Origin: a bacterium
GTDB lineage: Bacteria; Pseudomonadota; Alphaproteobacteria; Rhodobacterales; Rhodobacteraceae
Length of the DNA stretch: 64,000 nucleotides
Reading direction: 5' to 3'
Assembly: GCA_016124195.1 (NCBI GenBank)
Contig: WGOE01000008.1
Span: forward strand, 40,682-104,681
In this document: positions 1 to 64,000 of the stretch, piece by piece
Layout of the letters: the number at the start of each line of letters is the position of its first letter
How positions within the stretch are numbered: position 1 is the first letter of the stretch
Notes under the pieces: model-generated
Told to the model about the DNA's origin: nothing
The model's database searches: none
What the model saw: only the letters and a program-made list of their open reading frames with translations
Translations under genes and position numbers: made by a program

Positions 1-645
1 GGCAAAGATCGCGTCTCCGGTCCAGGTGCAGGGCGCGCTGTCGCGCTGGCCGACATCGGGGACGGTGAAGTTTTCAAACCGGATCGAGTCGATCTGGGTG
101 TTGTAGGTGACCGCCGTCGTGCCGGCCGCCGTCTGTTGCAGGTTCTTGATCAGCTCTGCGCCAAGCGCACGCGCCGATTCCGCCTGATGTTCCGGTTTCA
201 GGATCAGATTGCCCTTGAAGGAACTGTTCTGCGCCGGAGCCGATCCGGCCCGCAGGTAATTGGCAAGGATCGTGGTGGCATCGGTATAGCCGTCCTGCTT
301 GGCCACCACCGTGTAGCCGCCCGAATAGCTGATGCGTGGCAGGGTCTGGCTTGGATTGTTGGGGTTCTTGATGACGCCGGCACCGCTGACCGAACAGGCC
401 TGATCGATCCGGCTCAGCCCGAGCCACGCACTGGCCCCCGCCGAACAAAGCACGTCAAAGGTCGTCGTGCCGCTGCGGTCGTCGATCGTGCTTTTGAATC
501 TGTCCTTCTGATCGGCCGAAAACAGCGAGGGCTGGTTGATGTCGATCGCCAGGGTAACGGTTTCCGACGTGGATTGGGCCTGCGCGGTGCTTCCGAGTGC
601 GGCAAGGGACAGAGAAGCAAACAGGTAAAGGGCATTTCTCATCAT
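1..645 (-). CDS. hypothetical secreted protein (first 215 codons; ORF continues past the left edge)
   Basis: Absent from the ORF track because it is edge-truncated. Hand translation of the minus strand from ATG 645..643 gives an uninterrupted frame to position 1. It begins MMRNALYLFASLSLAALGSTAQAQ (Sec-type signal peptide, AQA cleavage motif) and has GC-rich third codon positions. Confidence 0.6.
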   Translation of the reverse strand, partial: MMRNALYLFASLSLAALGSTAQAQSTSETVTLAIDINQPSLFSADQKDRFKSTIDDRSGTTTFDVLCSAGASAWLGLSRIDQACSVSGAGVIKNPNNPSQTLPRISYSGGYTVVAKQDGYTDATTILANYLRAGSAPAQNSSFKGNLILKPEHQAESARALGAELIKNLQQTAAGTTAVTYNTQIDSIRFENFTVPDVGQRDSAPCTWTGDAIFA

Positions 646-1067
646 ATCGCACGGTCCTTGATGTTCTGGATGCCACATGTGTGACGCGGCACGGCCAATC
701 CAGGGACAGAACAAATTGCGTCAGGGCCAGAGGAAACGCTTGAAACTTCAGTAAGGATGGGGCAAAGAGTAGTCCAACGCTCCGCTCAAACGCAAGCCAA
801 TTTGCAAACGGTGGGGGCGGCGAGAGGCTCTGGCTTGGCGCGTGATGGGCCTGTCGATGGCCCCTGACCGGCGTTCCAGGCGGCAGAGCGTCCCACATCT
901 GTCATCGCCCTCGAAGGTGGTTGTCTTTCGGAACAGCAAATGCCGGCCAGGTCAGACAATCAGGCGTAGGTTTGCCATCCGAGGACGAGGCCTGACCCCG
1001 ACTTTCATAGAAACGCATCGTTAATGGGTTCACGCCGGCGCATCGGGCAAATTTTCCGATCCGCCGG

Positions 1068-1412
1068 TTGAGCTTGCACCCGCTTGAAGGTGCGGGAATC
1101 TGCATCCAGGGTATCAATATGGAAAATCTCGTTGCGATCCCGCGTCGTGGTGGCGATACGGCCGGCCAGCAACGCTTGGCGCCTTGGGGGCGACCTCTGC
1201 TGTACGGTCGGCGACACGTTGCAGGACGCCCACCCCTGGCGGACATGGCGCGGCGCATCCCGCCCCGGGGGCCGACGCACTTCATTCTGGCCGGCGTTTC
1301 GATGGGCGGCATGGTCGCCCTGGAGATCATGCACGCCAGGCCTGATCGCGCCGGGGGGATTGCGCTGATCGGCAGCACTCTCATCCCTCCGCTGACTGTT
1401 GGGCGAACCTGA
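1068..1412 (+). pseudogene. alpha/beta-fold hydrolase fragment (nucleophile-elbow region only)
   Basis: The 114-aa ORF contains FILAGVSMGGMVALEIMHARPDRAGGIALIGS (G-x-S-x-G elbow). It lacks a normal N-terminal part and everything after the elbow. The flanks 650-1068 and 1412-1608 hold no convincing ORF. Confidence 0.4.
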
Positions 1413-1608
1413 GGACATCGCCGATGTCATGGCCATGACATCGAAGAGCCGCGGCCATTCGATCACTCGTCAAACCATCTTTGCCAAGGCTGGCGCTGCC
1501 CGAGCCCGCCCCGGGGACGACAATCGCCCTCGTTCCCAAGCAGAACAGGATCAGGAGACAACTCTTGGCAGAGGCGTCTCCGGCGGTTCTGGCCGGAGAC
1601 CGCAAAGG

Positions 1609-1818
1609 TCATTTCGCGCGATAGTCTTTCGGGATGACGAAGGTCTCATCGGCACGGTAGTAGCCGCCGTCCTTCACCTCTTCGATCAGAACCATGGTAT
1701 GCGGTCGCGCCGCCTCTGAAAAATATTCGACCAGAAGCTCGGTGATGCGATGACCGATCTCGGCCTTCTGGTCGGATGTCAGCCCCGCCTCGGGGGTCTT
1801 GATGTTCACGAATGGCAT
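1609..1818 (-). CDS. 4-oxalocrotonate tautomerase family protein (69 aa)
   Basis: ATG at 1818 with AGGAA about 7 nt upstream. MPFVNIKT... (Pro directly after Met) plus a ~70-aa size are the family hallmarks. The 201-aa version in the track (to 2214) is an Arg/Pro-rich spurious extension. Confidence 0.8.
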   Translation of the reverse strand: MPFVNIKTPEAGLTSDQKAEIGHRITELLVEYFSEAARPHTMVLIEEVKDGGYYRADETFVIPKDYRAK

Positions 1819-2220
1819 GGAGGTGTTCCTTGTTGCGGTTAGAGAGAGTCCGGACCGTGCCCTCCCGGCGGTTGGGCGCGGACCGCATCGCCGGGGCCTT
1901 CGGCCATGAGCGTTGTTTCGAGGCGAACCAAGGGGTTGCGCCATCACCCGTCCGGCATCGCGGCGCTGCGCCGCCCGGCCCGGGTCTCCGGCGAGGGCCG
2001 CGCTGTCCGGCTGGGTTGGGCCTTGGGGGCCATCTGTCCAGGGCGGGGGATCGGTGCAACGACGGCGCGCGTTCCGCACTCCCCTGCCCCGGATTGGCAC
2101 TCGAAGCCCGGCCCGATCAATCGCGCCCAAATGGCGCCATGCGGGCCTTGACCCTTGTGCCATCCCCTGGCGAACACGCCACCGGACCGCAGTCAGGCCC
2201 GGCGGCGCGGACACTGACCA

Positions 2221-2958
2221 TCAGATGACGCCGCCATTGGCGCGGATGACCTGGCCATTGATCCAGCCCGCCTGTTCGCTGGCCAGGAAGACGACGACGC
2301 GCGCGATATCTTCCGGGGTGCCAAGGCGACCGAAAGGGTTCATCCTGCGGATCTGTTCAACCAGCGCCTCGCTCTTGCCAAGAAAGAACAGGTCGGTCCC
2401 CACCGGGCCGGGTGCCACGGCATTGACCGTAATTCCCCTTGGCGCCAACTCTTTGGCCACCACATGGGTCAGGGCCTCCACCCCCGCCTTGGTCGCGGCA
2501 TAAATCCCGTAGCCCGGCTGGTAGAGACCGATCACCGAGGTCGACAGGTTCACGATGCGACCGCCGTCGCCAAGCCGCCGGGACGCCTCGCGCATCAACC
2601 GCAGCGGTGCCGCGAGGTTCAAGGCGACATGCGCGTCGATCTGCGCGTCGTCCGTCTCGGCGAGCGGGGCCACCTTCATCGTCCCTGCATTGTTCACAAG
2701 GATGTCGACAGGGCCGAAGGCGGCTTCGGCGCGGTCGAACAGGGCGCGGGCGGCGGCCGGGTCGGTCAGGTCTGTCCGGGCCGCCACGGCGCGGCCGCCC
2801 TTGCCCACAATCTCGGCGACCACGGCCTCGGCCGCATCCGGGCTGTTGGCATGATTCACCGTCACGGCGATGCCCTCCGCGGCCAGTTGGCGGGCGATCT
2901 CGGCCCCGATGCCGCGCGACGCGCCAGTGACGATGGCAGTTCTGGTCTCTTGGATCAT
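2221..2958 (-). CDS. SDR family oxidoreductase (FabG-like)
   Basis: 245 aa with TGASRGIG cofactor motif, NNAG, and YAATKAG (Y-x3-K catalytic motif). Confidence 0.9.
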   Translation of the reverse strand: MIQETRTAIVTGASRGIGAEIARQLAAEGIAVTVNHANSPDAAEAVVAEIVGKGGRAVAARTDLTDPAAARALFDRAEAAFGPVDILVNNAGTMKVAPLAETDDAQIDAHVALNLAAPLRLMREASRRLGDGGRIVNLSTSVIGLYQPGYGIYAATKAGVEALTHVVAKELAPRGITVNAVAPGPVGTDLFFLGKSEALVEQIRRMNPFGRLGTPEDIARVVVFLASEQAGWINGQVIRANGGVI

Positions 2959-3059
2959 GACGATCTCCTGCTTGCTGTGATCAGCAGCTAAGCCATGAGC
3001 AGGATTCGAACAATGGCCTCAATATTGACATCACAATTCACTTTGCGCTAACAAACTGG

Positions 3060-3962
3060 ATGGACAGGCTTGACCGGCTCAAACTCTTCACCCGGATCGT
3101 CGAGGGCGGCAGCTTTGCCCGTGCCGCGCGCGATCTGGATATCGCGCGGTCGTCCGCCACCAATGCCGTCGCGCTTCTGGAACAGGAAACCGGCGTGCGC
3201 CTTCTGGCGCGCACCACGCGCCATGTGTCCACGACGCCGGAGGGTGCGGAGTTCTACCGCCGCGCGCGCGCCATTCTTTCCGAGGTCGAGGACACGTTCG
3301 ACACCTTTTCGACCGGAAGCCCGAGGGGGCATCTGCGCATCGACGCCTCAGGGCTCTTGACCCGCACCTTTCTTGTCCCGCATCTGCCCGCGTTCCTCGC
3401 GCGGTATCCGGGCCTGACCATCGCCTTTTCGCAAAGCGACCGTTTCGTCGACATCATCCGCGATGGCGTGGATTGCGCCCTGCGCTCCGGCCAGCCAGAG
3501 GACAGCAGCCTATACATGCGAAGGCTGGGCGCGTTGCCCGAGATCACCTGTGCAAGCCCGGATTACCTCGCCCGCCACGGCACGCCGCGCGATCAGGATG
3601 ATCTGGACGGCCACCGGATGGTCGGTTTCCTGTCGTCCCGCACCGGCGATGTCATGCCGCTGGAGTTCACCCGCGGCGGCACGGTGCATTATCGCCGGCT
3701 TCCATGGGTTGTGTCGACCGACAATTCCGACACCGCGGCGGCGCTGGCCCGGCAGGGGCTGGGGCTGATTCAGGCGCCGCGCTACCGCTTCGGCCCCGAT
3801 CTCGCCTCAGGGGCACTCGTCGAGGTGCTGGAGACCTCGCCGCCGCAACCCTTGCCGCTGAACGCGATTCATGCCGGAGACCGAACCGTGCCGCGGCGGC
3901 TGGCGGTCTTTCTCGATTGGGTCAAGGACCTGTTCGCGGACTGCGGCCAAGCCGCCCTTTGA
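3060..3962 (+). CDS. LysR family transcriptional regulator
   Basis: 300 aa. N-terminal HTH LKLFTRIVEGGSFARAARDLDIARSSATNAVALLEQETGVRLLARTTR. Divergent from the SDR gene, the classic LysR-target arrangement. Confidence 0.9.
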   Translation: MDRLDRLKLFTRIVEGGSFARAARDLDIARSSATNAVALLEQETGVRLLARTTRHVSTTPEGAEFYRRARAILSEVEDTFDTFSTGSPRGHLRIDASGLLTRTFLVPHLPAFLARYPGLTIAFSQSDRFVDIIRDGVDCALRSGQPEDSSLYMRRLGALPEITCASPDYLARHGTPRDQDDLDGHRMVGFLSSRTGDVMPLEFTRGGTVHYRRLPWVVSTDNSDTAAALARQGLGLIQAPRYRFGPDLASGALVEVLETSPPQPLPLNAIHAGDRTVPRRLAVFLDWVKDLFADCGQAAL

Positions 3963-4352
3963 TCGGCCTGCCCAAACCGTGGCCCTGTGAAAGAGGGTAT
4001 AACTTCTGCCATCGGGACGTCGTGCCCGCAGGCCATCCGGCCGGCGCTGAGGCGGCCGGGGCCCCGGCGACGATCGGGGTGCGGCGGCTTCACCACCATA
4101 TCGCCGCAGCCGAAAACCTTTGCCGCGGTCAGAAGACGCCCGACGCCTTGGCCCTGGTGGCGGCGGACACCACGTCCCTTTGGCAGGCCACGGAAACCGA
4201 ACTTCCGAACCTCGGCCTGCTGATCCGACCGGCCTCGCGCAAGCCGGGTGCCGGGCGGCGCCCCAGATGTGCGGGTTGGAAATTGGCGGCAACCTTGAAC
4301 CCGTCGCCAGATCCCGGGCAATTCGGTTCAGCCCTGCTTCCGCACCCGCCGG

Positions 4353-5540
4353 TCAGGCCGGCCCGGCCGAGGTCACGCGGATGCCGTCAGTGACCTGGTC
4401 GCCTGGGTGCAGGATCACCTCCGCGCCGTCCGGCACGCCGTCAAGCACGACCGCAAAGTCGGCATTGCGCTCGCCCAGCGTGATCCGCCTCAGCCGGGCG
4501 CGTCCCTTGTCGACCACGAAGGTCGCCCAATCGACGCCGTCGCGGAACAGCGCCGCCGTTGGAATGGCAAGGACGCCGTCGCCGCGCCAGACCTCGATTG
4601 CGACCAGCACCCGGAAGCCATGGCCAAGGCCGATCCAGCGGCTGGGGCTGGCGGTCAGGCGCAGGATGACCTGTACCCGCTGCTCTTCGATCCCAAGAGC
4701 CGAGACCTGGGTCATCGCCATCGGTTCAACCCGTTCGACGACCGCATCAAGGTCGGGGCCGCCCCATCCGGTGACGTGGGCCGGATCGCCCGGCTTCACC
4801 CGCACCGCGTCGCGCGAAAGAAGCTCCGCGACAATCTCGAGGTTGGCCGGGTCGCCGATCTCGGCGATGGGGGTGCCCGGCTGGACGACCTGCGCATCGT
4901 CGGTCAGCACGCGCAGGACCGTGCCGGAGACCGGCGCCTTGATTTCGATGCAGCAGGTGCCCGTCCCGGAGCTTCCCGATGCGCCCAGCACGGCACGCGC
5001 GCTGTCGAGTTCGCGCTGGCGCAGGTTCAGGTTGGCCTGGGCGCTGTCCAAAGCCGCCTGCGCGGTGCGGCGGCCCAGAAGGGCCTCGTCCAGCGTGCGG
5101 CGCGAGCTTGCGCCGCGATCGAAGATCTGCGTGGCCCGTTCAGCGTCGCTGGCAGCGAAGTCAAGCGCCGCCTGGGCCTGCTCGACCTCGGCGCCAGCCA
5201 GATCGACCGCCGAGATGGCCGCCTCGACCGCCGCCTCGGCGACCGCCCGGGCGCGGGCATCCAGAAGCGCAGGCTCGGTCGGTCCGATGGTGGCGACGAC
5301 CGTCTGATCCGCCGTCACAGGATCGCCGGCGTGAAGGGCCAACCGCTTCAGCTGACCCGTCGTCGTGGCCGAAAGGGTGAAGACTTCGCGGATGCGCGCC
5401 TCGCCTTCCTCGCGCACGGTGACGGCGACCGATTGCGGCCCGATCCGCACCGTCTCGACCGGGATCGGGCGCGGGGCGAAAGCCCAGACAAAAAGGCCAG
5501 CGACGACCAGGACGGCGACGGCGGCGATGAGGCGGCGCAT
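4353..5540 (-). CDS. HlyD/MacA-type periplasmic adaptor (membrane fusion protein)
   Basis: 395 aa with an N-terminal TM anchor, Ala-rich coiled-coil segment (AEAAVEAAISAVDLAGAEVEQAQAALD) and beta-barrel C-terminus. Last gene of the ABC operon, 3 nt after the permease stop. Confidence 0.85.
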   Translation of the reverse strand: MRRLIAAVAVLVVAGLFVWAFAPRPIPVETVRIGPQSVAVTVREEGEARIREVFTLSATTTGQLKRLALHAGDPVTADQTVVATIGPTEPALLDARARAVAEAAVEAAISAVDLAGAEVEQAQAALDFAASDAERATQIFDRGASSRRTLDEALLGRRTAQAALDSAQANLNLRQRELDSARAVLGASGSSGTGTCCIEIKAPVSGTVLRVLTDDAQVVQPGTPIAEIGDPANLEIVAELLSRDAVRVKPGDPAHVTGWGGPDLDAVVERVEPMAMTQVSALGIEEQRVQVILRLTASPSRWIGLGHGFRVLVAIEVWRGDGVLAIPTAALFRDGVDWATFVVDKGRARLRRITLGERNADFAVVLDGVPDGAEVILHPGDQVTDGIRVTSAGPA

Positions 5541-5543
5541 CAG

Positions 5544-7904
5544 CTACTCCCTCGTTTTGAGAACTTCGATCATGTCCAGCCGGTCGAGCCTTCCGCGGAT
5601 CGCCCAGCCTGTCAGGAGGCTTGCAGTCAGAACGACGAGGCTTGCCTGCGCCAGGACCTCGGGGCCAAGCACGAAAGGCACGCGGTAAAGATCAGAGGAA
5701 AAGGCCAGCGTCATCGCCCAGCCGATCGCCGTGCCGATCAACCAGCCCACGGGTTGTGCGATCAGGACCAGCGTCGCCAACTCGCCGAACAGGACCCAGG
5801 CGACCTCGGCGCGGCTGAAGCCGAGGACACGCAGGCTGGCCAGTTCGCGGCCCTGTTCGGACAGCGAGATCCGGGCAAAGTTGTAGACGACGCTCACGGT
5901 GATGATGGCGGCGAGCGAAAGATAAACCGCGTTCATCATGGTGATGTTCTCTGCCAGAGTATCGCGGAAGCGTTTCAGCGTCAGGGCTATGACCGAGACG
6001 AACTGCGTGGCCGGCGCGGTCTTGGCCTCGGCGTAGAACTGGTCGCGCTGCAAGGGATCGAGCGCAAGATTGACGCCCGAGATCTTGTCGCTCTCGCGCA
6101 TCAGGCTGTTCAGCGCGTCAAGGCGCATCGTCGCCGAAAGGCCAACATAACCGATCGAGATGCCGCTGACGGGCAGGACGGCAAGGGGGCGCGTGCCCTC
6201 GGTCACCTCGACCTGGACAAGATCGCCACGGCCGACATGAAGGGCTGCGGCAAGGGCCTCGGACAGGATCAGCCCCTCTTCGGGCAGGGCCATCGGGCGC
6301 AGGTCGGGGTCCAGCACGCGGCTGAGGACGGGCATCGCCGGCTTGCCCATGATCGAAAGACGGCGCGACCAGGGGCCGTTGCCGATGCGGGCCGCGACAG
6401 CGCGGAAGGGTTCCACAGCCAGGACCCCCGGCATCCGCTCGACCGCGAATGCCGCGCCAAGGCTTGCAGGCGCGTCGAAGACGACCGTCGCGTCCTGGCG
6501 CTCGATCCGGAAGAAGCTGATGTCGATCATCCGCTCGATCGACCCGCGCGACCACAGCGAGGCGACCAGCAGCGCCACGGCCATCGACACGCCAAGCATG
6601 CTGGTCAGGCTGCGGAACGGCCAGCGCGTCAGGTGGCGCAGGATCATGACATCGCTTTTGCTTAACCAGCCCGCCGGGCCGGTGCGGTGGCGGTGATAGA
6701 CGGCCGGGGCGGCCGGCGCCATCGCCACCGCCGGCGCAAGCCAGGCCACATTGCGGGCGGACTGCACCGCGCCGGCAACCGCGGCCGCCAGTGCGATGCC
6801 CGCCGCAAGGCCATAGACCCGCAGGTCGCGCGTGAAGATCAGGAACGGGAAGGCAAAGAACCGCGCGTAAAGCTGCGCGAGGCCGGCACCAAGCCAGCTT
6901 CCGGCCACGATGCCGCAGGCGATGCCCAGGACCGCGATCACCACCACGAACTCGACATAATGCAGCGCCAAGGCGCTCGAACTATAGCCCAGCGCCTTCA
7001 TCAGGCCGATCTGCTCGCGTTCAAGGTCGACGAGCCGCGCAAGGGTCATGTTCACCAGCATCGCGGCCACGGCCAGAAAGATCGGCGGCAAAACCCGCGA
7101 CATCGCGGCCAGCTGAGTCAGCTCGGCATCGAGAAAGGCGTTCGACAACTGGTCCTTGCGCAGGATCGCCCTGCCGCCGCCATAGGGCGTCGTCAATTTG
7201 TCAAGCGTGTCCAGAACGCGGTCTGCCGAGGCTCCCGGGGCCAGCTTCACGACCACGCTCGTGATCGCACCGCGCAGGTCGAAGGCCGCCTCAAGCCCGG
7301 GCAGCGGCACCCAGACGATGCCGAAGCGGCGCGGATCGGGCATCATCTCGCCCGGTCCGATGGCATAGATGAACTCGGGCGACAGCGCGATCCCGGTCAC
7401 CACCAGATCGCGCCGGTGCCCGTTCATCAGGACCGGCAGGCGCGCCCCCGGCGCCAGATGATGCGCCGCGGCAAAATCCTGCGAGATGACCGCCTCGTCC
7501 ACGGCCTGCGGGTCGGGCAGTCGGCCCTGCCGCAGGTAAAGCCGGTTCAGCCCGCTGTCGGGCGCGGCAGGCAGGGAAATGAACTGGACCGTCCCCGGCT
7601 CTACCATCTCGGGCATGTCGAGCAGGCCGAGCTTGGCGATCCTGCCCTCGACGGCCAGGACCCCGTCGATCGCGCGGATCTCCTCGACCAGACCGCGCGG
7701 CGCGCGTGTGAGGTCGGCGAAGATGTCGGCGAAACGGTTGGCCTCATAGTAGTGGTCGCGCGTCTGGCGCAGCGATTCCGAGGCGCCGTTGCCCAGGATC
7801 ATGGTCGCGACCCCAGCCGCCAGGACAAGGGCTATGGCGATCACCTGCGCCCAGAGCCGCCGGACATCGCGCAGGACCTTTCGGTGCAAGGGAGAGATCA
7901 CCAT
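5544..7904 (-). CDS. ABC transporter permease with two FtsX-type domains (MacB/YbbP-like)
   Basis: 786 aa with two repeated blocks of TM helices separated by large extracytoplasmic segments. Its start overlaps the ATPase stop by 7 nt. Confidence 0.85.
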
Positions 7905-8614
7905 GTCACCTCCGATGGCGCCTTGCGACGCGCGTTCACCGTCTCGAGCGCGATGCGGCCATCGGCGAAGCGGACCACGCGATGTGCTGTCTCGCTGATG
8001 GCGACGTTATGGGTGATGATCAGCGTGGTCGCACCTATCGCCTCGTTGACCTGGGCAAGCGCCTCGAGCACGCGGATGCCCGTGGCGGAGTCGAGCGCGC
8101 CGGTCGGTTCGTCGCATAGAAGGACTTCGGGGTTCTTCGCGATGGCCCGTGCGATGGCGACCCGCTGCTGCTCGCCGCCCGACAGCTGCGCGGGAAAATG
8201 GTCGCGCCGGTCCGACAGGCCGACCAGATCGAGCGCCGCATCGGCCTTCATCGGGCGGCGGGCAATCTCGGTCACCAGCTGCACGTTTTCCAGTGCGGTC
8301 AGGCTGGGGACGAGGTTGTAGAATTGAAAGACGAAGCCGACATGATCGCGACGATAGCGGGTCAGTCCGGCCTCGTTCAGGCGCGACAGGTCCTGGTCCT
8401 GAAACCAGACCTCGCCCGAGCTGGGCGAGTCCAGCCCACCCACGATGTTGAGGAATGTCGACTTGCCAGAGCCGGAGGGGCCAAGGATCACCACGAATTC
8501 GCCCGATCGCGCCTCGAAGTCGACGCCGCGCAACGCCTCGACGGTCAAAGGGCCGACGCGGTAGACCTTTTTCAGGCCGCGTGTCCGGAAAACTACGCCG
8601 CGCAAGTCTGCCAT
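7898..8614 (-). CDS. ABC transporter ATP-binding protein (LolD/MacB-ATPase type)
   Basis: Walker [10 protein letters not shown], signature [14 protein letters not shown], Walker [12 protein letters not shown]. Start chosen at ATG 8614 (MADLRGV...) because AGGAAGGGG lies 7 nt upstream; the track start at 8668 is possible. Confidence 0.9.
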
Positions 8615-9293
8615 CGCATCGCCCCTTCCTGCGCCTGAACTATGGGCCCCGGAGCCGAATCGCTTCAATGACCTGTGTCAAGCCAGCCCGGCAACGCGAG
8701 ACGGGGCGGTCAGACGACCGGGCCGCTCAGGATCGCGCGCGCCAGATCGCCTGGATCGGTCAGCGAAACCAGGCGCGCCACGCTGTCCGTCGATGGCTGC
8801 GAGTTCCTTCCACCCGATCTGTTCGTGAGCCATGGTCCGGACTCCCGTCGTGCCGTTTTCCGCAACGCCCGGGATGGATTTGCCCTTTGCAGGTCTGGCG
8901 CATCATTCCGCAAATCGATTTCCAAGATCGGAAAGGGCGGACTGGGCGCTGCGGGATCAGTGCCCTTGGCCCCTGGGCAACTGGGGCTTCGGGCGCCCGG
9001 CCGTCACAAGCTCGGCGCTGATCCGGTTCCGTCTCTGGACCAAACCGATCGACCAAGAGGATCCCGAAACGCAGATTTGCGAAGTGGGGCATGTCGCCGA
9101 GGGCCCCGCCGGGTCGTGACCGAGCCGCCATGCCGGCCGTGGGCAACAGACCGCCCAAAGTCTGCGAACGCGGATGAAAGATGTTGTCGAGGATGATCGC
9201 TGGATGAAAAGTGCTGTCGTACTCGCGGTCATTTGGTATATCTGTGTACTGAGCACGGCAGGGCCGTTCAGGCCGGAGAACCTCAGGACGCGC

Positions 9294-10247
9294 ATGAAAA
9301 TACTCGCTATCGATGACGAGCCCTATATCCTGGAGTTGATCCCCATGCTGGCCAGGGTCGTGGGGTTTCCCGATGTGACTACAGCGGACTCGGGCATGCA
9401 AGCGCTTGAGATCATTGAAGCCTCTGATGTGCCCTTTGACTGCCTGATCCTCGACATCAACATGCCCGGGATGGACGGGATCGAATTGTGCCGGTGCATT
9501 CGTCAGATCGAGACTTACCGCCGGACGCCGATCATCATGCTGACAGCGATGTCCGAACGCGACTTCGTGGACGAGGCATTCCGCGCCGGCGCGACGGACT
9601 ATGTCACCAAGCCCTTTGACATCAAGGAACTGGCTGCGCGGTTGCGCGTGGCCCAGGAACTCGTCGCCGCACGGGCGGAGGCGGCCGCGGCCCGGATCCT
9701 GGCGGCAGCGCCCATGCCAGCCGGGCGCCGCGATCTGGCCGAACCCCTGGTCATCCCGGGTGCTGCGAATATCTCGGACCTGACCGCGTTGTCGAACTAC
9801 CTGCGCCAGTTGTCCCGCGCGGGCCTGTCCGTGTGTCAGGTGATGGCGGTCATGGTCAATCGCATCGGCGAGATCCATGCCCGGGCCAGCGAGGCGGAAT
9901 TCCTGTTCGCCCTGTCCGAGGTCGCCACCGCAATCGAAACCGCCCTGCTGACGCATATCGGGCTGATGGCCTATGCCGGCAACGGCGTCTTCGTCATCGT
10001 CTCTACCGCGGCCAGCCCGCTGGATCCTGTCGAAGTGGAATCGGACGTGCAGGAAGTTCTGGACACCCGCGATGCAGAGTTTGACGACGGCAGCCCCATG
10101 GACCTTGAGGTCTCGGTCGGCAGCCCTGTCCTGCCGACGAACGGCGGCAACGCGGATTTCGACCGGGCCATCGCGCGGGCTGCAACACGGTCGTCCTCTG
10201 GCGCAAAACGCGCCCCGGTTCGCCGCTTTCGCCAACCGCTGAACTGA
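9294..10247 (+). CDS. response regulator: REC domain plus degenerate GGDEF-like domain
   Basis: MKILAIDDEPYILE...DCLILDINMPGMDG...TKPF is a receiver domain. The C-terminal half aligns by eye to a GGDEF fold, but the signature is AGNGVF and the DxD metal site is absent. In-frame upstream starts at 9174/9204 would add one TM-like helix (SAVVLAVIWYICVLSTAG). Confidence 0.8.
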   Translation: MKILAIDDEPYILELIPMLARVVGFPDVTTADSGMQALEIIEASDVPFDCLILDINMPGMDGIELCRCIRQIETYRRTPIIMLTAMSERDFVDEAFRAGATDYVTKPFDIKELAARLRVAQELVAARAEAAAARILAAAPMPAGRRDLAEPLVIPGAANISDLTALSNYLRQLSRAGLSVCQVMAVMVNRIGEIHARASEAEFLFALSEVATAIETALLTHIGLMAYAGNGVFVIVSTAASPLDPVEVESDVQEVLDTRDAEFDDGSPMDLEVSVGSPVLPTNGGNADFDRAIARAATRSSSGAKRAPVRRFRQPLN

Positions 10248-10251
10248 GGCC

Positions 10252-12099
10252 TCAGGCCGGCGAACCGGCCTCAGAGCCCGGACCTTCGCCCGGCCGCAGC
10301 GTGAACCAGAAGGTTGTCATTCCGTCCGTCTCGCTGTCAAAGCCAATATCGCCGCCCATCTGTTCGACAATCTGCTTGGTGATGCTGAGCCCGAGGCCCG
10401 TACCGCCCGCCCGGCGTCCCGACACGCTTCCCGCCTGCGAGAAGGGCGTAAATATCCGGTCGCGGAACGACTCCGGGATGCCGGGGCCCATGTTGCTGAC
10501 CGTAACGCGGATGGCGCGGGCCAGCCGCTCGGCCCTGACCTCGACCACGGTGCCGGGCGTGGCGAATTTGGTGGCGTTGCTCAGCAGGTTCGCCATGACC
10601 TGGTGAAAGCGCTTGCGATCCACCATTCCGGTCATGGCCCGGTCGGCGATGGTCGAGGCATATTTCACCCGGTTGCGGTCGGCAGTGGCCATGTTCACCA
10701 GCAGAGTTTCCTCGACAAGGTTCGCCACGGGCAGCCGCGTCAGCGACAGGCGCATCTGCCGTGCCGAGAATTTCTGGAAGTCAAGGATGTCGTCGATCAG
10801 CTGGTGCAGGCGGTCGCCGTTGGTCTTGGCGATGAAAAGAAGCCGCTGGATCTCGTCGGGGAACTTGTTGTCATCATAATGGGCAAGCAGGGTCAGCGAA
10901 CCCAGAATTGCCGTCAACGGGGTTCGCAGCTCATGCGTGACGACCGACACGAATTCGGACTTCATCTGGTCCAGGCGACGCTGCTCGGTGATGTCGGCCA
11001 CCTGGGCGATGAAGTACATCGGCTGGCCATGAGGGTCGCGCACGAGGCTTGCGGCCAGGTGAACCCAGATGATCTCGCCATCCGCCCGGATATAGCGTTT
11101 GTCGATCCGGTAGGTCGATATCTCACCGGCCAAGAGAGCGCGGACATTGGACAGATCCCTCTCGAGGTCATCGGGATGGGTCACGCTCTGGAAATCGGAG
11201 GCGAGAAGCTCGGCTTCGTCATAGCCCAGAAGGCTGCAATAGGCAGGGTTGAGCCGCAACCACCGCCCGTCCAGCGCGACGATGGCCTTGCCGATCGAGG
11301 CGTGCTCGAAGGCCATGCGGAATTCCTCGAGGCTGATCAGCAGCGCCTCCTCGGTGTTCTTCCGTTCGGTGATGTCGGTCTGCGCGCCGACAAGCGTCGT
11401 GGGTTTGCCAGCCGCATCGCGCAGCGCCACGGCGATGTCGGTCTGCATCCAGCGCCATTGGGTACGGTCGCGCGACATCAGCCGATATTCGCAGCGCGCC
11501 CGCTCGGCCAGGTCTTCGCCGCACAGCCGGATCGGCTCCAGGGCGCCGGCAAGATCATCGGGATGGACCCGGCTGCGCCATTCCGCCTGCACGTCGATGT
11601 TCTCGGAAGGCTCAAGTTCCAGCAGCTTGCGCCAGATCGGCGAAACCGAGACCGCTTCGGTCCGCAGGTCATATTCGAAGACGCCGATGTTGGCGCCCTG
11701 GATGGCGTGGTCGGACCGGATCAGGTCGCGCTGCGCGATCCGCGCCAGTTCAGCCTCGGACGAATAGTCGCGCAGGATCGCACTGGTGCGGCGGTTGCCC
11801 GCGGGATCGACCCAATGCACCAGGTTAACCGCCAGCGCGTCATGGCGTTCCTGCGCATCGGAGATCTCCAGCTTGATCACCTTCGGCGGTGCCTGCGCCG
11901 CCTCGTCCCTCACGTCGGGCGCTACGGCCGGATCGATGGGCAAGACCGAAGCGATGGGGCGGCCGATCAGATCTTCGGGCGGGCGCTTCAGCAGGGTGGC
12001 GACAGACCGCGTGGTTTCGATGATCCGCCCTGTTTCGTCAAGCACCAGCACCGCAAGGCCCGCGGCCTCCAGGGCCATGTCGACCAGTGTTTCGGTCAT
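10252..12099 (-). CDS. PAS-domain sensor histidine kinase (cytoplasmic)
   Basis: 615 aa with several PAS-like repeats, H-box VVTHELRTPLTAILGS, and G-boxes GTGLGLSITKQIVEQMGG. No TM segment. ATGA overlap with the upstream regulator gene. Confidence 0.9.
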   Translation of the reverse strand: MTETLVDMALEAAGLAVLVLDETGRIIETTRSVATLLKRPPEDLIGRPIASVLPIDPAVAPDVRDEAAQAPPKVIKLEISDAQERHDALAVNLVHWVDPAGNRRTSAILRDYSSEAELARIAQRDLIRSDHAIQGANIGVFEYDLRTEAVSVSPIWRKLLELEPSENIDVQAEWRSRVHPDDLAGALEPIRLCGEDLAERARCEYRLMSRDRTQWRWMQTDIAVALRDAAGKPTTLVGAQTDITERKNTEEALLISLEEFRMAFEHASIGKAIVALDGRWLRLNPAYCSLLGYDEAELLASDFQSVTHPDDLERDLSNVRALLAGEISTYRIDKRYIRADGEIIWVHLAASLVRDPHGQPMYFIAQVADITEQRRLDQMKSEFVSVVTHELRTPLTAILGSLTLLAHYDDNKFPDEIQRLLFIAKTNGDRLHQLIDDILDFQKFSARQMRLSLTRLPVANLVEETLLVNMATADRNRVKYASTIADRAMTGMVDRKRFHQVMANLLSNATKFATPGTVVEVRAERLARAIRVTVSNMGPGIPESFRDRIFTPFSQAGSVSGRRAGGTGLGLSITKQIVEQMGGDIGFDSETDGMTTFWFTLRPGEGPGSEAGSPA

Positions 12100-13256
12100 G
12101 AATATCTCGTTGTACGGTCGCTCCCTGGCCGCCGCCCGATGCGCCGCCGCTCTGCATCGAAGCTAACCCGGCGGTCGGCCAAGGCAAGGGCGCTGGCAAA
12201 GGCGATCCGGGCGCGGTCGCTTCGTGACGCCTGCAGGCCGACCGCCTGGCCGACCGCAATCTCAAGCAGCGCAGCGCCCGGGACAGGGGAGTTGTCGCGC
12301 AGGTCGCTTGCCAGATCGGCGCGGATCGCTTCGCTGTCCGGCATCACGACCGCACTGGTCACCACGAGGAACCGCCCCTCGCCGGCATAGGCCATCAGGT
12401 GATGGCTTTTGGCAAAGACGCGGTCGATGGCCGCGGCCACCCGGGACAGCGTCGGCAGGAAGGTCGCGGGATCGGCGCGCTCGACCGTCGCGGGTGTGAC
12501 CGTGACGGCAAGCACATAGGCTCCGGCCAGATCCGCCCTCGACAGCCGGGCGACATAGCTGGACAGCGCAGCCGGGGCGATCAGCGAAGGCACCTCGCCC
12601 AAAGGCGCGGGCGGCACATTCAGGTCAAGGTCAGGCAGGCCATCGAACGTGCGCGAGACAAGCCGGGCCCGCGCGGTTTGCAGCCGAGTCGCGAAATCGA
12701 TGACGTCGAAAGGCTTGGTGGTGTAATCCGAGGCCCCGGCGCGGAAGGCGGCATTCAGGTATTCGATCTCTGTCATGCCGGTCAGCATGATGATCGGCAC
12801 ATCCGCATAGGCCGGCAGACGGCGGATCCGGGCGCACAGGTCGATCCCGTCGATTTCAGGCATGCGGATGTCCAGCAGGAGGCAGTCGAAGGGTCTCCGG
12901 GCGGCTTCGATCAAGGCCAGCGCCGCGCTGCCCGAAGCGGCCGTCGTGACCTCGGGAAAGCCGGCCGTCGCGGCGATCCGGGGCAGCAGTTCCAGGATGA
13001 AAGGGTCATCATCCACAGCCAGAATGCGCATCCCGTCCTGTCCGGGGGCATCATCGGTTGTGCCGCGCCGCGCCGGCTCTTGCCGTTCGGGCCGCAAGGC
13101 CGCGACCACGACCGTCGCAAGAAGGGCGAGGCTTCCGATCAAGGAATAGGCAAGAAGCCCCCACCACAAGGACCCGCCCTTGACCAGCACCACGACCAGT
13201 CCGATCAAACCGGCCAACAGTCCGACACATGCATAGGCGATTATCACGCAGCTCAC
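12096..13256 (-). CDS. membrane-anchored response regulator: 2 TM + REC + degenerate GGDEF-like domain
   Basis: GTG start at 13256 with GAGG upstream. The N-terminus VIIAYACVGLLAGLIGLVVVLV...LLAYSLIGSLALLATVVVAAL forms two hydrophobic helices. Then MRILAVDDDPFILE...LLDIRMPEIDG...TKPF (REC), followed by a paralogous C-terminal domain with AGEGRF in place of GGDEF. Confidence 0.8.
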   Translation of the reverse strand: MSCVIIAYACVGLLAGLIGLVVVLVKGGSLWWGLLAYSLIGSLALLATVVVAALRPERQEPARRGTTDDAPGQDGMRILAVDDDPFILELLPRIAATAGFPEVTTAASGSAALALIEAARRPFDCLLLDIRMPEIDGIDLCARIRRLPAYADVPIIMLTGMTEIEYLNAAFRAGASDYTTKPFDVIDFATRLQTARARLVSRTFDGLPDLDLNVPPAPLGEVPSLIAPAALSSYVARLSRADLAGAYVLAVTVTPATVERADPATFLPTLSRVAAAIDRVFAKSHHLMAYAGEGRFLVVTSAVVMPDSEAIRADLASDLRDNSPVPGAALLEIAVGQAVGLQASRSDRARIAFASALALADRRVSFDAERRRIGRRPGSDRTTRYS

Positions 13257-13457
13257 CCGACCTCATTGCCTCATGACAAGCGAGGCCACAGCCGGCCGCA
13301 TATTTCAAGGATAAAGTCGCAGGGCAAATGACAATCTCTTCCTCTTTGGCAAGACGCAGGCCTTACGATACGGGGGGTCAGACCGCGGCTTGCGGCGATC
13401 CAACCCCCCGCTGGCCGGAAGGCCAAAACCAGACCTGGGGCCCTGCGCCACGCCGGC

Positions 13458-14228
13458 CTAGGTCTGGTCGATCTGGTCGTAGGCAGACAGCGACAGCTTG
13501 CGCAGGGCATCGTGGGGCAGATCACCGACAAGGGCGCAGCCCAGCCGGTTGTCCACCCACCAAAAGCCTTGCGCCGCCCCGCTTTGGGCAAAACGGAACG
13601 CGGTCTCGACGCCGGCCGGCGCCGGCGCCACGTAAAGCGCAAGGCGTTGTCCAAGGTCATTTTCATACAGCATCAGCGCCGCCGTGCCCTGGCTGTCCGG
13701 CAAGACGCGGCCTCCCAGCAGGCGAAAGCCGTTGCCGGACAGGTCGGGCGGCGTGATCGGCCGTCCCACACGTTTGGAAAGCCAGCTTTCCAGATGGCTC
13801 GCCGCCGATGCGGGAACCTCGACCGGGTGGAGGACTTCGACCGAATAGGTCGCATAGGCGCGCATCGCTTCGGTCGCAAGATCGGCCTCGGCCGGGCCCG
13901 GCATCTGGTGCAGGGCCGCGAACCATCCGGCCACCGTACCAATGGCAAGAAACGCCATCGCCGCGGCGATCCGCTCGGGCCAGCGAAACCGCCAGCCGGG
14001 GGCGCGCGCCGCCGCGGCAAGCAGATCCTGATGCCGGGCCGGAACGGGTTCGTCGGCCAGGGGATTGTACAGCGTGGCAAGTGCAGCGTCCTGCCGGTCC
14101 CATTCCGCCAACCTTTCGCGCAAGGAGGGGTCGGCGGCCAGGAGGTCTGCCAGCTTCTCCCGGTCGGCGGGTTCGCCGTGGCGCAACCGGATCAGCGCCT
14201 CGTCGTCGATGGGAAGGTTGTCGCTCAT
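13458..14228 (-). CDS. anti-sigma factor (single-pass membrane protein)
   Basis: Immediately downstream of the ECF sigma gene. It has a cytoplasmic N-domain, one TM helix (IAAAMAFLAIGTVAGWFAAL) and a periplasmic C-domain. Start taken at ATG 14228 (MSDNLP), 4 nt after the sigma stop; the track start is 14249. Confidence 0.75.
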   Translation of the reverse strand: MSDNLPIDDEALIRLRHGEPADREKLADLLAADPSLRERLAEWDRQDAALATLYNPLADEPVPARHQDLLAAAARAPGWRFRWPERIAAAMAFLAIGTVAGWFAALHQMPGPAEADLATEAMRAYATYSVEVLHPVEVPASAASHLESWLSKRVGRPITPPDLSGNGFRLLGGRVLPDSQGTAALMLYENDLGQRLALYVAPAPAGVETAFRFAQSGAAQGFWWVDNRLGCALVGDLPHDALRKLSLSAYDQIDQT

Positions 14229-14232
14229 CTGC

Positions 14233-14736
14233 TCATTTCCGCTCCACAAGGTCTTGCGCGGGGGCGCGGCCTGTCATCCTGCGCAAGGTTTCACGTGCGC
14301 GTGCCAGGCGCGATGTCAAGGTGCCCTCCGGGATATCCAGAACCCGGGCCGCCTCGGCAAGCGACATGCCCTCGAGCGCCACCAGAAGCAGGGCGGCGCG
14401 CTGGTCGAAGGGCAGCCGGCCCATCGCGGCGTGAACCTCGCGCAGATCCAGATGCGCCTCCTGCCCGCCGCTGCGCGCCGGTTCAACGGTCGCGTCAAGC
14501 GGCACCAGCTGCGCCCGACCCTCGGCGCTGCGCCGCACGTCGCGGAACCGGTTCAGCAGGATGCGGAACAGCCAGGCACGGACCGGCCCGTCGCCGCGCC
14601 AAAGCGTGCGACGGGCCACCGCGCGTTCCAGACAGTCCTGGACCAGATCCTCTGCCCCCTCGCGGTCGCGCAGCAGGGCATGCGCATATCTGCGCAGCGC
14701 CGGGATGCAGGTTTCGATCTCGTCCAGAACGGTCAT
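14233..14736 (-). CDS. ECF-type RNA polymerase sigma-70 factor
   Basis: 167 aa. Region 2 is DLVQDCLERAV...WLFRILLNRFRDVRR; region 4 HTH is LEGMSLAEAARVLDIPEGTLTSRLARARETLR. Confidence 0.9.
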   Translation of the reverse strand: MTVLDEIETCIPALRRYAHALLRDREGAEDLVQDCLERAVARRTLWRGDGPVRAWLFRILLNRFRDVRRSAEGRAQLVPLDATVEPARSGGQEAHLDLREVHAAMGRLPFDQRAALLLVALEGMSLAEAARVLDIPEGTLTSRLARARETLRRMTGRAPAQDLVERK

Positions 14737-14745
14737 GCCGATGCG

Positions 14746-15138
14746 TCACTTGGTCGGTTTGGCCGCATGCCAGACCCCGTTCATGCCGTCGCCCGTCACA
14801 TCGCCCGCGGCGGCATCCTTTTTCCACAGGTACAGCGGCTTGCCGTAGTAGGTCCACTGCATCGTGCCATCAGTCCGCTTGATCATGCCGAAATCGTCAT
14901 CGGCCTTGGCATCGGCCGGCGCCAGCAGGGGCGGCCAGTTGGCGGCGCATTTGTCGTAGCAGGCCGAGGCACCGCCGCTGTCCTTGTCGAAGGTGTAAAG
15001 CGTCATGCCCTTGGAATCGGTCAGAACCTCGCCAATCGCGCTTTTGCCGGTCATGATGCCGGTGTCCGCGAAGGACGCGGCGCCTGACAGTGCCAATGCG
15101 GCCAGCGTCATCGGGATCGCAAATCGTATCGTCTTCAT
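14746..15138 (-). CDS. secreted COG4315-like protein (Yx(FWY)xxD repeat lipoprotein family)
   Basis: ATG 15138 with AGGAGAG 7 nt upstream. Signal peptide MKTIRFAIPMTLAALALSGAASFA. Repeated motifs LYTFDKD and LYLWKKD plus the CYDKCAANWPP block. The 245-aa track version is an upstream extension. Confidence 0.8.
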   Translation of the reverse strand: MKTIRFAIPMTLAALALSGAASFADTGIMTGKSAIGEVLTDSKGMTLYTFDKDSGGASACYDKCAANWPPLLAPADAKADDDFGMIKRTDGTMQWTYYGKPLYLWKKDAAAGDVTGDGMNGVWHAAKPTK

Positions 15139-15496
15139 GTCAAACTCTCCTGTTGCCTCGCCCAAGGCGGGGATGGCCTCCTGTGCGGCAATCGGCGCAC
15201 AGTCAGATGACGAGGCCGCCGCAGGTTCCGTCCCGACGTCCGAGGATATCACGAAAACGTGATCTGGCCCGCCTGCGAGGGCTGGCCGGGGCACCAGGCC
15301 CGACACCCGGATGGCCGCCGCAAACTGCGGCCTCGGCAGGGCGGGGCCGCGTCGGGCCCAGCGCCTTGCCGCAGAGGCAGGCCTGGCAGATCGCCCGCAG
15401 GCCCACGGCCCGCCGGTGCAATGCCCAGCAGGCCGCGCTTCCGGTCGGTCGGGGCCGGTCCTGCCTTGCGCTCTGATGGGCAAGGCGGCCTCAGCC

Positions 15497-16423
15497 TTAC
15501 AGAAGCGCGCCGCCCGCGTAATACCAGTCGAGCGCCGCCGGATCGGTGCAGATCTGTCCGCCCCTTTCGCGCAGGTGACGCGAGATTTCCTCTGTCATGC
15601 CATCGGCCTCGGCCTCGCCGGCCTCGCCCTTGCGGATCATGGCGCCGGAGTTGAGGATCGGAACCGCGCCGACCGTCCTCGCCTCGAACTTCTCTTCGTG
15701 CCGCTTCATCCAGGGAAACGAGGTATATTCCAGAATGGCCGGCCACTGCTCTGCCGCGGGTTTGACCCCGAGGAACTCCGCGATCTTGCGGATCGAGGCT
15801 TCGTGGCGCGCCTTCATGTCGGAGTAATGCAGGAACAGCACATTCCCGGCGTGGCGCAGCGGCCACCAGGCAGCAAGAAAGCCAAAGAGCATGCCCTGCA
15901 TCCCGTGACCGTCGATCACATCCCTGTAGAACGAGGCGAAGTCTGGCCGGCACATCGCGGCGCGCGGCATCTGCCACAGGTCGAACCAGTCATCCGAGTG
16001 CTGGGCCAGAAAGGGGCGAAACGACACCAGCGCCTCTTCGGGATTGCGAAAGACGACGATGTATTTCACATCCGCCCCGGCGCCCGCCGGAATATAGGGC
16101 ACCTGCGGCGGGGCGGAATGGGTCTTGAAGGCCCGGCGCCGCGTGGCGGGCATCGCCTCCACCCGGTCCAGCACCTCTTGGTGCGGCTGGCCGGGGCGAC
16201 CCAGAAACTCGATCCAGGGGACCTCGGCATAGATATCGGCGAAATCGGCCGTCCCGCAGGACAGAAGCTGATGGACAATGTTCATGGTCCAGGTGGTGCC
16301 GCTCTTGGCGGGAACCGAGATCACGACATCCCCGTCACGCCATTTGATGCCCTGCTGGATCTGCGGCTGGATCCACGGCGGTCCGGCTGGCGGTGCTGCG
16401 GTGTCAGAGGCATCGCTACTCAC
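15497..16423 (-). CDS. sulfotransferase family protein (PAPS-dependent type)
   Basis: 5'-PSB loop VISVPAKSGTTWTMNIV and the downstream RNP..ALVS region. The start is uncertain: GTG 16423 is preceded by GGGGAGA, while the longest ORF starts at 16534 with an Arg-rich extension. Confidence 0.75.
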   Translation of the reverse strand: MSSDASDTAAPPAGPPWIQPQIQQGIKWRDGDVVISVPAKSGTTWTMNIVHQLLSCGTADFADIYAEVPWIEFLGRPGQPHQEVLDRVEAMPATRRRAFKTHSAPPQVPYIPAGAGADVKYIVVFRNPEEALVSFRPFLAQHSDDWFDLWQMPRAAMCRPDFASFYRDVIDGHGMQGMLFGFLAAWWPLRHAGNVLFLHYSDMKARHEASIRKIAEFLGVKPAAEQWPAILEYTSFPWMKRHEEKFEARTVGAVPILNSGAMIRKGEAGEAEADGMTEEISRHLRERGGQICTDPAALDWYYAGGALL

Positions 16424-16626
16424 GTCGTCAATCTCCCCGAGCCGGAAAGCCGCACGGTGCCCCGAAGGCCGCCATGCCGTCCGATCCCGTGCGACATACG
16501 ATGGGACTGCGCGCCGGCGGGCCAGACGAAACACCGTGTCAGGTTACGCGGCACGCCGGCCCGCTGGCAAGCCCTCCCGGGCAAGCCTGCGGCAAGGGCG
16601 CGATGCCCTTCAGCGCGGGACGGCGT

Positions 16627-17268
16627 TCAGCGCGCCGCCCAAAGCGCACCACGGCGAAAGATCGTGCGCATCTGCGGCACCTCGAATTCATGCGCCTTGT
16701 GACCGAGCGAGGAATAGAACACCCGCCCCTGACCATAGCGCCGCTTCCAGACCACCGGCATCACCACGCCCCGCGTCCATGCCGCGTGTTCGCCGCTGAA
16801 GGTCGTGGCGGCCAGCACGTCGTTCGAGGGATCGACGTGCATATAATATTGTTCCGAGGTATATGGAAAATCGCTGATCCCTTCCATCACCGGATCGTCG
16901 GGCCGGGTGATGTTGACCTCGTAGTCGATGACATTGCCCGGATGAGCGACCCATTGGCCACCGATGATGAACTGATAATCGACCGAATCGCGGAACGAAT
17001 CCCCTGCCCCGCCGTGATAGCCGGCGATGCCGACCCCGCCCTCAACCGCCGCGGCAAGGTTCCTGACCTCTTCCTTCTCGATCTTGGACATGGTCACGAT
17101 CGGCACGATCAGGTTCAGGTCCCGGATCGAGGGGTCCGCGAAGGCCTCGGTCGAGCGTTCGACATAGACCTTGAAATCCTCGGCCTCCAGCATGTCCTTT
17201 ATGATGGCCGCGCAGGCTTCGGGTTCGTGCCCGTCCCAGCCGCCCCAGACGATCAAAGCCTCACGCAT
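16627..17268 (-). CDS. ThuA domain-containing protein
   Basis: MREALIVWGGWDGHEP...GIAGYHGG...FIIGGQWVAHPG is typical of ThuA (class I glutamine-amidotransferase-like fold). AGGAGA lies 6 nt upstream of ATG 17268. Confidence 0.85.
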   Translation of the reverse strand: MREALIVWGGWDGHEPEACAAIIKDMLEAEDFKVYVERSTEAFADPSIRDLNLIVPIVTMSKIEKEEVRNLAAAVEGGVGIAGYHGGAGDSFRDSVDYQFIIGGQWVAHPGNVIDYEVNITRPDDPVMEGISDFPYTSEQYYMHVDPSNDVLAATTFSGEHAAWTRGVVMPVVWKRRYGQGRVFYSSLGHKAHEFEVPQMRTIFRRGALWAAR

Positions 17269-17282
17269 CGCAGTCTCCTGTG

Positions 17283-18383
17283 TCATCGGGCCAACTGGCC
17301 CCGGTCCACCGACTGGGCCAGCGGCGCCGGCCGGTCGGTCAAAGTGGTGATCGCCACGACGCGGCGCTGGTCCGAGGCGGTCTGGAAGGCCTCCATCACC
17401 TCAAGCACATGCAGCGCCAGGTCGCCAGAGGCGCGGTGCGGGCGATCCGAACGCAGGGCATGCGCCATGTCCGCCACGCCAAGCGAGCGGAAATTGCCAT
17501 CGGCATAGGGCAGATCGATGGGCCGCTCCTGCCAGGCGCCGCCGGTCCGCAAGACCTCGACCGGGCCGCCGAAGCGGTTGGGATCGGGGACCTGGATGGC
17601 GCCTTCGGTGCCGTAAAGCTCGATCGGGGGGTGCTTGTGGCCCGGCACGTCAAAGCTCATCGCGACCTGAACCAGCGCGCCCGTGGCAAAGCGCAGGGTG
17701 CCTGCGACATGGGTGGCCACATGCACCGGGATGGTCTGACCGCTGCGCGGTTGGCTGGTGATGGTGCGCGTGGCGCGCGGCATGGCGGCAAAGCCCGCGA
17801 CCTCGGCCACCGGGCCCAAAAGGTTCACCAGCGCCGTGATGTAATAGGGCCCCATGTCCAGCATCGGACCGCCGCCGGGTTCATAGTAGAAATCGGGATT
17901 GGGGTGCCAGCTCTCGTGCCCGGGGTTCATGAAATTGGCTGTCCCGCCGACCGGCGCGCCGATCTCGCCCGCATCCACGATGGCGCGCACGGTCTGCTGG
18001 CCGCCGCCCAGAAAGGTATCGGGCGCCGCCCCGATGCGCAGGCCCTTCGCTGCGGCCGCCCGGGCCAGCCGGCTGCCTTCGGCAAAGGTGATGCCCAAGG
18101 GCTTTTCCGAATAGGTGTGCTTGCCCGCCTCAAGCGCGCGCAGGCCAACCGCGACATGCGCCTTGGGCACCGTCAGGTTGACGATGATCTGCACGTTGGG
18201 ATCGGCGAAAAGCGCGTCCAGATCCTGCACCGGCACCGCGAATTCGGCCGCCCGCGCCCGGGCCAGATCCGCGTTCAGATCGGCCACGCCGCGGATGTCG
18301 AGGATGGGAAACCCCCGCATCGCCGTCAGATAAGCGCCCGAGATATTGCCGCAGCCGACGATCCCTATTCCGACCTTTTCCAT
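17283..18383 (-). CDS. Gfo/Idh/MocA family oxidoreductase
   Basis: N-terminal Rossmann motif VGIGIVGCGNISGAYL and the EKPL motif (HTYSEKPL). 366 aa. Confidence 0.9.
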   Translation of the reverse strand: MEKVGIGIVGCGNISGAYLTAMRGFPILDIRGVADLNADLARARAAEFAVPVQDLDALFADPNVQIIVNLTVPKAHVAVGLRALEAGKHTYSEKPLGITFAEGSRLARAAAAKGLRIGAAPDTFLGGGQQTVRAIVDAGEIGAPVGGTANFMNPGHESWHPNPDFYYEPGGGPMLDMGPYYITALVNLLGPVAEVAGFAAMPRATRTITSQPRSGQTIPVHVATHVAGTLRFATGALVQVAMSFDVPGHKHPPIELYGTEGAIQVPDPNRFGGPVEVLRTGGAWQERPIDLPYADGNFRSLGVADMAHALRSDRPHRASGDLALHVLEVMEAFQTASDQRRVVAITTLTDRPAPLAQSVDRGQLAR

Positions 18384-19585
18384 CCGCCCTCCCCTCGGCC
18401 GGGATCTCCGGCCGGCATTTCATAGATCTCATGCAGCGCCAGCGCGGCGGCCCCCTGCGCCCAGAACGCATCTTCGGCCATGTCGAACACCAGTTCGGTG
18501 ACGCCGGTCAGCGACGGCGGTACGGCCTTGGCATAGGCAGCGCTCAGGCGATCCAGAAAGACCCGGCCGAGCGCCAGGCTCGAGCCCACGACAATGACGC
18601 GGGGCGGCGCGAACAGCGTCACGACGTTGGCCAGTGTCAGCCCCACCGCATCGGCCGCGTGCAGGGCGGCACTTTGCAGGCGGTCGTCACGGTCCAGCCG
18701 GGTCTGCGTCTCGTTCATCCCGCGGCCCGGGCTGATCGCGTCGGCCAGACGTCCCTTGGTCGGCGGGCCCTTCAGGATCGCCGCCGCGCCGGCCAGATCG
18801 GACAGCCGGCGCATCCCGTCCGGGCCAAGGCCCAGAACCAGATCGCCCAGGTTGTGACTGAGCCCGCCGGCCCCGCGAAAGAGCCGCCCGCCGTTCAGAA
18901 CCCCAAGCCCCAGCGTGCGTTCCAGCGACACCACCACCACATCGTCCAGACCGCGCGCAAGGCCGAACCAGTGATGCGCCAGCGTGATGGCATGGGCGTC
19001 GCTTTCCACCAGCGTCGGAATCCCCAGCCGCACCGACATCGCCGCGGCAAAATCGAGGTTGGGCTCGTGGAAGATCGCCGAAGACCGGATGTTGCCGGTG
19101 CGGTATTCGATGACACAGGGCAAGGCGAGGCAAAGCTTGTGCACGTCGCCAAGCCCCAGACCGGCATCGGCGATACACTGGCGCACACCGTCCTCGATCA
19201 GATCCGCGATCACCCCGGCCGGCTGGCGGTCGATGCGGATCGGCAGGGCAAGCCTGGACAGAACCGCGCCGCAAAAGTCGGTCACGGCAAAGGTCATCCG
19301 GTCGGCAGCGATCTTTGCGCCGACCACGCGCAGCGCGTCGGGGTTGAGTTCCAGCATCACCCGGGGCCTGCCGCGCGCCGCCTCGGTGCGGATGTCGCCC
19401 AAGTGGCGCGGCAGGACCAGCCCGTCCTCGATCAGGGCCGCGGTGATCGCCGAAACCGTGGTGGTGGACAGTTCGGTGGCCTCGCTGATCTCGATTCGGG
19501 CGATCGGGCCCCGCCTGCGGATCGTATCCAGCACGCTCAACCGGTTGATGGCGCGCATCATTTCTGGGTCCGCGCTTTTCATCAT
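18365..19585 (-). CDS. ROK family transcriptional regulator
   Basis: 406 aa. N-terminal wHTH (INRLSVLDTIRRRGPIARIEISEATELSTTTVSAITAALIEDGLV) followed by a sugar-kinase-like ROK body. Overlaps the next gene by 19 nt. Confidence 0.85.
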   Translation of the reverse strand: MMKSADPEMMRAINRLSVLDTIRRRGPIARIEISEATELSTTTVSAITAALIEDGLVLPRHLGDIRTEAARGRPRVMLELNPDALRVVGAKIAADRMTFAVTDFCGAVLSRLALPIRIDRQPAGVIADLIEDGVRQCIADAGLGLGDVHKLCLALPCVIEYRTGNIRSSAIFHEPNLDFAAAMSVRLGIPTLVESDAHAITLAHHWFGLARGLDDVVVVSLERTLGLGVLNGGRLFRGAGGLSHNLGDLVLGLGPDGMRRLSDLAGAAAILKGPPTKGRLADAISPGRGMNETQTRLDRDDRLQSAALHAADAVGLTLANVVTLFAPPRVIVVGSSLALGRVFLDRLSAAYAKAVPPSLTGVTELVFDMAEDAFWAQGAAALALHEIYEMPAGDPGRGEGGWKRSE

Positions 19586-19934
19586 CCTGTGCTTTCAGGC
19601 TCCGGCACTGGGGGTTGTTTATTTCGCATCCCGAATTTATTCAACAAGATTTTAGGGCCAAACCCGGCGCCAGTACAACTGAAATGATGCCTGCACCACA
19701 GTTGCGGGCACAAATATAGACAGTTTGCACATCGAAACGCCGCGATCTTGCCGGGCCCTTGCCCGGCAGCAAGGCCGATGGCACCACCTTAAATCCGCTG
19801 ACGGGAATAATTATTCTGGCAGAAAGCCATGGAGATGAGCCCCGTCTTTGGCGGCAAGAGACGGGGTGTCGATGGTGCATGCCGGGCACGGTCGACCAGG
19901 CGCGCCGCCCCGAAGCCGCGGCCGGAATGGCGGT

Positions 19935-20789
19935 CTAGGCTTGGTCAGCGCCCCCGGGCGCATCGCCGCGCCGGGCGATCAGCGCTGCGATGCGCGCGGC
20001 GCAGTCGGGCGTGGCCGGGTTGAAGACCATCATGGCAAGATCCGGCCGCCCCTCGACCGCGAAGGTCGAAACCTCCAGTTCGATCAGGCCGATCTCGGGG
20101 TGGCGCAGCCGTTTGGTCCCCTCGGCGTGGCCGACCACCTCATTGTCGCGCCAGAGCGCCGCGAACTCGGGGCTCGTGCGCGACAGATCCTCGACCAGTT
20201 GCGCGATTTCGGCCGAGGCGCCGGCGCGCGTGGCATCGGCCCGAAAGGCGCCGACGGCAAAGCGGGCGACGTTTTGCCAATCCTCATTGGCGCGGCGCAC
20301 GCCGGGATGCGAAAACATCAGGCGCAGGATATTGCGTTGCCGGGGCGGCAGCGCGCCATAGTCGGTCAAGAGGACCGCGGCCGCCCGGTTCCACGCCACC
20401 ACATCCCATGTCGCCGTCTTGATCAGCGCCGGGCTGTGCGGCATCGCGTCCAGCACATGCTGCAGGCGCGGCGTGGTGCCGTCTTGCGGTGCATAGCGCG
20501 CCTCGGGGCGATGCCCGAAGGCCAGCAGGAACAGATGCTCCCGTTCAGGTTCGGTCAGCATCAGGCCCGAGGCGATGCGGTTCAGGACATCGGCCGAGGG
20601 CGCACCGCCCCGGCCCTGCTCCAGCCAGGTGTACCAGGTGGGGCTGATGTTGGCACGCTGCGCCACCTCTTCCCGGCGCAGGCCCGGCGTGCGCCGCCGC
20701 CCTGCCTTGAAGCCGAACGTCGCAGGGTCCAGCCGGATGCGCCGATCGCGCAGAAAGCTGCCCAAAGTGCTGGCGGGTTCGCTGGCCAT
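19935..20789 (-). CDS. MmyB-like XRE-family transcriptional regulator
   Basis: LGSFLRDRRIRL...TPGLRREEVAQRANISPTWYTWLEQGRG is the characteristic MmyB-type HTH, followed by a PAS-like ligand domain. Divergent from an NAD-dependent reductase, the usual pairing. Confidence 0.85.
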   Translation of the reverse strand: MASEPASTLGSFLRDRRIRLDPATFGFKAGRRRTPGLRREEVAQRANISPTWYTWLEQGRGGAPSADVLNRIASGLMLTEPEREHLFLLAFGHRPEARYAPQDGTTPRLQHVLDAMPHSPALIKTATWDVVAWNRAAAVLLTDYGALPPRQRNILRLMFSHPGVRRANEDWQNVARFAVGAFRADATRAGASAEIAQLVEDLSRTSPEFAALWRDNEVVGHAEGTKRLRHPEIGLIELEVSTFAVEGRPDLAMMVFNPATPDCAARIAALIARRGDAPGGADQA

Positions 20790-20898
20790 GGGGATCCTGT
20801 TAGCTTTTATACCATGATAAAGTCACTACTTTACCGGAAAGAACTTTAGCTTCAGATGGCCCCGCAGACAATATCGCAGACACTATGGAGGTGCTTTC

Positions 20899-21801
20899 AT
20901 GCTGGTCTTTCTGACGGGTGCGACGGGGTTCATCGGGTCCCGCATCGTGCCGGAATTGCTGGCCGCAGGTCATCAGGTGCTGGGCATGGCCCGGTCTGAC
21001 AGGGGGGCCGCGGCACTCGCCGCCGCCGGGGTGCGCGTTCACCGCGGCACGCTGGAGGATCCTCAGTCCCTGCGCGCCGGGGCCGAACAGGCCGATGCGG
21101 TGATCCACACCGCTTTTGACCACGATTTCACCAATTTCGCAGCGAATTGCGCCAAGGACAGCCGGGCCATCGCGGCGCTTGGTTCGGCGCTGCGCGGCTC
21201 GGACCGGCCGCTGATCATCACCTCGGGCACCGGAATGGGCGATCCCGAAAATGGCCAGCCCGCCATCGAGGCGGTCTTCAACCTCAACCATCCCAACCCG
21301 CGCTCGGCCTCGGAAGTGGCCGGTCAGGCGTTGCTGGAGGCCGGGGTGAACCTGCGGGTGATGCGCTTGCCACAGGTGCATGACCGGGTGCGGCAGGGCC
21401 TGATTTCGCCCTATGTCGAGATTTCGCGCGAAAAGGGGGTGGCGGCCTATATCGGCGAAGGGCTGAACCGCTATCCGGCGGCGCATGTGGCTGATGTGGC
21501 GCGGCTGTACCGGCTAGTCCTGGACCACGGCCAGAAGGGCGCGCGCTATCATGCCGTGGCCGAAGAGGGCCTGACGGTGCGCGCCATCGCCGAAGTGGTG
21601 GGGGCGGGTCTGGGCGTGCCGGTCGCCTCGGTATCCGCCGAGGCCGCGCCGGCGCATTTCGGCTGGTTCGCCATGTTTGCCGGGCTTGACCTGCCCGCCT
21701 CGGGCGCCTGGACGCAGGCGAGCCTTGGCTGGCATCCGGCGGGGCCCGGCCTGATCGAGGATCTGGGCCAGATGGACTATTCCCGGCCCGCGGCGTCCTG
21801 A
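20899..21801 (+). CDS. NAD-dependent epimerase/dehydratase (atypical SDR, NmrA-like)
   Basis: MLVFLTGATGFIGSRIVPELLAAGHQV Rossmann motif. 300 aa. Confidence 0.85.
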   Translation: MLVFLTGATGFIGSRIVPELLAAGHQVLGMARSDRGAAALAAAGVRVHRGTLEDPQSLRAGAEQADAVIHTAFDHDFTNFAANCAKDSRAIAALGSALRGSDRPLIITSGTGMGDPENGQPAIEAVFNLNHPNPRSASEVAGQALLEAGVNLRVMRLPQVHDRVRQGLISPYVEISREKGVAAYIGEGLNRYPAAHVADVARLYRLVLDHGQKGARYHAVAEEGLTVRAIAEVVGAGLGVPVASVSAEAAPAHFGWFAMFAGLDLPASGAWTQASLGWHPAGPGLIEDLGQMDYSRPAAS

Positions 21802-21824
21802 ACCACGGCAAAGGCCCATGCCTT

Positions 21825-21870
21825 CCGGCAGGCGCGACGGGGTTGCAATCCTGCAAAACCTGCCGGTTTT
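21825..21870 (+). terminator. intrinsic terminator after the SDR gene
   Basis: CCGGCAGG (21825-32) pairs with CCTGCCGG (21859-66), with an inner TTGCA/TGCAA helix, followed directly by TTTT (21867-70). Confidence 0.5.
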
Positions 21871-21971
21871 CGCAAGGACGACCCGTCACGCCTGTTGCGA
21901 TTCCGCCGGCCCGGGCCGCATGATCACTGGATTAGCCAGCGACATGGCGGCCCGGCCAGGAAAGTCACCCG

Positions 21972-24701
21972 ATGGAAAGCGCACTGGAAGGCAGTCTGGC
22001 GGGCTATATCTGGCGCCACACCCGGCGTCAGCAGATCTGGGTGCTCTGCATCGTCCTTCTGTCGATGGTCCCCTATTTCCTGGCGCTTGACCTGCCCAAG
22101 CGGATCGTCAACGGCCCGCTGCAGGGCCACGGCTTTGACACGCCAGAGGCGACGCAGACCTTCCTGCACCTGAGCCTGTCGCTGCCCTTCCTGGGCACGG
22201 TCGAGGTGTTTCCCGGCATCAGCCTTGGCCGCACGCCCATGCTGTTCGCGCTGAGCTTCGTGTTCCTTGCGCTCGTCGTGATCAACGGGCTCTTCAAGTA
22301 TTACATCAACACCTACAAGGGCCGGCTGGGCGAACGCCTGCTGCGGCGCATCCGTTTCGACCTCGTGGACCGGGTGCTGCGCTTTCCCCCTGCGACCTTC
22401 AAACGGATCAAGCCGGCCGAGATCGCCAGCATGGTCAAGGACGAGGTCGAACCGCTGGGCGGCTTCACCGGCGACAGCTTTGTCTCGCCGCTGCTGCTGG
22501 GCGGGCAGGCGCTGACCGCCCTTGGCTTCATCTTTCTGCAAAGCGTGCTGATCGGCAGCATCACGGCGGCTCTGGTGCTGGTGCAGGCCACGCTGATCCC
22601 GCGGCTGCGCAAGAGGCTGTTGATCCTGGGCCGTCAACGGCAGTTGACCGCGCGCGAATTTGCCGGGCGCGTCGGCGAAATCGTCGAAGGGGTGGGCACG
22701 ATCCACGCCTATGACACATCGAACCTGGAACGCGCCGACATCGGACGGCGGCTCGGGATCATCTTCCGCATCCGATACGAGCTTTACCAGTGGAAATTCA
22801 TGGTGAAGTTCATCAACAGCTTTCTGGCGCAGGTGACGCCTTTTCTGTTCTACAGCCTCGGCGGCTATCTGACGCTGCGCGGGCAACTGGATCTTGGCCA
22901 GTTGGTCGCGGTGATCGGCGCCTACAAGGATCTGCCGGGCCCGATGAAGGATCTGATCGACTGGGATCAGGCCCGTCAGGATGTCGAAGTCAAATTTGCG
23001 CAAGTCGTGGGCGCCTTCACGGTCAACCCGATGATCCGGCCCGAAGTGCAAGCCGTCTCGACCGCAGCGCATCCGGCCCGGTTGCCGCCCCTGGCCATGA
23101 CGAACCTGACGCTGGCCGACGACAGCGGATCGGTGCTGCTGCATCCGGTCAACCTTCGGCTCAACCCGGCCGAAAGCGTGGCGCTGGTGGGCAAGACGGC
23201 GGGCGGGGGCGAGGCTTTCGCCGAGGCTCTGGGCCGCCAGATCTGGCCATCCGCGGGCCGCATTTCGGTGGGCGAGGACAACCTTCTGGACCTGCCCGAG
23301 GCCATATCGGGCCGGGCCATCACCTATGTGGCGCCAGAACCCTTCTTTCTGTTCGGCACCATCGGGGACAACCTGCTTTACGGGCTCAAACACGCGCCGA
23401 TCGGGGCCAACAGGTCCGCCCCCGCCGATCAGGTCACCCGCCATTGGGAGCGGATCGAGGCCGAACGCGCCGGCACCCCCGATCTGGACCTGGACTGCGA
23501 CTGGACCGACTATGCCTCGGCCGGGGTCGCAGGCCCGCAAGACCTGATGGCCCGGGTGATCGAGGTGATCGAGACGGCCGAACTGACCGAAGACCTGCTG
23601 ACCATCGCGCTGCGCAACCGTTACGATCTGTCCGCTGAGGGCGATCTGACCCGGCGCGTCGTGCAGATGCGCGGGACGCTGGTTGCGACGCTGGAACAGG
23701 CCGGGCTCAGCGGGCTGATCATCCCCTTCGACCCCGAGGCCTATAACGAGGCGGCGACGGTGGGTGAAAACCTGCTGTTCGGACACGCCGTCGACGACAG
23801 GCCTCCAGGCGGCACAGTGCGCGACACCGCCTATTTCCGCGCGCTGATCGCGGAGACCGGCCTGCAAACCGCGCTTTTCGACATGGGACGCGAGATTGCC
23901 GCCAACACCGTCGACCTTTTCGGCGACCTGCCGCCGGATCACCCTTTCTTTCAACGGCTGACCTTCATGGCCGCCGAGGACATTCCGCGCTACGACCGCA
24001 TCCTGCAGCGGCTGCAGGGGCGTAGCGCGGATCAGGCGACCGACGAAGACCGCTCGGACCTGATCGCTCTCAGCTTTCACTATGTCGAGCCGCTGCACCG
24101 CTTCGGCCTGCTGACAGAGCCCCTGAGGACGCGGATCACAGCCTTCCGCCGCCGCTTTCGCGAAGGCCTGCCGGCCGAGATTGCCGCCGAGATCGAATTC
24201 TACGACCCGGCCCGTTACATGACCACGGCGAACCTGCAGGCCAACCTGCTGTTCGGCCGCATCGACCCGCGCGAGGCCACCTCGCACGAACGGATCTACG
24301 AGGTCTTGCGCGATCTCTTGCACCGCGAAGGGCTGCATGACCGCATCCTTGCGATCGGGCTGGGCTATCACATCGGCACGGGTGGCAAGCGGCTGACCAC
24401 GGTGCAGCGCCAGAAGCTGGGACTGGCGCGCGCCCTGATGCGCCGTTCGTCCTATTTCGTGTTCAACCGCCCGCTTTCAGCACTTGATCAGCGGCACGAG
24501 GCGCAAATCGTGCAGAGAGTCATGGACCGGCTGCAGCGCGAGACCCCGCGGCCCGGGATCCTCTGGGTCCTGTCCAATGCCGCGCAGGCCGGCCTTTTTG
24601 ACCGCGTGATCCTGTTCGAACGCGGCACCCCGGTCGAGGACGGCCCGCCGGCCACGGTCGCCGACAAGAGCCCCCTGTTCAAGGAATTGATGTCGGCCTG
24701 A
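21972..24701 (+). CDS. ABC-exporter-like protein with degenerate, expanded nucleotide-binding domain
   Basis: 909 aa. The N-terminal ~330 aa look like a type-I exporter TMD. The NBD-like part has Walker A replaced by VGKTAGGGEAF, the signature by GGKRLTTVQRQKLGLARAL, and Walker B by YFVFNRPLSALD. See findings. Confidence 0.8.
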   Translation: MESALEGSLAGYIWRHTRRQQIWVLCIVLLSMVPYFLALDLPKRIVNGPLQGHGFDTPEATQTFLHLSLSLPFLGTVEVFPGISLGRTPMLFALSFVFLALVVINGLFKYYINTYKGRLGERLLRRIRFDLVDRVLRFPPATFKRIKPAEIASMVKDEVEPLGGFTGDSFVSPLLLGGQALTALGFIFLQSVLIGSITAALVLVQATLIPRLRKRLLILGRQRQLTAREFAGRVGEIVEGVGTIHAYDTSNLERADIGRRLGIIFRIRYELYQWKFMVKFINSFLAQVTPFLFYSLGGYLTLRGQLDLGQLVAVIGAYKDLPGPMKDLIDWDQARQDVEVKFAQVVGAFTVNPMIRPEVQAVSTAAHPARLPPLAMTNLTLADDSGSVLLHPVNLRLNPAESVALVGKTAGGGEAFAEALGRQIWPSAGRISVGEDNLLDLPEAISGRAITYVAPEPFFLFGTIGDNLLYGLKHAPIGANRSAPADQVTRHWERIEAERAGTPDLDLDCDWTDYASAGVAGPQDLMARVIEVIETAELTEDLLTIALRNRYDLSAEGDLTRRVVQMRGTLVATLEQAGLSGLIIPFDPEAYNEAATVGENLLFGHAVDDRPPGGTVRDTAYFRALIAETGLQTALFDMGREIAANTVDLFGDLPPDHPFFQRLTFMAAEDIPRYDRILQRLQGRSADQATDEDRSDLIALSFHYVEPLHRFGLLTEPLRTRITAFRRRFREGLPAEIAAEIEFYDPARYMTTANLQANLLFGRIDPREATSHERIYEVLRDLLHREGLHDRILAIGLGYHIGTGGKRLTTVQRQKLGLARALMRRSSYFVFNRPLSALDQRHEAQIVQRVMDRLQRETPRPGILWVLSNAAQAGLFDRVILFERGTPVEDGPPATVADKSPLFKELMSA

Positions 24702-24731
24702 GCCGGCCATGGAAAGCGACGGAGACGCGCA

Positions 24732-25196
24732 ATGCTGCTGAACGAAGAGGTCCAGATCCTGCGGCAGGTTCCGCTTCTGGCGGGGGCAAGCCCGGCGCAT
24801 CTGAAACTGCTGGCCTTCACCTCGGACCGGCTGCGCTATGAGGCGGGCGCCACCCTGTTCCGTCAGGGCGAGGCCGGCGATGTCGCCTATATCATCCTGT
24901 CGGGCACGGCGGATGTGCTCGTAACCAGCCCGCGGGGCGAGATCCGCGTGGCCCAGGTCAGCGCGCCCTCGCTGGTCGGCGAAATCTCGATCCTGTGCGA
25001 TGTCGCGCGCACGGCCACGGTGCGGGCCGCCACCCCGATCGAGGTGTTGCGGGTGCGCAAGGAAGAGTTCCTCAAGCTGATGCAGGATTTCCCGGACGTG
25101 GCGCTGCAGGTGGTCCGGGTCCTGGCTGGCAGGCTGGCCCGGACGACGGCAGAGTTGACAGAGGCCCGCGCCAGCCAGTTGCCGGCGCAGGATTAG
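24732..25196 (+). CDS. cyclic nucleotide-binding domain protein (stand-alone, no HTH)
   Basis: 154 aa. FRQGEAGDVAYIILSGTADV...GEISILCDVARTATVRA is the cNMP-binding beta-roll with phosphate-binding cassette. There is no C-terminal DNA-binding domain. Confidence 0.85.
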   Translation: MLLNEEVQILRQVPLLAGASPAHLKLLAFTSDRLRYEAGATLFRQGEAGDVAYIILSGTADVLVTSPRGEIRVAQVSAPSLVGEISILCDVARTATVRAATPIEVLRVRKEEFLKLMQDFPDVALQVVRVLAGRLARTTAELTEARASQLPAQD

Positions 25197-25205
25197 AGGC
25201 GCGCC

Positions 25206-26063
25206 TTAGCCCAGCAGCACCCAGTCCGCCTCTTGCAGGGCATATCCGGCGAACAGGAAATCGCGGATCGCGGTGATGCGTTGGGCCTGCCACGACAGGA
25301 TCACGAAATGCGCGGGCCGGTCGGCGGAACTGGTCCGGTCGAAGACCAGCATGGCCGGCCGCCCCTCGACCGCGCCAAAGGCAAAGCGCCACTTCGGTTC
25401 GGAGGCGTAGCGCGTGAAATAGACGCCGACCCGGTCGCGCCCTGCCAATTGCAGCCGGTTGACCAGATCCAGCCGGACCTCCTCGGCCAGAAGCGCGCGG
25501 ATCGCGTCGAAGTCGCCGGACTGGAACAGCCTGACATAGGTGGTCATCTGCTGGCGGGCCGCCTCGGTCAGCAGGGGCAGCCGGGCATCACCCGGCGCTT
25601 CGGCCAGACGCCGCAAGGCCAGCCGCCCGCGCTGCAACGCCGATTTGGCACTGGCCGGCGACAGATCCGCGATGCCGGCGATCTCTTCGATCGAATAGCC
25701 CAGAACATCCTTGAGGATCACGGCGCAGCGCTGCACTTCGGGCAGTTGCAGGAAGGTGCGAAAGCTGACCGAGACGATGTCGGGGTCGGGCACCGTATCG
25801 GCCTCGATCTGGTCGATCAGCGGCACGTCGCGCTGGCGGGCGCCCTGCCGCAGAAAATCGAGGCAGGTGTTATGCGCGATGCGAAACAGCCAGGCCTGCA
25901 GGTTTTCGACCTCGACCCCCGCGTCGCGGGCGCGCAGGGCCTTTATCAGGCTGTCTTGCAGCACATCCTCGCCGTCGATCGCAGAGCCGGTCATGCGCGC
26001 GCAATAGCGGTGCAGGCGCGGCCGCAGATCGGCAAGCCGCTGTTCGAAATCCTTCGGAGTCAT
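25206..26063 (-). CDS. ECF sigma factor with C-terminal NTF2/SnoaL-like extension (ECF41/SigJ-like)
   Basis: 285 aa. Sigma region 2 (DVLQDSLIKAL...WLFRIAHNTCLDFLRQ) and region 4 (VLGYSIEEIAGIADLSPASAKSALQRGR), plus a ~110-aa C-terminal extension. No adjacent anti-sigma gene. Confidence 0.85.
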   Translation of the reverse strand: MTPKDFEQRLADLRPRLHRYCARMTGSAIDGEDVLQDSLIKALRARDAGVEVENLQAWLFRIAHNTCLDFLRQGARQRDVPLIDQIEADTVPDPDIVSVSFRTFLQLPEVQRCAVILKDVLGYSIEEIAGIADLSPASAKSALQRGRLALRRLAEAPGDARLPLLTEAARQQMTTYVRLFQSGDFDAIRALLAEEVRLDLVNRLQLAGRDRVGVYFTRYASEPKWRFAFGAVEGRPAMLVFDRTSSADRPAHFVILSWQAQRITAIRDFLFAGYALQEADWVLLG

Positions 26064-26117
26064 CGCTGGCGCCTTTTCTGCCGCATGGACGGGTCAAAAC
26101 GCAGATCGGGTCGCGGT

Positions 26118-26438
26118 TCAGCCACCTTGGCCAGCCCTCGCGTCACGGCGATGCACCTCGGCCCCGGTCACGGAGGCGAAGCTTGCCAGCGCAAGCAGCT
26201 TGGGGAAATAGGCCTTCATGCGCGGGTCCTCCCGCATCTGCCCGACCGCCTCGGCGCTTTGCCATTCCGACAGGATGATGATGCTGGCCTCGCCGGCGAC
26301 GATCAGCCGGGTCGAAATCCAGCCCGGCAGGGTGCTGATCACCGTGTCGATATTGGTTTTCAAAAGTGCGATCAGCGCCGATTGGTTCGCGGGCGCGACG
26401 CTCAGCGTGTTGATCAGAAGAACGGAAGTTTCGGTCAT
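26118..26438 (-). CDS. antibiotic-biosynthesis-monooxygenase (ABM/Dabb) domain protein
   Basis: 106 aa from ATG 26438 (GAAGGAA upstream). The pattern LINTLSV...IILSEWQSAEAVGQMREDP fits the ferredoxin-like ABM fold. Sits upstream of the sigma gene on the same strand. Confidence 0.65.
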   Translation of the reverse strand: MTETSVLLINTLSVAPANQSALIALLKTNIDTVISTLPGWISTRLIVAGEASIIILSEWQSAEAVGQMREDPRMKAYFPKLLALASFASVTGAEVHRRDARAGQGG

Positions 26439-26607
26439 CGGCCTGTTCCTTCGGGTTGCGACCTTTCTATGACGAAAGGGCGCGGCCAAACGGATCGGGG
26501 CGGCGGAAAAACTGTCGGGCCGGCACAGTATCCGCTTGCCGACCGGGCACATGCCGTTAAGTCATGCGCGGAGCCGGCCCTGTCGGCCGTGGCAAAGGAG
26601 ACGGCGC

Positions 26608-27348
26608 GTGCTGATGATCCTGATCTTTCTGGCCGGCCTCTGGGCCGGTCTGCAGAACGCGCTGGCGGGCGGCGGGTCCTTCATCACCCTGCCCGCGCTG
26701 ATCCTGGGCGGGCTGTCGCCGCTGGCGGCCAACATCACCTCGACCGTGGCGCTTTTTCCGGGCCAGGTGACTTCCGGTCTGGCCGGGCGGCGGCTGGTCA
26801 GCGGGGTCGGCACCCTGCCGTTCAAGGCGCTGTTTGTCATCAGCATCCTGGGTGGCAGCCTCGGCGGGCTCTTGCTGCTGGAAACCCCTTCGTCGATCTT
26901 TGCGCGGCTGGTGCCGTGGCTCGTGCTCTTTGCCACGACGGTCTTTGCCTGGGGCAGCTTCGGCCCCAAGCCAGAGCCGGGGACCACAAGGCTCAGCCCC
27001 CGGGCGGCCGGCATCGCCCAGTTCGGCATCGCGATCTATGGCGGCTATTTCGGCGGCGGCATCGGGTTTCTGATGATGGCGGCCTTGACCATGGCCGGGC
27101 TGCCCACGCGCAACGCTGCCGCCACAAAGAACGTGCTGGCCGGGGTGATGAACGCCGCGGCCGTCGCGCTGTTCGTCCTGTCACCAATGGTGCATTGGCT
27201 CGAGGCGCTGGTTCTGGGCAGTGGCGCGATGATCGGCGGCCTTGGCGGCGCCTTTGCCCTGCAGCGGGTCAATGAACGCCTGCTGCGCGCCGCCATCGTC
27301 TGCATCGGCATCCTGCTGACCATCGGGCTTTTCACGCGCCCGATCTGA
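26608..27348 (+). CDS. TauE/SafE family sulfite/anion exporter
   Basis: Polytopic membrane protein with LAGGGSFITLPALI and a repeated half (GGYFGGGIGFLMM). AAGGAG lies 7 nt upstream of GTG 26608; an ATG at 26614 is an alternative start. Confidence 0.85.
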   Translation: MLMILIFLAGLWAGLQNALAGGGSFITLPALILGGLSPLAANITSTVALFPGQVTSGLAGRRLVSGVGTLPFKALFVISILGGSLGGLLLLETPSSIFARLVPWLVLFATTVFAWGSFGPKPEPGTTRLSPRAAGIAQFGIAIYGGYFGGGIGFLMMAALTMAGLPTRNAAATKNVLAGVMNAAAVALFVLSPMVHWLEALVLGSGAMIGGLGGAFALQRVNERLLRAAIVCIGILLTIGLFTRPI

Positions 27349-27462
27349 GGTTTCGTCGCGCAAGGGGCAGGCGCAGCCCCAGGTCGCGCCCAAGCCATGC
27401 TTTCCCCTTGACGCCCGCACCCCCCGTCATAACCTCTGCCGGCCACAGCCACAGGAGCCCCC

Positions 27463-28731
27463 ATGTCCGACGCCCTGGATCTTGCGATCAGCCGGCATGC
27501 CGAGGCGGCCTTTGCCTTTCTGGAGGCGCTGGTCCGTGCCCCGAGCACGGTCGGCCAGGAGCAATCCGCGATGGAGGTCTTTGCCGCGGAGGCAGAGGCT
27601 CTGGGCCTGACGCCGCAGCGCCTGCCCTTCGCCAATGCGCAGCCGGCTGACCCGCGCGCCGGCATCGCCCAGCCCGCACCGCTGCTGAGCGCCGACCGCT
27701 ATCAGGTTCTGGCCACCACACCGGGCACGGGCGATCTGGCGGTCCTGTTGAACGGTCATCTGGACGTGGTGCCCGCCGAAACGCCCGATCTGTGGACCCA
27801 TCCGCCGTTCGAACCTGTCCGGCGCAACGGGCGGCTTTACGGGCGCGGATCGGCCGACATGAAAAGCGGCTTTGCGGTGGGTGCGCTGGCCCTGCGCGCG
27901 CTGAGGGATGTGGCCCCTGACCTCTTCGCCCGGCGCCGCCTGGGCTTTCTGGCCGTGGTCGAAGAGGAATGCACCGGCAACGGCACCCTGCGCTCGCTGG
28001 CCGAACAGGGGGTCAGCGCCGCCGAGGTCGTTGTGCTCGAGCCGTCGGATCTGGGCCTCCTGGCCGGCGGGGTTGGCGTGCTCTGGGTCGATCTGCGCAT
28101 CCTGGCCCATGCCGGCCATGCCTATGCCGCCGATACCCATGCCAATGCCATCGATCTGGGCATGCGTCTGGTCGGCGCCCTGCGCCACTGGGCCGCCGAT
28201 CTGACCCGGACCGAGCCGGAACCCAGCATGGACAGCAACCAGAGCCCCTATAACGTCAACCTCGGCAAGGTGCAGTCGGGCGACTGGACCTCGACCGCGC
28301 CGGCAAGTGCAACCTTCGGGGTGCGGATCGGCTTTCCCCGCGCCTGGACCCTGCCAGAGGCCGAAGCGCGGCTGCGCCAGGTCATCGCCGATTTCGTCAA
28401 GGCCGATGGCGGATTTGCCACGGCCCCGGTCGTCACGCTGACCGGCCTGCGCGCCAAGGGTTATCTGCAGGACGCGGCCTCGCCCCTGATCCGCGACCTC
28501 AGCGCCGCCCATGCCGCCGCCCATGGCGCGCCGCCGCCAGTCTACACCGCTGGCAGCACGACGGATGCGCGGTTTTACGTGAACGATTTCGGGCTGGACG
28601 CCGTCTGCTATGGCGCCATCGGCCACGACCTGCACGGCATCGACGAATCCGTCGATCTGCAAAGCATCATCGACGCCGCGCGCACTCTGGCCCGTTTTCT
28701 GCTGCTGCGCTTTGACGCGCAGCCCCGATAA
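27463..28731 (+). CDS. M20 family metallo-hydrolase (ArgE/DapE-type deacylase)
   Basis: 422 aa with LLNGHLDVVPAE, GRGSADMKSG and EEECTGNG metal-ligand blocks. Confidence 0.85.
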   Translation: MSDALDLAISRHAEAAFAFLEALVRAPSTVGQEQSAMEVFAAEAEALGLTPQRLPFANAQPADPRAGIAQPAPLLSADRYQVLATTPGTGDLAVLLNGHLDVVPAETPDLWTHPPFEPVRRNGRLYGRGSADMKSGFAVGALALRALRDVAPDLFARRRLGFLAVVEEECTGNGTLRSLAEQGVSAAEVVVLEPSDLGLLAGGVGVLWVDLRILAHAGHAYAADTHANAIDLGMRLVGALRHWAADLTRTEPEPSMDSNQSPYNVNLGKVQSGDWTSTAPASATFGVRIGFPRAWTLPEAEARLRQVIADFVKADGGFATAPVVTLTGLRAKGYLQDAASPLIRDLSAAHAAAHGAPPPVYTAGSTTDARFYVNDFGLDAVCYGAIGHDLHGIDESVDLQSIIDAARTLARFLLLRFDAQPR

Positions 28732-28884
28732 CGCGGGCAAGGGCAGATCCCGCGCGCGCCCGGGCCCGATCAGCACAACCCATAGTGGAAGAGCACTATC
28801 CCGTTGCGGGAGGTCGGGCATAGCCTTAAGGGTGGAGCGCAAATCAGCCCCGCGGCACGACGGAACAAGCGTCAGGAGATCGCC

Positions 28885-31305
<2,421 letters not shown>

Positions 31306-31428
31306 CCGGCGATGAGCCTGTCTTGCCAGCAAGCGGAACCAGTCGCCCGGCCGGGCTCAGATTTCGCGTGATCGGTGACGGATCAAATGCTAACTTTCGC
31401 TGAGGGCGAGTGATCGGGGGTTGTTCGG

Positions 31429-31827
31429 ATGACAAATGATCAACCTGAGGGCGGCATTCAGATCCTGCTGGCCGATGATGACGAAGTCAACCAACGCATC
31501 GTCCGGGCCTTTCTGGCCGGCACCGCCATGGAGCTGACCATTGCCCGTGATGGTCGCGAGGCGCTGGAAGTGGTGTTGCAGCGCCGGTTCGACCTGATGA
31601 TCTTTGACCAGAACATGCCCTTCATCACGGGCGACCGTGTCATACGGCATCTGCGCGCGGGCCAGTCGGTCAATGCCGACACGCCGGTCATCCGCTTCAT
31701 CACCGAGGCCACAAGCCGACCCGCCACCCTGGGCCCGGATGGCCAGGCGCTGGAGGTCACGGTGGCAAAGCCGCTCGGCAAGGATGTCCTGATTTCGGTG
31801 ATCGAGGCGATGCTTGGCCGAAGGTGA
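31429..31827 (+). CDS. single-domain response regulator (REC only)
   Basis: 132 aa. ILLADDDEVNQRI...LMIFDQNMPFITG...AKPL. Confidence 0.85.
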   Translation: MTNDQPEGGIQILLADDDEVNQRIVRAFLAGTAMELTIARDGREALEVVLQRRFDLMIFDQNMPFITGDRVIRHLRAGQSVNADTPVIRFITEATSRPATLGPDGQALEVTVAKPLGKDVLISVIEAMLGRR

Positions 31828-31916
31828 GGTTGCGGCCCGATATCCGGCAAGATCGGCTTGACACTGGCGGTCCATCATGAGGACCTGATGGGGTACGAGG
31901 GATCGAAAGGCAAGTT

Positions 31917-34808
31917 GTGCGGTCTGAAATCGTGAAAGGCTCGGACGAGGCCGGTGTTGCGGCCAGTGCAGAAGCCGGTACCGCTGCAATGGCGTTTGCG
32001 GTCTCGGCGCTGACGACGCTGGCCTGTGCCGCCGATGCCGAGCTTGTGCCGGCGGTGGCGGCGGCCCATGCCCAGATCGCGGCCTTCTTCGGGGCGCGGC
32101 GTGTCGCCCTGTACCGCAGCGCCCCGCGCCAGGCGCCCGCGTTGTTTCAGCATTGGACAGCCGTTTCAGCCCGGGACGAACCCTTTGAGCCGCTGGATGC
32201 GGCACAGATCCGGCAACTGTTCAGCGCGTCGCAGGACCGGTTTCACCCGATTGCCACGACCGGAGGCGACCCGGGGCCGCAAGGGCTCAGCATGGGAACA
32301 GAGCAGGACGGCGGCCTCCTTGTGGTCTGGCGCCCGCGAGACGCCGCCCCGGCGGAGGGTCTTGGCGGAACGGCCATTGCCGGTCTGGCGCAGGCCCTGC
32401 TTTCCGCGATGCGGCGCATCGAGCGGAACCCGCCCCCAGGCGCCGCGGCCGAAGCGGAGCCGCCCGCTGTCCAGCACCAGCCCGAGGCCGCCCCCAAACG
32501 CCTGAGCCAGGCCTTGGAATGGATCGAAAACGGCGTGGTCTTTTATGACTCGCAAGACCGTTTCATGCTGTGCAACCAAAGCTTCCGCGACATCTATCCG
32601 CTGTCGACCTCGGCCCTGATCCCCGGCACGCCTTTTGTCGATATCTTGCGGCTGGCCATCGCAAACGGTCAATTCTTTACCGCGCCAACCGACGCAGAGG
32701 CCTGGATCGCCAACCGTCTGGCCAATCGCCGCACGGGCGGCCGCGGTTTTGAACGGACGCTGCCTGACGGGCGCGTGCTGCATGTGATGGAACATCTGCT
32801 GCCCGGCGGCGAATGGATCGAGGTGCATTCCGACATCACCGAACTCAAACTGGCCCGGCAAAGGCTGCGCAACCTGATCGACGGCGGCCAGATCTGCGCC
32901 TGGGATTGGAACATCGCGACCGGAGAGCATTGGGTCAACGCCTACTGGGCCCGGCTGCTTGGCTATGACTTGCATGAACTGCTGCCGATCACCTTCGAAA
33001 CCTGGCGGTCGCGCGTGCATCCCGACGATCTGGCCGCGACCGAGGCCCTGTTCGACCGCGCCCTGCAGGACGACGACGTGAACTTCCGCGCCGAATATCG
33101 GCTGCGCCACCGCGACGGCCACTGGATCTGGGTGCTCGACAGCGGCCGCACCCTGCGCCGCGGGCCGAACGGCGAGCCCGAACAGGTCGCCGGCGTGCAG
33201 ATCGAGATCACCGAACAAAAGGCACGCGAGGCGGCGCTGGCGGCGGTGAAGGCGGACCTCGAACGTTCCATCACCGAAAGGGCGCGGGTGGAACAGCGGC
33301 TGTACGACATCGCCGCCGTCTCGGATGGCTGGCTCTGGGAGACCGACAGCAACTGCCGTTTCACCCTGGTCCTGGACGGCGAGTTCTTTGACGATGGCGG
33401 CGTGCCCAAGGAGGGGATGCTGGGCAAGACCCAGGAGGAATGGCTGGCGATGAACCCGGACATGCTGCCGGGGATAAATTGGGAACCGCTGCTGGCGGCG
33501 TTGCGCGCACACAAGCCGTTTCGTGATTTCATCTACCGGGCGCCCCGGTCGGTCGACGGCATCGTGCGCTGGCGGCGCATGACGGGCAAGCCGATCTTCG
33601 ACGAGGCGGGCGGGTTCATCGGCTATCGCGGCGTGGGGTCGGATGTGACCGAACTCTACCTCGCCAAGGCACGGGCCGAAGAGGCCAGCCGCACCAAATC
33701 CAAGTTCCTCGCCAACATGAGCCACGAAATCCGCACGCCCTTGAACGGTGTCCTTGGCATGGCCGAGGTGCTGGACGGCGCACTGGACCATCCCGACCAC
33801 AAGCGGATGATCGGCACGATCCGCCGCTCGGGCGAGGCCTTGCTGAACATTCTCAACGATATCCTCGACATGTCGAAGATAGAGGCCGGCAAGATGGAAC
33901 TGGAGGCGGTGAGCTTCAGCCCGATCGAGCTGGCCGAACGGGTCGAAGACCTGCACGCCTTGCGTGCCGAGGAAAAGGGCCTGGCCTTTGACATCATGAT
34001 CGGCTCCGGCGCCGAGGTCGCGCGGATCGGTGACCCCTACCGTGTGCAACAGGTGCTGCACAATCTGATCAGCAATGCCATCAAGTTCACCGACCGGGGC
34101 GCCGTGCGGGCCAAGTTCAGCGGGCGACCCGGCAAGCCTCTGGTGATCGAGGTGCGTGACACCGGCATCGGGATGACTCAGGAACAGATCCTGCGGCTGC
34201 ATGACGAATTCAGCCAGGCCGACAGTTCGGTGACCCGGCGCTTTGGCGGCACCGGGCTTGGCATGGCGATCACGCGGTCGCTGGTCGAAAAGATGGGCGG
34301 TACGATCGAGGTGGAATCGGTGCCGGGCGAAGGGACCACGGTCCGGGTCTCGCTGCCGCTGCCGACCAGCGGGCCGAAGGTCGAGGTGGCAAAGCAGGTG
34401 CCGCGCGGCGCCTCCGGGCTTGAAGGTCTGCGCCTGCTGGCGGCCGACGACAATCTGACCAACTGCGCGGTGCTGGAAATCATGCTGCGCCGGCTTGGCG
34501 CGCATGTCACCATCGTGCACGACGGCGCGCAGGCGGTCGAAAGCTGGGCCCCGCGCCGGTTCGATGCCATCCTGCTTGACATCGCCATGCCGGTGATGGA
34601 CGGGCCGACCGCCCTCAGCGCCATTCGCGCGCTTGAGGCCAAGCACGGCGCCCCGCGCGTGCCGATCCTGGCCGTCACCGCCAATGTGATGGCGCATCAG
34701 GTCATGGAATATATCTCCTGGGGGTTCGACAGCTGCATCGGCAAGCCGATCAGTTCGGCCGAACTCTCCGCGGTGATCGCGGCGCTGTTCGCCCCCGACC
34801 GGACCTGA
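31917..34808 (+). CDS. PAS-domain hybrid sensor histidine kinase/response regulator
   Basis: 963 aa (GTG start; the exact start is uncertain). H-box FLANMSHEIRTPLNGVLGMAEVL is nearly identical to that of the upstream kinase. G-box GGTGLGMAITRSLV and a C-terminal REC (LLAADDNLTN...LLDIAMPVMDG...GKPI). Confidence 0.85.
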   Translation: MRSEIVKGSDEAGVAASAEAGTAAMAFAVSALTTLACAADAELVPAVAAAHAQIAAFFGARRVALYRSAPRQAPALFQHWTAVSARDEPFEPLDAAQIRQLFSASQDRFHPIATTGGDPGPQGLSMGTEQDGGLLVVWRPRDAAPAEGLGGTAIAGLAQALLSAMRRIERNPPPGAAAEAEPPAVQHQPEAAPKRLSQALEWIENGVVFYDSQDRFMLCNQSFRDIYPLSTSALIPGTPFVDILRLAIANGQFFTAPTDAEAWIANRLANRRTGGRGFERTLPDGRVLHVMEHLLPGGEWIEVHSDITELKLARQRLRNLIDGGQICAWDWNIATGEHWVNAYWARLLGYDLHELLPITFETWRSRVHPDDLAATEALFDRALQDDDVNFRAEYRLRHRDGHWIWVLDSGRTLRRGPNGEPEQVAGVQIEITEQKAREAALAAVKADLERSITERARVEQRLYDIAAVSDGWLWETDSNCRFTLVLDGEFFDDGGVPKEGMLGKTQEEWLAMNPDMLPGINWEPLLAALRAHKPFRDFIYRAPRSVDGIVRWRRMTGKPIFDEAGGFIGYRGVGSDVTELYLAKARAEEASRTKSKFLANMSHEIRTPLNGVLGMAEVLDGALDHPDHKRMIGTIRRSGEALLNILNDILDMSKIEAGKMELEAVSFSPIELAERVEDLHALRAEEKGLAFDIMIGSGAEVARIGDPYRVQQVLHNLISNAIKFTDRGAVRAKFSGRPGKPLVIEVRDTGIGMTQEQILRLHDEFSQADSSVTRRFGGTGLGMAITRSLVEKMGGTIEVESVPGEGTTVRVSLPLPTSGPKVEVAKQVPRGASGLEGLRLLAADDNLTNCAVLEIMLRRLGAHVTIVHDGAQAVESWAPRRFDAILLDIAMPVMDGPTALSAIRALEAKHGAPRVPILAVTANVMAHQVMEYISWGFDSCIGKPISSAELSAVIAALFAPDRT

Positions 34809-34871
34809 CCCCGCCCGGTCAGACCCCGCACAAAGCGCCAGAAACGCACGGGAAGGTTTTGCAAGGACAGG

Positions 34872-34900
34872 TTGCACTGCTACAAGGTGACGCCTATGTA
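34872..34900 (+). promoter_or_regulatory. candidate sigma-70 promoter for the MscS-family gene
   Basis: TTGCAC (34872-77), 17-nt spacer, TATGTA (34895-900), 26 nt upstream of ATG 34926. A pattern match only. Confidence 0.25.
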
Positions 34901-34925
34901 ACGCGCCTGACAAGATAGGTTTATC

Positions 34926-37313
34926 ATGCAACTGCGCCGCATCTGGTTTGTCGTCTCCCTGTTGATCGGTCTAAGCTTGGTATTGCCCGTGGGCGCGCAG
35001 ATCCTGCCCGGCCAGTCGTCCGGCGCGACCAAGTCCCAGGCCGAGACCCCTTCCGTGCCGGGCGCCCTGGCGGATGTGCTGAAACAGGCAACCAAGGCGG
35101 GGGCGACCGTGATTGTCGTGGATCCGTCCGGCAATCCCGTAACACCCGCCGGCACGACAGCACCTGCGGCAGAAAACTCGATCCTGCCGCCCAACATGTC
35201 GCCCATGATGACCTTCCAGCACAGCGTGATGAACTTCCGTCACACGCTGCGCGACCGTCTGAGCGCCATGCCGGATTCCCTGCACGCCGTGGCGACCACC
35301 CTGCGTTCGGCCAGCCCGGACGGCAGGATCGCCACCTTCGGCTGGGCGCTTGTGCTGTTGCTGGCCTGTTTTTCAGTGGGCTATCTGGTCGAACGCCAGA
35401 TCTATGGCAAGCGCATCGCCAGGCATTTCATCGTTCCGCTGATCAAACCCGACCCGCAGGGCTATACCGAGAAATTCCCCTTCCTGGTAATCCGCTTCCT
35501 TGGCGGCGTGATCGGGATCGGCGTGTCGCTACTTGTGGCCTACGGCGTCGGGCTCTGGCTGTTCGGCTGGCCCGACAATGCCCCCATGCAATTCACCCTG
35601 ACGGTGATCTTTGCCGCCTATGGCGTGTCGCGGCTGGTGGTCCTGATCTGGCGCATGGTGCTGGCGCCCTTCATCAGCCAATACCGCATCCCGCATTTTT
35701 CGAACCACGACGCACTCAAGCTTTATTACTGGCTGTCGACGCTGGCCATGATGGACATCTGGTCGGTGGCCTTCACGACCTGGATCAAGGAACTGGGCCT
35801 GAACTACGACGTCTATGCGCTGATGGGCACGCTGTCGTCGTTGGTGCTGTCCAGCCTGAACATCGCGATGGTGTTTTCCAACGGCCGGGCGATCTCGCGC
35901 GCCATGTGCAAGAGCCTGTCGCGCAACGAGGGGCTTGACGGCGCCAGCCTCGGCGCAAGTTTCGTCTCGCGCATCTGGGGACCGGCGGTCATCCTCTACG
36001 TGGTCTTCACCTGGTTGAAGCTGACCTACGATCTGGTGCTGGAACGCCCGACCCCGGTTCCCCTGCTTGCCGGGGCCTATGCCATCGTCATCTCGATGGT
36101 GATCGTCTATGCCGTGATCAACTTCATGATCGAGCGCGGCTTCGAGCGCGCACGCGCCATCCGCGAGATGAACCGCGACCTGGAAATGGCCCCGGACGGG
36201 ACCGAGATCGAGCCTCGGCCGGTCGCGCGGCCCGTGCGGTCGATGCAAAGCTTTGAAGATCTGGCGCATCGGGTTTCGGGCATTCTGGCCATGGTCGCCG
36301 GCCTTTGGGCCGGGATCGAGATCTGGGGCGCGCGGACCTCGATGGTCAGCGACAGTCTTTACAGCCAGATCGTCAGCGTCATCACCATCGCCTTCATGGC
36401 CTATATCGTCTATCACGCCTTCCGAATCTGGATCGACAACAAGATCGCCGACGAACAGGGCGATCAGGTCGAGGTCGAGATCGAGCGCGGCGACGAGGGC
36501 GGCACACCCAGCGCCAGCCGCCTGTCCACCCTGCTGCCGCTGTTCCGCGTGCTGGTCCTGTCTGTGATCGTGGTCACCTTCGGCATGATCCTGTTGCTGC
36601 AGCTGGGCATCAATGTCACGCCCCTCTTCACCGGCGCCGGCGTCGTGGGTCTGGCCATCGGCTTTGGCGCGCAAAGCCTGATCCGTGACATCTTTTCCGG
36701 CGCCTTCTTCCTGATCGACGACGCCTTCCGAAAGGGCGAATACGTCGATACCGGCATGGTCAAAGGCACGGTCGAAAAGATCTCGCTACGCTCGTTCCAG
36801 CTGCGCCACCACCGCGGGCCGCTGAACACGATCCCGTTCGGCGCGATCCAGCACCTCACCAACTATTCGCGCGACTGGGCCATCATGAAGCTGCCCCTGC
36901 GCGTGACCTATGACACCGACCCCGAAAAGGTGCGCAAGCTGATCAAGAACCTCGGCCAGTCGCTTCTGGAGGACCCGGTGGTAGGCCCCCTGTTCCTGCA
37001 ACCCCTGAAATCGCAGGGCGTGATCGAGATGCAGGATTCCGCCATGATCATCCGGGTCAAGTTCATGACAAGGCCGCTGGACCAGTGGGTGGTGCGCAAG
37101 CGCGTGCTGCAGGACATCCGCGATCTTTTCGAGCGCGAGGGCATCAAGTTCGCCAACCGCGTCGTCACGGTCCGTCTGGCCCAGGACAACGAGGTGCACG
37201 AATACCGCGACCTGACGCCGGATCAGAAGCTGGCCATCGCCGGGGCAGCCCATCTGGGCGTGATGGACGATCTGGAAGATGGCGAGCTGGAGCATGTCGA
37301 CGACATGCACTAG
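34926..37313 (+). CDS. mechanosensitive ion channel family protein (large MscK/MscM-like MscS homologue)
   Basis: 795 aa with a signal-like N-terminus, multiple TM helices, and the MscS pore/beta-domain block GVVGLAIGFGAQSLIRDIFSGAFFLIDDAFRKGEYV...GTVEKISLRS. Confidence 0.9.
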   Translation: MQLRRIWFVVSLLIGLSLVLPVGAQILPGQSSGATKSQAETPSVPGALADVLKQATKAGATVIVVDPSGNPVTPAGTTAPAAENSILPPNMSPMMTFQHSVMNFRHTLRDRLSAMPDSLHAVATTLRSASPDGRIATFGWALVLLLACFSVGYLVERQIYGKRIARHFIVPLIKPDPQGYTEKFPFLVIRFLGGVIGIGVSLLVAYGVGLWLFGWPDNAPMQFTLTVIFAAYGVSRLVVLIWRMVLAPFISQYRIPHFSNHDALKLYYWLSTLAMMDIWSVAFTTWIKELGLNYDVYALMGTLSSLVLSSLNIAMVFSNGRAISRAMCKSLSRNEGLDGASLGASFVSRIWGPAVILYVVFTWLKLTYDLVLERPTPVPLLAGAYAIVISMVIVYAVINFMIERGFERARAIREMNRDLEMAPDGTEIEPRPVARPVRSMQSFEDLAHRVSGILAMVAGLWAGIEIWGARTSMVSDSLYSQIVSVITIAFMAYIVYHAFRIWIDNKIADEQGDQVEVEIERGDEGGTPSASRLSTLLPLFRVLVLSVIVVTFGMILLLQLGINVTPLFTGAGVVGLAIGFGAQSLIRDIFSGAFFLIDDAFRKGEYVDTGMVKGTVEKISLRSFQLRHHRGPLNTIPFGAIQHLTNYSRDWAIMKLPLRVTYDTDPEKVRKLIKNLGQSLLEDPVVGPLFLQPLKSQGVIEMQDSAMIIRVKFMTRPLDQWVVRKRVLQDIRDLFEREGIKFANRVVTVRLAQDNEVHEYRDLTPDQKLAIAGAAHLGVMDDLEDGELEHVDDMH

Positions 37314-37320
37314 GCGGGTC

Positions 37321-38076
37321 TCAGGCGCGCAGATCCGTCAGTGCCGGGCGTGACGGGCCGGCCAGCAGAACCATGATCACCTGCCGGGTAAACTCCCAAG
37401 TCGCGCTGTCGTGGGCAAGGTGATGGGTCAGCAGGCCCAGGGGTTCGCGATTGTCGGTCAGGCCAAGGCGGCGATCGGCCATGAGTTGCGCCAGCTGCCG
37501 CACCAGATCGGCCGGATCGACAAGGCCGCGCCCGCCCCGCCAGTCGATCGGGTCAAGGTGGGTGTTGATCTGCGCAAGCCCGGGCGCGGCTGTGGCGGCG
37601 CGGCGCGGACCAAAGGTCGAAACCGCAGCAAAGCCCAGGGGGGCAAGACCAGCCACGACCTCAGGCGCAATCCGGTTCCACGGCGGTACGAACATGGCCT
37701 GCAGCCGGGCACCGAACAGTTTCTGCAGCTGGGCGAGGCCCTGACGCGCCTCGTCCAGCGCAGCGCCGGGCGGGCGGGTGGCGCCGAATTCGGCCTTCTT
37801 CGCCTCGGCCGGGGCGTGGTTCTGATGCACCCAGCCGTGAACGACCGGGATCAGGCAGCCCGCCCCGGCAACGCGCACGGCCAGTTCGGCGGTGGCACGC
37901 CGCGGGATCACGGCCAGATGCACCGGCAGCCCCACCGCGTCCGACAAGGCGATCAGCTGGTCCAGCGCGGCGGTGGGGGCAATGGCATCATCGTCGCGCC
38001 ACCAGAGGGGCAGGTCCAGCCCGGCGGCCCGCCACAGCCTCTGTTCCTGCACAACCGGGGTCCAATCGATCTTCAT
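37321..38076 (-). CDS. polysaccharide deacetylase-like protein (DUF2334-like)
   Basis: 251 aa. WWRDDD...HLAVIP...HGWVHQNH...FVPPWNR matches the Asp/His metal-site pattern of deacetylase-fold proteins. ATGA overlap with the upstream GT gene. Confidence 0.65.
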   Translation of the reverse strand: MKIDWTPVVQEQRLWRAAGLDLPLWWRDDDAIAPTAALDQLIALSDAVGLPVHLAVIPRRATAELAVRVAGAGCLIPVVHGWVHQNHAPAEAKKAEFGATRPPGAALDEARQGLAQLQKLFGARLQAMFVPPWNRIAPEVVAGLAPLGFAAVSTFGPRRAATAAPGLAQINTHLDPIDWRGGRGLVDPADLVRQLAQLMADRRLGLTDNREPLGLLTHHLAHDSATWEFTRQVIMVLLAGPSRPALTDLRA

Positions 38077-39206
38077 GGCCGCGCCTCGGCCAGGCGGCAG
38101 GCGATGGCGACGCTTTCGGCCGCGCCGTCGAAATGGGGCCGGACCGCAGCGGCGGGGCTTGCCGCCATGGCCTCGGTCACGGCCTGGATCAGGGCCTCGG
38201 GCGTCAGGCCTGCCGCGGTCAGCATCCGGTAGCCGGCCCGCGTGCTGAGGCTGCGGGCGCGGATCGTCTGTTCCACCTCGCCGCCCTCGTCAAAGGGCAC
38301 GAAAACCGCCGGCGTCCCCGCCTGCAACAGGTCGAGCGCGGTGTTATAGCCGCAGAGGCTGACCGAACAGGCGGCATGATAGAGCATCTGGCGGAAATCC
38401 GGGCGGGCCGGTTCGATGGTGACCGGCGCGGCACCGGCCAGCGTCTGCAGGTCGCGGATGCGGGCCTGCGGATCGGCCCCGCCGACCAGAATGCGCCAGC
38501 GCCGGCCCCTATCCTGCCGGGCGGCCTCGATGGCGGCGCGGAACAACTGGCTGCCGACTGCGCCGCCGCCCGCGCTGGCCAGAACCTCGCCCCTGCCCGC
38601 GGCGTCGGGATGCGGACCGGCCGGTGCGGGGGCCACATAGCCGGTGTAGATCAGCCGCGTCGCCAGCGCCGCCGAGACGGGCCAGCTTTCCTCGAGCCGG
38701 GTCAGCGCCGGGTCGGAGTGCACCAGCACCCCGTCATAGAACTGCGCCACCACGGCATCGGCCGTCGCGGCACGTTCGGGCCGCGACGGCGGAGCCAGGA
38801 TGTCACGAACCGAGGCCAGGATGACCGGACGCGGCCGGGCGGCCGAGACCACATCCAGCAGCTCAATGAATTCGGCGCGCAGGACGCGGCGGCCAAAGGG
38901 GTAAAGCTCGGTGATGACGATGTCGGGCGCCAGATCCCGCGCGGTGCGGCACAGCATCTCCGACCGTTGGGCCAGATAGGCGGCATCGGCAGCACTGCCC
39001 CCTTCGGTCAGCAAGGTCGTGAAGTCGGTGCCGTCCGAACGGAGCGGCGGCAGTTGCAGCACCTGCACGCCCTCGGTGGCAAACTGCGGGACCGCCATGC
39101 CGCCCGAGGCGAGCACCACCCAATGCCCCGCCCGCGCAAAGGCCCGCGCCAGCGTCAGCGCCCGGCTGAGATGCCCCGCGCCCAGAAGATGGGTCACCAC
39201 GATCAT
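38073..39206 (-). CDS. glycosyltransferase (GT-B, MurG/GT28-like, COG4671-type)
   Basis: MIVVTHLLGAGHLSRALTLARAFARAGH is the N-terminal G-rich loop typical of this GT-B group, and it is a paralogue of 42137-43306. An alternative GTG start at 39215 overlaps the upstream stop. The 534-aa track ORF is an extension that runs through the phosphatase gene. Confidence 0.8.
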   Translation of the reverse strand: MIVVTHLLGAGHLSRALTLARAFARAGHWVVLASGGMAVPQFATEGVQVLQLPPLRSDGTDFTTLLTEGGSAADAAYLAQRSEMLCRTARDLAPDIVITELYPFGRRVLRAEFIELLDVVSAARPRPVILASVRDILAPPSRPERAATADAVVAQFYDGVLVHSDPALTRLEESWPVSAALATRLIYTGYVAPAPAGPHPDAAGRGEVLASAGGGAVGSQLFRAAIEAARQDRGRRWRILVGGADPQARIRDLQTLAGAAPVTIEPARPDFRQMLYHAACSVSLCGYNTALDLLQAGTPAVFVPFDEGGEVEQTIRARSLSTRAGYRMLTAAGLTPEALIQAVTEAMAASPAAAVRPHFDGAAESVAIACRLAEARP

Positions 39207-39211
39207 AACCT

Positions 39212-39808
39212 TCACAGGTAACCCCCTTCGGTGGCCGGAACCAGCCGGACAGGCTCGTCCAAGGCAAGGCGCAGCCCGGCGCCGATCTCGAGGATATAAA
39301 GCCGGTTGCGCTTGACACGAAAGGGGCAGGGGCCGGCAAAGTGCCAGTCCATCGCCCGCGCCAGAAGGACCCGCATCACACCGATGTGGGAGACCGCCAC
39401 GGCCTGATCGGGCAGCGTGGCAAGCCAGGGCTGCAGCCGGGCCCAGACCTCGGCCGGGCTTTCTCCGCCGGGCGGGGTATAGTGCCAACCCCAATCCTCG
39501 ATCGGGCGAAAGCCCGAAGCGGGATCCTGGCTCAGCGCCTCGCCGTGCTGGCCCTCCCAGTCGCCCCAGTTCATTTCGATCAGCGGTTCCGCGATGGCAG
39601 GCGCCCGGCCCGCGATCAGCGCCGCGGTCTGGCGCGCCCGCGACAGGGGGCTGGAATAAAGCGCGGCCCCTGCCCAATCGGGCGGCAGGCGCAGGGCCGA
39701 AAGTGTGGCGACCGCCTCGGGGTCAAGTGCGATGTCGGTGCGGCCCTGCAGCCGCCCCACCCGGTTCCACGGCGTGTGGCCATGGCGCAGAAGAGCCAGC
39801 CGTCTCAT
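39212..39808 (-). CDS. histidine phosphatase family protein (PGAM/cofactor-dependent mutase superfamily)
   Basis: MRRLALLRHGHTPWN (RHG catalytic motif) and a later SHIGVMRVLL (His of the second half). ATGA overlap with the upstream GT4 gene. Confidence 0.85.
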   Translation of the reverse strand: MRRLALLRHGHTPWNRVGRLQGRTDIALDPEAVATLSALRLPPDWAGAALYSSPLSRARQTAALIAGRAPAIAEPLIEMNWGDWEGQHGEALSQDPASGFRPIEDWGWHYTPPGGESPAEVWARLQPWLATLPDQAVAVSHIGVMRVLLARAMDWHFAGPCPFRVKRNRLYILEIGAGLRLALDEPVRLVPATEGGYL

Positions 39809-40893
39809 GGCGCGGCCTTGATCAGCGGGAGGATGTGCTGGACGAGCGTGGCGCGTGCGGCGCCCAAAAGATGGCGGCGTGCCACTGCCGCGCGCCCCTC
39901 TGCCGCCCGGCGCCGGCGCAGGTCCGGGTCTTGCAACAGGGCCAGGATCGCCCGCGCCAGCGCCCCTGCCCCGCCTTCGACCGGCACAAGACCCGGGGGC
40001 AGCACCACATCCCGCACTCCGGGCCGGTCCTGCGCGACAACGGGCAGGCCCGCCGCCTGCGCCTCGAGGTAGACCAGCCCGAAGGCCTCGTTCACCCCGG
40101 GCCAGACAAGGACCGAGGCACCCGCATATTCGCGCCGCAGGTGATCCGCATCCAGTTGACCCAGAAAGCGCACCCGGTCGCCGAAGGGCGCGAAAAGCGC
40201 CTCGATGGCCGCCCGGTCGGGCCCGTCTCCGGCGATGTGCAGCTGCCAGGCCGAGGTTTGCATCTGCCCCAGAGCCTCGGCGACCAGCCGGTAGGAGGCG
40301 GACTTGTCGCCGGGCCGCATCATGCCGACGCACAGGATGACGGGGGGATCATCGGCGGGTTGCCCCGGCGCGGGCAGATCCCAGCTTGCCAGAAAGGGCG
40401 CCAGCCGGACCAGCTGCTGGCTGGGGGTCGCGTGGCGCACCAGAGCCTCGCGGTCGCGCTCGGTCAGATAGAAGATCAGGTCGGCATGGTCCGCCGCGGC
40501 CTCAGCGAGTTCTGCGAAGGCCTGCCACGGCCCGGTCAGGCGCTTTTTCGCCCGGGTCGCCTCGATCAGCACATAGGGGATGTCGAGGGCCCGGCTGACC
40601 AGCAGCCCCAGGATGTCGGGCGCCTTGTAATAGCTGTGGTAGGTGATCCAGGCGGCCCAACCCGCTTGCGGCGCCACGGCGATCAGGCGCTCTGCCTCGG
40701 CTTCGGCCCGGGCGATCAGGACGCGCTGCCGGCCGGCATCGCCGCATCCGTCATAAAGCTGCAGATCCGAGGCCAGATCGACCCGCCCGGCCTCGGCCAG
40801 CGCCAGCATCAGCGCCCGCGCCATCTGCCGGTCGCCCGAGGGCACCGGATGGAACGGCGCCTTGAGCGGAGCATAGAAGGCAAGGGCCGTCAT
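39805..40893 (-). CDS. glycosyltransferase family 4 (GT-B, group 1)
   Basis: 362 aa. The C-terminal half carries VLVWPGVNEAFGLVYLEAQAAGLPVV (E-x7-E region). Confidence 0.85.
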   Translation of the reverse strand: MTALAFYAPLKAPFHPVPSGDRQMARALMLALAEAGRVDLASDLQLYDGCGDAGRQRVLIARAEAEAERLIAVAPQAGWAAWITYHSYYKAPDILGLLVSRALDIPYVLIEATRAKKRLTGPWQAFAELAEAAADHADLIFYLTERDREALVRHATPSQQLVRLAPFLASWDLPAPGQPADDPPVILCVGMMRPGDKSASYRLVAEALGQMQTSAWQLHIAGDGPDRAAIEALFAPFGDRVRFLGQLDADHLRREYAGASVLVWPGVNEAFGLVYLEAQAAGLPVVAQDRPGVRDVVLPPGLVPVEGGAGALARAILALLQDPDLRRRRAAEGRAAVARRHLLGAARATLVQHILPLIKAAP

Positions 40894-42140
40894 GGCTGCG
40901 CGATGCCCTGCAATTCGTTCAGGCGCCGGTTCAGCCGCGCGATGCCGGGCGCCATGGTGAAGCCGGACAAAAGCCGGGCCTCAGCGGCCTCGGCCAGGGC
41001 CACAGCGCGCGACGGGTCGCGGGCCAGGGCCAAGATGGCATCGGCCAGCGCCTGCGGCGCGTCCTCGGACAAAACGCCCGAGACGCCGTCGGTGATGAAT
41101 TCCGGGATCGCCGCGACCGGCGTCGACAGGATGGGCAGCCGCTGGCTCGCCGCCTCCATCAGCACGTTGGGCAGGCCGTCTCGGTCGCCGTCCGAGGCGA
41201 TCCGGCTGGGCAGAACGAAGATGTCGGCCGCGCGCATCGCCGCGATCACCTCTGGCTGGTCCGAGGCGCCGCGCCAAGTGATCCGTCCGGCGACGCCCGC
41301 CGTTTCGGCGCGGGCGACAAGGGCCGCGTGCAGGGCGCCGCCGCCCATATGGGTCCAGGTCCAGGGCAGATCGGCGGGCAACAGGGCCAGCGCGTCGATC
41401 AGGCGGTCAAAGCCCTTCTTCTCGACCAGTCGACCCACCGACAAAAGGCGTAGCTCGGCCCCCTTCGGATCACGCGGCCGCGGCGGCGGCGCGGGAAAGC
41501 GCGACAGGTCCAGCCCGTGGTAGATCAACTCGATCCGGTCGGGCCCGGGGCTGAGGCTGCGCAGATGCTCGGCCCCATAGCCGGTGCAGGTCGCGCCAAA
41601 GACGGCGCCCTGGCTCGCGGGGTCCAGCTTTTCGCGCTTTTCCCAGTCGGGCGAGGTCCAGATGTCCTTGGCATGGGCCGAAAAGGCCCAAGGCAGGCCG
41701 CGCATGACCGCGGCATAGCGGGCGACCGAGGCGGGCGTGTGCAGGAAATGCGCGTAAAGCGCCCGGGTCGAGGGGTCCATCTCGGTCGCAAGAACGCAGG
41801 CCTGGCCAAAGCGGCGCACCCGGTTGCGGCTGCGGTCGCGCGCCAGATCGCGCCGCCAGAGGCCAAGGGCCGCGGCAAAGCCCGGCAGGCGGCGCGCCGC
41901 CACCAGGGCGCGCAGCACCCGCAACGGCTCGTCATGCAGATATTCGGGCAGATAGCGGACGCGGGCCTTCAGCGCGTCATGCAGGGGATGGCGCTTCCTG
42001 TCGGTCGGATGGCGAAGCGACCAGATATCAAAGCGCTGGCCCGCTTCCTCCAGCGCCTTCAGTTCCTGGGCGATGAAGGTTTCGGACAGGCGCGGCCAGC
42101 CTTTGACCACCACGCCGAGCGTGACGCCCGCTGCCGTCAT
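40890..42140 (-). CDS. glycosyltransferase family 4 (WcaL-like)
   Basis: 416 aa. N-terminus VVKGWPRLSETFIAQE; C-terminus FVLPSRIASDGDRDGLPNVLMEAASQRLPILST (E-x7-E region). ATGA overlaps on both sides. Confidence 0.85.
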   Translation of the reverse strand: MTAAGVTLGVVVKGWPRLSETFIAQELKALEEAGQRFDIWSLRHPTDRKRHPLHDALKARVRYLPEYLHDEPLRVLRALVAARRLPGFAAALGLWRRDLARDRSRNRVRRFGQACVLATEMDPSTRALYAHFLHTPASVARYAAVMRGLPWAFSAHAKDIWTSPDWEKREKLDPASQGAVFGATCTGYGAEHLRSLSPGPDRIELIYHGLDLSRFPAPPPRPRDPKGAELRLLSVGRLVEKKGFDRLIDALALLPADLPWTWTHMGGGALHAALVARAETAGVAGRITWRGASDQPEVIAAMRAADIFVLPSRIASDGDRDGLPNVLMEAASQRLPILSTPVAAIPEFITDGVSGVLSEDAPQALADAILALARDPSRAVALAEAAEARLLSGFTMAPGIARLNRRLNELQGIAQP

Positions 42141-43306
42141 ATCACCGGGCTGTCCGTGTCGGCCTTGACCAAAAGGCGCACCCGGCTGCAGATGTTTTCC
42201 AGACCGCCCAGCAGGCCCGGGTACACCCGCGACGAGGGCGGCGCCTGCAGGGGCAGGTTGCGGATGGCCTTGATCATCGCGGCCGGCGTCATGCCGTCGC
42301 GCGCCTCGTCGATCATCTTGACCAGCCCCAGTTCCTCGGCCCGAGTGGCGCGGATGTACTGTTCCAGCCGGGGCACGGTGCGCGGCACGATCACGGCGGG
42401 CTTGTCGAAGGACAAGACCTCGCAGAACGTGTTGTAGCCGCCCATCGAGATCACGCCCTGCGCATCGGCAAAAAGGTTCTCGATCTTGGATTCAAAGCCC
42501 AGCGTGCGCACGCGGCCATCCAGCTTTTCGACCCGCGTCTCGAACTCGGCCAGGGTGTCGCCCGACAGGAAGGGGCCATAGACCAGCACCGCCCTGGGTG
42601 ACAGGTCGGGGTCCTGTTCATAGGCCGACAGGACCAGGTTGACCATCGCCTCGCCATCGCCGCCGCCGCCGGGCGTGATGAGGATATAGGGTTCGACATT
42701 GTCATGGCGCAGCGTGGTGACCTTGCGGCGGATATAGCCGGTAAAGAACATCCGGTCGCGCACCGCCTGCGAGAAATTCAGGCCGACGGTCGGATCATAG
42801 ATGGATTTCAGCCCATAGACCCAGATGTCGTCATAGAATTCCTCGGTGGCCTCGACAGCGCCCTTGCGGCTCCATTCGGCGGCCAGCACATCGGGTTCGT
42901 CCAGCACATCGCGCAGGCCCAGCACCAGCCGCGCCGCACTGTTGCGCTTGAGCCAGTTGAGCGCCGGCATCAGTTCGCCGCGAAAGCCGGTCGGCTCCTT
43001 GTCGACGATGAAGAGGTCGGGATCGAAATGTTCGACCGCCGACCGGATCAGACCCGAGCGCAGGGCGGTGGTCTCTTCGATGTCCAGACCCAGCGTTTCC
43101 GAGACATAGGAGCCGTCGCTCTTCTTGGTGACCCCGGGCAGGCGGATGAAATCGACCCGCTTGGGAAAGGCAAAGCGCCCCGCCACCGGTGAGCCGGTCA
43201 GGATGATCGCCGACATTTCCGGGTTGTCGGCGGTCATGGCACTGGCGATGGCATGGGACCGGCGCAGATGGCCGAGGCCAAAGGTATCGTGGCTGTAGAA
43301 CAGCAC
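42137..43306 (-). CDS. glycosyltransferase (GT-B, COG4671-type)
   Basis: 389 aa, GTG start. LFYSHDTFGLGHLRRSHAIASAM is the N-terminal motif. Paralogue of 38073-39206. Confidence 0.8.
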   Translation of the reverse strand: MLFYSHDTFGLGHLRRSHAIASAMTADNPEMSAIILTGSPVAGRFAFPKRVDFIRLPGVTKKSDGSYVSETLGLDIEETTALRSGLIRSAVEHFDPDLFIVDKEPTGFRGELMPALNWLKRNSAARLVLGLRDVLDEPDVLAAEWSRKGAVEATEEFYDDIWVYGLKSIYDPTVGLNFSQAVRDRMFFTGYIRRKVTTLRHDNVEPYILITPGGGGDGEAMVNLVLSAYEQDPDLSPRAVLVYGPFLSGDTLAEFETRVEKLDGRVRTLGFESKIENLFADAQGVISMGGYNTFCEVLSFDKPAVIVPRTVPRLEQYIRATRAEELGLVKMIDEARDGMTPAAMIKAIRNLPLQAPPSSRVYPGLLGGLENICSRVRLLVKADTDSPVI

Positions 43307-43383
43307 TCTTGGCTTGCGGCCCTTCCAGGCGATCGGTCGTTAAGTGATCGTGTGCAGCATGTCGGGGCCTCTTGGGAGTCCTC

Positions 43384-44661
<1,278 letters not shown>

Positions 44662-44877
44662 AGCCTTCGCCTTTCAGCCCGGGATTCCGGTACCGCGCTG
44701 CAGCCCGCATCCCCATTCGCGCAAAATACTGGCCCTGATGCCACGACCGGCGCCGTTCTGGGGCCGGCCGCTCGCGCCGGAGGCGACCAGACTGCCGGGC
44801 GACCTCTAACAGACGTGACCAAGACGGTCAATTCCACCCCCCGTTTGCCCGCCCAGCGCCCCGTTTCCATGCCCGGA

Positions 44878-46029
44878 TCAGCCTTTGTACGGGTCCAGAC
44901 AATCGCGCAACCCATCGCCAAAGAAGCTGAACGCCAGCACGACCAGAATGATCGGAACCATCGGGATCGCGGTCCAGGGATAGATCTCGATCGCGGCGAG
45001 TTGCTGGGCGTCGTTCAGCATGACCCCCCAGCTGACCGCAGGCGCACGCAGGCCAAGCCCCAGGAAAGACAGCGCCGTCTCGCCCAGGATCATGCCCGGG
45101 ATCGACAATGCCGCGCTCGCAATCAGGTGGCTTGTAAAATTCGGCAGCAGGTGGCGCCGGATTATACGGGCCGGACGGGCGCCCATGATTTCGGCGGCCA
45201 TCACATAGTCTTCTTCCCGCAGGCTCAGGAACTTGGACCGGACCGAGCGTGCCAGTCCCGGCCAATCCAGTACGCCGAGGATGACCGAGATGATGAAGAA
45301 CACGGCAACCGGGCTCCAATGCGACGGCACGGCGGCCGACAGCGCCAGCCAAAGCGGAAGTTCCGGCAGGGATCGCAGCACCTCGATCATGCGCTGGACG
45401 ATCCAGTCGGTCGTGCCGCCGAAATAGCCGGCGAGGCTGCCCAGGGTGATGCCGATCAGGAAGGACACGCTGATCCCGATCAGCCCCACCGTCAGCGACA
45501 GTTGCGCCCCCAGCAGGATGCGCGACAGCATGTCCCGCCCCAGCCGGTCAGAGCCCAGAAGGAACACCGTCGCCCCCGCGGGCGCGCAGAACAGATGCCG
45601 GTCGGTCGGGATCAGCCCGAACAGATTGTACTTGCCGCCGCGACAAAAGAACTCCACCGCGGCCGGGTGGTCGAAATCGGCCGTGTAGTCCCAGCGGAAC
45701 CTCACCAGATCGGCCCGGGCCGTCGTGGGATAGACATGGGGGCCGATGAAGCTGCCGTCGTGGAACAGATGAATGGCCTGCGGCGGGGCGTAAAGATAAT
45801 CGGTGTGCCTTTCGTTCGCCGTATAGGGAGCGATGAAATCCATGAAGGGCAGCAGGATGTAAAAGCCCAACAGGAACACGCCGGAAACCAGCGCCAACCG
45901 GTGCCGCCGGAACTTGCGCCACATCAACCCATAGTAGGATTGTTCGACCGCACCGCCCCCCGCGGCCTTGCCATCCTCGGGTTCGTAAGGCGCGTCATCG
46001 ACATAGTGGTCGTCGGGAAGAAGGCTCAT
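44878..46029 (-). CDS. ABC transporter permease (DppC/OppC-type)
   Basis: Start ATG 46029 (MSLLPDD), ATGA overlap with the preceding permease. Contains the EAA-like loop LREEDYVMAAEIMGARPARIIRRHLLPN. Confidence 0.9.
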   Translation of the reverse strand: MSLLPDDHYVDDAPYEPEDGKAAGGGAVEQSYYGLMWRKFRRHRLALVSGVFLLGFYILLPFMDFIAPYTANERHTDYLYAPPQAIHLFHDGSFIGPHVYPTTARADLVRFRWDYTADFDHPAAVEFFCRGGKYNLFGLIPTDRHLFCAPAGATVFLLGSDRLGRDMLSRILLGAQLSLTVGLIGISVSFLIGITLGSLAGYFGGTTDWIVQRMIEVLRSLPELPLWLALSAAVPSHWSPVAVFFIISVILGVLDWPGLARSVRSKFLSLREEDYVMAAEIMGARPARIIRRHLLPNFTSHLIASAALSIPGMILGETALSFLGLGLRAPAVSWGVMLNDAQQLAAIEIYPWTAIPMVPIILVVLAFSFFGDGLRDCLDPYKG

Positions 46030-47057
46030 TTGCCCCGCGCTCCATATCTGATCCGCGGGTCGAGCAGCACCAGAAGCACATCCGACACCATCGTGCCGAC
46101 CAGTGTCAGGAAGGCCACGAACAACAGGATGAAGCCGGCCAGGAACTGGTCCTGCGATTTGAGCGCGGCCAGAAGCACCGGCCCGATGGTCTGCAACCCG
46201 AGCACGACCGAAACGAGGACCGAGCCCGAGATCAGCGCCGGCAACAGGTTGCCGATATCGGCGACGAACGGGTTGAAGGCGGCGCGCAGCGGGTATTTCA
46301 GCAGCGTGCGGGTGGGCGTCAGGCCCTTGGCGGTGGCGGTTTCGACATAGGGCTTGTCCAGTTCGTCCAGCAGATTGGCGCGCAGCCGCTGCATCATGCC
46401 GGCCGCCCCCGCCGTGCCGATCACGAAGGTCGGCACGATCAGGTGCAGCAGGATCGACCAGAGCTTGTCGAGGCTCATCGGCTCGCCCTCGTAATCGGGC
46501 GACATCAGGCCGCCGATCGGCAGGTTGAGGTAGCGGTGCCCGTAGTAGAACAACACCAGCGCCAACAGAAAGTTCGGCGTGGCATGGCCCAGATAGCCCA
46601 CGAAGGTCGCGGTGTAATCGACCCAGGTCTTGGACCGCGCCGCGGCCAGGATGCCCAGGGGCAGCGCCACGGCATAAACGAACAGAACCGCGGCCAGATT
46701 GACCATCACGGTCAGCCACAGCGTGTCACCCACAATCTCGGTCACCGGCTTTTCAAACTCGAAGGACCAGCCGAAATCGCCCTGGATCAGGCCGGAATAG
46801 CCATGCGGGCCGGGGGCAAAGCCGGTCCAGATCAGATATTGCTGCCACAGCGGCCGGTCGAGCGCGTATTCGTGACGCATGAACTGGGCCTTGGCCACGC
46901 CCGCCTCCTGGCCCGTCGATTGCAACTCGTTGATCTGGTTGCTGAGATAGTCGCCCGGCGGCAGGTTGATGATGGCAAAGACCAAGGCCGAGACGACCAG
47001 CAGCGTCAAGAGCATGGTGCCGAAGCGGAAGGCCACATAGCGCAGGATCAGCGTCAT
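46026..47057 (-). CDS. ABC transporter permease (DppB/OppB-type)
   Basis: 343 aa. MTLILRYVAFRFGTMLLTLLVVSALVFAIINLPPGDY is the typical N-terminus, and YVETATAKGL is the EAA loop. Confidence 0.9.
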   Translation of the reverse strand: MTLILRYVAFRFGTMLLTLLVVSALVFAIINLPPGDYLSNQINELQSTGQEAGVAKAQFMRHEYALDRPLWQQYLIWTGFAPGPHGYSGLIQGDFGWSFEFEKPVTEIVGDTLWLTVMVNLAAVLFVYAVALPLGILAAARSKTWVDYTATFVGYLGHATPNFLLALVLFYYGHRYLNLPIGGLMSPDYEGEPMSLDKLWSILLHLIVPTFVIGTAGAAGMMQRLRANLLDELDKPYVETATAKGLTPTRTLLKYPLRAAFNPFVADIGNLLPALISGSVLVSVVLGLQTIGPVLLAALKSQDQFLAGFILLFVAFLTLVGTMVSDVLLVLLDPRIRYGARGK

Positions 47058-49051
47058 TGCCCGGCCTCCGGCGCGAAAAAGAACTCGTCCGGGCGCAGCA
47101 CGCCGAACTGGGCGCCGGGTTCCCAGGCCCAGATCGCGGTGTCCGGCACGTTGCGCAACTTGCGCGAGACGACAACGGGCTGCGGCGCGCCGTTGAGGAT
47201 GCCGATGCCATAGACCTGATCGGCATGGATCGCCAACATGTCGCGCCAGATGCGGGTGCGTTCCTCATCAGTCGTGGCCTTGTCCCAGTCGCGGGCAAGA
47301 TCCAAGAGGCGGCGCGGCTGGATCATGTCGACAGGCTCGCCCGCCGCCCCGTTGGTCTGGAAATATTGGCCCCATTTCGGCCAGGCGAAGAATTCCTGCT
47401 GTTCGGGCGCGAGATAGGCCGGCGAGGTCTGCGGCGTCGGGATGCCGTCGTCCCAGCCGTACCAGACGGCCGCCATCGTCTGGCCCGCATCGACGCGGTT
47501 ATACAGCGTGTCGCGGTCCAGCGGGCGCATGATCAGCTGCACGCCGATGTCGCGCCAGGTGTCCACGATGATCTGCAAGGCACTTTCGACCTCGTCCCGT
47601 TCACCCGAAGTCTCGACGATCAGGCGCAGCGGGCGGCCATCGGGCAAGAGGCGGTAGCCGTCGCTGGAACGGGCCGTCAGGCCCATCTGATCCAGCAGCG
47701 CATTGGCCTGCACCGGGTCATAATCGGCCCAGGCCCTGCGGAGCCTGTCGTCATAGAACGGGCTTTTCGGCAGGACTGTCATGGCCCCCTCGGTCGCCAT
47801 CCCGAAATAGAGCGTGCGGTTGATGATGCGCCGGTCGATGGCCAGCGACAGGGCCCGCCGGAACCGCACGTCGCGCAGGACCTTGCGCCAGACCGGATCG
47901 GCATAGTTCAGGTTGGGATAGATCGCGATCTGCGAAGCCGCACCGCTTTGCCACAGAAGGGTGCGGTAGTTGCCGTTGTCCAACTCGCCCTGCTTGAGGA
48001 TCGAGACATCCTTGAAATCAAGCCCGCGCGCCTGCAGATCGGCCTCGCCCGCATTGGCCTTGGCCGCGATCAGCCCGCCGCCGGCCACGGTCATTTCGAC
48101 CTCGTCGATATAGGGCAGCTGAGTGCCCGTCGAATCGATGCGGTGGTAATAGGGGTTGCGCACGAAGGTGCGGCGCGACTTGCCCCCGGCGGCGGTGTTG
48201 ACCCAGGGCTGCAAGGTCGGCTCGTCGGGATTGTCGAACTTGTACATGTTGTCGAGCGCATTGTGCAGTGCCGCCCAGCTGCGCACCTTGTGATCGGCAA
48301 TCGCCTGCGCCATCGAGGCGACGGGCGTGAAATCCGCGTTGAACTGTTTGAGGTAATGCGCCGGCCGGTAGATGAAGGGCGGGCTGGCCATCGCGAGTTC
48401 GGGCAAAAAGCGCGGGTTGGGCCTGGACCAGGCGTAGATCACCGTTTCGGCGTCGGGAAAGCTGACCTTGGGCAATTCGCCATCCACCCGCAGAAAATCG
48501 GGCGGGCCCGAGGGGGTCAGATCGGCATTGTTGGCGACATGGTCCCACCAGTATTCGAAATCCTCCGAGGTGAAGGGCACGCCGTCCGACCAGCGATGCC
48601 CGCGCCGCAGATGGAAGGTGAAGATGCGTCCTTCGACCACGTCCACGCTTTTGAGGATGTCGGGCTGCAGGGTGTAGTTCTGGTCATAGCCGACAAGCCG
48701 CGCATAGCCGAAGGGCACCATCTGCCGCACGTCCTTGATCTGGCCGATCATGGTGTGCAGCGTGCCGCCCTGAACTCCGGTCTCGCGCCCCTTGGCCGCA
48801 AGGTCCACCACAAGGGGGTCCAGCGGAATGCGCGCGGCGGCGGGCGGCAGTTTGCCCTTGGCGACGGCATCGGCGAAGTAGGCGCTTTCCTTGACGGCGG
48901 GAACGGTCTGGGTCTGGGTCGGGGCTGGGGTCGCCGTCTGGGTCGCCGTCTGGGTCGCGGTCTGGGTCGCCGTCTGGCTTTCGGTCTGGGCCGGGGCCGG
49001 CGCGGTCAACTCCCCCGTGACGGCCAAGGCCAGAACCACAAGCCTAAACAT
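47054..49051 (-). CDS. ABC transporter substrate-binding protein (family 5, peptide/nickel type)
   Basis: Start ATG 49051 ([11 protein letters not shown]..., signal peptide), followed by a (TQTA)n linker and a ~600-aa SBP_bac_5-like body. The 713-aa track version is an extension. Confidence 0.9.
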   Translation of the reverse strand: MFRLVVLALAVTGELTAPAPAQTESQTATQTATQTATQTATPAPTQTQTVPAVKESAYFADAVAKGKLPPAAARIPLDPLVVDLAAKGRETGVQGGTLHTMIGQIKDVRQMVPFGYARLVGYDQNYTLQPDILKSVDVVEGRIFTFHLRRGHRWSDGVPFTSEDFEYWWDHVANNADLTPSGPPDFLRVDGELPKVSFPDAETVIYAWSRPNPRFLPELAMASPPFIYRPAHYLKQFNADFTPVASMAQAIADHKVRSWAALHNALDNMYKFDNPDEPTLQPWVNTAAGGKSRRTFVRNPYYHRIDSTGTQLPYIDEVEMTVAGGGLIAAKANAGEADLQARGLDFKDVSILKQGELDNGNYRTLLWQSGAASQIAIYPNLNYADPVWRKVLRDVRFRRALSLAIDRRIINRTLYFGMATEGAMTVLPKSPFYDDRLRRAWADYDPVQANALLDQMGLTARSSDGYRLLPDGRPLRLIVETSGERDEVESALQIIVDTWRDIGVQLIMRPLDRDTLYNRVDAGQTMAAVWYGWDDGIPTPQTSPAYLAPEQQEFFAWPKWGQYFQTNGAAGEPVDMIQPRRLLDLARDWDKATTDEERTRIWRDMLAIHADQVYGIGILNGAPQPVVVSRKLRNVPDTAIWAWEPGAQFGVLRPDEFFFAPEAGQ
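48930..48989. repeat. 12-bp tandem repeat (about 5 units) inside the SBP gene
   Basis: GTCGCCGTCTGG at 48930, 48942 and 48966, GTCGCGGTCTGG at 48954, and a degenerate unit at 48978. Encodes TQTATQTATQTATQTA just after the signal peptide. Confidence 0.85.
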
Positions 49052-50819
49052 GGCAGCGCACCCTGTGGCCGGGCTGGACCATCTGCAAGGGTGGCACCTG
49101 GCTGGCCGAGATGCGGAAGGCCTCGGGCCAGCCCTCGGGATCGCCGGCACCCTGCGCCACGACCTTGAGGTCGATCTTGCGCGCCACGTCCGCATCGGGT
49201 CGGGCGGCGATCAGGGCGCGGGTATAGGGATGCACCGGATGATTGAACAGCACGCTCGGCCGGGCCTGTTCGACCACGATGCCACCCCGCATCACCGCGA
49301 CCTCGTCGGCAATGCGCGCCACCACGGCAAGATCATGCGAGATGAACAGGTAGGACAGGCCACGCTGGTCCTGCAGATCCTCAAGCAGGGCCAGGATATG
49401 GCCCTGGATCGACACATCCAGCGCCGAGGTCGGCTCGTCACAGACCAGAAACATCGGGTCCATCATCAACGCGCGCGCAATCGACAGGCGCTGGCGCTGG
49501 CCGCCCGAAAAGGCATGCGGAAAGCGGTTCATGGCCGAGGCGTCGAGGCCCACCTGGCGCAACATCTGGATCGCCCGGTCGCGCCGTTCGGCGCGCTGGC
49601 CTATGTTGTTGATCTCCATCGGCTCGGCCAACGCGTCGCCCACGCTCATGCGCGGGTTGAACGAAGAATAGGGGTCCTGAAACACCGCCTGCAACTGGGT
49701 GCGGAAGGTGACACGCTCGGCGGGGCTCATCGCGTGAATGTCGACCGGATCGCCGCCCGGAGTGGCGCGAAACAGGATCGCGCCGCCGGGGTCCGGCCGT
49801 TCGGCGCCGAGGACCATCCGCGCGCAGGTGGTCTTGCCCGAGCCGGATTCGCCCACGATGGCGAGCGTCTTGCCGCGCGGCACCGACAGGTCGATGTTGC
49901 GGCAGGCGGCGACCAGCGCCGGCGAGCCCCAGGCGGCGCGCGCCCGCAGCCGGTAGGTCTTGGAAACCGAATGCAGTTCCAGGATGGCATCGCCGGAAGC
50001 GGCATCCGGCTCTAGCACCTCGGTCGAGGGGCTGGCCGGCGTGGCCGCCAATAGCGCGCGGGTATAGCCATGCGCCGGACGGCCCAGCACATCGGCGGCC
50101 TTGCCTGCCTCCATCACCCGGCCGCGCCGCAGCACCACGACCTTGTCGGCGATATTGGCGACCACGCCCAGATCATGCGTGACAAAGATCACCGCCATCC
50201 CGGTTTCGACCTGCAAGCTCTTGATCAGGCCCAGGACCTGCGCCTGCGTCGTCACATCCAGCGCGGTGGTCGGTTCATCGGCGATCAGCAGGTCGGGCTT
50301 GGCCACCATGGCCATGGCGATCATGGCGCGCTGGCGCATGCCGCCCGACATTTCAAAAGGATAGGCCCGAAAGGCGCGTTCCGGATCGGCAAAGCCCACA
50401 TGAGCAAATTCGCGCAACACGGCAGCCTGCGCATCGGCCCGGCCCATGGCCCGATGCAGGTAAAGAACCTCTGTCACCTGATCGCCCAGCGTATGGAGGG
50501 GCGACAGCGACTGCATCGGTTCCTGAAAGATCATCGAGATGCGGTCGCCCCGGATCGCCCGCATCGCGCGGGGTTCGAGGCCACAAAGATCAAGCGCCGG
50601 CTTGCCCGGGCTGTTCAGCGTGATCGTGCCGGACTGGATGCGCGCGATCTTGGGCAGGATCTGCAGGATGGCCCGGCAGCTGAGCGTTTTGCCAGAGCCG
50701 GACTCGCCGACCAGGGCCAAGGTCTCGCCGCGTTCGACCGAAAAGCTGATATTGTCCAATACCGGGCGGGCCAATCCCAGGCCGATGGTCAGATCGCGGA
50801 CGTCCAGAAGGGCGGGCAT
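49044..50819 (-). CDS. ABC transporter ATP-binding protein, fused double ATPase (DppD-DppF type)
   Basis: 591 aa with two complete cassettes: GESGSGKT twice, and signatures [14 protein letters not shown] and [14 protein letters not shown]. Confidence 0.9.
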
Positions 50820-51322
50820 TCAAAGCGTCCGGCCGGACATCGGTATCTTGGCCGGACCGAACCGGCACAGGGCAGAACCGCAGGTCCGAAGCGGCACTTC
50901 AATCACGCGAGAGGTCCTTTCCGACGGCTGAATTCATCAATCAAGGCACACTCATGCGCCAGCACGCAAGGCTCCAGCGCTCTGAAAGGGTCGCGCGAAA
51001 GCTCGGGTACTCTAGGAGAGGCCTGACCGTGGTTCAATCAATTTTGCGTGTCGCAAGAAAAGTCGCAGGATCAGGGCTTTGCGCCGGTTTTCAGGACAAG
51101 GGCCGGGGTTGACGGCCCGAACCGGGGCGTTTGAACGCACTTGGCAGGACGGCAGGCCCGGAGCCCGTCGGGCAAAACCGTTGCCGCCAAGGCCGGGAGT
51201 CGGCGATTGTGGGGGCCGGAACTGGACCTTGGCGGCAAAACCCACTAGGTCGCCTGACAGCGTGACCCGGACGGGTCGCCGCACGGACATGATCCCGCAC
51301 GACCACGATCGAGGGCATTGAC

Positions 51323-52699
51323 ATGGAACTCAGCGCAAAGCCCGGCAGTCTGGACCTGGACCGGGACGGTTTGCCCGCACCGCGCCGCTATTTCGCCATC
51401 GCCACGATCGTGGTCGGGCTGACGCTGGCGGTTCTCGATGGCACGATCGCCAATGTGGCTCTGCCCACCATAGCGCAGGATTTCCAGGCCGACGCCTCGA
51501 CCTCGATCTGGATCGTCAACGCCTATCAGATGGCCATCGTGATCAGCCTGCTGCCCCTGGCCTCGCTGGGCGAGATCCATGGCTATCGCCGGGTCTATCT
51601 GTGGGGCATCGCCCTGTTCACGGTGGCCTCGCTGGGCTGCGTGATGGCGCATTCGCTGGCGGTGCTGACCATTTCGCGCGCCATTCAGGGGCTGGGCGCC
51701 GCCGGATTGATGAGCGTCAATGCCGCGGTCCTGCGCTATACCGTGCCAAAAGACCGGTTCGGCGCCGCGATCGGTCTGAATGCGATGGTGGTGGCGGCGG
51801 CTTCGACGGTCGGGCCGGCCTTTGCCGGGATCATGCTTTCGGTGGTCAGCTGGCAGTGGCTCTTCGCGCTCAATCTGCCGCTGGGGATTTTGACGCTCGC
51901 GCTGGGGTGGCGCAGCCTGCCCGAAAGCCACCTTGCCGCGCAGACCTTCGACTGGATCAGCGCGGGCTTGAGTGCGGTGGCCCTGGGCCTTGTGATCACG
52001 CTGATCGACAGTCTGGGGCATGATCTGGCCCTGAGCCTTGTCGCAGGCCAGGCGGTGGCCTGCCTTGCCGCCTTCACGCTGCTGATCCGGCGCGAGCGGC
52101 ACCGGGCGCGCCCGCTTCTGCCGCTGGACCTGTTGCGAATTCCGATCTTCAGCCTGTCACTGTGTACCTCGGTTGCTTCGTTCGCGGCGCAGCTTCTGGC
52201 CTTTGTCTCGCTGCCCTTCACCTTTCAGACGGTGATGGGCTTTCCGACCGCAGAGGTCGGACTGCTGATGATGCCCTGGCCGGCGGCTCTGGCGGTCGTG
52301 GCGCCCTTGTCGGGGCGGCTGTCGGACCGCTTCAACGCGGCCGTGCTGGGGGGCGTCGGGCTGGTCCTGCTGGCGCTGGGGCTCTTGGCGCTGTGGCTTT
52401 TGCCGGCGCAGCCGACACCTTTGGACATCGCCTGGCGGATGGCGCTCTGCGGTGTGGGCTTCGGGATGTTTCAGGCGCCGAACAACCGCACGATGGTGGG
52501 GGCCGCCCCCAAGGCGCGCAGCGGCGCCGCCAGCGGTTTGCTGAGCACGGCCCGCCTGACCGGGCAGTCGATCGGCGCGGCACTCGTCTCGCTTCTGCTG
52601 GCGCGCATGGGCATCGCGGGGGCGCATTGGGCCTTGCTGGTGGCGGCGGGCTTCTCCACGGCCGCCGCTGCAATCAGCATGACGCGCACGAGGTATTGA
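51323..52699 (+). CDS. MFS transporter (DHA2/EmrB-like, 14-TMS type)
   Basis: 458 aa. LDGTIANVALPTIAQDF and repeated hydrophobic helices. Confidence 0.9.
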   Translation: MELSAKPGSLDLDRDGLPAPRRYFAIATIVVGLTLAVLDGTIANVALPTIAQDFQADASTSIWIVNAYQMAIVISLLPLASLGEIHGYRRVYLWGIALFTVASLGCVMAHSLAVLTISRAIQGLGAAGLMSVNAAVLRYTVPKDRFGAAIGLNAMVVAAASTVGPAFAGIMLSVVSWQWLFALNLPLGILTLALGWRSLPESHLAAQTFDWISAGLSAVALGLVITLIDSLGHDLALSLVAGQAVACLAAFTLLIRRERHRARPLLPLDLLRIPIFSLSLCTSVASFAAQLLAFVSLPFTFQTVMGFPTAEVGLLMMPWPAALAVVAPLSGRLSDRFNAAVLGGVGLVLLALGLLALWLLPAQPTPLDIAWRMALCGVGFGMFQAPNNRTMVGAAPKARSGAASGLLSTARLTGQSIGAALVSLLLARMGIAGAHWALLVAAGFSTAAAAISMTRTRY

Positions 52700-52705
52700 G
52701 CCCCC

Positions 52706-54037
52706 TTACCCCGCCGGCGCGAGGGCCGCGCGCAACAGCGTTGCGACTTCGACCCGCGCCTTGAGCCGGCTTGCCAGCAGATACATCCCACCGAACTTGC
52801 GCTGCAGGAACAGCATGTCGACGGGCGGGACATGCCAGAAATCTCGGTCCGCGTTCATCTGCATCCCGGCATCGCGCAGCCTTATGGCAAGGTCAGTGGT
52901 GCCGAAATCGAAAACACCGGGCGCGCGCAGGGGATGGAAGATCATTTCGATCATGGCGAGGATCGCCTGCCGGTGCTTGGGGGCAACGGTGTCGGGATAG
53001 AACCCCAGTTGCAGCGCAAGAGCCTCCACCGCCCCGGCATCGCCGGCAAGCCCGGCCGCCAGCAGAGCGCGATAGGCTTTGGCCACGGCGGGTGCAAAGG
53101 GCCGTGTCGCGCCGAAATCCAGCAGCACCACCCGGCCAGAGCCGCGCTCGTAACGGTAGTTGGCAAAGTTCGGGTCGGTCTGCATCAGGCCGAAGTCAAA
53201 CAGCTCGCGCAGCATCAGCCGCAGCAACAGGGCGATCACCCGGTCGCGTTCGGCCTGAGGCGCCGTGATCAGGCTTTCGATGGGCACGCTGTCGACAAAG
53301 CCCATCGCCAGCACGCTGCCTGTGGTCAGATCCGGGTGCAGGTCGGGCACCAGATACTCCTCCGCACCACCCAGGAGAGCGTGAAAGTGGTGAAGATGGG
53401 CGCCCTCGCGCAGATAGTCGGCCTCTTCATGCAACTGGCGCCGGGCCTCGTCGAGCAGTGGCGCCAGATCCAGCGACTTCGGCACCAGGCCCGACATGCG
53501 GATCAGCGTGGCCACGTTGGACACATCGGCGTCGATGCTGTCGCGCACACCGGGATATTGCACCTTGATCGCCAGATCACGCCCGTCCCTCGTGAGGGCA
53601 CGGTGGACCTGGCCGATCGAGGCGGCAGCGATCGGCCTGACGTCGAAGGACTGGAACCGACGCAACCAGTCCGCACCCCAATTCGCGGTCAGGACGGTTT
53701 TCAGCTGCGCCGGCGGCATGGGATGCGCGTCCGAACGCAGCCGCGCCATGATCTCGACCAGTTCGGGCGGCAACATCTCGCCCGCGTCCATCGAGATGAG
53801 CTGCCCCACCTTCATCGCGGCCCCGCGCAGCTGCGCAAGCTGATTGGTCAGCGTCAGCGCGTTGGAGGGTGTCAGGATCAGATCTGCCAGCCGCGGCCGC
53901 TTGCCCGAGGCGAACTGCCGCGCGCCTTGCACCAGCACATCGCCCGCGATCCGGCCGGCCAGACCGCCAAAGCGCGCCAGCCTTGGCAGCCGCCCGCTGG
54001 GAACCGCAATCCCCTTGGGTCGATCCGGTCGTTCCAT
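52706..54037 (-). CDS. ABC1/AarF/UbiB family atypical kinase
   Basis: 443 aa. LRGAAMKVGQLISMDAGEMLPPE..., AAASIGQVHRA, LAIKVQYPGV, and the HADPHPGN-like block LMQTDPNFANY. Confidence 0.85.
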   Translation of the reverse strand: MERPDRPKGIAVPSGRLPRLARFGGLAGRIAGDVLVQGARQFASGKRPRLADLILTPSNALTLTNQLAQLRGAAMKVGQLISMDAGEMLPPELVEIMARLRSDAHPMPPAQLKTVLTANWGADWLRRFQSFDVRPIAAASIGQVHRALTRDGRDLAIKVQYPGVRDSIDADVSNVATLIRMSGLVPKSLDLAPLLDEARRQLHEEADYLREGAHLHHFHALLGGAEEYLVPDLHPDLTTGSVLAMGFVDSVPIESLITAPQAERDRVIALLLRLMLRELFDFGLMQTDPNFANYRYERGSGRVVLLDFGATRPFAPAVAKAYRALLAAGLAGDAGAVEALALQLGFYPDTVAPKHRQAILAMIEMIFHPLRAPGVFDFGTTDLAIRLRDAGMQMNADRDFWHVPPVDMLFLQRKFGGMYLLASRLKARVEVATLLRAALAPAG

Positions 54038-54158
54038 GCCTTCGCACCTTTCCAGCCCCCGGCCCCCCCTGGAAAGGGACGCCGTGCCGAAACAGATAGG
54101 CGCCGCCGGCGGTTTGACAACGGCGGCGCCAAGGTCCGGGAAAGGCCGGCTTCAGGCC

Positions 54159-55001
54159 TCAGTCGGCGATCACGTCCTGACGCTGCTGGCCCAGACCGGT
54201 GATCCCCAGTTCGACCACATCGCCGGGCTTGAGGAACTGCGGCGGCTTCATGCCCAGACCCACGCCCGGAGGCGTTCCGGTCGAGATCACGTCGCCCGGA
54301 TGCAGCGTCATGAACTGAGACAGATAGCTGACAAGGTGCTTGACCCCGTAAACCATCGTGCGGGTCGACCCGTTCTGGCGCGACACGCCGTTCACCGTCA
54401 GCCACATCGCCAGATCCTGCGGATCGGCCACCTCGTCGCGGGTGACAAGCCAGGGCCCGATCTGGCCGAAGTTGTCGCAGGATTTGCCCTTGGTCCACTG
54501 GCCCGCCCGCTCGGCCTGAAAGGCGCGTTCGGACACGTCGTTGGCCACGGCATAGCCGGCCACATGGTCCAGTGCCTCGTCCTCAGAGACATATTTGGCC
54601 TTCTTGCCGATGATGACGGCCAGCTCGACTTCCCAGTCGGTCTTGACCGAGGTGCGCGGGATGATGATCGGGTCATCGGGGCCGCAGATCGCCGAAGTGG
54701 CCTTCATGAAGATGATCGGCTCTGGCGGCACCTTGGCGCCGGTTTCGGCGGCGTGGTCGGAATAGTTCAGGCCGATGCAGATGAACTTGCCGGTGCCCGC
54801 AACGCAGGGGCCAAGCCGGGTCTTGGCATCAACGACGGGCAGCGCCGCGGCGTCAAGGCCGCGCAGCATGGCAAGGCCCGTGTCGGAAATCACCGCCCCG
54901 CCGATGTCGGGCACAAGGCCCGTCAGATCGCGGATCGTGCCGTCAGAATGCAGAAGGCCGGGCTTTTCGGCCCCGTGCGGCCCGTGGCGCAGAAGTTTCA
55001 T
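54159..55001 (-). CDS. fumarylacetoacetate hydrolase family protein
   Basis: 280 aa. KFICIGLNYSDHAAE, WEVELAVIIGK and GDVISTGTPPGVG are typical FAH-fold blocks. The pairing with the adjacent SDR resembles 2-keto-3-deoxy-sugar-acid pathways (inference). Confidence 0.9.
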   Translation of the reverse strand: MKLLRHGPHGAEKPGLLHSDGTIRDLTGLVPDIGGAVISDTGLAMLRGLDAAALPVVDAKTRLGPCVAGTGKFICIGLNYSDHAAETGAKVPPEPIIFMKATSAICGPDDPIIIPRTSVKTDWEVELAVIIGKKAKYVSEDEALDHVAGYAVANDVSERAFQAERAGQWTKGKSCDNFGQIGPWLVTRDEVADPQDLAMWLTVNGVSRQNGSTRTMVYGVKHLVSYLSQFMTLHPGDVISTGTPPGVGLGMKPPQFLKPGDVVELGITGLGQQRQDVIAD

Positions 55002-55012
55002 GGTCGTCCCCC

Positions 55013-55750
55013 TTAAATATTGGCCCAGCCGCCGTCGATGACATGGGCGACGCCGGTGGTGTAGCTCGATTCGTCACTGGCCAGATAAACGACCAGCGCG
55101 GCAATTTCCTCGGGTTTGCCGATGCGCCCGATGGGTTGGCGCGCGATAAAGGCCTTGCGCGCCGCCTCGTAATCGCCAGTGTCGCGCAGGCGCTGGTCCA
55201 GCGAGGGGCTTTCCACCGTACCCGGGCAGATCGCATTGGCGCGGATGCCCTTGCCGATGAAATCGGCGGCGATGCTCTTGGTCAGCCCGATCACCCCGGC
55301 CTTGGTCGCGCCATAGACAAAGCGGTTGGGCGCCGCCAGAACCGAACCCGCAACCGAGGCCATGTTGATGATCGACCCGCCACCGCCCGCGATCATCGCC
55401 GGCAGGAAGGCTTTGCACATGCGGTACATCGCCGTCATGTTCAGATCCAGCGAGAAGGCCCATTGATCCTCGTCACAGTCAAGGATCGTGCCCGCCGCCA
55501 CAAAGCCCGCGCAGTTGAACAGCACGTCGAGCGCGCCGATTTCGGTCGCCGCCGCCTCGACCGCCGCCTTGTCGCGCACGTTCAGAAGGCGGGTGGCGAT
55601 GCCCTCGGCCGCGAGGCTGGCCAAGGTATCGGGGTTGATGTCGGCCGCGATGACCCTGGCCCCCTCGCGGTGCATGGCCAGCACCGTGGCCCGCCCGATC
55701 CCCTGCCCTGCCGCCGTCACCAGCGCCGTCTTGCCCTGCAGTCTGCCCAT
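55013..55750 (-). CDS. SDR family oxidoreductase
   Basis: Start ATG 55750 (GGGGGAG upstream). TAAGQGIGRA, NCAG, YGATKAG. Confidence 0.9.
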   Translation of the reverse strand: MGRLQGKTALVTAAGQGIGRATVLAMHREGARVIAADINPDTLASLAAEGIATRLLNVRDKAAVEAAATEIGALDVLFNCAGFVAAGTILDCDEDQWAFSLDLNMTAMYRMCKAFLPAMIAGGGGSIINMASVAGSVLAAPNRFVYGATKAGVIGLTKSIAADFIGKGIRANAICPGTVESPSLDQRLRDTGDYEAARKAFIARQPIGRIGKPEEIAALVVYLASDESSYTTGVAHVIDGGWANI

Positions 55751-55767
55751 CACTCCCCCCTTGTCAT

Positions 55768-56241
55768 TCAATCGTGCCCCGGCACCTTGCCAGAGGGCGC
55801 AAGGTAGGGCCGGCTGACATCGGTCAGCACCGCCTCGACCGCCTCGACCTGCAAGGCGATGGCGCCGTCGCCGGCCAGAACCAGTTCCACCACGCCCGCG
55901 CCCTCTGCGCCGGGCTGAAACCTCATCGACAGCAGCGACAGGATCACCGCCTTGTCGGCGCGGTCGATGCCATTGGTGCGCACGCCGAGCACGTCTTCAA
56001 AGACCAGCAGGCTGCGCACCCGTTCATAGGGCCGGCCCGCGCGTTCGGCCGCGTCGCGGTCCTCCCAGCGGAAGCGGTTCAACAAAAGGGCAAAGCGGCG
56101 CTGGCGGCGCGACCAGGTCATTTCGGTGATCGGAAAGACGGCGTCCTGGACGAGGGTGGCGATGACCTCCAGATCCGCCGCATCCTGGGCGATCAGGCGC
56201 AGGGGCGCGTCATCGGCATCCTCGAACCTTGCGTCTGTCAT
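55768..56241 (-). CDS. DUF2948-like protein
   Basis: 157 aa. [22 protein letters not shown]...[16 protein letters not shown] overlap with murA, a pairing I recall as conserved in alphaproteobacteria. Confidence 0.7.
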
Positions 56242-57506
56242 GCCTTGATCCGCTCGATCAGGGCACCGCAGGCCCGCAGCTTTTCCTCGACCCGTTCATA
56301 GCCGCGGTCGAGGTGGTAGACCCGGCTGACCACGGTCTCTCCCTCGGCCGCAAGGGCCGCGAGGATCAGGCTGACCGAGGCGCGCAGATCGGTCGCCATG
56401 ACGCGGGCACCCTTGAGCTTGGGCACGCCCGTCACGGTGGCATGACCACCATGCACCTCGATCCGGGCGCCCATGCGGGTCAGTTCGGGTGCATGCATGA
56501 AGCGGTTTTCAAAGATCTTCTCCTCCAGCACCGAAACGCCATCGGCGGTGCAAAGAAGCGCCATCATCTGCGCCTGCAGGTCGGTCGGAAAGCCGGGGAA
56601 GGGTTCGGTCACCACATCGACGGCCGAAACACGGCCGTTGCGCCGCGCCACCTTCAGCCCCCGCGCGGTTTCCGTGACCGAAATTCCGGCGGCATCCAGC
56701 TTTTCAGCAAAGGCACCGACAAGGTCGAGCCGCCCGCCGATGCATTCGACCTCGCCGCCGCAGATGGCAGGGACCAGCATATAAGTGCCCAGTTCGATCC
56801 GGTCGGTGACCACGGGATGCGTGGCGCCATGCAGCCGGTCCACGCCCTGAATGGTGATCGTGCTGGTGCCCTCGCCCTCGATCTCGGCGCCCATCTTGCG
56901 CAGACAGCGGGCGAGGTCGACAATCTCGGGCTCGCGGGCGGCGTTCTTGATGACCGTGGTGCCCTTGGCCAGAGTGGCGGCCATCAGCGCATTCTCGGTC
57001 GCGCCGACCGAGACGATCGGAAAGTCGATCACCGCCCCTTTCAGCTTGCCGCCGATCGCCTTGGCATGGACATAGCCATCGCGCAGGTCCAGTTCGGCGC
57101 CCAAGGCCTCCAAAGCCTTCAGATGCAGGTCGACCGGGCGTGCGCCGATGGCACAGCCGCCGGGCAGCGAGACGACAGCATGGCCATCGCGCGCCAGCAT
57201 CGGCCCCAGCACCAGGATCGAGGCGCGCATCTTGCGCACGATGTCATAATCGGCCTTGTGGTTCGAAATGTCGTGCGAGGACATCGCCAGCACCAGCCCG
57301 TCCTGCAGGCTGGCGACCTCTGCCCCAAGAGAGCGCAGAAGCTGAGTCATCGTCGCAATATCCGACAGGCGCGGCGCATTGGTCAGCGTCAATGGCTCGT
57401 CCGACAAGAGGGTGGCCGGCATCAGCGTCAGACAGGCGTTCTTCGCCCCCGCAATCGGGATGGCGCCCGACAAAGCCCCATTGCCCCTGACCAAGATCGA
57501 ATCCAT
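56238..57506 (-). CDS. murA: UDP-N-acetylglucosamine 1-carboxyvinyltransferase
   Basis: 422 aa. [24 protein letters not shown], active-site loop [15 protein letters not shown], and C-terminus [19 protein letters not shown]. Confidence 0.95.
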
Positions 57507-57515
57507 CTGCCCGCC

Positions 57516-57707
57516 TCATTCCTTGTCATTGTCTGCCGCGGTCGCGTCGCCGGGCTTGTCGTCGCTGTCATCTTCGGCGCGCGCCAGGGTCCTCGCCTGG
57601 GCCTGCGCCTTCCTGCGCCCCATATTGGCCTTCAACGCCGCCTTCAACCGCGCATCGCGGCTTTGTGGGCCAGAGGATTTCCTGTCGGACCGGGGTTCAC
57701 GCACCAT
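57516..57707 (-). CDS. small basic hypothetical protein (63 aa)
   Basis: Ends 9 nt upstream of murA on the same strand. GC-rich third positions. Lys/Arg-rich centre and acidic tail. No motif recognised. Confidence 0.45.
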   Translation of the reverse strand: MVREPRSDRKSSGPQSRDARLKAALKANMGRRKAQAQARTLARAEDDSDDKPGDATAADNDKE

Positions 57708-57763
57708 GAGCGCCTGTGTAACTCAAGGCCGGGAAAGCGTCCAGTTCCGATGCCAATTTGCTC

Positions 57764-57792
57764 TTGCGCCTTTCCGGGTTTGCGTCTAATCA
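57764..57792 (+). promoter_or_regulatory. candidate sigma-70 promoter upstream of the tRNA-Thr fragment
   Basis: TTGCGC (57764-69), exactly 17 nt, TAATCA (57787-92). Lies about 44 nt upstream of the tRNA-like 5' end at 57836. Confidence 0.35.
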
Positions 57793-57835
57793 CCCGCCAC
57801 GCCAGCAAGGATCGCAACCCGATGCCGGCCCCGGC

Positions 57836-57882
<47 letters not shown>

Positions 57883-58014
57883 TTTGCAGTGATTATTGTT
57901 TGAAGTGAAGTGGTTACGGGTTAGGAAGTTTTGCTGGGGGTGCGAGTGGGGGAGCGGTGCTTTCCGGCCCCTTGCAAGGAAAAAGCCGGGGCTGTAAACC
58001 CCGGCCAGTTGTAG

Positions 58015-58067
<53 letters not shown>

Positions 58068-58089
<22 letters not shown>

Positions 58090-58358
58090 TCACTCACATC
58101 ACGCAGTTTCCGCATATTGTTTCGATACGCTGTATCGTCGCGTCGCATGTGGTCGATCAGTGGCCACATTATATTTGAGATGAATCTGAGGTTTGCAGTC
58201 AGGTCCGGGTGCAAGTCCGCCAAATAGTCCTTACTTTTGGCCAGATTGACACCCTTCTGGACTTTGTGTTGAACCCCGTACATCGCCAGAGTAGCCTCCC
58301 AAACGAGGTCGAGAATTTTCTCAGATTTCGCAATTTGGCGTTTCGTTGGTTTCTTCAT
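58068..58358 (-). CDS. hypothetical protein (96 aa, Lys-rich)
   Basis: AT-richer ORF MKKPTKRQIAKSEKILDL.... Its last 7 codons and stop lie antisense inside the tRNA 3' end (58068-58089). Confidence 0.5.
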
Positions 58359-58476
58359 CGGTCTGGCCCTCCTTGGCCCAAGGGGTGCAGCGTGATTGCC
58401 GCGACCTCATGGGCCAGTGGTGCCATCGGATGCCCCATCATGATACGAGGGCTAGACCGCTAAAAAGCCAGCCCGA

Positions 58477-58842
58477 CTAAAGGAAAGCGTTCCTGTACCG
58501 CTTGCGGATCGCCTTAGCATCCTCCATCAACTGCAACCGATAGCGATCCTCGTCGGTCAGCTCACCGGCTGGCTGGGCAGGTTCATCGCCCAAATGGGGC
58601 GCGGTGGGCGCGGGTGAGCTGCCGCGATGCTGGTTCAGACGAATCAGCCCCGTGTTGCGGTCGAGGCGCAGGCGCTTGTCGCCCTTCTTGTGGCGGGCAT
58701 ACCAGATATTGGCGACCACCTTCTTGCGGTCGAGGCCAATCAGCTCTGCGACCTCTTGAGTGGTGCGTGGGCCGGTAGAGACAGCGGCGATGATCGCCGC
58801 TGTCTCTGTCGCGAATTGGTTTCGGTCAGTATAGCCGTTCAA
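58477..58842 (-). CDS. hypothetical protein with wHTH-like segment
   Basis: TTQEVAELIGLDRKKVVANIWYARHKK looks like a helix-turn-helix. A TTG start at 58842 overlaps the upstream stop (TTGA). The longest ORF would start at 58893. Confidence 0.45.
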   Translation of the reverse strand: MNGYTDRNQFATETAAIIAAVSTGPRTTQEVAELIGLDRKKVVANIWYARHKKGDKRLRLDRNTGLIRLNQHRGSSPAPTAPHLGDEPAQPAGELTDEDRYRLQLMEDAKAIRKRYRNAFL

Positions 58843-58985
58843 GGAAGAACCCCCAGGATCAGGATCAGCAGGGCCGGGGCGAGGTGAACCCACAGCAGAA
58901 CGCGCAGGACGCGGCGCAGTAGCCGCCTCTTTGGCTTGGGCGGGGTGTTAGCCTCCGGCAGGTGGATGACGTTGCTCTGGGTCAT
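58839..58985 (-). CDS. small membrane protein (48 aa)
   Basis: MTQSNVIHLPEANTPPKPKRRLLRRVLRVLLWVHLAPALLILILGVLP has a basic stretch followed by one TM helix. ATGA overlap with the upstream ORF. Confidence 0.4.
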   Translation of the reverse strand: MTQSNVIHLPEANTPPKPKRRLLRRVLRVLLWVHLAPALLILILGVLP

Positions 58986-59188
58986 TCGGCAGGCACCTTC
59001 TGGGCTTTGCGGGTCAACCGCTGCACCAGCGCCTCGAAGTCGGCAGAGGCGAAGTGGTAGCGGTGGACGCGCATGTCTGGGGTTAGGACGAGGACCGGCA
59101 GAGGCGGGGGCTTTGCTGCCCAAGGGGAGGCGGGGCGCGGGATGGTGGAGCGGTGGCTGTTGGTGACGCGGCGGGGGATGACCTTCAT
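58982..59188 (-). CDS. hypothetical protein (68 aa, Pro-rich)
   Basis: ATG 59188 with AGAGG 7 nt upstream. The longer 113-aa version in the track has no better support. Confidence 0.35.
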   Translation of the reverse strand: MKVIPRRVTNSHRSTIPRPASPWAAKPPPLPVLVLTPDMRVHRYHFASADFEALVQRLTRKAQKVPAE

Positions 59189-59269
59189 GGATGACCTCTG
59201 AGTTGTGTTCTGCATCTGTTCTGAGGTCTTCGGCAGGCTGGGGAGCAGGGCAACAAGAAATGGCAGGCC

Positions 59270-59291
59270 GGGGATGATGGAGAGCATCCCC
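59270..59291 (-). terminator. hairpin downstream of the 277-aa gene
   Basis: GGGGATG (59270-76) pairs with CATCCCC (59285-91) around an 8-nt loop. Only a weak T-rich tail on the minus strand. Confidence 0.3.
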
Positions 59292-59342
59292 GACCCTAAG
59301 ACGCGATGGTGGTCAGCCTCCACCCCGCACCTATTCTGTGCA

Positions 59343-60176
59343 TCAGGGCTTTTTCAGCTTCTGCAGATTGCTCAGCGTCTTTTTGGCCTGCGATTTGGCG
59401 TTCATGCGCATGCTGGCGGCGATCTCGTTGCGCTTGCCGATCTGGTGCTGCCAAGCGGCCAGAATGCCCTCAATCTCATTGACCATCACCGAATGCTGCG
59501 CATCAAAGCCAGCGGAGTAGCGCTTTGCGGCTTCACGACGCAGAAGATCGAAGGATGCAGCATCAAGGCCGGTCAGGTATGCCGGTTTCGACAACACCGC
59601 CTGCACAAGCTGCTGGTCGTTGCCGTCGTTCATCTGCTGCCGGATGAAGCCCAGCCGTTCCATGGGCTTTGAGAAGTTGCCCAAAAGGAAAGCGCGCAGC
59701 TCGGCCTGATCCGCATGGGGCTTGGCACCCCGGAACACATCGTCGGAAATCTTCTTGCACAGCAGCGACGTGGTGCCTTCAAAGTTCTTGCGGACATGGA
59801 CGAAACTCGACTGCACATCTTTGACAAGTTCATCGGATGTGTCGGCGTATTCGTCATAGATGGTGCTGTAGACTTTTAGCCGACCATTCAGCATCCGCAG
59901 GTCACCGAAAAACTCGTCGGGGCCGTTGGTGTTCTGGCGGCGGCGGGCTTGGTTGATGTTCTCTTTGTCAAACTCGCCCAAGTCGGTTAGCGCCGACCCC
60001 AGCGCGTGAAAAACCGTAGCGGTGTTGCTCAGCTCGCGCTGCAGCATCGCATAGAACGGCTGGCCGGGGGTATCCGGCACGTCAAGGTGATCTGCGAACC
60101 GGCCCAGCGCTTTGGGGTGCAGGGTCGGGCTGACGTGCTGGCTAACGTCGGTGTTCGGATCGAAGGGCATGGTCAA
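59343..60176 (-). CDS. hypothetical protein (277 aa), orphan
   Basis: Clean ORF with lower GC than the host genes and an ATGA overlap with the terL stop. No catalytic or structural motif recognised. Confidence 0.65.
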   Translation of the reverse strand: MTMPFDPNTDVSQHVSPTLHPKALGRFADHLDVPDTPGQPFYAMLQRELSNTATVFHALGSALTDLGEFDKENINQARRRQNTNGPDEFFGDLRMLNGRLKVYSTIYDEYADTSDELVKDVQSSFVHVRKNFEGTTSLLCKKISDDVFRGAKPHADQAELRAFLLGNFSKPMERLGFIRQQMNDGNDQQLVQAVLSKPAYLTGLDAASFDLLRREAAKRYSAGFDAQHSVMVNEIEGILAAWQHQIGKRNEIAASMRMNAKSQAKKTLSNLQKLKKP

Positions 60177-61573
60177 TAATCTCCTATGGTGCGGCCAGTT
60201 TTGCCGATTGCGGTTTTGAAGTGCCGGATGCCGTACCCGGCAGCGTCCAGCGCGTGGTCCTCAGACCAGCGGTGGTCGAGGTCTTCGGGGTTCAGCGGCC
60301 CGCGTGGGGCTTCGGGCAAGGTGGTGGCGAGGTAGCGACAGGCCGGGGTCAGGTAGAGGCCGGGGCCATCGCCGGTCACAGCGCAGGACAAGAGCTGGCG
60401 CATCAGTGCCCAAGTGCCGCGCCGGTCCTTGCGGAAAGGCTTGGTGGCTGGCACCCCTGCCTCGCGCAAAAGCTGGATCACGGTTTCGGATTGCAGCCCT
60501 TTGGCATCATCCTGGACCACTTGCGGGCAATTGCGCAGACCGTTGCGCTTGGCCATTTCCTTGATCATATCCGCCCAAGCGACAGGCGGCGCTCCGGTGC
60601 CGACCGACAGGTCGTCCCAGCTTGCCAGCGTCGAGGTTTCGTCAAGCGCGATGATGGTGCCCACCGGAAGGCGGAAGCCTTGCGGATGGGACGGGGTGAA
60701 ATAGCTGATCGGGTTGCGCAACTGCCCAAAGAGGATCGCCACCGATGGGCTTGCCGTTCCCCAGTCCGCGCCGATGACATAGCGGTAGTTCGCGCGCATC
60801 GCAGGCGGGGCCACGGGCAGCATGTGGGTGGCCGGGTCGTAGGCGTCGAACATGTTGCCGCCGAAGCTGGTCCACGTCCCGGCCAGCCATGCGTCCAGCA
60901 GCGCCGTGTTGCCATCGGTCGAGGCCCGAAGCTGGGCCGCGTATTGGTCGCGGTCGAGGTGTGGGTTCTGTTGCAGGTTAGAGCTGACCCAGACCCAGAG
61001 CTGGCCGTGTTCGTCGGTCCACGGCACCCACGGCGCGGATCGGTTCACGAAGGTCTTGAGAACCTTGCTGTGGCTTTTGCCACCGGGGTTTCCAGTGATA
61101 TGCACATGGGCGCGGCGACCGGGTGGCACCCGAAGGTTGGATCGAGACCGCATCATGAAAGCCCAAGCGGTCGGGCTGTAGTTGCCTGCCTCGTCGGCGT
61201 AGAGTGCGGTGAAAGTCCGCCCCTGCAGCTTGGCGTAGGACGCCTCATCCCCGATGTTGGTAAACTGGATCACCGCCCCGTTCGGGCAGGTCAGCGTCAT
61301 GTCCGATTTGTTGCGCTGCACCGAACCGAATGCGGCGATGCACAGCTCGTAGGCTTCGTTGAACAGCTCCAACAGGCCCGCGTGGCTTTCGCGCATGACG
61401 AGCGGGCGAGCGGTCGCGGCGAAGTCGGATGTGTGCGACAGCACGTCAAAGAGCAAGCTGACAGACTTGCCCGACCCGCGACCGCCAAGGTTGGCGATGT
61501 TGCACGTTCCCCGGAACGCCAGCACGGCTTTCTGGAAGTCGGTCGGTTCGATGGTGGTATCGGATACAAGCAT
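60173..61573 (-). CDS. phage terminase large subunit (PBSX/Terminase_3-6-like)
   Basis: 466 aa. Walker A GGRGSGKS, Walker B ALYADEAG, and a C-terminal nuclease-like half. Confidence 0.85.
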   Translation of the reverse strand: MLVSDTTIEPTDFQKAVLAFRGTCNIANLGGRGSGKSVSLLFDVLSHTSDFAATARPLVMRESHAGLLELFNEAYELCIAAFGSVQRNKSDMTLTCPNGAVIQFTNIGDEASYAKLQGRTFTALYADEAGNYSPTAWAFMMRSRSNLRVPPGRRAHVHITGNPGGKSHSKVLKTFVNRSAPWVPWTDEHGQLWVWVSSNLQQNPHLDRDQYAAQLRASTDGNTALLDAWLAGTWTSFGGNMFDAYDPATHMLPVAPPAMRANYRYVIGADWGTASPSVAILFGQLRNPISYFTPSHPQGFRLPVGTIIALDETSTLASWDDLSVGTGAPPVAWADMIKEMAKRNGLRNCPQVVQDDAKGLQSETVIQLLREAGVPATKPFRKDRRGTWALMRQLLSCAVTGDGPGLYLTPACRYLATTLPEAPRGPLNPEDLDHRWSEDHALDAAGYGIRHFKTAIGKTGRTIGDY

Positions 61574-61576
61574 TGG

Positions 61577-61852
61577 TCAGCCTCGCGGGTCCGGCCCAAG
61601 GTAGAGAGGCCAAGGGTAGTCGGCGGGGATATCCTCTGGCTCGATCAGCGGGTGGTTGTTGGCGAGGGTCGGGGAACCGTCTGCGTCGGTGCCACCGGTG
61701 AATTTCGCGGTGCCACGGATCAGGAACCGACCGGTCAGTTCTTCACCTGTGGCAGCGTTCCGCCCGATTGAGAGCAAGTGGAAGGTGCCCATGTCGCCGG
61801 GGGCGAACAGGTAGGGGTCGTCGTTCTCGTCAAGCTGGACTTGGAAGGTCAT
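61577..61852 (-). CDS. hypothetical protein (91 aa)
   Basis: Sits between the TerS-like and TerL genes. ATGA overlap with the upstream gene; ends 3 nt before terL. Confidence 0.5.
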   Translation of the reverse strand: MTFQVQLDENDDPYLFAPGDMGTFHLLSIGRNAATGEELTGRFLIRGTAKFTGGTDADGSPTLANNHPLIEPEDIPADYPWPLYLGPDPRG

Positions 61853-62346
61853 ACGAACAGAGCCTTTCGGTTGGCCGGTCGCCCAAAGGGTGCGGGTTCA
61901 GGCGTTGCTGGCTGGGGGGTGATGTCGCGCATCGCAGCGGTGAGCTTTGCCAGCTCGTCGGCGGTGGCAGCGGGCGGGATGAGGATGTTGACTGTTCGCT
62001 GGTCGGGCGCGGCGACAGGGGTGTTCTCGCGGTAGCCGTGGGCTGACTTCAGAAGGAACATGGCGGCGGGCGCGTAGCCGTCGCGGGCTTGCTGCATCAG
62101 CAGGCCGACCAACTCGTCGTGCATGGCGGCGTTGCCCTCACCATAGGCGTCAGCCAGTGCCTCGTCGCGCTCCAGCACATCCTTGAAGGTCGAAGCAGGC
62201 ATGCCGAGTGCGGCGGCGATGGACGCCTTGGCGCAGCCATTGGCCCGCATAGAGCGCACCATCGGATAGGCGTCGGCGTGTACGGTCCATGCCCCGCTCT
62301 TGCCACGGGCCTTGGTCGCGAAGGGGATGATGGTTTTCTTGCTCAT
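61849..62346 (-). CDS. terminase small subunit-like HTH protein
   Basis: Start ATG 62346 (MSKKTIIPF). HTH CAKASIAAALGMPASTFKDVLERDEAL, then AAMFLLKSAHGYRE, which resembles the conserved C-terminal motif of small terminases. Positioned directly upstream of terL. Confidence 0.55.
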   Translation of the reverse strand: MSKKTIIPFATKARGKSGAWTVHADAYPMVRSMRANGCAKASIAAALGMPASTFKDVLERDEALADAYGEGNAAMHDELVGLLMQQARDGYAPAAMFLLKSAHGYRENTPVAAPDQRTVNILIPPAATADELAKLTAAMRDITPQPATPEPAPFGRPANRKALFV

Positions 62347-62493
62347 GGGACTGTCATGTCCCGGTTCACCACAGCTGAAAACGAGGGCTAAACCGTCAGT
62401 TTCGGGCTTGGCGCACCCCAGTAGAATGCCCAGTGGTAGTGGTGCAGGGAATATGCCTGCAAACATGGGGCGAGTTGTGGTGGGGCTTACCCT

Positions 62494-62526
62494 TAGAAAG
62501 AAAAGGCCCCACCAAAGCGGGGCCTT
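62494..62526 (-). terminator. intrinsic terminator (minus strand) closing the noncoding block
   Basis: Minus strand reads AAGGCCCC-GCTTTGGT-GGGGCCTT followed by TTCTTTCT. Confidence 0.6.
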
Positions 62527-62535
62527 CTCAATGCG

Positions 62536-63022
62536 CGACTACGACTAGCAGAACCCCCGTCCTGCAGGTTGTAGGATAGGTGCCGGGGTGGTGGCGGACA
62601 ATCAACAACGCCTCAGAATAGGTCCGTTTCGGTCCTTTTTGAGAGGTCCGCCGGCTGGAGGACGTGAAAGTTTACTGTTTCACTTAGGAATACCCCGATT
62701 TGGCCCTACACTTCCCCCTCGCTGGTGGCACCCCCTCCCACAAGCCCAAGGGGGTTGCGGTTTCCGCGTGCATTTACAGGCGCTTACTCACCACACCTCC
62801 CTACACTCCCTTCTTTTAGTAACAGAGAAGAAGAGTAGAGGACCGACCCCTACCCCCTTGGGCCTACCTCTACTACCTCTATAGAGGAACCGCCCAGTGG
62901 CGGGGGGTTGGGGAGGTGCCGACCCGTAACCCGTTGTTCCCGCACACAAACGAGAGGCCCAAGGGGAGGTGTGCGGGGCGATGGGGTGGAAGTGGCAGGC
63001 AGGTGTTCCGCCCGAAACCGCC
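62536..63022 (-). other. repeat-rich noncoding block: candidate replication origin or structured RNA
   Basis: No ORF of 60 aa or more on the gene strand. Contains GGTCC x3, CCCTACACT x2, GCCCAAGGGG x3 (one inverted), the palindrome CCTCTATAGAGG, AT-richer patches, and two 10-11-nt long-range complementarities. Confidence 0.4.
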
Positions 63023-64000
63023 TTAAAACGGGATTTCCGCGTCCGGGATTTGTGGCTGCACGACGATCATGGTCCCGTCTTTGGTCCGCGCAATGTCAAG
63101 CTCGCACCCGCGCTGCACCTGATCGCCCCGCACATAGCACCATTGCTGCGACCCGTTGTGCCGGAGCTGTTTGCGCTCCCAGCCCAGCGCTTTCGCCGCT
63201 TGGCCGATCAGCGTCATGTGGTGCTGGGTCTTCGGCACCCCAAACAGGTCGTAGCACAGGCCGACTGGCAAGCGGCCATAGGCCGACCCCAGCTTCTGCG
63301 CAAACACCCCGTCTAGCGGGTTCTCCTCTTGGCGAGACGCCTGTTCGGTGGCTGCAGCGCCCCACAGGCTACGGTCCAGCCGGATAGCTTCCCCAGCGGC
63401 TTCTGCCACACACGCCTCGGCCCAAAACTGGTCCCGATGCTGGGCAATGCCATCAAGATTGATAACCCCGCACAGCACCGGCCAATAGCGGCGGTTGCCG
63501 GTTGGGTCTTTGAGATACTTGTCGCCATTGGTGGTTCCGACCACGACAAATTCTCGGTCTTTGTGCATTGTCATCCGGCCATATGCCATGCGGCCTTCGT
63601 CAAAGCAGCGCGACAGCATGGATTTAAGGTGCTCGGCATTCTTGTTGCTTTGGCCGACCATCTCGGCGGCTTCTACGATCCATTTGCCTGCGGTGGCCTC
63701 AATCACACGCTTGCCATCAGCGCCCAAAGGCAGGTCGTCGGAGAACCAATCGGGGTTGACCGCCAGCGTTCGCAGCAGTGTCGATTTACCCCCACCTTGC
63801 GCTCCTTCCAGCACCACCATTTCGTCAAACTTTGCGCCGGGGGTTCGGATGCGCCGAACAGCGGCGACCAACAGCAGGCGACCGACCGCGCGGGCATATG
63901 GGCTATCGGCCACCCCGCAAAAGTCGATCAGCCAGCGCCCAAGGCGAGGCACCCCGTCCCAGTGCAGGCTATCCAGATAATCAGCGACCGGGTGAAAACG
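63023..64000 (-). CDS. VapE/VirE-family primase-helicase-like protein (C-terminal part; ORF continues past the right edge)
   Basis: P-loop LEGAQGGGKST and Walker-B-like block FVVVGTTN. The frame stays open upstream of the track start (GTG 63952), reading FHPVADYLDSLHWDGVPRLGRWL up to position 64000. Confidence 0.85.
   Translation of the reverse strand, partial: RFHPVADYLDSLHWDGVPRLGRWLIDFCGVADSPYARAVGRLLLVAAVRRIRTPGAKFDEMVVLEGAQGGGKSTLLRTLAVNPDWFSDDLPLGADGKRVIEATAGKWIVEAAEMVGQSNKNAEHLKSMLSRCFDEGRMAYGRMTMHKDREFVVVGTTNGDKYLKDPTGNRRYWPVLCGVINLDGIAQHRDQFWAEACVAEAAGEAIRLDRSLWGAAATEQASRQEENPLDGVFAQKLGSAYGRLPVGLCYDLFGVPKTQHHMTLIGQAAKALGWERKQLRHNGSQQWCYVRGDQVQRGCELDIARTKDGTMIVVQPQIPDAEIPF

Follow-up and report, generated by a model that had tools for sequence, protein, structure and literature searches.

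Organisation of the locus

Within the 64-kb stretch of DNA analysed (the window), an intact open reading frame with AGGAAA 9 nt 5' of its ATG encodes an ABC-exporter-like protein (Table 1). The gene for a stand-alone cyclic-nucleotide-binding (cNMP) protein follows 30 nt 3' of it on the same strand. Four glycosyltransferase (GT) genes (38073-43306, minus strand) are not adjacent to this ABC/cNMP pair; they lie 13 kb away, and histidine kinases and an MscS-like channel gene are found in between. Further genes code for a nucleotide-sugar dehydrogenase, which reached 483 bits against the NCBIfam TviB model and thus stayed under its 592-bit cut-off, and for a binding-protein-dependent importer, whose ORF starts were taken as listed and are probably over-extended. 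The 251-aa protein encoded by the last gene of the GT operon had no match in Pfam, NCBIfam or PADLOC. A search of the 64-kb window, and of 94 related loci over 6-14 kb, turned up no second exporter-type gene or transmembrane domain (TMD); nor was a cyclase homologue found anywhere in the window.

Table 1. Features of the window that are discussed in the text (positions in nt of the window)
Feature	Position	Strand	Evidence and remarks
ABC-exporter-like gene, 909 aa	21972..24701	+	ORF/translation, Pfam, NCBIfam, PDB alignments, AF2/Foldseek; orthologue of R. leguminosarum 3841 pRL110047
TMD, ~residues 1-350, six long helices	21972..23021	+	PF00664, AF2 secondary structure
N-terminal part of the nucleotide-binding domain (NBD), residues 372-449	23085..23318	+	PF00005 positions 1-80 only; holds degenerate Walker A
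Degenerate Walker A, VGKTAGGGEAF	23187-23219	+	in-register motif columns
Repeat unit U1, residues 446-582	23307..23717	+	aligns to canonical Q-loop region of TmrA, MsbA, CydC; hhalign
Module M1, ITYVAPEPFFLFGTIGDNLLYG, residues 450-471	23319-23384	+	in U1
Repeat unit U2, residues 579-740	23706..24191	+	reciprocal HMM matches, hhalign
Module M2, IIPFDPEAYNEAATVGENLLFG, residues 583-604	23718-23783	+	in U2
Repeat unit U3 and C-terminal NBD half, residues 737-909	24180..24698	+	NCBIfam exporter models align 736-908; motif columns
Module M3, IEFYDPARYMTTANLQANLLFG, residues 741-762	24192-24257	+	in U3
Degenerate signature, LTTVQ, residues 808-812	24393-24407	+	in register with TmrA
Degenerate Walker B, N832-R833 in FVFNRPLSALD	24456-24488	+	in register with TmrA
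H-loop position, Ser868 in WVLSNA	24564-24581	+	
Stand-alone cNMP protein, 154 aa	24732..25196	+	PF00027 E 1.4e-20; orthologue of pRL110046
Conserved 251-aa protein, last gene of GT operon	37321..38076	-	accompanies second GT4 in 40/87 loci
Second GT28_C-like GT, RedAh-type	38073..39230	-	67/87 loci
Second GT4 GT	39805..40893	-	41/87 loci
GT4 GT, RedB-type, EpsE-like	40890..42140	-	69/87 loci; 3841 orthologue pRL110049
GT28_C-like GT, RedA-type	42137..43306	-	72/87 loci; 44-53% identical (tblastn) to the GT that immediately precedes the ABC-like gene in other loci
TviB-like nucleotide-sugar (UDP-GlcNAc C6) dehydrogenase	43384..44661	-	Pfam UDPG_MGDP_dh domains; counterpart pRL110056
Opt/Yej-type binding-protein-dependent ABC importer	44878..50819	-	Pfam; optABCD in strain 3841
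Importer permease 1	44878 to ~46030	-	Pfam
Importer permease 2	46026-47057	-	Pfam
Importer SBP_bac_5 protein	47054 to ~48960	-	Pfam
Importer fused double ATPase	49044-50819	-	Pfam; YejF-like, 495 bits

Elsewhere the components lie closer together. In 57-61 of 87 related loci, importer homologues are encoded no more than 10 kb from the ABC-like gene, and class III cyclase genes are found within related clusters (an adenylate cyclase in Rhizobium and Sinorhizobium). The comparison shows the ABC/cNMP pair to be linked to putative glycoconjugate genes (RedA, RedB, RedAh and the TviB-like dehydrogenase) and to an Opt/Yej-type importer; a class III cyclase is a frequent further member of the linked set. 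Among distant members in which the cNMP domain is fused to the ABC-like protein, the GT linkage is not universal.

Fold and nucleotide-binding domain of the ABC-like protein

The Pfam profile ABC_membrane (PF00664) matched residues 94-315 well above its cut-off (E 5.2e-16, 59.6 versus 28 bits). The ATPase profile PF00005 remained under its gathering score (22.4 versus 25 bits), with a match confined to residues 390-480, corresponding to profile positions 1-80 of 137. Despite this sub-threshold score, both NBD halves are clearly homologous to exporters in NCBIfam and PDB alignments, and the alignments with MsbA, CydD, CydC and TmrAB break the NBD in two (~88-476 and ~740-908). A monomer model calculated with AF2 (pLDDT 79.5) has a type IV exporter fold, and Foldseek retrieved TmrAB and other type IV exporters, including MsbA and P-gp, as its top matches (E ~1e-14). 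An exporter-type TMD had been put forward in the preliminary description, and both the profile and the structural matches bear the assignment out. The TMD is the best-conserved region of the family, with 3.76 bits per column in an alignment of 121 close orthologues and 2.46 in one of 63 diverse members. It contains a small beta-rich periplasmic loop (residues 51-86 according to the AF2 secondary structure) and an invariant periplasmic motif, PK.IVNGP.QG.GF (residues 42-55).

With the motif register set by the TmrA alignment and the family alignments, none of the catalytic residues was found intact. The A-loop Tyr is replaced by Met376 and the Q-loop Gln by Pro (or Ser in the family columns). 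Walker A (GxxGxGK[ST]) reads G407-K-T-A-G-G-G413-E414, with Gly in place of Lys and Glu in place of Ser/Thr. Degeneration of the signature and of Walker B, already suspected by eye, holds in register with TmrA (LTTVQ for LSGGQ, N832-R833 for D-E), and the H-loop His is lost as well; the D-loop (SALD) is retained. The earlier statement that Walker A has no GK[ST] needs a qualification: the motif is indeed lost in register, but a literal G-K-T is present at residues 407-409. It lies five to six residues off register, and its Lys is found in just 6 of the 121 orthologues.

The replacements are family traits. Among the 121 orthologues, none has Lys in the Walker A Lys column (G or A in 117) and all carry E or D in the Ser/Thr column; the Walker B Asp column is Asn in 120, and the catalytic Glu column is Arg or Lys in all 121. 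No H-loop His occurs in this set, and the signature GG is missing from all 121 close orthologues as well as from all 63 diverse members. In the diverse set, a fully canonical combination of Walker A and Walker B was seen in one member, and about one third keep the Walker A Lys. Where it is kept, the catalytic Glu tends to be kept too (11/20 versus 3/43, Fisher p 6e-5), and some distant members retain GK[ST] plus N-E or D-E, suggesting that nucleotide binding may be an ancestral property of which some lineages still make use. Conservation peaks in the TMD, the three modules and the signature helix, while few stretches of the NBD are less conserved than the P-loop. In the clade of the window protein, the NBD has lost the residues for ATP binding and hydrolysis, and hydrolysis is predicted to be absent.

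An insert of ~290 aa between the Q-loop region and the signature consists of two extra repeat units. The preliminary description had listed three copies of a Q-loop-like module (around nt 23320, 23721 and 24195) and a gap of ~330 residues between the first copy and the signature; the modules were located exactly there, and M1 and the signature are 337-358 residues apart. In the single sequence, ungapped BLOSUM62 scores of 42 for M1-M2 and 43 for M2-M3 were equalled by 6 and 5 of 200 shuffles, respectively, and the score of 28 for M1-M3 was not significant. Profile comparison with hhalign identified the units as a homologous tandem (U2 versus U3: probability 98%, E 1.6e-13; U1 versus U3: 95.9%, E 5.2e-9; U1 versus U2: 92.5%, E 5e-7), whereas nine control comparisons with segments from elsewhere in the protein stayed at E values of 0.2-0.45, so that the proposed triplication of the helical-subdomain region stands. 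M2 and M3 matched each other reciprocally as HMMs in 61-63 of the 63 diverse members (median i-E ~1e-8), and M1 and M3 both map to positions 407-436 of the CydC model. Each unit is built from a strand, a TxxENLLFG-like motif and two helices. In U2, the conserved motifs DLPPDHPFFQ.LTFM and EP.HRFGLL follow downstream of M2; U2 searched alone had no match in Pfam, NCBIfam or PDB. As judged from these alignments, the NBD is shown to be enlarged by two additional tandem copies of a unit comprising the Q-loop and the first part of the helical subdomain.

Family, cyclic-nucleotide-binding partner and nodule phenotype

Relatives of the ABC-like protein were found in at least 581 species genomes, mainly of alphaproteobacteria, and the insert is carried by 738 representative clusters. 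Full-length orthologues are 54-81% identical across orders, with hundreds of invariant positions. Since the replacement residues are fixed among the 121 orthologues and the family spans at least 581 species genomes, we regard the motif loss as a selected trait and not as decay. By its sequences the family is a large one of type IV (exporter-fold) ABC half-transporter homologues, apparently undescribed so far: a literature search retrieved no published description of the dead NBD, the triplicated unit or the cNMP partnership.

Profiling of the family and its genomic partners, likewise suggested at the outset, revealed a constant companion. In a tblastn comparison the cNMP gene adjoined the ABC-like gene in 84 of 84 loci, and the phosphate-binding cassette (GE...RTA) is invariant across the 84 partner orthologues. 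In P0161, P0179, P0187, P0203, P0213, P0215 and P0264, the ABC-like protein carries the cNMP domain as a C-terminal fusion. These adjacencies and fusions show that the ABC-like protein is genetically locked to a cNMP-binding protein, for which binding of a cyclic nucleotide is predicted. An MBL/Apyc1-like gene adjoins one fused member. An anti-phage system of the Pycsar/CBASS type was considered and rejected: the ABC-like protein had no PADLOC match, and the partner matched only as the generic cNMP domain of Pycsar effectors. The conserved chromid location and the symbiosis phenotype described below argue for a housekeeping or host-interaction role and against such a system.

By tblastn the window protein is 54-58% identical to its rhizobial orthologues; pRL110047 of R. 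leguminosarum 3841 was located via a 95.2%-identical R. leguminosarum copy, not by direct alignment to the window. This orthologue (~904 aa) has the cNMP gene downstream, with red GTs, the opt importer, cyaA and a UDP-GlcNAc dehydrogenase gene alongside, whereas in the window the GT/importer operon is 13 kb off and no cyclase homologue was found. Gene names in strain 3841 include redA, redB and optABCD (bioRxiv 10.1101/2020.05.07.082560). According to the INSeq data of the same study, pRL110046, pRL110047, pRL110049 and pRL110056 are neutral in input libraries, and each is classed as ES or DE in both nodule bacteria and bacteroids; pRL110049 (redB) is ES in both and pRL110056 (dehydrogenase) DE and then ES in nodules. 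For cyaA and both GT28-like genes the outcome was neutral. So far, pRL110047 has had a generic annotation and this high-throughput phenotype only. In Sinorhizobium, the reference copy of S. meliloti 1021 is frameshifted, whereas that of S. meliloti 2011 is intact.

Known systems and candidate functions

By sequence and structure, the closest known proteins are TmrAB, TM287/288 and BmrCD (TmrA E 3e-19; Foldseek E ~1e-14, TM-score ~0.55 on the target). Like the window protein, these heterodimeric exporters have six TM helices, a C-terminal NBD and a natural degeneration of catalytic residues. In TmrAB-type exporters a single composite site is degenerate and still binds ATP, with the partner bringing the consensus site; the window protein, in contrast, has lost all six motifs in a presumed homodimer and has gained ~290 residues. 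A gene for such a consensus-site partner was looked for in the window and the 94 loci, and no second exporter-type TMD was found there. NdvA/ChvA, MsbA and PglK, which serve glycan or glycolipid pathways, gave significant sequence matches as well (NdvA 7znu E 1e-14), but they have canonical ATPase motifs, no insert and no cNMP partner.

The HetC/NHLM-type exporters (TIGR03797, with associated TIGR03896 proteins) also combine an exporter fold with a cNMP-type domain that is needed for function. HetC carries it at the N-terminus, depends on it in vivo and binds ppGpp through it in vitro, and the catalytic residue of its ATPase is essential (PMC10986499). The window family, by contrast, has lost the ATPase motifs, and its cNMP domain either has a gene of its own downstream or is fused C-terminally. 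Membership in the HetC type was rejected on these grounds and because the TIGR03797 score was 79.8 bits against a cut-off of 709; the cNMP protein of the window matched TIGR03896 weakly.

Exporter folds have been put to other uses. CFTR and SUR (ABCC7, ABCC8/9) have become a gated channel and a regulatory subunit under second-messenger control. Both of their sites bind ATP and one of the two hydrolyses it, whereas the window protein has lost its ATP motifs; these proteins are controlled through PKA phosphorylation of the R domain or Mg-nucleotides and not by a dedicated cNMP-binding protein, and they are eukaryotic and lack the Q-loop-unit triplication. SbmA/BacA has an ABC-exporter-like TMD, no ATPase and proton-gradient-driven transport, so an exporter fold can transport without ATP. 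These transporters have no NBD at all, whereas the window protein keeps a pseudo-NBD that is remodelled and strongly conserved. PMC10128002 mentions BacA.

The preliminary description had suggested a non-hydrolysing scaffold with a sensing or regulatory task, not an active pump. The first part gains from the partner gene in 84 of 84 loci, the C-terminal fusions and the class III cyclases. The second part sits less well with a TMD that is the best-conserved region, a cluster with GTs and a dehydrogenase, and a nodule defect that the gene shares with redB and the dehydrogenase gene. The pattern fits a regulated glycoconjugate conduit at least as well as a pure sensor. Our best reading of the sequence evidence, on which we remain evenly balanced between acceptance and doubt, is that of a non-hydrolysing exporter-fold protein controlled by a cyclic nucleotide and serving a glycoconjugate pathway. 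The protein would form a homodimer in the inner membrane, with ATP sites that are unused in this clade. The helical region of an NBD normally talks to the coupling helices; here the cNMP-loaded partner might dock on the expanded helical region of the pseudo-NBD and thereby set the conformation of the TMD, which would gate the step that releases or flips what the Red glycosyltransferases make. Energy would have to come from something other than ATP hydrolysis by the protein itself; a concentration gradient, the proton-motive force or polymerisation might supply it. More speculative, and rather unlikely as a whole, is the specific version in which the cyclic nucleotide, read by the partner, takes over from ATP in closing or opening the NBD-like domains, with the triplicated units as a docking platform that signals to the coupling helices of a second-messenger-gated conduit or flippase.

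The protein might instead be a pure signal transducer or regulatory subunit without transport, a membrane-anchored sensor or scaffold comparable to SUR for Kir6 or FtsEX for amidase activators. It would relay a cNMP signal to the GTs, the Opt importer or other targets, or take up a membrane or periplasmic signal on their behalf. Every energy-coupling motif is lost, the periplasmic PK.IVNGP.QG.GF motif could be a site for a ligand or partner, one family member bears an extra weak GGDEF domain, and fused ABC-cNMP members lie beside cyclases and response regulators with no GT genes nearby, so that the core function may be signalling and not export. Operon linkage to GTs is nevertheless close in most loci. 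The membrane helices, beyond the loops, are best conserved, as expected of a specific translocation path, and the INSeq profile matches that of a GT and a sugar dehydrogenase, which fits a common pathway step, although a regulatory role is still compatible with both. We consider this alternative unlikely, if a serious one.

That the protein is still an ATP-driven exporter, whether through an unusual nucleotide site of its own or by pairing with a canonical half-transporter from another locus, appears improbable. In its favour, one degenerate site is tolerated by heterodimeric ABC exporters, the protein keeps the D-loop and the general NBD fold, and distant members with GK[ST] and N-E or D-E exist. 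However, with Walker A, Walker B and H-loop as well as the signature dead, both composite sites would be impaired in any dimer. Nor does the protein have the A-loop aromatic residue or the Q-loop Gln, the P-loop residues are not selected for phosphate-binding geometry, and no second exporter-type gene was found in the window or, over 6-14 kb, in the 94 related loci. A decaying or non-functional relic with repeats by chance similarity, for which the sub-threshold PF00005 score, the non-significant M1-M3 score and the frameshifted S. meliloti 1021 copy might speak, is effectively refuted by the intact ORF, the full-length orthologues conserved across orders, the E/D, N and R/K replacements fixed in 120-121 of 121 sequences, the significant profile-level repeats with clean controls, the fitness phenotype of mutants and the intact S. 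meliloti 2011 copy.

ABC exporters are defined by ATP-driven NBD dimerisation. Presumed homodimers whose ATP motifs are swapped for fixed residues under a conserved TMD would offer a natural test system for an ATP-independent exporter fold; if a cyclic nucleotide does act in place of ATP, this would be the first ABC exporter fold run wholly without nucleotide triphosphate. Alphaproteobacteria encode dozens of cyclases, with few known receptors, and the obligatory cNMP partner may provide a new type of cyclic-nucleotide effector. As Rhizobium requires the orthologue and its partner in nodules, together with a GT and the dehydrogenase, the data point to a surface or secreted glycoconjugate under cNMP control in legume symbiosis, and genetic tools are at hand in R. 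leguminosarum 3841 and S. meliloti 2011.

Fold and nucleotide-binding motifs of the ABC-like protein

The ABC-like gene is an unbroken ORF encoding 909 aa; AGGAAA, 9 nt 5' of its ATG, is a plausible ribosome-binding site. Pfam recognized an ABC exporter transmembrane domain (TMD) at residues 94-315 (E 5e-16). [quoted passage not shown] Full-length NCBIfam exporter models and solved structures (TmrAB, MsbA, Sav1866, P-gp and NdvA) align in two blocks, ~88-476 and ~740-908, between which ~270-300 residues are without a match to these models or structures. An AlphaFold2 model computed from 37 family sequences reached a mean pLDDT of 79.5 (80-94 across most of the cytoplasmic part), and its top Foldseek matches are type IV exporters, e.g. 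TmrAB (E ~1e-14, target TM-score ~0.55). The exporter-type TMD claimed in the preliminary description is thus borne out by Pfam as well as by Foldseek. The opposite strand carries an overlapping 815-aa "shadow" ORF, with a comparable one in 23 related loci; such ORFs are typical of high-G+C coding regions and are not evidence of a gene.

With the register set by alignment to TmrA and within the family, each of the ATPase motifs listed as degenerate in that description proved to be so. The A-loop Tyr is replaced by Met376, the Q-loop Gln by Pro, the signature LSGGQ by LTTVQ, the Walker B D-E by N832-R833 and the H-loop His by Ser868; the D-loop (SALD) is kept. Walker A (canonical GxxGxGK[ST]) reads G407-K-T-A-G-G-G413-E414, with Gly in place of Lys and Glu in place of Ser/Thr. 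The statement that it lacks GK[ST] therefore holds in register, but VGKTAGGGEAF literally contains a G-K-T, 5-6 residues off register, whose Lys only 6 of 121 orthologues share. Among these 121 close relatives, the Walker A Lys position is G/A in 117 and Lys in none, the Ser/Thr position is always E/D, the Walker B Asp position is N in 120, the catalytic Glu position is always R/K, the signature is L-T-x-V-Q, and the H-loop position is S/A/T in 117 and never His.

In 63 diverse full-length members, the signature GG is absent throughout (0/63) and the Walker B Asp is mostly Asn. The Walker A Lys is kept in only 20 of them and K-[ST] in 6; canonical Walker A and B motifs occur together in a single one, the Thalassospira protein P0213. 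Retention of the Lys tracks that of the catalytic Glu (11/20 versus 3/43; Fisher p 6e-5, kinship ignored). The ancestor was probably capable of binding nucleotide yet already impaired (N-E, no GG), and complete loss of the nucleotide site is likely to have followed in several lineages, including that of the window protein. A salt-bridge pair between the acidic Walker A residue and the basic one at the catalytic Glu position was considered and rejected, the covariation not being significant in the 63 diverse members (Fisher p 0.6); the fixed acidic and basic replacements are a clade-level observation only.

A triplicated Q-loop/helical unit and its spread

All three 22-residue modules (M1-M3) reported earlier as copies of one another were found exactly at the positions assigned to them. 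Judged from the single sequence, the support for a repeat is modest: ungapped BLOSUM62 scores were 42 for M1-M2 (equalled by 6 of 200 shuffles) and 43 for M2-M3 (5 of 200), and the score of 28 for M1-M3 was not significant against shuffles. HMMs of M2 and M3 gave reciprocal matches in 61-63 of 63 diverse members (median domain E ~1e-8, ~60 positions). With large and diverse alignments of each of the repeat units holding the modules (U1, residues 446-582; U2, 579-740; U3, 737-860), hhalign paired U2 with U3 at a probability of 98.0% (E 1.6e-13, 118 aligned columns), U1 with U3 at 95.9% (E 5.2e-9, 89 columns) and U1 with U2 at 92.5% (E 5e-7, 93 columns). Nine controls, in which U1-U3 were set against segments from elsewhere in the protein, remained at E 0.2-0.45. 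This run supersedes one with close homologues only, in which support for U1 was weak (23-53%). The proposed triplication is accordingly significant at the profile level, with clean controls.

Every unit is built from a beta-strand, the motif T-x-x-(E/D)-N-L-L-(F/Y)-G and a pair of helices, a pattern that appears three times in the AlphaFold2 model (E450/H464/H522/H539, E583/H597/H620/H631 and E741/H755/H771/H789). Since M1 as well as M3 matches positions 407-436 of the CydC model, the repeated unit corresponds to the canonical Q-loop strand with the beginning of the helical subdomain; of the three copies, it is U3 that runs on into the signature helix. The U2 unit alone matched no ABC model in Pfam or NCBIfam and no PDB entry, and its putative link to ABC NBDs is purely transitive, via U3. 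For the insert of ~290 aa between the NBD halves, a profile search of PDB sequences returned only noise (EF-Ts, E 0.34), and an AlphaFold2 model of the insert alone (pLDDT 73) had no Foldseek PDB match below E 1.2; the insert is without a detectable solved relative.

A search with the whole protein returned hundreds of ~905-aa proteins that are 54-81% identical to it and come from Rhizobium, Agrobacterium, Sinorhizobium, Mesorhizobium, Phyllobacterium, Hoeflea, Cypionkella and Gemmobacter. Relatives occur in at least 581 GTDB species genomes and in 262 plasmid or chromid records, among them S. meliloti pSymB and R. leguminosarum pRL11, and the insert alone retrieved 738 clusters at 50% identity. 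Per-column information content peaks in the TMD, the three modules and the signature helix, and the P-loop is among the lowest within the NBD. Motif loss and repeat are a family trait under selection. Neither the family nor its insert has a dedicated Pfam or NCBIfam model, all family members carry generic database names, and neither the family nor the linked redA and redB genes are described in the full-text literature searched. Members are common among plant-associated and marine alphaproteobacteria, a symbiosis phenotype is on record (see below), and the family lends itself to experiment. In S. meliloti 1021 (pSymB, NC_003078.1; ~15724-18433 of locus L093) the reading frame of the orthologue shifts from 1 to 2 near codon 135 and the gene is split, through either a real lesion or an old sequencing error, which is a concern for studies of the locus in this strain; the orthologue of the sibling strain 2011 (12001-14709 of locus L091) is unbroken.

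Cyclic-nucleotide partner, linked genes and nodule phenotype

Located 30 nt 3' of the ABC-like gene on the same strand, the gene for the cNMP partner encodes 154 aa that make up one cyclic-nucleotide-binding domain (PF00027, E 1e-20), in which the phosphate-binding cassette (G-E...R-T-A) is complete. By tblastn, a cNMP gene directly follows the ABC-like gene in 84 of 84 loci, with an invariant cassette. In members of ~1030-1085 aa (P0161, P0179, P0187, P0213, P0215 and P0264) the cNMP domain is found at the C-terminus of the ABC-like protein itself, and P0203 (1156 aa) shows a weak GGDEF match (E 4e-4) beyond the fused domain. In locus L085, an overlapping class III cyclase gene (11171-12451), flanked by response regulators, lies 3' of a fused member, another fused member has a second, stand-alone cNMP gene downstream (L088, 3690-4127), and the Thalassospira member with canonical Walker motifs has an MBL/anti-Pycsar Apyc1-like gene upstream (L090, 5192-5971). 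Fusion and invariant adjacency argue that both proteins act together, and we regard them as strong evidence for a joint function. The preliminary observation is confirmed and extended: the NBD of this ABC exporter fold is dead and internally triplicated, and the protein is tied to a putative cyclic-nucleotide receptor.

A solved structure, PDB 5d1i_A (a 131-aa "cyclic nucleotide-binding protein"), aligns to partner residues 1-123 (E 1.4e-18), and the alignment takes in the N-terminal L(K/R)LLAF motif. This protein, which may be the partner's orthologue in another alphaproteobacterium, offers a possible structural template. The Clr/CRP box consensus HGTYHCNNNNGRWACW (PMC5498481) has no match in the window. 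A defence system was also considered as a candidate and rejected, since PADLOC did not recognize the ABC-like protein.

In the majority of loci, the ABC-like gene is directly preceded by three glycosyltransferase (GT) genes (order GT28_C-like, GT4, GT28_C-like), a second GT4 gene and a conserved ORF of 251 aa are close by, and next to the GT genes is a binding-protein-dependent importer of the Opt/Yej type. In the window, the counterparts form a minus-strand operon 13 kb from the ABC/cNMP pair, separated from it by signalling and envelope genes (25206-37313). None of the upstream neighbours (15497-21801) is conserved beside the ABC-like gene in other loci. The window GT genes (38001-42000) have a G+C content of 0.71-0.72; most of the window lies at 0.62-0.69, and the stretch at 58-60 kb at 0.59.

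Features of the window around the ABC-like gene
Feature	Position (nt)	Strand	Remark
Sulfotransferase	15497-16534	-	
ThuA-like protein	16627-17286	-	
GFO/IDH/MocA oxidoreductase	17283-18383	-	
ROK-family regulator	18365-19585	-	
MmyB-like regulator	19935-20789	-	
NAD-dependent epimerase	20899-21801	+	weak HpnA-like N-terminus; directly upstream of ABC-like gene
Antisense shadow ORF	21924-24371	-	
ABC-like gene	21972-24701	+	
Module M1	23319-23384	+	residues 450-471
Module M2	23718-23783	+	residues 583-604
Module M3	24192-24257	+	residues 741-762
cNMP partner	24732-25196	+	
ECF sigma factor	25206-26063	-	SnoaL-like C-terminal domain
ABM monooxygenase-like gene	26118-26552	-	
PAS hybrid histidine kinase	28804-31305	+	
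PAS hybrid histidine kinase	31917-34808	+	
MscS-family channel	34926-37313	+	large
GT operon	37321-50819	-	YejF-like double ATPase; SBP_bac_5 binding protein; two permeases; TviB-like UDP-GlcNAc 6-dehydrogenase; GT28a, GT4a, GT4b, GT28b; orf251

The cluster on S. meliloti pSymB, like that on R. leguminosarum pRL11, opens with an adenylate/guanylate cyclase and closes with the cNMP protein. The pRL11 genes correspond one-to-one to the old locus tags pRL110043 to pRL110056, for which gene names and INSeq calls are given in the data sheet of Wheatley et al. (bioRxiv 10.1101/2020.05.07.082560). The paper itself classes the ABC-like orthologue pRL110047 and the putative UDP-GlcNAc 6-dehydrogenase pRL110056 (DE/ES in nodules) as "nodule-general"; the latter is also reported to be important in root colonisation (PMC11103875). 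The cNMP protein pRL110046, listed as "FNR/CRP regulator", is neutral in input and root, DE in the rhizosphere and ES in nodule bacteria and bacteroids, and pRL110049 (redB) is ES/ES in nodules. Neutral calls apply to pRL110048 (redAh), pRL110050 (redA), pRL110051 (optC) and pRL110055 (cyaA, one among many cyclases); the two GT28-like paralogues redA and redAh may be redundant with each other. Mutants in pRL110053 (optA) and pRL110054 (optD), located at 6036-7943 and 4147-6036 of the strain 3841 locus L094, are advantaged (AD) in rhizosphere and root. Fitness effects within the cluster are thus opposite, with importer mutants advantaged in rhizosphere and root and mutants of the ABC-like gene, the cNMP gene, redB and the dehydrogenase gene defective in nodules. 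The common nodule phenotype of these four genes argues that they serve one pathway.

Possible functions and comparison with known systems

Neither the window nor 94 loci contain a second exporter gene that could provide a heterodimer partner, and the ABC-like protein would thus be a homodimer, operating without ATP hydrolysis. According to our proposal, the cNMP-loaded partner would dock on the enlarged helical region, which in canonical exporters touches the coupling helices, and docking would control the conformation of the TMD; this conformation, in turn, would gate passage of the product of the Red-type GTs or signal its state. We give an even chance to a regulated, non-hydrolysing and cNMP-controlled conduit for the Red-GT product. 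The preliminary description had favoured a non-hydrolysing scaffold for sensing or regulation. This interpretation gains support in part: its non-hydrolysing component agrees with the loss of all ATP motifs, but a purely regulatory or sensor role appears to us less probable than the regulated conduit, if still a serious possibility. Residual ATP-driven transport is unlikely, as the P-loop side and the signature side are both dead and leave no consensus site in any dimer; that the protein has no function at all is hardly credible.

The triplicated unit of the ABC-like protein is shared by none of TmrAB, TM287/288, HetC/NHLM-type exporters, CFTR, SUR and SbmA/BacA. Closest by sequence and fold are the heterodimeric type IV exporters TmrAB and TM287/288, which have a single degenerate site that still binds ATP and lack the insert, whereas in the ABC-like protein all ATP motifs are lost and the insert is present. 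In CFTR and SUR the same exporter fold has been turned to gating or regulation, but these proteins need ATP. SbmA/BacA transport without ATP by means of the TMD fold and have no NBD, whereas the ABC-like protein keeps one. HetC/NHLM-type exporters resemble the ABC-like system in combining a cNMP-type domain with an exporter; however, the HetC type carries this domain at its N-terminus and depends on its ATPase (PMC10986499), whereas in the ABC-like system the domain is encoded by a separate 3' gene or fused C-terminally, and the ATPase motifs are lost.

Follow-up and report, generated by a model that had tools for sequence, protein, structure and literature searches.

The stretch of DNA analyzed here (the window, 64,000 nt) ends in the right part of an integrative island of ~9.6 kb, which is inserted at the 3' end of a tRNA-Thr gene. 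Contig L001 (9,608 bp) represents the whole element and matches the island of the window in every gene compared. The gene order is int, a 201-aa gene, alpA, a RepB-primase/VapE gene, ~0.68 kb of non-coding DNA, a terS-like gene, a 91-aa gene, terL, a gene designated c1 here, the cargo, and finally attL with the tRNA. The tyrosine integrase (399 aa) lies outside the window on L001, which also carries the AlpA/HTH_17 and RepB_primase+VapE genes. The features within the window are as follows:

58015..58089, plus strand: tRNA-Thr(GGT), integration target and left island boundary, attL (ARAGORN; Rfam tRNA, 72.7 bits)
58045..58074, no strand assigned: att core, 30 nt of the tRNA 3' part, with an imperfect copy (27/30) at the integrase end outside the window
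58068..58358, minus strand: ORF5, Lys-rich orphan of 96 aa with its own strong Shine-Dalgarno (SD) sequence AAGGAGG, 7 nt before the ATG
58092..59349, no strand assigned: variable cargo cassette of 1,258 bp, bounded by the c1 stop and the tRNA end (blastn against the related island L002)
58359..58476, minus strand: intergenic region of 118 nt, whose predicted RNA fold pairs the ORF5 SD with sequence just past the ORF4 stop
58477..58842, minus strand: ORF4, 121 aa, whose probable winged HTH at the N-terminus is followed by a Pro-rich linker and, at the C-terminus, a basic helix; its TTG start overlaps the ORF3 stop (TTGA)
58839..58985, minus strand: ORF3, 48 aa, with a basic N-terminus and one predicted C-terminal transmembrane helix; its ATG overlaps the ORF2 stop (ATGA)
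58982..59188, minus strand: ORF2, Pro-rich orphan of 68 aa, with alternative starts giving 101 aa (59287) or 113 aa (59323)
59265..59296, minus strand: GC-rich 12-bp hairpin just past the c1 stop (terminator-like scan), containing the ATG of the 101-aa form of ORF2
59343..60170 (60176), minus strand: c1, helical core protein by synteny, phmmer, and AlphaFold (AF2) prediction, 275 aa (277 aa from the alternative start)
60173..61573, minus strand: terL, large terminase subunit, 466 aa (Terminase_6N, E 8e-6; phrog_2 and phrog_979, about 1e-22)
61577..61852, minus strand: 91-aa gene between terS and terL, with homologues in the closest relatives L003, L018, and L007
61849..62346, minus strand: terS-like gene, 165 aa as called on L001 (phrog_309 terminase small subunit, E 2e-5)
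63023..64000, minus strand: C-terminal part of the RepB-primase/VapE replication protein (745 aa), cut by the window end (VapE-like_dom, E 3e-63; full gene on L001)

Five minus-strand ORFs do follow terL at about the positions of the original prediction, which had read them as a single low-GC block of coupled orphan genes next to the tRNA, here identified as tRNA-Thr. Two of the three proposed stop/start overlaps stand as described (ATGA at 58985-58982 and TTGA at 58842-58839), but the third, at 60176-60173, reads TTGA and not ATGA on the coding strand. The likelier start of c1 is the ATG at 60170, which lies 2 nt past the terL stop and is preceded by GGAG 10 nt upstream. With respect to composition, the block was rightly singled out as the lowest-GC stretch of the window: its GC content is 0.593 compared to an average of 0.658 over the window, no more than 0.6% of segments of this size fall below it, and the lowest segment (57866-59974) nearly coincides with the five-ORF region. 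The low GC is, however, distributed unevenly across the five genes. In c1 it is confined to codon position 2 (0.38), and GC3 (0.75) is close to that of terL (0.80), so that amino acid composition and not foreign codon usage accounts for it. ORF2 (GC 0.68, GC3 0.84), ORF3 (GC 0.65, GC3 0.82), and ORF4 (GC3 0.75) show the order GC3 > GC1 > GC2, and ORF5 (GC 0.49, GC3 0.56) is the sole truly deviant gene. The statement that none of the five carries an assignable motif held throughout, as Pfam, PHROGs, PADLOC, and NCBIfam returned nothing significant for any of them.

By its gene set, the island looks like a phage satellite equipped with a complete terminase of its own, an assessment made here from gene content alone. 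An integrase is encoded on L001 and an imperfect 30-nt repeat flanks both ends, as established from the head of contig L001 (GGATTGAACTCTCGACCTCTCCCTTACCAA) and the reverse complement of the tRNA. An AlpA-type regulator is combined with the element's own primase/replicase (on L001; the VapE domain lies in the window), and packaging genes occur without structural genes in an element not larger than about one third of a phage genome. No capsid, portal, or tail gene was found among the 12 genes in the 9.6 kb of L001, nor in its relatives. The terL product shares at most 27% identity with any GenBank phage TerL, and a scan of IMG/VR with a TerL pattern recovered no close relative. An Rfam scan of the island for hidden RNAs detected the tRNA alone, and a promoter scan gave no hit. 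Parasitism of gene transfer agents was set aside, since the islands exceed the ~4-kb capacity of RcGTA and are also present in Planctomycetota.

About 30 loci, located at many different tRNAs in Alphaproteobacteria and Planctomycetota, show the order int-alpA-primase-terS-terL-c1, and one family member (L099) is located in a complete 9.1-Mb genome (CP121646.1). Most of the related islands with a readable downstream flank terminate at the 3' end of a tRNA that lies on the strand opposite to terL, and the terS-like gene is kept upstream of terL in nearly all of them. The comparison reveals a coherent family of ~10-kb islands with terS and terL, no capsid gene, and c1 always present, which looks like an undescribed terS+terL satellite family. 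If the islands are satellites, they would combine their own complete terminase with a borrowed capsid, a strategy that is absent from the four SatelliteFinder families and the two marine element sets checked, and c1 would be the obvious handle for studying it.

A homologue of c1 lies directly behind terL in 27/27 relatives whose DNA reaches past terL, and likewise in all further islands that were inspected. The blastp clustering had placed c1 in 24 of 28 loci; the figure of 27 comprises all loci whose DNA extends beyond terL, after frame correction. The homologues are always the first gene after terL and on the same strand, they nearly always have a recognizable SD sequence, and some of them overlap the terL stop; two homologues found by sequence alone (P0121 and P0134) occupy the same context. 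Word-indexed homology searches recovered 2 clusters with c1 alone and 4 with a 26-member profile, because candidate preselection fails for this helical protein, and exhaustive phmmer searches, which identified 34 full-length relatives, were therefore needed. The AlphaFold prediction likewise depended on alignment depth: 4 sequences gave an unusable model (pLDDT 48), whereas 35 sequences gave a confident, compact bundle (pLDDT 90.4, pTM 0.82). The structural approach recommended for the 277-aa form delivered a confident model (pLDDT 90), but no significant structural match: the best Foldseek E values against PDB and BFVD were 0.13 and 0.23 (TM ≤ 0.36). Significant sequence matches of c1 in Pfam and PHROGs were also lacking. 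Pfam and PHROGs searches with 26 and 35 family members and a PDB-sequence profile search yielded coiled-coil noise alone. A ClyA/AhlC-type pore-forming toxin fold, proposed by the top PDB matches (E 0.1-1, TM 0.2-0.36), was rejected, because none of these scores is significant and the c1 beta-hairpin is polar and missing from the short-form members. Based on its synteny, c1 is a core gene, the last of the conserved packaging module, and not cargo. Conservation in all related elements, which had been set beforehand as an argument for core genes, is true of the 277-aa protein alone; its assignment to the cargo, as part of an effector module, is thus overturned by the homologue that follows terL in all readable relatives. 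Since c1 has no detectable relative of known function, we infer its role in packaging through guilt by association.

DNA homology to L002, the closest related island at the same chromosomal site, ends at 59350, 7 nt short of the c1 stop, and resumes at 58091, 2 nt beyond the tRNA end, and the cassette in between is the only stretch from terL to the host flank without DNA homology to this sister island. In L002 the same interval contains a type VI retron and an unrelated ORF, and the retron is also found in L004 (RT_VI E 1e-71 and 2e-73, HTH_VI E 2e-32 and 9e-34, respectively). Further slots harbor restriction-modification or methylase genes, i.e., a C5 methylase with an ApaLI-like endonuclease (L025), an Eco57I-type methylase with a XamI endonuclease (L019), a C5 methylase with NOV_C (L020), an N6/N4 methylase (L011), and an Eco57I-type methylase (L098), or else TIR effectors (L013 and L005), AbiJ (L021), and PDC-M36A (L018). 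As plain counts among ~20 cassettes, this amounts to two type VI retrons, five restriction-modification/methylase cassettes, two TIR effectors, one AbiJ, and one PDC-M36A, and at least ten relatives besides L002 have recognized defence genes in the slot. The cargo of the relatives is not all defence: several cassettes are unannotated and those of L045 and L046 are nearly empty. Across 28 loci the gene clusters of the slot are nearly all singletons, save for small c2-type genes that directly follow c1 in about ten relatives. With its conserved flanks and non-homologous content between collinear relatives, the att-proximal slot is, by this genome comparison, a real hot spot of the island family. 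The recommended survey of the slot content uncovered different genes, i.e., hot-spot behavior, and the proposal of an att-proximal hot spot is borne out for the four small genes, by the L002 breakpoints and the defence genes of the relatives, but not for the 277-aa protein.

The four small genes themselves are orphans. ORF2 to ORF5 have no significant match in Pfam, PHROGs, PADLOC, or NCBIfam, none of the five ORFs matched PADLOC-DB v2 at E ≤ 1, and ORF2 to ORF5 are singletons in clustering at 90% identity. Searches of 97 related loci with the four small ORFs (tblastn, phmmer --max) gave no match, and no homologue was detected in 72,556 plasmids (ORF4 and ORF5) or in 50,697 phages (ORF4). The public gene callers picked the 101-aa form of ORF2 (GC209_13930). 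In ORF3, the Kyte-Doolittle 19-residue maximum of 2.61 spans residues 29-47. The N-terminus of ORF4 is a probable winged HTH, with weak matches to HTH_20 (E 0.04) and a PHROG repressor (E 0.03). The last 22 nt of ORF5, stop included, lie within the tRNA 3' end, and its final 7 codons and stop fall in the tRNA/att core. The fold predicted for the ORF4-ORF5 intergenic region has a free energy of -56.5 kcal/mol (z = -2.98; 2/200 shuffles as stable), calculated from a single sequence. With respect to the hairpin at 59265..59296, the terminator-like scan gave no more matches than expected by chance, but this hairpin is the only stem retained in the centroid fold, and it may end the packaging operon. 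The pairing of ORF3, a membrane peptide of 48 aa, with the coupled ORF4, a putative winged-HTH protein of 121 aa, fits the layout of a type II toxin-antitoxin system, and neither Pfam nor NCBIfam returned a match to a toxin-antitoxin family.

Overall, we consider it fairly probable, mechanism proposals included, that the flagged block consists of two unrelated parts, the core gene c1 and a four-gene cargo cassette, within a capsid-less satellite-like island. The c1 protein would act together with TerS and TerL while the island hijacks the procapsids of a helper phage; possible actions are docking of the foreign terminase onto the portal of the helper, or a block of the terminase that the helper itself encodes. 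In the cassette, ORF2, ORF3, and ORF4 would be translationally coupled and form one accessory operon, with the 48-aa tail-anchored membrane peptide as a candidate effector and the 121-aa winged-HTH protein as its putative regulator, and ORF5 would be translated separately and represent a more recent acquisition. This operon would most likely serve phage defence, helper interference, or island maintenance. Because the four genes are orphans without a family match, we infer a role in defence or interference from position alone. Cargo slots of satellites and prophages have been a productive source of new anti-phage systems, and since the slot is sharply delimited and known systems occupy it in relatives, the four orphan genes offer concrete candidates that are cheap to test by phage challenge.

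Comparable hot spots for defence genes in P4-like satellites and in P2 prophages (Rousset et al. 2022) and the immune cargo of PICIs (Fillol-Salom et al. 2022) are among the work cited in PMC10085698. These hot spots share with the present island a fixed slot between conserved late genes and the att end, whose content is swapped in collinear elements, and, with its relatives, a slot that often contains retrons, restriction-modification, Abi, or TIR genes. The element family, the flanking core (c1 and the tRNA end), and the hosts (here Alphaproteobacteria and Planctomycetota) differ, however, and the cassette of the window matches no known system in PADLOC. Gram-negative PICIs (int, alpA, pri-rep, terS/rpp) likewise have ~10 kb, an int-alpA-primase order followed by a packaging module, and no structural genes, but the island family adds a full-length terL and c1, and Pfam and PHROGs detected no homologue of PICI capsid-morphogenesis or Rpp proteins among the window genes. 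An own terL with terS is also known from capsid-forming PICIs (cfPICIs; PMC10085698), whose defining capsid, portal, protease, and head-tail adaptor genes are absent from L001 and its relatives. The P4-like satellites are distinguished by Psu, Sid, Delta, Epsilon, and an alpha-primase, a set that PHROG and Pfam scans did not find among the window genes, and a fold search with c1 gave no Sid- or Psu-like match. The VEIMEs (PMC9618062) and PICI-like tycheposons (bioRxiv 10.1101/2020.12.28.424599) of marine bacteria are also small integrative elements, often at tRNAs, with integrase, AlpA, primase, and terS, and they resemble the island in lacking capsid genes and sometimes carry defence cargo. 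As described in these papers, the elements carry terS or a capsid gene but neither terL nor a core gene like c1. Finally, the type VI retron (RT_VI and HTH_VI) of L002 and L004 fills the interval of the four orphan genes, but the window shows neither a reverse transcriptase nor a PADLOC match, and a small HTH protein is the only common feature.

The interpretation of the four small genes as cargo competes with the idea that they are lineage-specific genes of the island life cycle, involved in helper sensing, late-gene control, interference with helper packaging, or superinfection exclusion and analogous to P4 delta/epsilon or SaPI pti/ppi. We regard this as possible, though on the unlikely side. 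Small same-strand genes directly behind c1 are indeed common in the relatives (clusters c2, c7, and c12), the GC3 of ORF2 to ORF4 is host- and island-like, the C-terminus of ORF4 (AIRKRYRNAFL) loosely resembles the conserved C-terminal motif of c2 proteins (AVKRFRELL), and ORF4 shares its architecture with a 146-aa gene after c1 in L022 (pairwise E 0.014). However, phmmer --max gave no link of ORF4 to the L022 or c2 proteins, and this kinship remains a weak lead only. Moreover, none of the four genes occurs in the sister island L002, where a retron takes their place, and they are therefore dispensable for this island type.

A more ambitious version of the two-part reading would make the islands an undescribed capsid-less satellite family with TerS, TerL, and c1, the latter, with its confidently predicted fold and no structural neighbor found, as a new packaging-hijack factor, and would at the same time make the four orphan genes a new minimal anti-phage or helper-interference system around the 48-aa membrane peptide and the winged-HTH protein. 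This combination as a whole appears unlikely.

Still more doubtful is a function of c1 as a capsid-assembly redirector, an internal or external scaffold like P4 Sid, SaPI CpmB, or PLE TcaP, that would generate small capsids for a ~10-kb genome. A mostly helical protein of ~210-290 aa whose C-terminal helix is basic and whose gene lies in the late/packaging operon of a ~10-kb island would suit such a role, but the predicted compact bundle is not an extended strut. The homology of the 277-aa protein to scaffold or other morphogenesis proteins that had been named as counter-evidence to its cargo status was looked for and not found, and no resemblance to scaffold, size-determination, Sid, CpmB, TcaP, or portal-accessory proteins emerged by sequence (Pfam, PHROGs, PDB profile) or fold (PDB, BFVD). 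Furthermore, marine satellites of similar size can be packaged as concatemers without remodeling of the capsid (PMC9618062).

It is quite improbable that any of the four small ORFs arose by chance in GC-rich DNA or is what a decayed earlier cassette left behind. Conservation cannot vouch for them, because no homologue was found anywhere searched; long spurious ORFs are common in the 66%-GC window, the start of ORF2 is ambiguous, and ORF5 is atypical in composition and ends only by running into the tRNA. Nevertheless, ORF2 to ORF4 have the codon-position GC of real genes, unlike the ORFs overlapping them on the opposite strand (e.g., 58936-59166(+), GC2 0.78), and the two 4-nt stop/start overlaps, the SD sequence of ORF5, and the annotation of all four genes by independent gene callers speak for genuine genes.

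The least tenable explanation, to which we give hardly any credence, is the original one of all five genes as one acquired cargo block, a regulated effector module of a large helical, a tiny membrane, and an HTH protein: the single strand, close spacing, low GC, and shared lack of known domains would agree with it, but the 275-aa gene follows terL in every related island and the other four are absent from all, the low GC of c1 stems from GC2 and not GC3, the homology to L002 spans c1 and halts at its stop codon, and c1 is separated from ORF2 by a hairpin and by 55-154 nt, a distance that varies with the ORF2 start chosen.

Comparison with related islands shows that the five genes following terL are one conserved gene of the packaging module and four orphans that fill a true cargo slot. 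All five were confirmed on the minus strand, next to a tRNA gene on the opposite strand:

59343-60170 (or 60176), minus strand: c1, 275 (or 277) aa
58982-59188, minus strand: ORF2, 68 aa (101 aa from a start at 59287 or 113 aa from 59323)
58839-58985, minus strand: ORF3, 48 aa
58477-58842, minus strand: ORF4, 121 aa
58068-58358, minus strand: ORF5, 96 aa, its 3' end 22 nt inside the tRNA gene
58015-58089, plus strand: tRNA-Thr(GGT)

The stop/start overlaps at 58985-58982 (ATGA) and 58842-58839 (TTGA) are as originally described, but the one at 60176-60173 reads TTGA instead of ATGA, and the likelier start of c1 is the ATG at 60170, 2 nt past the terL stop and 10 nt past a GGAG. The block had also been singled out as the stretch of lowest GC; its value is 0.593 against a window mean of 0.658, and just 0.6% of equal-sized windows are lower, but the signal is uneven among the genes. 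In c1, codon position 2 alone is poor in GC (0.38), and GC3 is 0.75 compared with 0.80 for terL and 0.81 to 0.85 for host genes; ORF2 (68-aa form) and ORF3 reach 0.68 and 0.65 overall, and ORF5 is the sole gene that deviates at every codon position (GC, 0.49; GC3, 0.56). Searches of Pfam, PHROGs, NCBIfam and, as had been proposed, PADLOC gave no significant match for any of the five ORFs, in agreement with the reported lack of an assignable motif. The observation was largely correct, and its interpretation as one low-GC cargo block with an effector module was half right.

The part that did not hold concerns c1. Clustering by blastp of everything downstream of terL placed its family as the first gene past terL in 24 of 28 loci; in three further loci a crude gene caller had taken an antisense ORF, and after frame correction a homologue of 203 to 289 aa was found in 27/27 loci. 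These homologues start 0 to 65 nt past terL (one exception at 218 nt), nearly always with a recognisable Shine-Dalgarno sequence and sometimes overlapping the terL stop. Islands fetched via other terL relatives carry the gene as well (L045, 283 aa; L046, 280 aa; L047, 268 aa). Searched exhaustively with phmmer, a set of 1.84 billion representatives yielded 34 relatives at E <= 1e-3, 33 of which have 240 to 283 aa and align over most of their length; the odd one is a 134-aa match to the C-terminal third. Both homologues whose contexts were examined (P0121 and P0134) are encoded directly past terL in int-alpA-primase-terS-terL islands. Conservation in related islands was the very finding that the original prediction had named as an argument against cargo. 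The gene c1 is thus core and not cargo, and encodes a conserved, island-specific protein tied to the terminase genes.

The proposed structure prediction yielded a confident AlphaFold model of c1 from a 35-sequence alignment (pLDDT, 90.4; pTM, 0.82), with three long helices (residues 36-70, 104-145 and 220-255), a beta-hairpin (90-101) limited to the long-form subfamily, and a small helical subdomain (152-218) that bears the conserved motifs E[VI]RAH, GDxxTVAAVLxAPxYLSGL and LRxxAA. Foldseek found no significant neighbour of the model, the lowest E values being 0.13 in the PDB and 0.23 in BFVD, a PDB profile search as well as Pfam and PHROGs searches with every family member gave noise only, and tblastn against all GenBank phages gave no match.

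The hot-spot reading of the original prediction is correct for the interval between c1 and the tRNA. The only close homologue of c1 (P0002, 64% identity) is encoded in a sister island, L002, at the same chromosomal site, with murA, DUF2948 and tRNA-Thr as neighbours in both. DNA homology between the two extends through terL and c1 to 59350, 7 nt short of the c1 stop, and restarts at 58091, 2 nt beyond the tRNA end. Between these bounds, 1,258 bp with four small ORFs are opposed to 2,284 unrelated bp in L002, where the other strand encodes a retron of type VI (RT_VI, E 1e-71; HTH_VI, E 2e-32) and an unrelated 120-aa ORF is also present. Slot content differs across the other relatives as well:

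Annotated content of the slot between c1 and the att site in related loci
L004: second type VI retron
L025: C5 methylase and ApaLI-like endonuclease
L019: Eco57I-type methylase and XamI endonuclease
L020: C5 methylase and NOV_C
L011: N6/N4 methylase
L098: Eco57I-type methylase
L013: CAP12/Pycsar-type TIR
L005: ThsB-like TIR
L021: AbiJ
L018: PDC-M36A
L023: GIY-YIG
L007: trypsin-like protease

Some slots hold unannotated genes only or are nearly empty (e.g., L045 and L046), and nearly all slot gene clusters are singletons, except for the small gene c2 in about 10 islands. This gene is the second after terL within L004-L033 (e.g., L008, 11966-12301); its product has a variable body, often with GWPDGVDP, and a conserved C-terminal peptide, [VA][KRE][KR]FR[ERQ][LM]L. 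The island in the window lacks c2; the end of ORF4, AIRKRYRNAFL, loosely resembles this peptide.

From position and architecture, ORF2 to ORF5 most likely form an accessory module that serves defence, interference or addiction. ORF2, ORF3 and ORF4 seem to be coupled through their ATGA and TTGA overlaps. ORF3 combines a basic N-terminus with a single, strongly hydrophobic C-terminal helix. The winged-helix-like appearance of ORF4 is borne out by eye as a helix-helix-helix-wing pattern, followed by a Pro-rich linker and a basic helix, but the HTH matches in Pfam and PHROGs are weak. Alternatively, the four could be lineage-specific life-cycle genes. Each is a singleton at 90% clustering of about 15 billion proteins, and no homologue was found in 97 loci (tblastn, phmmer --max), in plasmids (searched with ORF4 and ORF5) or in phages (searched with ORF4). 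That some of the ORFs are spurious is a further alternative; ORF2, ORF3 and ORF4 all show GC3 > GC1 > GC2 (GC3 of 0.84, 0.82 and 0.75), a pattern absent from the opposite-strand ORFs. ORF5 differs in composition from the other small genes and has its C-terminus in the att core. A 12-bp hairpin immediately 3' of c1 may terminate the packaging operon, and the 118-nt spacer between ORF4 and ORF5 (58359-58476, minus strand) folds better, as a single sequence, than shuffled controls (z = -2.98; 2/200), the predicted fold pairing the ORF5 Shine-Dalgarno sequence with sequence adjoining the ORF4 stop, which could provide translational control of ORF5. As a candidate for a small and new defence system, this cassette is well defined.

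The C-terminus of ORF5 (...GAAGED*) is encoded by the tRNA-Thr 3' end (58068-58089), and the unrelated 120-aa last ORF of L002 (4865-4886) ends in the same six residues, both reading the att core in the same frame for their C-terminus and stop. With three frames to choose from, the agreement may be due to chance.

The whole island was found by exact-sequence look-up of terL on a 9,608-bp contig (L001), which agrees with the island in the window in every gene compared. Its order is integrase (399 aa), a 201-aa gene, AlpA, RepB-primase/VapE (745 aa), about 0.68 kb of non-coding DNA, terS-like (165 aa), a 91-aa gene, terL (466 aa), c1 (275 aa) and genes of 101, 48, 121 and 96 aa; capsid, portal and tail genes are absent from the island. 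One end of the contig lies within the tRNA (58032), and the other carries attR, an imperfect copy of the tRNA 3' part with 27/30 matches; the window thus covers the island's terL side alone, about half of it, and the integrase end lies beyond the window at about 67.6 kb. L001, L045, L046 and the contigs of many terL relatives, at 9.4 to 11.7 kb, each comprise essentially one island from att to att, which suggests that assembly often separates such islands from the chromosome, owing to variation within the population, excision or amplification. L001 lacks a terminal overlap and hence gives no support for a circular form. The non-coding DNA between the primase/VapE and terS-like genes (62347-63022) carries GCCCAAGGGG / CCCCTTGGGC several times, in both orientations, along with other short G/C-rich repeats, and could be a candidate origin, iterons or pac/TerS-binding region; a gap of similar size occurs in the relatives with gene calls listed (L045, L046 and L047).

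In a large protein database, 116 terL relatives were found, many on contigs of 9 to 12 kb; scanning one genome per species with a terL profile yielded 42 loci, and a metagenome scan added 47. The closer relatives (terL identity, 40 to 71%) share the int-alpA-primase-terS-terL order and occur in Rhodobacterales, Sphingomonadales, Hyphomicrobiales, Hyphomonadaceae and some Planctomycetota. About half of the readable downstream flanks end at the 3' end of an opposite-strand tRNA (Thr, Arg, Ser, Lys, Pro, Gly or Met), 2 to 5.6 kb past terL. The island terL has at most 27% identity to any terL of 50,697 GenBank phage genomes, and an IMG/VR search returned no close relative.

In its gene set the island matches a PICI-like satellite, and it shows every computational membership feature that was tested. 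It is not P4-like, and it is not a cfPICI, since that family is defined by having capsid genes as well as terL (PMC10085698). For marine VEIMEs and PICI-like tycheposons, the descriptions give terS or a capsid gene and not terL. Defence hot spots in satellites are established (references 9 and 10 of PMC10085698), so the kind is a known one. New are the capsid-less terS, terL and c1 family, which looks undescribed, c1 itself and what this particular cassette contains; c1 and its island family merit description.

Genomes of marine picocyanobacteria (L031 and L040, Synechococcus; L034, Cyanobium) also encode distant relatives of terL, with about 25% identity; one of these genomes, that of Synechococcus sp. 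MIT S9503, is complete. In L002, low-complexity sequence at the end of the ENA contig (about 1-700) breaks up the 5' part of terL and is apparently an artefact of assembly. A degenerate tRNA-like fragment (57836-57891; Rfam tRNA, 23 bits) lies some 120 nt upstream of tRNA-Thr. Over 38 nt it is 92% identical to a part of the L002 tRNA-Thr, and it could have been left behind by an older integration or duplication at the site.

Follow-up and report, generated by a model that had tools for sequence, protein, structure and literature searches.

A phage-satellite-like element at tRNA-Thr that encodes both terminase subunits and no detected virion genes

The window analysed here, a stretch of 64,000 nucleotides, ends inside a mobile element: the region that begins at tRNA-Thr makes up two-thirds, on the tRNA side, of an integrative element that is intact, ~9.6 kb long and bounded on both sides by att sequence. 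We consider it probable that this element represents a separate family of phage-satellite-like islands, apparently not described before, with helper-dependent packaging. The first-pass annotation had already seen the logic of a helper-dependent satellite here, and this view is supported by extension of the contig, by HMM searches and by relatives, while the dependence on a helper is something we infer. Most likely, the element would spread by loading its own DNA into the heads of another phage.

Boundaries and gene content

A public contig (L001) is 100% identical to positions 58032-64000 of the window and continues for 3.6 kb past its edge, where it supplies the remainder of the primase gene, an AlpA/HTH_17 regulator, a 201-aa ORF, a P4-type integrase and an att copy. 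Since it reaches both the integrase and this far att copy, the element is bounded and ~9.6 kb long. The att repeat abutting the element is the 3' part of tRNA-Thr, at about 58045-58089, and the 30-nt stretch 58045-58074 recurs with 27 of 30 positions matching at the far end of the element (L001 1-30), the copy corresponding to the segment of tRNA-Thr from T-arm to anticodon loop. Because the contig ends within the far copy, which is also inexact, the left boundary is not seen to the base. An integrase, a regulator and a second copy of the tRNA 3' segment, which the first-pass annotation had suggested looking for past position 64000, are thus all there, the last in imperfect form. What is more, the added sequence holds no portal, capsid or tail genes, so that the reading as an ordinary prophage, which such genes beyond the window would have favoured, fails; a complete temperate prophage is ruled out, as head, tail and lysis modules are absent between the att sites. 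As for a circular form, neither terminal overlap nor circular permutation was found in any contig, none was concatemeric and only integrated copies were seen, and the predicted attP junction was sought in IMG/VR and not found.

Table 1. Features of the element, in window positions except where contig L001 is named.
Feature	Position	Strand	Evidence or remark
tRNA-Thr(GGT), integration target	58015..58089	+	ARAGORN; Rfam tRNA 72.7 bits
96-aa ORF, cargo region	58068..58358	-	gene call on L001 9282-9572
121-138-aa ORF, cargo region	58477..58893	-	ORF list and L001 gene calls
Two overlapping small ORFs, cargo region	58839..59323	-	~48 aa and 101-113 aa
Protein X, 275-277 aa, directly downstream of terL	59343..60176	-	
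TerL, large terminase, 466 aa	60173..61573	-	Terminase_6N 8e-6; phrog_2 2e-22
91-aa ORF between terS and terL	61577..61852	-	
TerS, 165 aa from conserved start, N-terminal HTH	61849..62346	-	205-aa alternative from 62466
Non-coding spacer between primase gene and terS, ~0.55 kb	62347..63022 (62467-63022 with the longer terS start)		
Primase-helicase, C-terminal part in window	63023..64000	-	VapE-like_dom 2.6e-67; phrog_256 1.5e-70; full protein 745 aa, L001 2380-4617, ending at window-equivalent position 65260
AlpA-like regulator	L001 2057-2296		HTH_17/Phage_AlpA
201-aa ORF	L001, between integrase and alpA		
P4-type tyrosine integrase	L001 192-1391		Arm-DNA-bind_3 and Phage_integrase

As first described, the tRNA gene stands beside a one-strand array, all credible genes at 58068-64000 lying on the minus strand (Table 1). 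The shift to AT-richer DNA past the tRNA is patchy: it holds for 57750-58750 and 59250-60250, where the GC content is 0.54-0.59, but not over terL, at 0.63-0.65 against 0.64-0.69 in host DNA. The VapE domain confirms the type of primase-helicase proposed at the window edge, and the full protein joins it to a RepB_primase-like N-terminus. The block after this gene, earlier called repeat-rich and non-coding, is indeed non-coding and has three copies of the 10-mer GCCCAAGGGG, short inverted repeats and a terminator-like hairpin at 62495-62529, but its repeats are modest. The 10-mer occurs twice more elsewhere in the element and nowhere in the rest of the window; its count of 5 compares with 0.52 expected and was reached in none of 100 shuffles. 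Several relatives carry element-specific 9-mers of their own, in 3-5 copies, at the same position after the primase gene. Judging from position and repeats, the spacer is probably the origin of replication, and possibly also a pac site or a regulated promoter.

The identification of TerL is upheld by several lines of evidence that agree, namely the Walker motifs (Walker A GGRGSGKS, Walker B LYADE), the Terminase_6N and phrog_2 matches, and a match of the family profile to the large terminase of PDB entry 5oe8 at 6e-7. Both the ATPase and the nuclease domain are present. Among 48 TerL homologs, G30, G31, R32, K36, E128, D270, D355, D356, H440 and D443 are invariant and D127 nearly so; in other words, none of these sequences departs from the others in Walker A/B, the nuclease aspartates or the HxxD motif, and TerL is full-length with intact catalytic residues. 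The TerS-like HTH protein, likewise, matches phrog_309 (1.4e-5 for the 165-aa form, 2.3e-5 for the 205-aa form), as do 14 of 19 TerS members of the family, the best at 3e-17. Two ORFs that had been taken for orphans are conserved in relatives. The first is the 91-aa ORF between terS and terL, which found no match in family profile searches; its homologs, 44-62% identical, occupy the same position in the closest subclade (L002, L087, L091, L099). The second is the ORF directly downstream of terL, which we call X.

Wherever the sequence of a related locus extends far enough, a homolog of X stands directly 3' of terL, and 34 representatives were found in a library of 1.8 billion proteins. Between the same elements, X is 13-22% identical as against 44-60% for TerL, i.e. 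it evolves far faster. X has no Pfam or PHROG match; its AF2 model (pLDDT 91.4, pTM 0.83) is elongated and all-alpha with one beta-hairpin, and a search of PDB and BFVD for its fold gave no significant match. Since the model is all-alpha, X as an HK97-fold capsid protein is ruled out at the level of the prediction. The gene occupies the place where phages encode the portal. Judged by its distribution, X is a family-specific core gene, and we propose that it is a helper-interaction factor acting on capsid, portal or terminase.

Searches of all ORFs against Pfam, PHROG and NCBIfam, the first two of which had been advised at the outset, revealed no portal, capsid, tail or lysis genes in the 9.6-kb element. 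Neither is there room for them: the 2083 bp from terL to the tRNA boundary contain, as had been argued, no ORF for a portal, capsid or tail protein, X being the largest ORF there and the only unannotated one of more than 200 aa downstream of terL, and the 9.6 kb leave no coding space for a head module. The remaining cargo ORFs are small. The 96-aa ORF, whose last 22 nt overlap the 3' end of tRNA-Thr, has no match in Pfam, PHROG, PADLOC or NCBIfam, and family profile searches found none for the 121-138-aa ORF or for the two overlapping ORFs, the ~48-aa one of which has a predicted hydrophobic C-terminus.

A family of related islands

The layout of integrase, alpA, primase, repeats, terS, terL, X, cargo and tRNA was found in ~45 loci of Alphaproteobacteria and Planctomycetota MAGs (synteny loci: genomes L087-L109; L002 and L005; 28 metagenome loci; L139 and L140), the relatives being MAGs or metagenome contigs throughout. 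IMG/VR holds four of them (L007, L008, L011, L017). In the direction of transcription, the order is att, integrase, a variable ORF, an AlpA-like regulator/excisionase, primase-helicase, spacer, TerS, TerL, X, cargo and the att in the tRNA gene, with a small ORF after TerS in some members only and with the replication module exchanged between members (VapE, D5_N/DUF5906 or AAA_25). In 11 elements of 10.0-12.0 kb, flanking direct repeats of 35-63 bp derive from different tRNA genes; insertions in relatives are at tRNA-Thr, Pro, Arg, Ser and Gly, and tRNA-Lys adjoins planctomycete variants. The comparison of presence and absence across relatives, by which a fixed remnant was to be recognised, thus reveals a mobile family at several tRNA genes with intact att. 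The cargo of relatives includes MT-A70+BglII, other methylases, Vsr, ThsB_TIR (a Thoeris-type TIR) and RT-Protease_XI (a reverse transcriptase), restriction-modification genes being part of it, and of the 26 PHROG families that 25 cargo proteins matched, the 25 listed include none for head or tail.

In total, 116 TerL homologs were found. The nearest true-phage TerLs are 25-33% identical and adjoin portals, and those of cultured phages are at most 27% identical to the family TerL. In particular, the IMG/VR contigs with TerL 30-33% identical belong to genuine phages: genes for a portal and a major head protein stand beside terL, and X is absent from them. Taken together, the loci make up a distinct, widespread and apparently undescribed family of phage-satellite-like islands.

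Comparison with known satellites

The closest likeness is to Gram-negative PICI (EcCICFT073-type; PMC10085698), which share with the element a size of ~10 kb, att repeats, a terminal integrase, a regulator of AlpA type, a primase-replicase with a putative origin that bears repeats behind it, terS, a slot for accessory or defence cargo, and the lack of capsid, tail and lysis genes. At 9.6 kb, with att sites and a terminal integrase, the element falls within the 8-15 kb of PICI; it has the regulator and the primase-replicase, an origin as far as repeats indicate one, and terS (phrog_309). However, PICI lack terL, while the element carries a full-length terL beside terS, which places it outside their definition, and terL presence is what separates cfPICI from PICI in SatelliteFinder (PMC10085698). 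Homologs of PICI capsid-morphogenesis proteins and of Rpp/Ppi were not detected in the family, which has X instead, and its hosts, Alphaproteobacteria and Planctomycetota, differ from those of the PICI compared. With cfPICI, the element has in common the front half of integrase, alpA and primase as well as the encoding of both TerS and TerL, so that packaging specificity and motor would be self-supplied. Unlike the element, cfPICI also encode a major capsid protein, a portal, a protease and a head-tail adaptor/connector of their own and borrow tails only; since the element has none of these, whole procapsids including the portal would have to be borrowed. The best reading, then, is that the element sits between PICI (terS only) and cfPICI (terL and a full head module).

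VEIME and PICMI, as far as the available portions of their descriptions go, are likewise small and integrative; they occur in environmental bacteria, Alphaproteobacteria among them, and have integrase, AlpA and primase/helicase and no capsid genes. The accessible VEIME text mentions terS homologs, carried by some, and "motor-like ATPases" only, lists TerL among the genes presumably supplied by the helper, and describes packaging as concatemers in full-size helper heads (PMC9618062), a mode that by analogy is plausible for the element too. PICMI are without terS (PMC10803314). The judgement that TerS and TerL without capsid genes are uncommon among described satellites agrees with this literature, to the extent that it is accessible. 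VEIMEs are recognised by their recovery as concatemers from purified virus particles, whereas the present family is known here from its sequences. Finally, P4 resembles the element in its P4-type integrase (Arm-DNA-bind_3) at a tRNA 3' end, its AlpA-like regulator, its large primase-helicase and, presumably on the element's side, its dependence on helper heads. No Pfam or PHROG match to sid, psu, delta or epsilon was found in the element, and P4 relies on the terminase of its helper, acting at a cos site common to both, while the element encodes its own TerS and TerL.

Proposed packaging strategy and its implications

How would such an element spread? The integrase, whose gene and att repeats are observed, would together with AlpA excise it from the 3' end of tRNA-Thr, and the primase-helicase would replicate it from the adjacent repeat cluster, as position and element-specific repeats suggest. 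Its own TerS would then recognise a site on the satellite DNA, and its own TerL would cut this DNA and pump it into procapsids. As the element is without portal, capsid, protease, tail and lysis genes, these would have to be supplied by a helper phage in the same cell. TerL has to dock on a portal, and X most likely contacts helper parts, whether by docking to the helper portal, by a change in capsid size or by blocking the helper terminase. In relatives, finally, the cargo slot carries anti-phage systems, which is also the case in other satellites.

Three other explanations have to be weighed. An unlikely one is that the island is devoted to defence, TerS, TerL and X serving mainly to sabotage packaging by an incoming phage, whether through competition for procapsids or through cleavage of phage DNA. 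Defence systems fill the cargo slot of relatives, the rapid divergence of X relative to TerL fits an arms race, and known satellites disturb helper packaging, according to the available part of PMC11417361. However, the module always comes together with an integrase, AlpA, a replicon of its own and att sites, and it has reached many tRNA sites in two phyla, which speaks for horizontal transfer as part of its biology; moreover, interference and transfer can coexist in known satellites.

Less probable still is a mobile element independent of phage heads, in which a terminase-like ATPase-nuclease would process the element's own DNA, or which would travel in vesicles, in a gene transfer agent or by means of a capsid protein hidden among the unannotated ORFs. 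Several ORFs, X among them, have no family or fold match, and many hosts belong to alphaproteobacterial orders known to carry gene transfer agents. VEIME-like elements, in turn, have also been seen in vesicle fractions (available text of PMC9618062). Against this, X is all-helical in its model, without a capsid fold. TerS/TerL pairs are, to our knowledge, known solely as motors filling portal-bearing HK97-type procapsids; RcGTA-type heads hold ~4 kb, which 9.6-12 kb exceeds; and Planctomycetota are among the hosts, from which we know of no gene transfer agents.

Least probable of all, and in our view very improbable, is a decayed prophage, once a complete temperate phage, from which the genes for head, tail and lysis have gone, leaving integrase, replication and terminase stranded at the tRNA: some copies are decaying (L003/L093 keeps only the terS 3' end and terL-X, terL of L110 is truncated N-terminally, and the L090 integrase gene is frameshifted), and the window copy may itself be inactive, but the compact layout of 10-12 kb with intact ORFs and att at many tRNA genes in two phyla, the absence of virion-gene fragments from any member examined, the invariant TerL catalytic residues and the restriction of X to the family, away from related true phages, all speak against it, since copies that decayed independently would not all arrive at a single architecture.

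We return to the helper-dependent satellite. One may go further, tentatively and with more doubt than confidence, and regard the family as phylum-spanning "packaging-autonomous" satellites, in which a terminase holoenzyme and a novel-fold adaptor, X, would let a foreign TerL dock on or remodel portal-bearing procapsids of the helper, as an evolutionary intermediate between terS-only PICI and cfPICI. On this view, the interaction between TerL and portal would be open to hijack in trans. Outside cfPICI, which have a portal of their own, we know of no experimental precedent for the TerL of a satellite acting on a portal that is not its own.

Described satellites either borrow the helper TerL (P4, PICI, PLE, VEIME) or pair TerL with their own portal and capsid (cfPICI). 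If our reading is true, an island with a whole terminase and no head would bridge both strategies and would raise the question of how a satellite TerL engages a helper portal, with X as a candidate new hijacking factor. Satellite biology would also reach Alphaproteobacteria and Planctomycetota, where few or none have been characterised. TerL and X form a simple marker pair for finding such islands in genomes, and because it carries defence cargo, the family is a likely vehicle for anti-phage systems in marine and soil bacteria.

Extent and gene content of the island at tRNA-Thr

The DNA upstream of the tRNA-Thr gene is ordinary host sequence of high GC, with murA and a DUF2948 gene among its genes, and downstream of the tRNA all credible ORFs lie on the minus strand. 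Over the cargo and X (the family-specific product encoded just downstream of terL), the GC content drops to 0.54-0.59, and over terL it is maintained at 0.63-0.65. The first-pass annotation had described this locus as a satellite-like element with a replication module, TerS and TerL and no virion genes, and its description proved accurate, apart from small corrections. A 516-aa plus-strand ORF opposite terL (60221-61771) has no family support and is most probably a spurious antisense reading frame of the kind that high GC produces. In the host DNA, and unrelated to the element, there is a tandem repeat with a 12-nt period, GTCTGGGTCGCC, in approximately 5.5 copies (48911-48997).

The exact TerL protein is also encoded on a public 9,608-bp Logan contig, L001, whose positions 3640-9608 are 100% identical to window positions 64000-58032, and this contig therefore provides 3.6 kb absent from the window (see the table). 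The second att copy, which the first-pass annotation had proposed looking for beyond the window, lies at the very start of L001, where, at 27/30 positions, GGATTGAACTCTCGACCTCTCCCTTACCAA agrees with the complementary strand of the tRNA-Thr segment from T-arm to anticodon loop. The contig end cuts this far copy short by its outermost 15 nt, and the adjoining host DNA likewise lies beyond the sequence. The element thus spans from 58090 to approximately window-equivalent position 67,650, i.e. roughly 9.6 kb, within which there are no portal, capsid, protease, tail or lysis genes and no room left for one. Identical TerL and X are encoded on an NCBI contig of 146,880 bp as well, under locus tags GC209_13935 and GC209_13940. 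At the tRNA end, a 96-aa ORF, the last one before the tRNA, runs 22 nt (58068-58089) into the tRNA-Thr gene, antisense to it, meaning that the stop codon of this ORF comes from the att/tRNA sequence. The small cargo ORFs, the 91-aa ORF and the 201-aa ORF had no match in PADLOC, Pfam, PHROG or NCBIfam, no database record was found for the 205-aa form of TerS, and the tRNA was the sole RNA family returned by an Rfam search of the element. A scan for promoters and terminators performed no better than on shuffled sequences.

Features of the element, with window positions unless another contig is named
Feature	Position	Strand	Size and matches
tRNA-Thr(GGT)	58015-58089	+	sole tRNA within the 64-kb window
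Small ORFs between X and tRNA-Thr		-	three or four
X	59343-60176	-	275-277 aa
TerL	60173-61573	-	Terminase_6N 8e-6, phrog_2 2e-22, TIGR01547 1.4e-8
91-aa ORF	61577-61852	-	91 aa
TerS-like HTH protein	61849-62346 or 61849-62466	-	phrog_309
Primase-terS spacer, non-coding	62347 or 62467-63022		0.55-0.68 kb
VapE-type primase-helicase, C-terminal part	63023-64000	-	324 codons; VapE-like_dom 2.6e-67, phrog_256 1.5e-70
Primase, N-terminal portion	L001 extra 3.6 kb		745 aa in full; RepB_primase-like + VapE
HTH_17/Phage_AlpA protein	L001 extra 3.6 kb		79 aa
ORF	L001 extra 3.6 kb		201 aa; no matches
Tyrosine integrase			399 aa, in the extra 3.6 kb of L001; P4-type arm-binding domain; Arm-DNA-bind_3, Phage_int_M, Phage_integrase
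10-mer GCCCAAGGGG	58376, 59118, 62744, 62854 (minus strand), 62957		five copies
Cargo stretches in relatives	L110 2611-3836; L005 14034-15753; L139 8085-10605

A family of islands sharing a terminase lineage and protein X

A word-indexed search returned 116 TerL homologs at E <= 1e-5, many of them on contigs of approximately 9.4-11.7 kb. Their context was drawn from direct look-ups, 23 loci in GTDB species genomes, 28 metagenome loci and IMG/VR contigs. The GTDB loci were found with a 17-sequence TerL alignment, a single-sequence scan of the same contigs having given none and a 48-sequence alignment being too diverse for search patterns. When mapped by local BLAST and HMMs, a single architecture was seen throughout: integrase, variable ORF, alpA/HTH_17, primase/helicase, spacer of approximately 0.5 kb, terS, in some cases a small ORF, terL, X, variable cargo and tRNA. 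By record title, and with every host record being a MAG, the hosts are alphaproteobacterial (Sulfitobacter, Litoreibacter, Paracoccaceae, Rhodobacteraceae, Algihabitans, Sphingobium, Novosphingobium, Hyphomicrobiaceae, Hyphomonadaceae) and also belong to Planctomycetota (Pirellulales, Phycisphaerae). In 11 loci, the element, 10.0-12.0 kb in size, is bounded by 35-63-bp direct repeats derived from the adjoining tRNA gene, be it tRNA-Thr(GGT), Thr(TGT), Pro, Arg, Ser or Gly. At two loci, the adjoining tRNA (L099 14046-14122, L102 15253-15326) lies on the same strand as the element genes and the direct repeat covers the 5' half of the tRNA rather than its 3' half, an unusual integration geometry.

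In the planctomycete variants, the integrase is located at the other end and is inverted, and the primase-terS-terL-X core is retained, with TerL approximately 50% identical between these members (L096, L098, L123 and L124) and the alphaproteobacterial ones, which implies spread across phyla. In the same four loci, a tRNA-Lys lies upstream of the primase. Decayed copies exist as well, namely terS'-terL-X in L003/L093 (9582-12070) and terL'-X in L110 (619-2585), truncated in terS and terL, respectively. Both adjoin murA/DUF2948, the same host neighbourhood as that of the window copy, suggesting that this site has been occupied repeatedly, with decay of the copies. Genes for a type I restriction-modification system and a resolvase are found in L003 at the expected place of the integrase and primase. 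Could the elements be ordinary prophages? We reject this explanation. A layout that recurs across the family, together with att bounds, is also not the outcome one would expect if prophages had decayed independently. What we describe is a widespread, coherent family rather than one odd locus, and its marker pair is the TerL clade plus X.

Across 48 TerL sequences, the Walker A residues G30, G31, R32, G33, S34 and K36, the Walker B residues D127 and E128, the N162-P163 motif and the nuclease residues D270 (in a GxDWG context), D355-D356, H440 and D443 are invariant or nearly so, and the family profile matches the solved large terminases 5oe8 and 5oea. The D...D...HxxD arrangement corresponds to that of the catalytic residues known from the nuclease domain of SPP1 G2P. 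For TerS, the single-sequence match is weak and the family solid, with phrog_309 found in 14/19 members (best 3e-17). Judging by these motifs and profiles, the packaging genes look functional. In a comparison with 50,697 phage genomes, TerL has its best counterparts in Roseobacter phage CRP-9, Pelagibacter phage HTVC115P, the PaMx11 group and Rhodobacter phages, at only 25-27% identity. Three IMG/VR contigs whose TerL is 30-33% identical (L009, L010 and L015) are ordinary phages with a phrog_145 portal gene (approximately 1e-97) after terL and, in L009 and L015, a major head protein. All contigs and loci with TerL above approximately 35-41% identity have the satellite-type layout. Since the family has its own TerL lineage and the phage-type layout appears at 30-33% identity, the terminase seems to have been long resident in the element family rather than freshly captured.

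A homolog of X follows terL in every locus with at least approximately 0.7 kb of downstream sequence, and none was found in the phage-type loci. Word-indexed protein searches gave two to four homologs, while an exhaustive HMMER search gave 34 representatives. X diverges rapidly, being 13-22% identical to the window protein against 44-60% for TerL of the same family members, and conserves the motifs ExR and D..T..AVL..P.YLSGL. With a 35-sequence alignment, its AlphaFold2 model reached a pLDDT of 91.4 (55.9 before) and a pTM of 0.83, and consists of long helices (38-73, 106-147 and 222-275), short helices and one beta-hairpin (92-103). A Foldseek search of PDB and BFVD with this model gave no significant match, so X is neither an HK97 capsid protein nor a portal, and a small capsid protein was rejected as well. 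The top PDB matches were ClyA/AhlC/XaxB-type helical pore-forming toxins, which likewise have long helices and a beta-tongue; being non-significant, they are not taken as evidence for a ClyA-type toxin. From its place in what is the portal slot of phages, its strict linkage to terL and its rapid divergence, we infer that X contacts components of a helper phage, its possible roles being those of an adaptor for the portal, a scaffold that determines size or an inhibitor of the terminase.

Putative origin, cargo and the search for excised forms

Across the 64-kb window there are five copies of the 10-mer GCCCAAGGGG (0.52 expected), every one of them within the element: three lie in the primase-terS spacer, one in the small-ORF region and one 27 nt upstream of the 96-aa ORF. 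The spacer also contains short inverted repeats around 62830-62870, and in the same spacer five relatives (L005, L091, L099, L094 and L008) carry their own, differing 9-mers in 3-5 copies each. An iteron origin, such as that of PICI, is usually recognised by repeats next to the end of the replicase gene that keep their position and differ in sequence between elements, and on this analogy the spacer is a putative origin of replication. That said, the repeats may instead serve as a pac site or operator, and the two copies outside the spacer point equally to an operator bound by a regulator that the element encodes. Past 0.5 kb of non-coding DNA and immediately 5' of terS lies a GC-rich hairpin with a T-run behind it (62495-62529, minus strand), which could be a terminator between the replication and packaging operons; it is not among the results of the generic terminator scan.

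The slot between X and the tRNA, which in the window copy holds only small unannotated ORFs, carries in relatives MT-A70 and BglII restriction-modification pairs, N6/N4 and C5 methylases (one with Vsr), a ThsB-type TIR protein, and RVT_1 or RT-Protease_XI reverse transcriptases with HTH or trypsin-like partners. The matched families listed (25/26) for 25 cargo proteins of relatives include no PHROG for heads or tails. The replication gene, too, is swapped among members, being VapE, D5_N/DUF5906 or AAA_25. A defence hotspot and modular replicons are typical of phage satellites.

As for excised forms, none of the approximately 10-kb contigs has a terminal overlap, and the predicted attP junction, ...GTGATGTGAGTGA/TGGTGCTGCAGGGGAGGATTGAACTC/TCGACCTCTCCCTTACCAAAAAGAAGC..., was not found in IMG/VR; neither a helper nor a circular or encapsidated form was detected. 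L001 and L139, two independent Logan contigs, consist of precisely one element apiece, with both ends falling within the att repeats derived from the tRNA. Such breaks are the expected outcome of assembly at repeats and are not counted here as excision, and the same ends would also fit samples in which occupied, empty or excised forms were mixed.

Relation to known phage satellites

In its anatomy the element is a phage satellite, and the earlier interpretation as such holds. The sequences show its boundaries and gene content, family-wide conservation, intact catalytic motifs and mobility across tRNA sites, and all functional steps, including excision, origin function of the spacer, packaging into helper capsids and the role of X, are inferred from MAG and metagenome sequence. 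The element would integrate, replicate, and cut and pump its own DNA, with head, tail and lysis functions lying beyond its own genes, and helper-dependent transduction would be the most economical mechanism. The TerS-TerL holoenzyme of the element would pick satellite DNA and fill the procapsids of a co-resident phage, with the DNA going in as single copies where the heads are reduced in size, or as concatemers where they are of full size, the latter as reported in the accounts of VEIMEs (PMC9618062) and PICMI (PMC10803314).

How does such an element compare with known satellites? It matches all structural criteria of PICI save one, as it carries terL, which in the SatelliteFinder scheme (PMC10085698) is a marker that separates cfPICI from PICI. 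It is not a cfPICI, since it has no capsid, portal, protease or connector gene. Unlike P4, it lacks sid, psu and delta. VEIMEs resemble it in ecology and minimalism, but, as far as the main text of their description goes (PMC9618062), only terS homologs and 'motor-like ATPases' are mentioned, with TerL expected from the helper. No island with the order int-alpA-primase-terS-terL and lacking head genes is described in the full-text literature searched, and such a description may exist elsewhere. With terL present, head genes absent and no prior description found, we class the element as a phage satellite that brings its own complete terminase. The helper-dependent satellite is already known as a concept, and a complete terminase without head genes is the variant represented here.

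Follow-up and report, generated by a model that had tools for sequence, protein, structure and literature searches.

A probable replication origin of the PICI/SaPI type between the rep and small-terminase genes of a Rhodobacteraceae island

What is the function of a repeat-rich stretch of about half a kilobase that follows directly on a vapE-like gene in a genome of the Rhodobacteraceae, and for which a first-pass annotation, made from the letters alone, had offered either an iteron origin or a structured RNA? The block (62536-63022) lies in a window of 64,000 nucleotides, which is the whole stretch of DNA analysed here. As had been claimed, it is free of minus-strand reading frames of 60 aa or more (the longest has 53 aa), and it forms part of a noncoding stretch that is longer than flagged: the intergenic region covers 676 nt (62347-63022), with the gene of a vapE-like Rep (primase-helicase) on one flank and a small-terminase gene on the other. 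A conserved small ORF, the discovery of which would have explained the region differently, was rejected as a candidate, since matches of this kind are limited to the window and its closest relative, locus L003, and are spread over several frames and both strands, as DNA identity predicts. In our judgement the block likely represents the vegetative replication origin of a PICI-like island, of the PICI/SaPI type and as such of an already known kind.

The island and its Rep protein

The island, about 9.55 kb in size, is inserted at a tRNA, and direct copies of the 3' end of that tRNA mark its borders; its genes are arranged in the order integrase, a 201-aa ORF, AlpA, a PrimPol/VapE-type Rep, the origin, TerS, a 91-aa ORF, TerL, a 275-aa ORF and small ORFs. 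According to the definition against which it was tested, PICIs measure about 10-15 kb, occupy a specific att site and carry int, alpA, pri-rep with ori and sometimes terS, phage structural or lysis genes being absent. Int, AlpA, PrimPol-VapE and TerS are all present in the island, no capsid, portal or tail gene was matched in it with Pfam or PHROGs, and the context int, alpA, pri-rep, ori, terS agrees with the one described for PICIs (PMC9371898; PMC6092414). The island departs from SaPIs in having a gene for a large terminase subunit as well (TerL-like protein, PHROG E 2e-22); in classical PICIs such a gene is unusual. The TerS-like gene, whose product has the homologues P0001-P0011, most likely starts at the ATG at 62346, giving a protein identical to database protein P0001.

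The full Rep, seen in the island L145 (2380-4617 of that locus), comprises 745 aa with a RepB/PrimPol-type N-terminus, a Pfam VapE-like_dom (E 3e-63), a PHROG match to DNA helicase/primase, a winged-helix-like C-terminal domain (about the last 100 aa) and a terminus resembling an SSB tail (...DAEIPF). When the C-terminal domain served as sole homology query, a single protein was returned, and the search was then run with a 325-aa query in its place. These C-terminal 325 aa match PDB entry 7PDS (phmmer, E 1.1e-33), the identity of which as SaPI1 Rep1 is confirmed by the literature (PMC9371898). In the AF2 model (pLDDT 94.5) the C-terminal domain is folded as H-E-H-H-E-E, and every top-ranking Foldseek match is a chain of 7pds (E 1.7e-20, TMq 0.72, about 350 columns); among the PDB matches, the helicase core is nearer to SaPI Rep than to other SF3 helicases. 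In sequence and in predicted fold (AF2/Foldseek), Rep is homologous to the Rep helicase of SaPIs, a self-loading enzyme, and is taken here as a putative self-loading SF3 helicase with a winged-helix-like C-terminal domain.

Putative iterons, core and boxes of the intergenic region

Origins of PICIs are described as 6-12 short iterons directly 3' of rep with an AT-rich centre, at least two iterons per side pointing in opposite directions, and SaPI1 Rep binds iterons sited directly 3' of rep (PMC9371898). In the window, two opposed sets of four copies each (b and g being degenerate) surround an AT-rich region directly 3' of the rep ORF (Table 1), a position that recurs in more than 12 related loci. 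The iteron nearest to Rep ends at 63006, which is 17 nt past the Rep stop codon (TAA, 63023-25) and about 640 nt from terS. That the core between the arms is only 26 bp long and has 31% GC, within an origin core of 62% GC, is explained by the GC-rich host. DnaA boxes (at most one mismatch), IHF and CtrA consensus sites are absent from 62347-63022, and GANTC and GATC sites were not found; the DnaA boxes, often accompanied by IHF, which lie beside the iterons in DnaA-dependent iteron plasmid origins are thus missing here.

Table 1. Features of the intergenic region and its flanking genes, with positions in the window
Feature	Positions	Strand	Remarks
Rep gene, 3' part (325 codons + stop), PrimPol / VapE-like SF3 helicase	63023-64000	-	
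Rep-proximal iteron arm, four copies, gene orientation	62911-63006	-	Arm conserved in L003, L146
Iteron a, ACACCTGCC	62998-63006	-	
Iteron b, CACTTCCACCCC	62983-62994	-	Degenerate
Iteron c, ACACCTCCC	62964-62972	-	
Family box 1, CCCCTTGGGC	62957-62966	-	GCCCAAGGGG on + strand
Iteron d, GCACCTCCC	62911-62919	-	
Palindrome CCTCTATAGAGG, 12 nt	62876-62887	.	Kept in L003 minus one base; absent in more distant relatives
Core-side hairpin, arms GTAGAGG (62835-41) / CCTCTAC (62867-73)	62831-62875	-	dG -19.3; abuts AT-rich core
Family box 2, GCCCAAGGGGG	62853-62863	-	Inside core-side hairpin
AT/CT-rich core ACTCTTCTTCTCTGTTACTAAAAGAA, candidate DNA-unwinding site	62811-62836	.	26 bp between arms
Rep-distal iteron arm, four copies, opposite orientation	62708-62810	+	
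Iteron e, TACACTCCC	62802-62810	+	
Iteron f, ACACCTCCC	62793-62801	+	
Family box 3, CCCCCTTGGGC(TTG)	62744-62754	-	Inverted pair with box 2, 110 nt apart
Iteron g, CACCCCCTCCC	62729-62739	+	Degenerate
Iteron h, ACACTTCCC	62708-62716	+	
Small conserved box ACTTTCAC	62663-62671	-	Invariant in window, L003, L146; similar in L005, L007, L004
A5 box, gene strand TCTCAAAAAGGA	62621-62644	+	+ strand GGTCCGTTTCGGTCC-TTTTTGAG = weak hairpin + T5
Intrinsic terminator GAGAAGGCCCCGCTTTGGTGGGGCCTTTTCTTTCTA, ends rep/ori transcription unit	62494-62529	-	dG -20.6, hairpin + T-tract
Leader and presumed promoter region of small-terminase gene	62347-62493	-	Identity with L003 drops to ~45-55%
Small terminase subunit-like gene, 165 aa	61849-62346	-	First gene past block; PHROG terminase small subunit E 1.4e-5

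The clustering of the iterons is evident from their distribution: ACACCTCCC with at most one mismatch has eight matches in the 64 kb, 5/8 of them within 62708-63006, and in the whole island L145 only one stray match (one mismatch) lies outside the block. Within the first 360 nt past the stop, 20 exact direct 7-mer pairs were counted versus 7.5 +/- 3.8 after shuffling (1/300 shuffles as high), and 30 exact inverted pairs versus 9.8 +/- 4.0 (0/300). These pair counts and the clustering tests replaced an earlier count of the best 8-mer, which exceeds the shuffles for L004, L005 and L008 and, with seven copies, is inside the shuffle range for the block of the window. Given this 8-mer count and the degenerate copies b and g, the case for an origin is built on clustering, arrangement and comparison. 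Direct-repeat counts equal to that of the block also occur elsewhere in the island.

The repeats listed by the first-pass annotation are all present at the coordinates given there, and only some of them turned out to be iterons. The ACACCTCCC-like 9-mers had been noticed merely as long-range complementarity (CACACCTCCC at 62792-801 pairing with GGGAGGTGTG at 62964-73) and within CCCTACACT (62704 and 62799, the sole two copies in the window); the motifs GGTCC and GCCCAAGGGG have to be removed from the list of iterons. GGTCC at 62621, 62631 and 62645 forms the only triplet within 30 nt in the 64-kb window; the motif is not preserved even in L003, and two of the copies make up the hairpin arms in front of a T5 run. 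GCCCAAGGGG (62744 and 62957; complement, 62854) is conserved across elements with different iterons and Rep classes. The palindrome CCTCTATAGAGG is likewise real and is probably incidental or lineage-specific; perfect 12-nt palindromes are unremarkable in the window (34 versus about 27 in shuffles).

Several other boxes recur within the family. L003, L005, L056 and L061 have an equivalent of box 1 (TTGGGC/TTGGCC) in a comparable place, and boxes 2 and 3 bracket the AT-rich core together with the inner iterons and correspond to a GCCCAA...TTGGGC pair, 112-141 bp apart, in L003, L005, L014, L056, L061 and L137. The GTAGAGG/CCTCTAC arms noted earlier belong to the core-side hairpin, which is conserved in L003 and has the arms GTGGAG/CTCCAC in L146, changed on both sides. 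The A5 motif YAAAAAGR occurs 1.86 times per kb in the gaps versus 0.15 per kb outside, 13 times forward and once in reverse; since a GC hairpin adjoins it in most loci, it resembles an intrinsic terminator on the reverse strand. Judged by sequence comparison, the inverted GCCCAAGG pair and the A5 box are family-wide boxes, separate from the Rep iterons. The minus-strand terminator proposed by the first-pass annotation proved real, with a positional equivalent of different sequence in L003; a simple scanner overlooked it because the stem extends into the T-tract.

Related elements and known replication systems

All related loci, derived from metagenomes as well as genomes, were collected via TerS homology. 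About 15 of the elements share the origin layout, and each of them has an iteron sequence of its own. The succession helicase stop, iterons, AT-rich centre, iterons, A5 box, TerS was found in L003, L004, L005, L007, L008, L013, L014, L056/57, L061, L137, L146 and L149, and iterons directly 3' of vapE also in L151, L001 and L002. Low-GC, TCTCT-rich centres separate the iteron arms in L004, L005, L008, L056, L061 and L137. In most loci the iteron copies cluster in the gap; their order and orientation vary between elements, L137 having direct repeats only (inverted z = -0.2). The VapE relative L152 has no iterons past rep, so the arrangement is not universal. Together with the homology of Rep and the match to the PICI definition, these relatives support the earlier proposal of a SaPI/PICI-type origin 3' of the primase/replicase gene.

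The type of iteron appears to follow the Rep protein. The window and L003 share 95% identity in the Rep C-terminal domain and the same iteron; L005 (iteron type ACACCCC) and L007 share 66% and an ACACCC core; L008 and L061 share 44% and an AAGTCG core. L004 and the window have TerS proteins which are 70% identical, yet they differ in Rep class and iteron (L004 type, GGAGGGTT). Iteron type tracks similarity of the Rep C-terminal domain and not TerS identity, a relation which, at the level of sequence, is a correlation only; it is in this sense that the element-specific iterons are matched to their cognate Rep. The origin core of the window is 80-94% identical to that of L003, on a par with the flanking genes. 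Since nhmmer matched the block to L003 only among 144 loci, the primary sequence beyond the boxes is not conserved; the block had no blastn match in the phage and plasmid collections searched, and a scan of viral contigs with a single TerS sequence gave no relatives.

Phage P4, like the present island an integrative satellite element, needs two separate iteron clusters, ori and crr, and its alpha protein binds octamer iterons in both orientations. There is one iteron cluster here, a crr-like second one being absent from the island L145 (one stray match), and the P4 primase is of the DnaG type whereas Rep has a RepB/PrimPol-type N-terminus. In alpha, primase, SF3 helicase and a C-terminal winged-helix origin-binding domain are united in one polypeptide (PMC2777425). 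PrimPol, SF3 helicase and winged helix are also combined in ORF904 of pRN1, whose replication gene is followed immediately on its 3' side by an essential cis region (PMC2777425; PMC4234260). No iterons could be identified in this plasmid (PMC2777425), which, being archaeal, comes from another domain of life, and which is not an integrative island. The closest likeness is found in SaPI/PICI origins of staphylococcal and E. coli satellites (SaPI1 and SaPIbov1, and EcCICFT073 as a Gram-negative representative), which are likewise located directly 3' of the pri-rep ORF, likewise consist of two opposed sets of short iterons around an AT-rich melting region, and likewise combine element-specific iterons with an SF3 Rep carrying a C-terminal winged helix. 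The block differs from them in iteron length (8-10 nt, versus 5-6 nt in SaPIs) and in its extra family-wide boxes (the inverted GCCCAAGG pair, the A5 box and ACTTTCA), which are outside the published description of PICI origins.

Competing explanations and significance

The block is situated directly upstream of terS, a place in which cos or pac is found in many phages, and its repeats might be such a site for the TerS/TerL of the island instead of Rep iterons. A TerS-linked site would also recur among loci gathered by TerS homology, and the GCCCAAGG pair and A5 box are independent of Rep class. We nevertheless consider this explanation very unlikely. The comparison of the window with L004 ties the iterons to the Rep C-terminal domain and not to TerS, the iterons start next to the rep stop and far from terS, those of L151 lie directly 3' of vapE with no recognisable TerS homologue downstream, and in front of TerS-family genes with no helicase upstream the boxes remain at background (5/90 versus 7-8/14). 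A pac or cos site may lie elsewhere in the same intergenic region.

The structured RNA of about 490 nt, the second suggestion of the first-pass annotation, would regulate replication or packaging, either as the untranslated 3' part of the rep message or as a processed RNA whose end is the 62494-62529 terminator; the long-range complementarities would supply its helices. Because the block is placed between the rep stop and the only strong minus-strand terminator, it is probably transcribed as rep 3' UTR. Its folding energy (MFE) has a z-score of -3.1 for the minus and of -3.9 for the plus strand, and in the RNAalifold structure of a four-sequence alignment 88% of the cells are paired and 15 pairs have both partners changed, versus 9.0 +/- 2.0 in shuffles and 2-6 in slid controls; the core-side hairpin still pairs in L146 despite changes on both arms. 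The block resembles large structured RNAs of phages and prophages such as ROOL and GOLLD in its size of about 0.5 kb, in being carried by a mobile element and in its negative folding z-score, but what its sequence shows is one repeat in several copies and not a specific fold. None of the 4227 models of Rfam 15 matched at gathering or relaxed thresholds. (Sub-threshold Rfam hits are sRNA-terminator look-alikes only, at 62494-62585.) The predicted helices are made of the invariant GCCCAA/TTGGGC box and of iteron copies in inverted orientation; as the copies in one arm have one sequence in common, each copy on the left can pair with each on the right, which fits a protein-binding repeat and not a specific fold. 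Moreover, direct repeats are enriched too and are the only ones in L137, copy order and orientation differ among elements, nhmmer recovers the closest relative only, the covariation term of alifold is close to zero or positive, and no clear preference for one strand is seen (alifold -39.8 versus -29.8 and -95.3 versus -92.9; single-sequence z similar). At the sequence level the apparent covariation is inseparable from concerted change of the inverted iterons, which would produce it; a dedicated structured RNA is unlikely, and the specific form given above is to be regarded as highly improbable.

Least probable of all is a control region between an early (rep) and a late (terminase) module, made up of operator repeats for a regulator of the island or of a helper, together with terminators and an antisense small RNA: the terminator with its positional equivalent in L003, the strand-specific A5 box, terminator-like on the reverse strand in many loci, and the terS leader directly past the block would suit it, but it explains 62347-62700 and not 4+4 opposed repeats around an AT-rich core by rep, the repeats co-vary with Rep and not with AlpA or other regulators examined, no sigma-70-like promoter was found in the scan of leader (62347-62493) and block, and such control is compatible with an origin as an added function, not as its substitute.

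If the block is the origin of the island, Rep hexamers would, after induction, bind both iteron arms via their C-terminal domain and open the AT-rich core with no help from a host initiator, whereupon synthesis would be primed by the N-terminal PrimPol domain. The host replisome would be recruited, possibly via the SSB-like ...EIPF tail, and the replicated DNA could then be packaged by the island's own TerS/TerL. The remainder of the intergenic region would accommodate the family-wide boxes, the rep-operon terminator and the terS leader.

An origin of this kind would assign a function to a conspicuous noncoding block of 0.5-0.7 kb and would extend the PICI/SaPI origin architecture to small islands of GC-rich, Alphaproteobacteria-like genomes and environmental metagenomes. 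The related origins, with one scaffold, swapped Rep classes and matching iterons, would offer a data set for the evolution of initiator specificity, and their rep-ori cassettes are ready for trial as small replicons. Potential novelty lies in the conserved boxes and in the terminase-only gene content. The GCCCAAGG/CCTTGGGC inverted pair, 110-140 bp apart around the melting region, the hairpin and the YAAAAAGR box might form a second cis-module, independent of Rep class and common to islands with unrelated Reps (VapE or DUF5906), which could serve as a recognition or start site for TerS-TerL, or mark where an antisense RNA or structured transcript ends. We hold this to be rather unlikely; if true, the module would couple replication to packaging in an undescribed family of satellites with a complete terminase and no capsid genes.

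Repeat content and layout of the block

The first-pass annotation had described the noncoding block 3' of the vapE-like rep gene as rich in repeats, and three copies of GGTCC, two of CCCTACACT, GCCCAAGGGG with its complement, a 12-nt palindrome, two hairpin arms, both long-range complementarities, the vapE stop codon and a minus-strand terminator were all located again (see table). Minus-strand ORFs in the block do not exceed 53 aa, in agreement with the claim that none reaches 60 aa. The actual intergenic region spans 62347-63022, the downstream gene beginning with the ATG at 62346 and encoding a 165-aa product identical to a database protein. Taken together, the repeat content of the block exceeds chance: the 360 nt 3' of the stop codon hold 20 direct 7-mer pairs (7.5 +/- 3.8 in shuffles) and 30 inverted ones (9.8 +/- 4.0), and the block folds better than shuffles on both strands (z = -3.1 and -3.9). 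The palindrome alone is unremarkable, being one of 34 perfect 12-nt palindromes in the window, and so is the best-8-mer count, which lies inside the shuffle range.

Short repeats, here iterons a-h and read as Rep-binding sites, organise the block; a-d come 3' of the rep stop codon, and e-h lie beyond in reverse orientation. Five of the eight ACACCTCCC matches (at most one mismatch) in the 64-kb window fall in the block, the rest of the island holding only one stray match. Each CCCTACACT copy forms part of an iteron (e, h), and the CACACCTCCC/GGGAGGTGTG complementarity corresponds to iterons f and c. Two of the three GGTCC copies belong to the hairpin that adjoins the A5 box (YAAAAAGR), and the triplet is not conserved in the closest relative, L003. 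DnaA, IHF and CtrA sites were not found in the block, which fits a self-loading initiator.

Features of the block and of the island end, in window positions
Feature	Position	Orientation or place	Sequence or remark
vapE stop codon	63023-25
Iteron a	62998-63006	gene strand	ACACCTCCC-like 9-mer
Iteron b	62983-94	gene strand	ACACCTCCC-like
Iteron c	62964-72	gene strand	ACACCTCCC-like
Iteron d	62911-19	gene strand	ACACCTCCC-like
Iteron e	62802-10	opposite orientation	ACACCTCCC-like
Iteron f	62793-801	opposite orientation	ACACCTCCC-like
Iteron g	62729-39	opposite orientation	ACACCTCCC-like
Iteron h	62708-16	opposite orientation	ACACCTCCC-like
Low-GC core	62811-62836	between iteron arms	ACTCTTCTTCTCTGTTACTAAAAGAA; 31% GC within 62% GC region
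Inverted box pair	62853-63, 62744-54		third copy 62957-66
Hairpin	62831-62875	adjoining AT-rich core	kept in L146, both arms changed
Hairpin arms	62835-41, 62867-73		GTAGAGG, CCTCTAC
Palindrome	62876-87		12 nt
Repeat	62704, 62799		CCCTACACT
Repeat	62744, 62957; complement 62854		GCCCAAGGGG
Triplet	62621, 62631, 62645		GGTCC
A5 box	62621-62641		GGTCCGTTTCGGTCC-TTTTTG
Terminator	62494-62529	minus strand	13-bp GC hairpin, then T-tract; dG -20.6
Island end repeat		tRNA 3' end	GGATTGAACTC(T/C)CGACCTC..CCTTACCAA

Rep and related elements

The last 325 aa of Rep, the PrimPol/VapE-like SF3 helicase of the island, match PDB 7PDS (E 1.1e-33), the SaPI1 Rep1-DNA complex according to the depositing paper (PMC9371898). 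An AlphaFold model of part of Rep (mean pLDDT 94.5, built on 58 homologues) ends in a predicted winged-helix-like domain (H-E-H-H-E-E), and its top PDB matches are six 7pds chains (E 1.7e-20, TMq 0.72, about 350 columns), ranked above other SF3-class primase-helicases. SaPI Reps are self-loading helicases whose C-terminal winged helix recognises short iterons; 6-12 of these lie directly downstream of rep and flank an AT-rich centre, at least two per side and in opposite directions (PMC9371898). The same origin organisation has been shown to function in Gram-negative PICIs (Fillol-Salom et al.; PMC6092414).

Through homologues of Rep and of the TerS-like protein (small terminase subunit), we reached many loci, and in L003, L004, L005, L007, L008, L013, L014, L056/57, L061, L137, L146 and L149 a gap of 315-690 nt separates a VapE- or DUF5906-type primase-helicase gene from the TerS gene downstream. 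Every gap has its own 7-10-nt motif, present in many copies and usually opposed orientations around a low-GC, TCTCT-rich centre: GGAGGGTT in L004, ACACCC(C) in L005 and L007, AAGTCGCTTC in L008, GTCATATC in L013, GGGAACG in L014 and L149, TCTGACGAT in L056, CGACTT in L061 and GGCTCACC in L137. Repeat enrichment is strong for most loci (z up to 12-19), the motifs being concentrated within the gap in most of them, and iterons directly 3' of vapE also occur in L151 and the phage-like contigs L001 and L002. At the sequence level, motif similarity tracks the Rep C-terminal domain, as would be expected of initiator-specific iterons and not of a terminase site: the window and L003 (95% identical in this domain) have the same motif, L005 and L007 (66%) the same motif core, L008 and L061 (44%) a common AAGTCG core, and the window and L005 (54%) related motifs, whereas L004, with a TerS 70% identical to that of the window, differs in Rep class and motif.

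Downstream of int-AlpA-VapE and before a Ros/MucR gene, the L152 island has a terminator only and no iterons 3' of rep (5549-5740), which means that not every member of this Rep family has its origin after rep. The rep gene of L003 contains an in-frame stop (4298-4300, ...EQASR*EENPLEG; Q in the window) that would shorten the protein by its C-terminal 101 aa and with them the winged-helix domain, although its origin is 80-94% identical to that of the window; either this copy is decaying or the stop is a sequencing error. In L002 (5182-5550), a 122-aa HNH-endonuclease-like ORF lies between the vapE-adjacent GTTACA iterons and a second iteron/AT-rich cluster, as if it had inserted into the origin.

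Reps of both classes carry an acidic C-terminal tail, ...(D/E)x(I/V)PF (L004, L008, L013, L056, L061 and the window, where 63026-63043 reads PDAEIPF), and among the C-terminal dipeptides of VapE homologues PF leads by a wide margin (14/120). E. coli SSB has a similar C-terminal tip, DDDIPF, which the Rep tail may mimic to recruit host replisome partners.

Shared boxes and the surrounding island

Three features are conserved across elements whatever their iteron type or Rep class: a box pair, a hairpin and the A5 box. The inverted pair GCCCAAGG(rGG) / CCTTGGGC(TTG), 110-140 bp apart, brackets the candidate melting region, and its flanks show complementary changes between the window and L003. 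The 8-mer CCTTGGGC has 15 copies in the window against 5.1 expected, 7 of them in the island part (58.3-64 kb). The gaps contain 1.86 A5 boxes per kb and the sequence outside them 0.15 per kb, and the box is strand-specific (13 forward, 1 reverse); a GC hairpin adjoins it in most loci, so that the opposite strand has the form of an intrinsic terminator, a hairpin followed by T5. Past the origin come, in order, this A5 box/antisense terminator, the terminator of the rep operon and the leader of terS. The boxes are at background frequency ahead of 90 TerS-family genes without an upstream helicase, which places them with the rep-ori module and not with terS as such. Candidate roles are binding of host or island factors, a start site for packaging, or insulation against antisense transcription.

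The public contig L145 (9,608 nt), 100% identical to window 58032-64000 and running past the window end, carries the entire island: integrase, a 201-aa ORF, AlpA, a 745-aa RepB-primase/VapE fusion, the noncoding block, the 165-aa TerS-like protein, a 91-aa ORF, a 466-aa TerL-like protein (large terminase subunit), a 275-aa ORF and four small ORFs. The tRNA lies at 58015-58086, and direct repeats of its 3' end bound the island; Pfam and PHROGs gave no capsid, portal, tail or lysis hit, and the island is a small satellite-like element of about 9.55 kb. Satellites do not usually combine TerS- and TerL-like proteins with a lack of recognisable capsid, portal and tail genes. A protein of 241-283 aa comes after TerL in related islands (L003, L004, L007, L008, L149), and the window protein in this place (59343-60176, minus strand) matches nothing in Pfam or PHROGs. 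Towards the tRNA end of the island, GC skew is strongly positive, reaching 0.34, in a stretch of the small-ORF region (about 58880-59360; L145 8281-8760), where direct 7-mer repeats are also more numerous than elsewhere in the island (as many as 40 pairs in 360 nt).

Replication origin or structured RNA

The first-pass annotation had offered a dedicated structured RNA as an alternative, which we consider very unlikely, although transcription of the block as part of the rep mRNA, in its 3' UTR, is probable. An Rfam search of the block, proposed as a check, gave no match, no conserved ORF was found in it, and folding showed no clear strand preference. Pair counting on the RNAalifold structure of the window, L003, L005 and L007, a structure derived from the same alignment, does score above both shuffled and slid controls, with 88% of cells paired and 15 pairs in which both partners have changed (9.0 +/- 2.0 in shuffles), but this signal is a necessary product of concerted change in all iteron copies of an element, as expected from inverted iterons. 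The helices consist of inverted iteron copies and the invariant GCCCAA/TTGGGC boxes. These four sequences give a covariation term of -0.69, and the term is unfavourable with three closer relatives. Pairing is promiscuous, since all copies within each arm share one sequence. Copy order and orientation vary between elements, and L137 has direct repeats only.

A PICI/SaPI-type replication origin is the best explanation of the block, and in our judgement a probable one. The iteron origin proposed at the outset is supported by opposed iterons around a low-GC core, a homologue of SaPI1 Rep and the layout in relatives, and it matches SaPI/PICI origins, in which opposed iterons surround an AT-rich centre directly 3' of rep. 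By analogy with the homologous SaPI system, Rep would bind the iterons, the low-GC core would melt and priming would follow at the origin. As such an origin, the block adds another case to an already known type of satellite origin.
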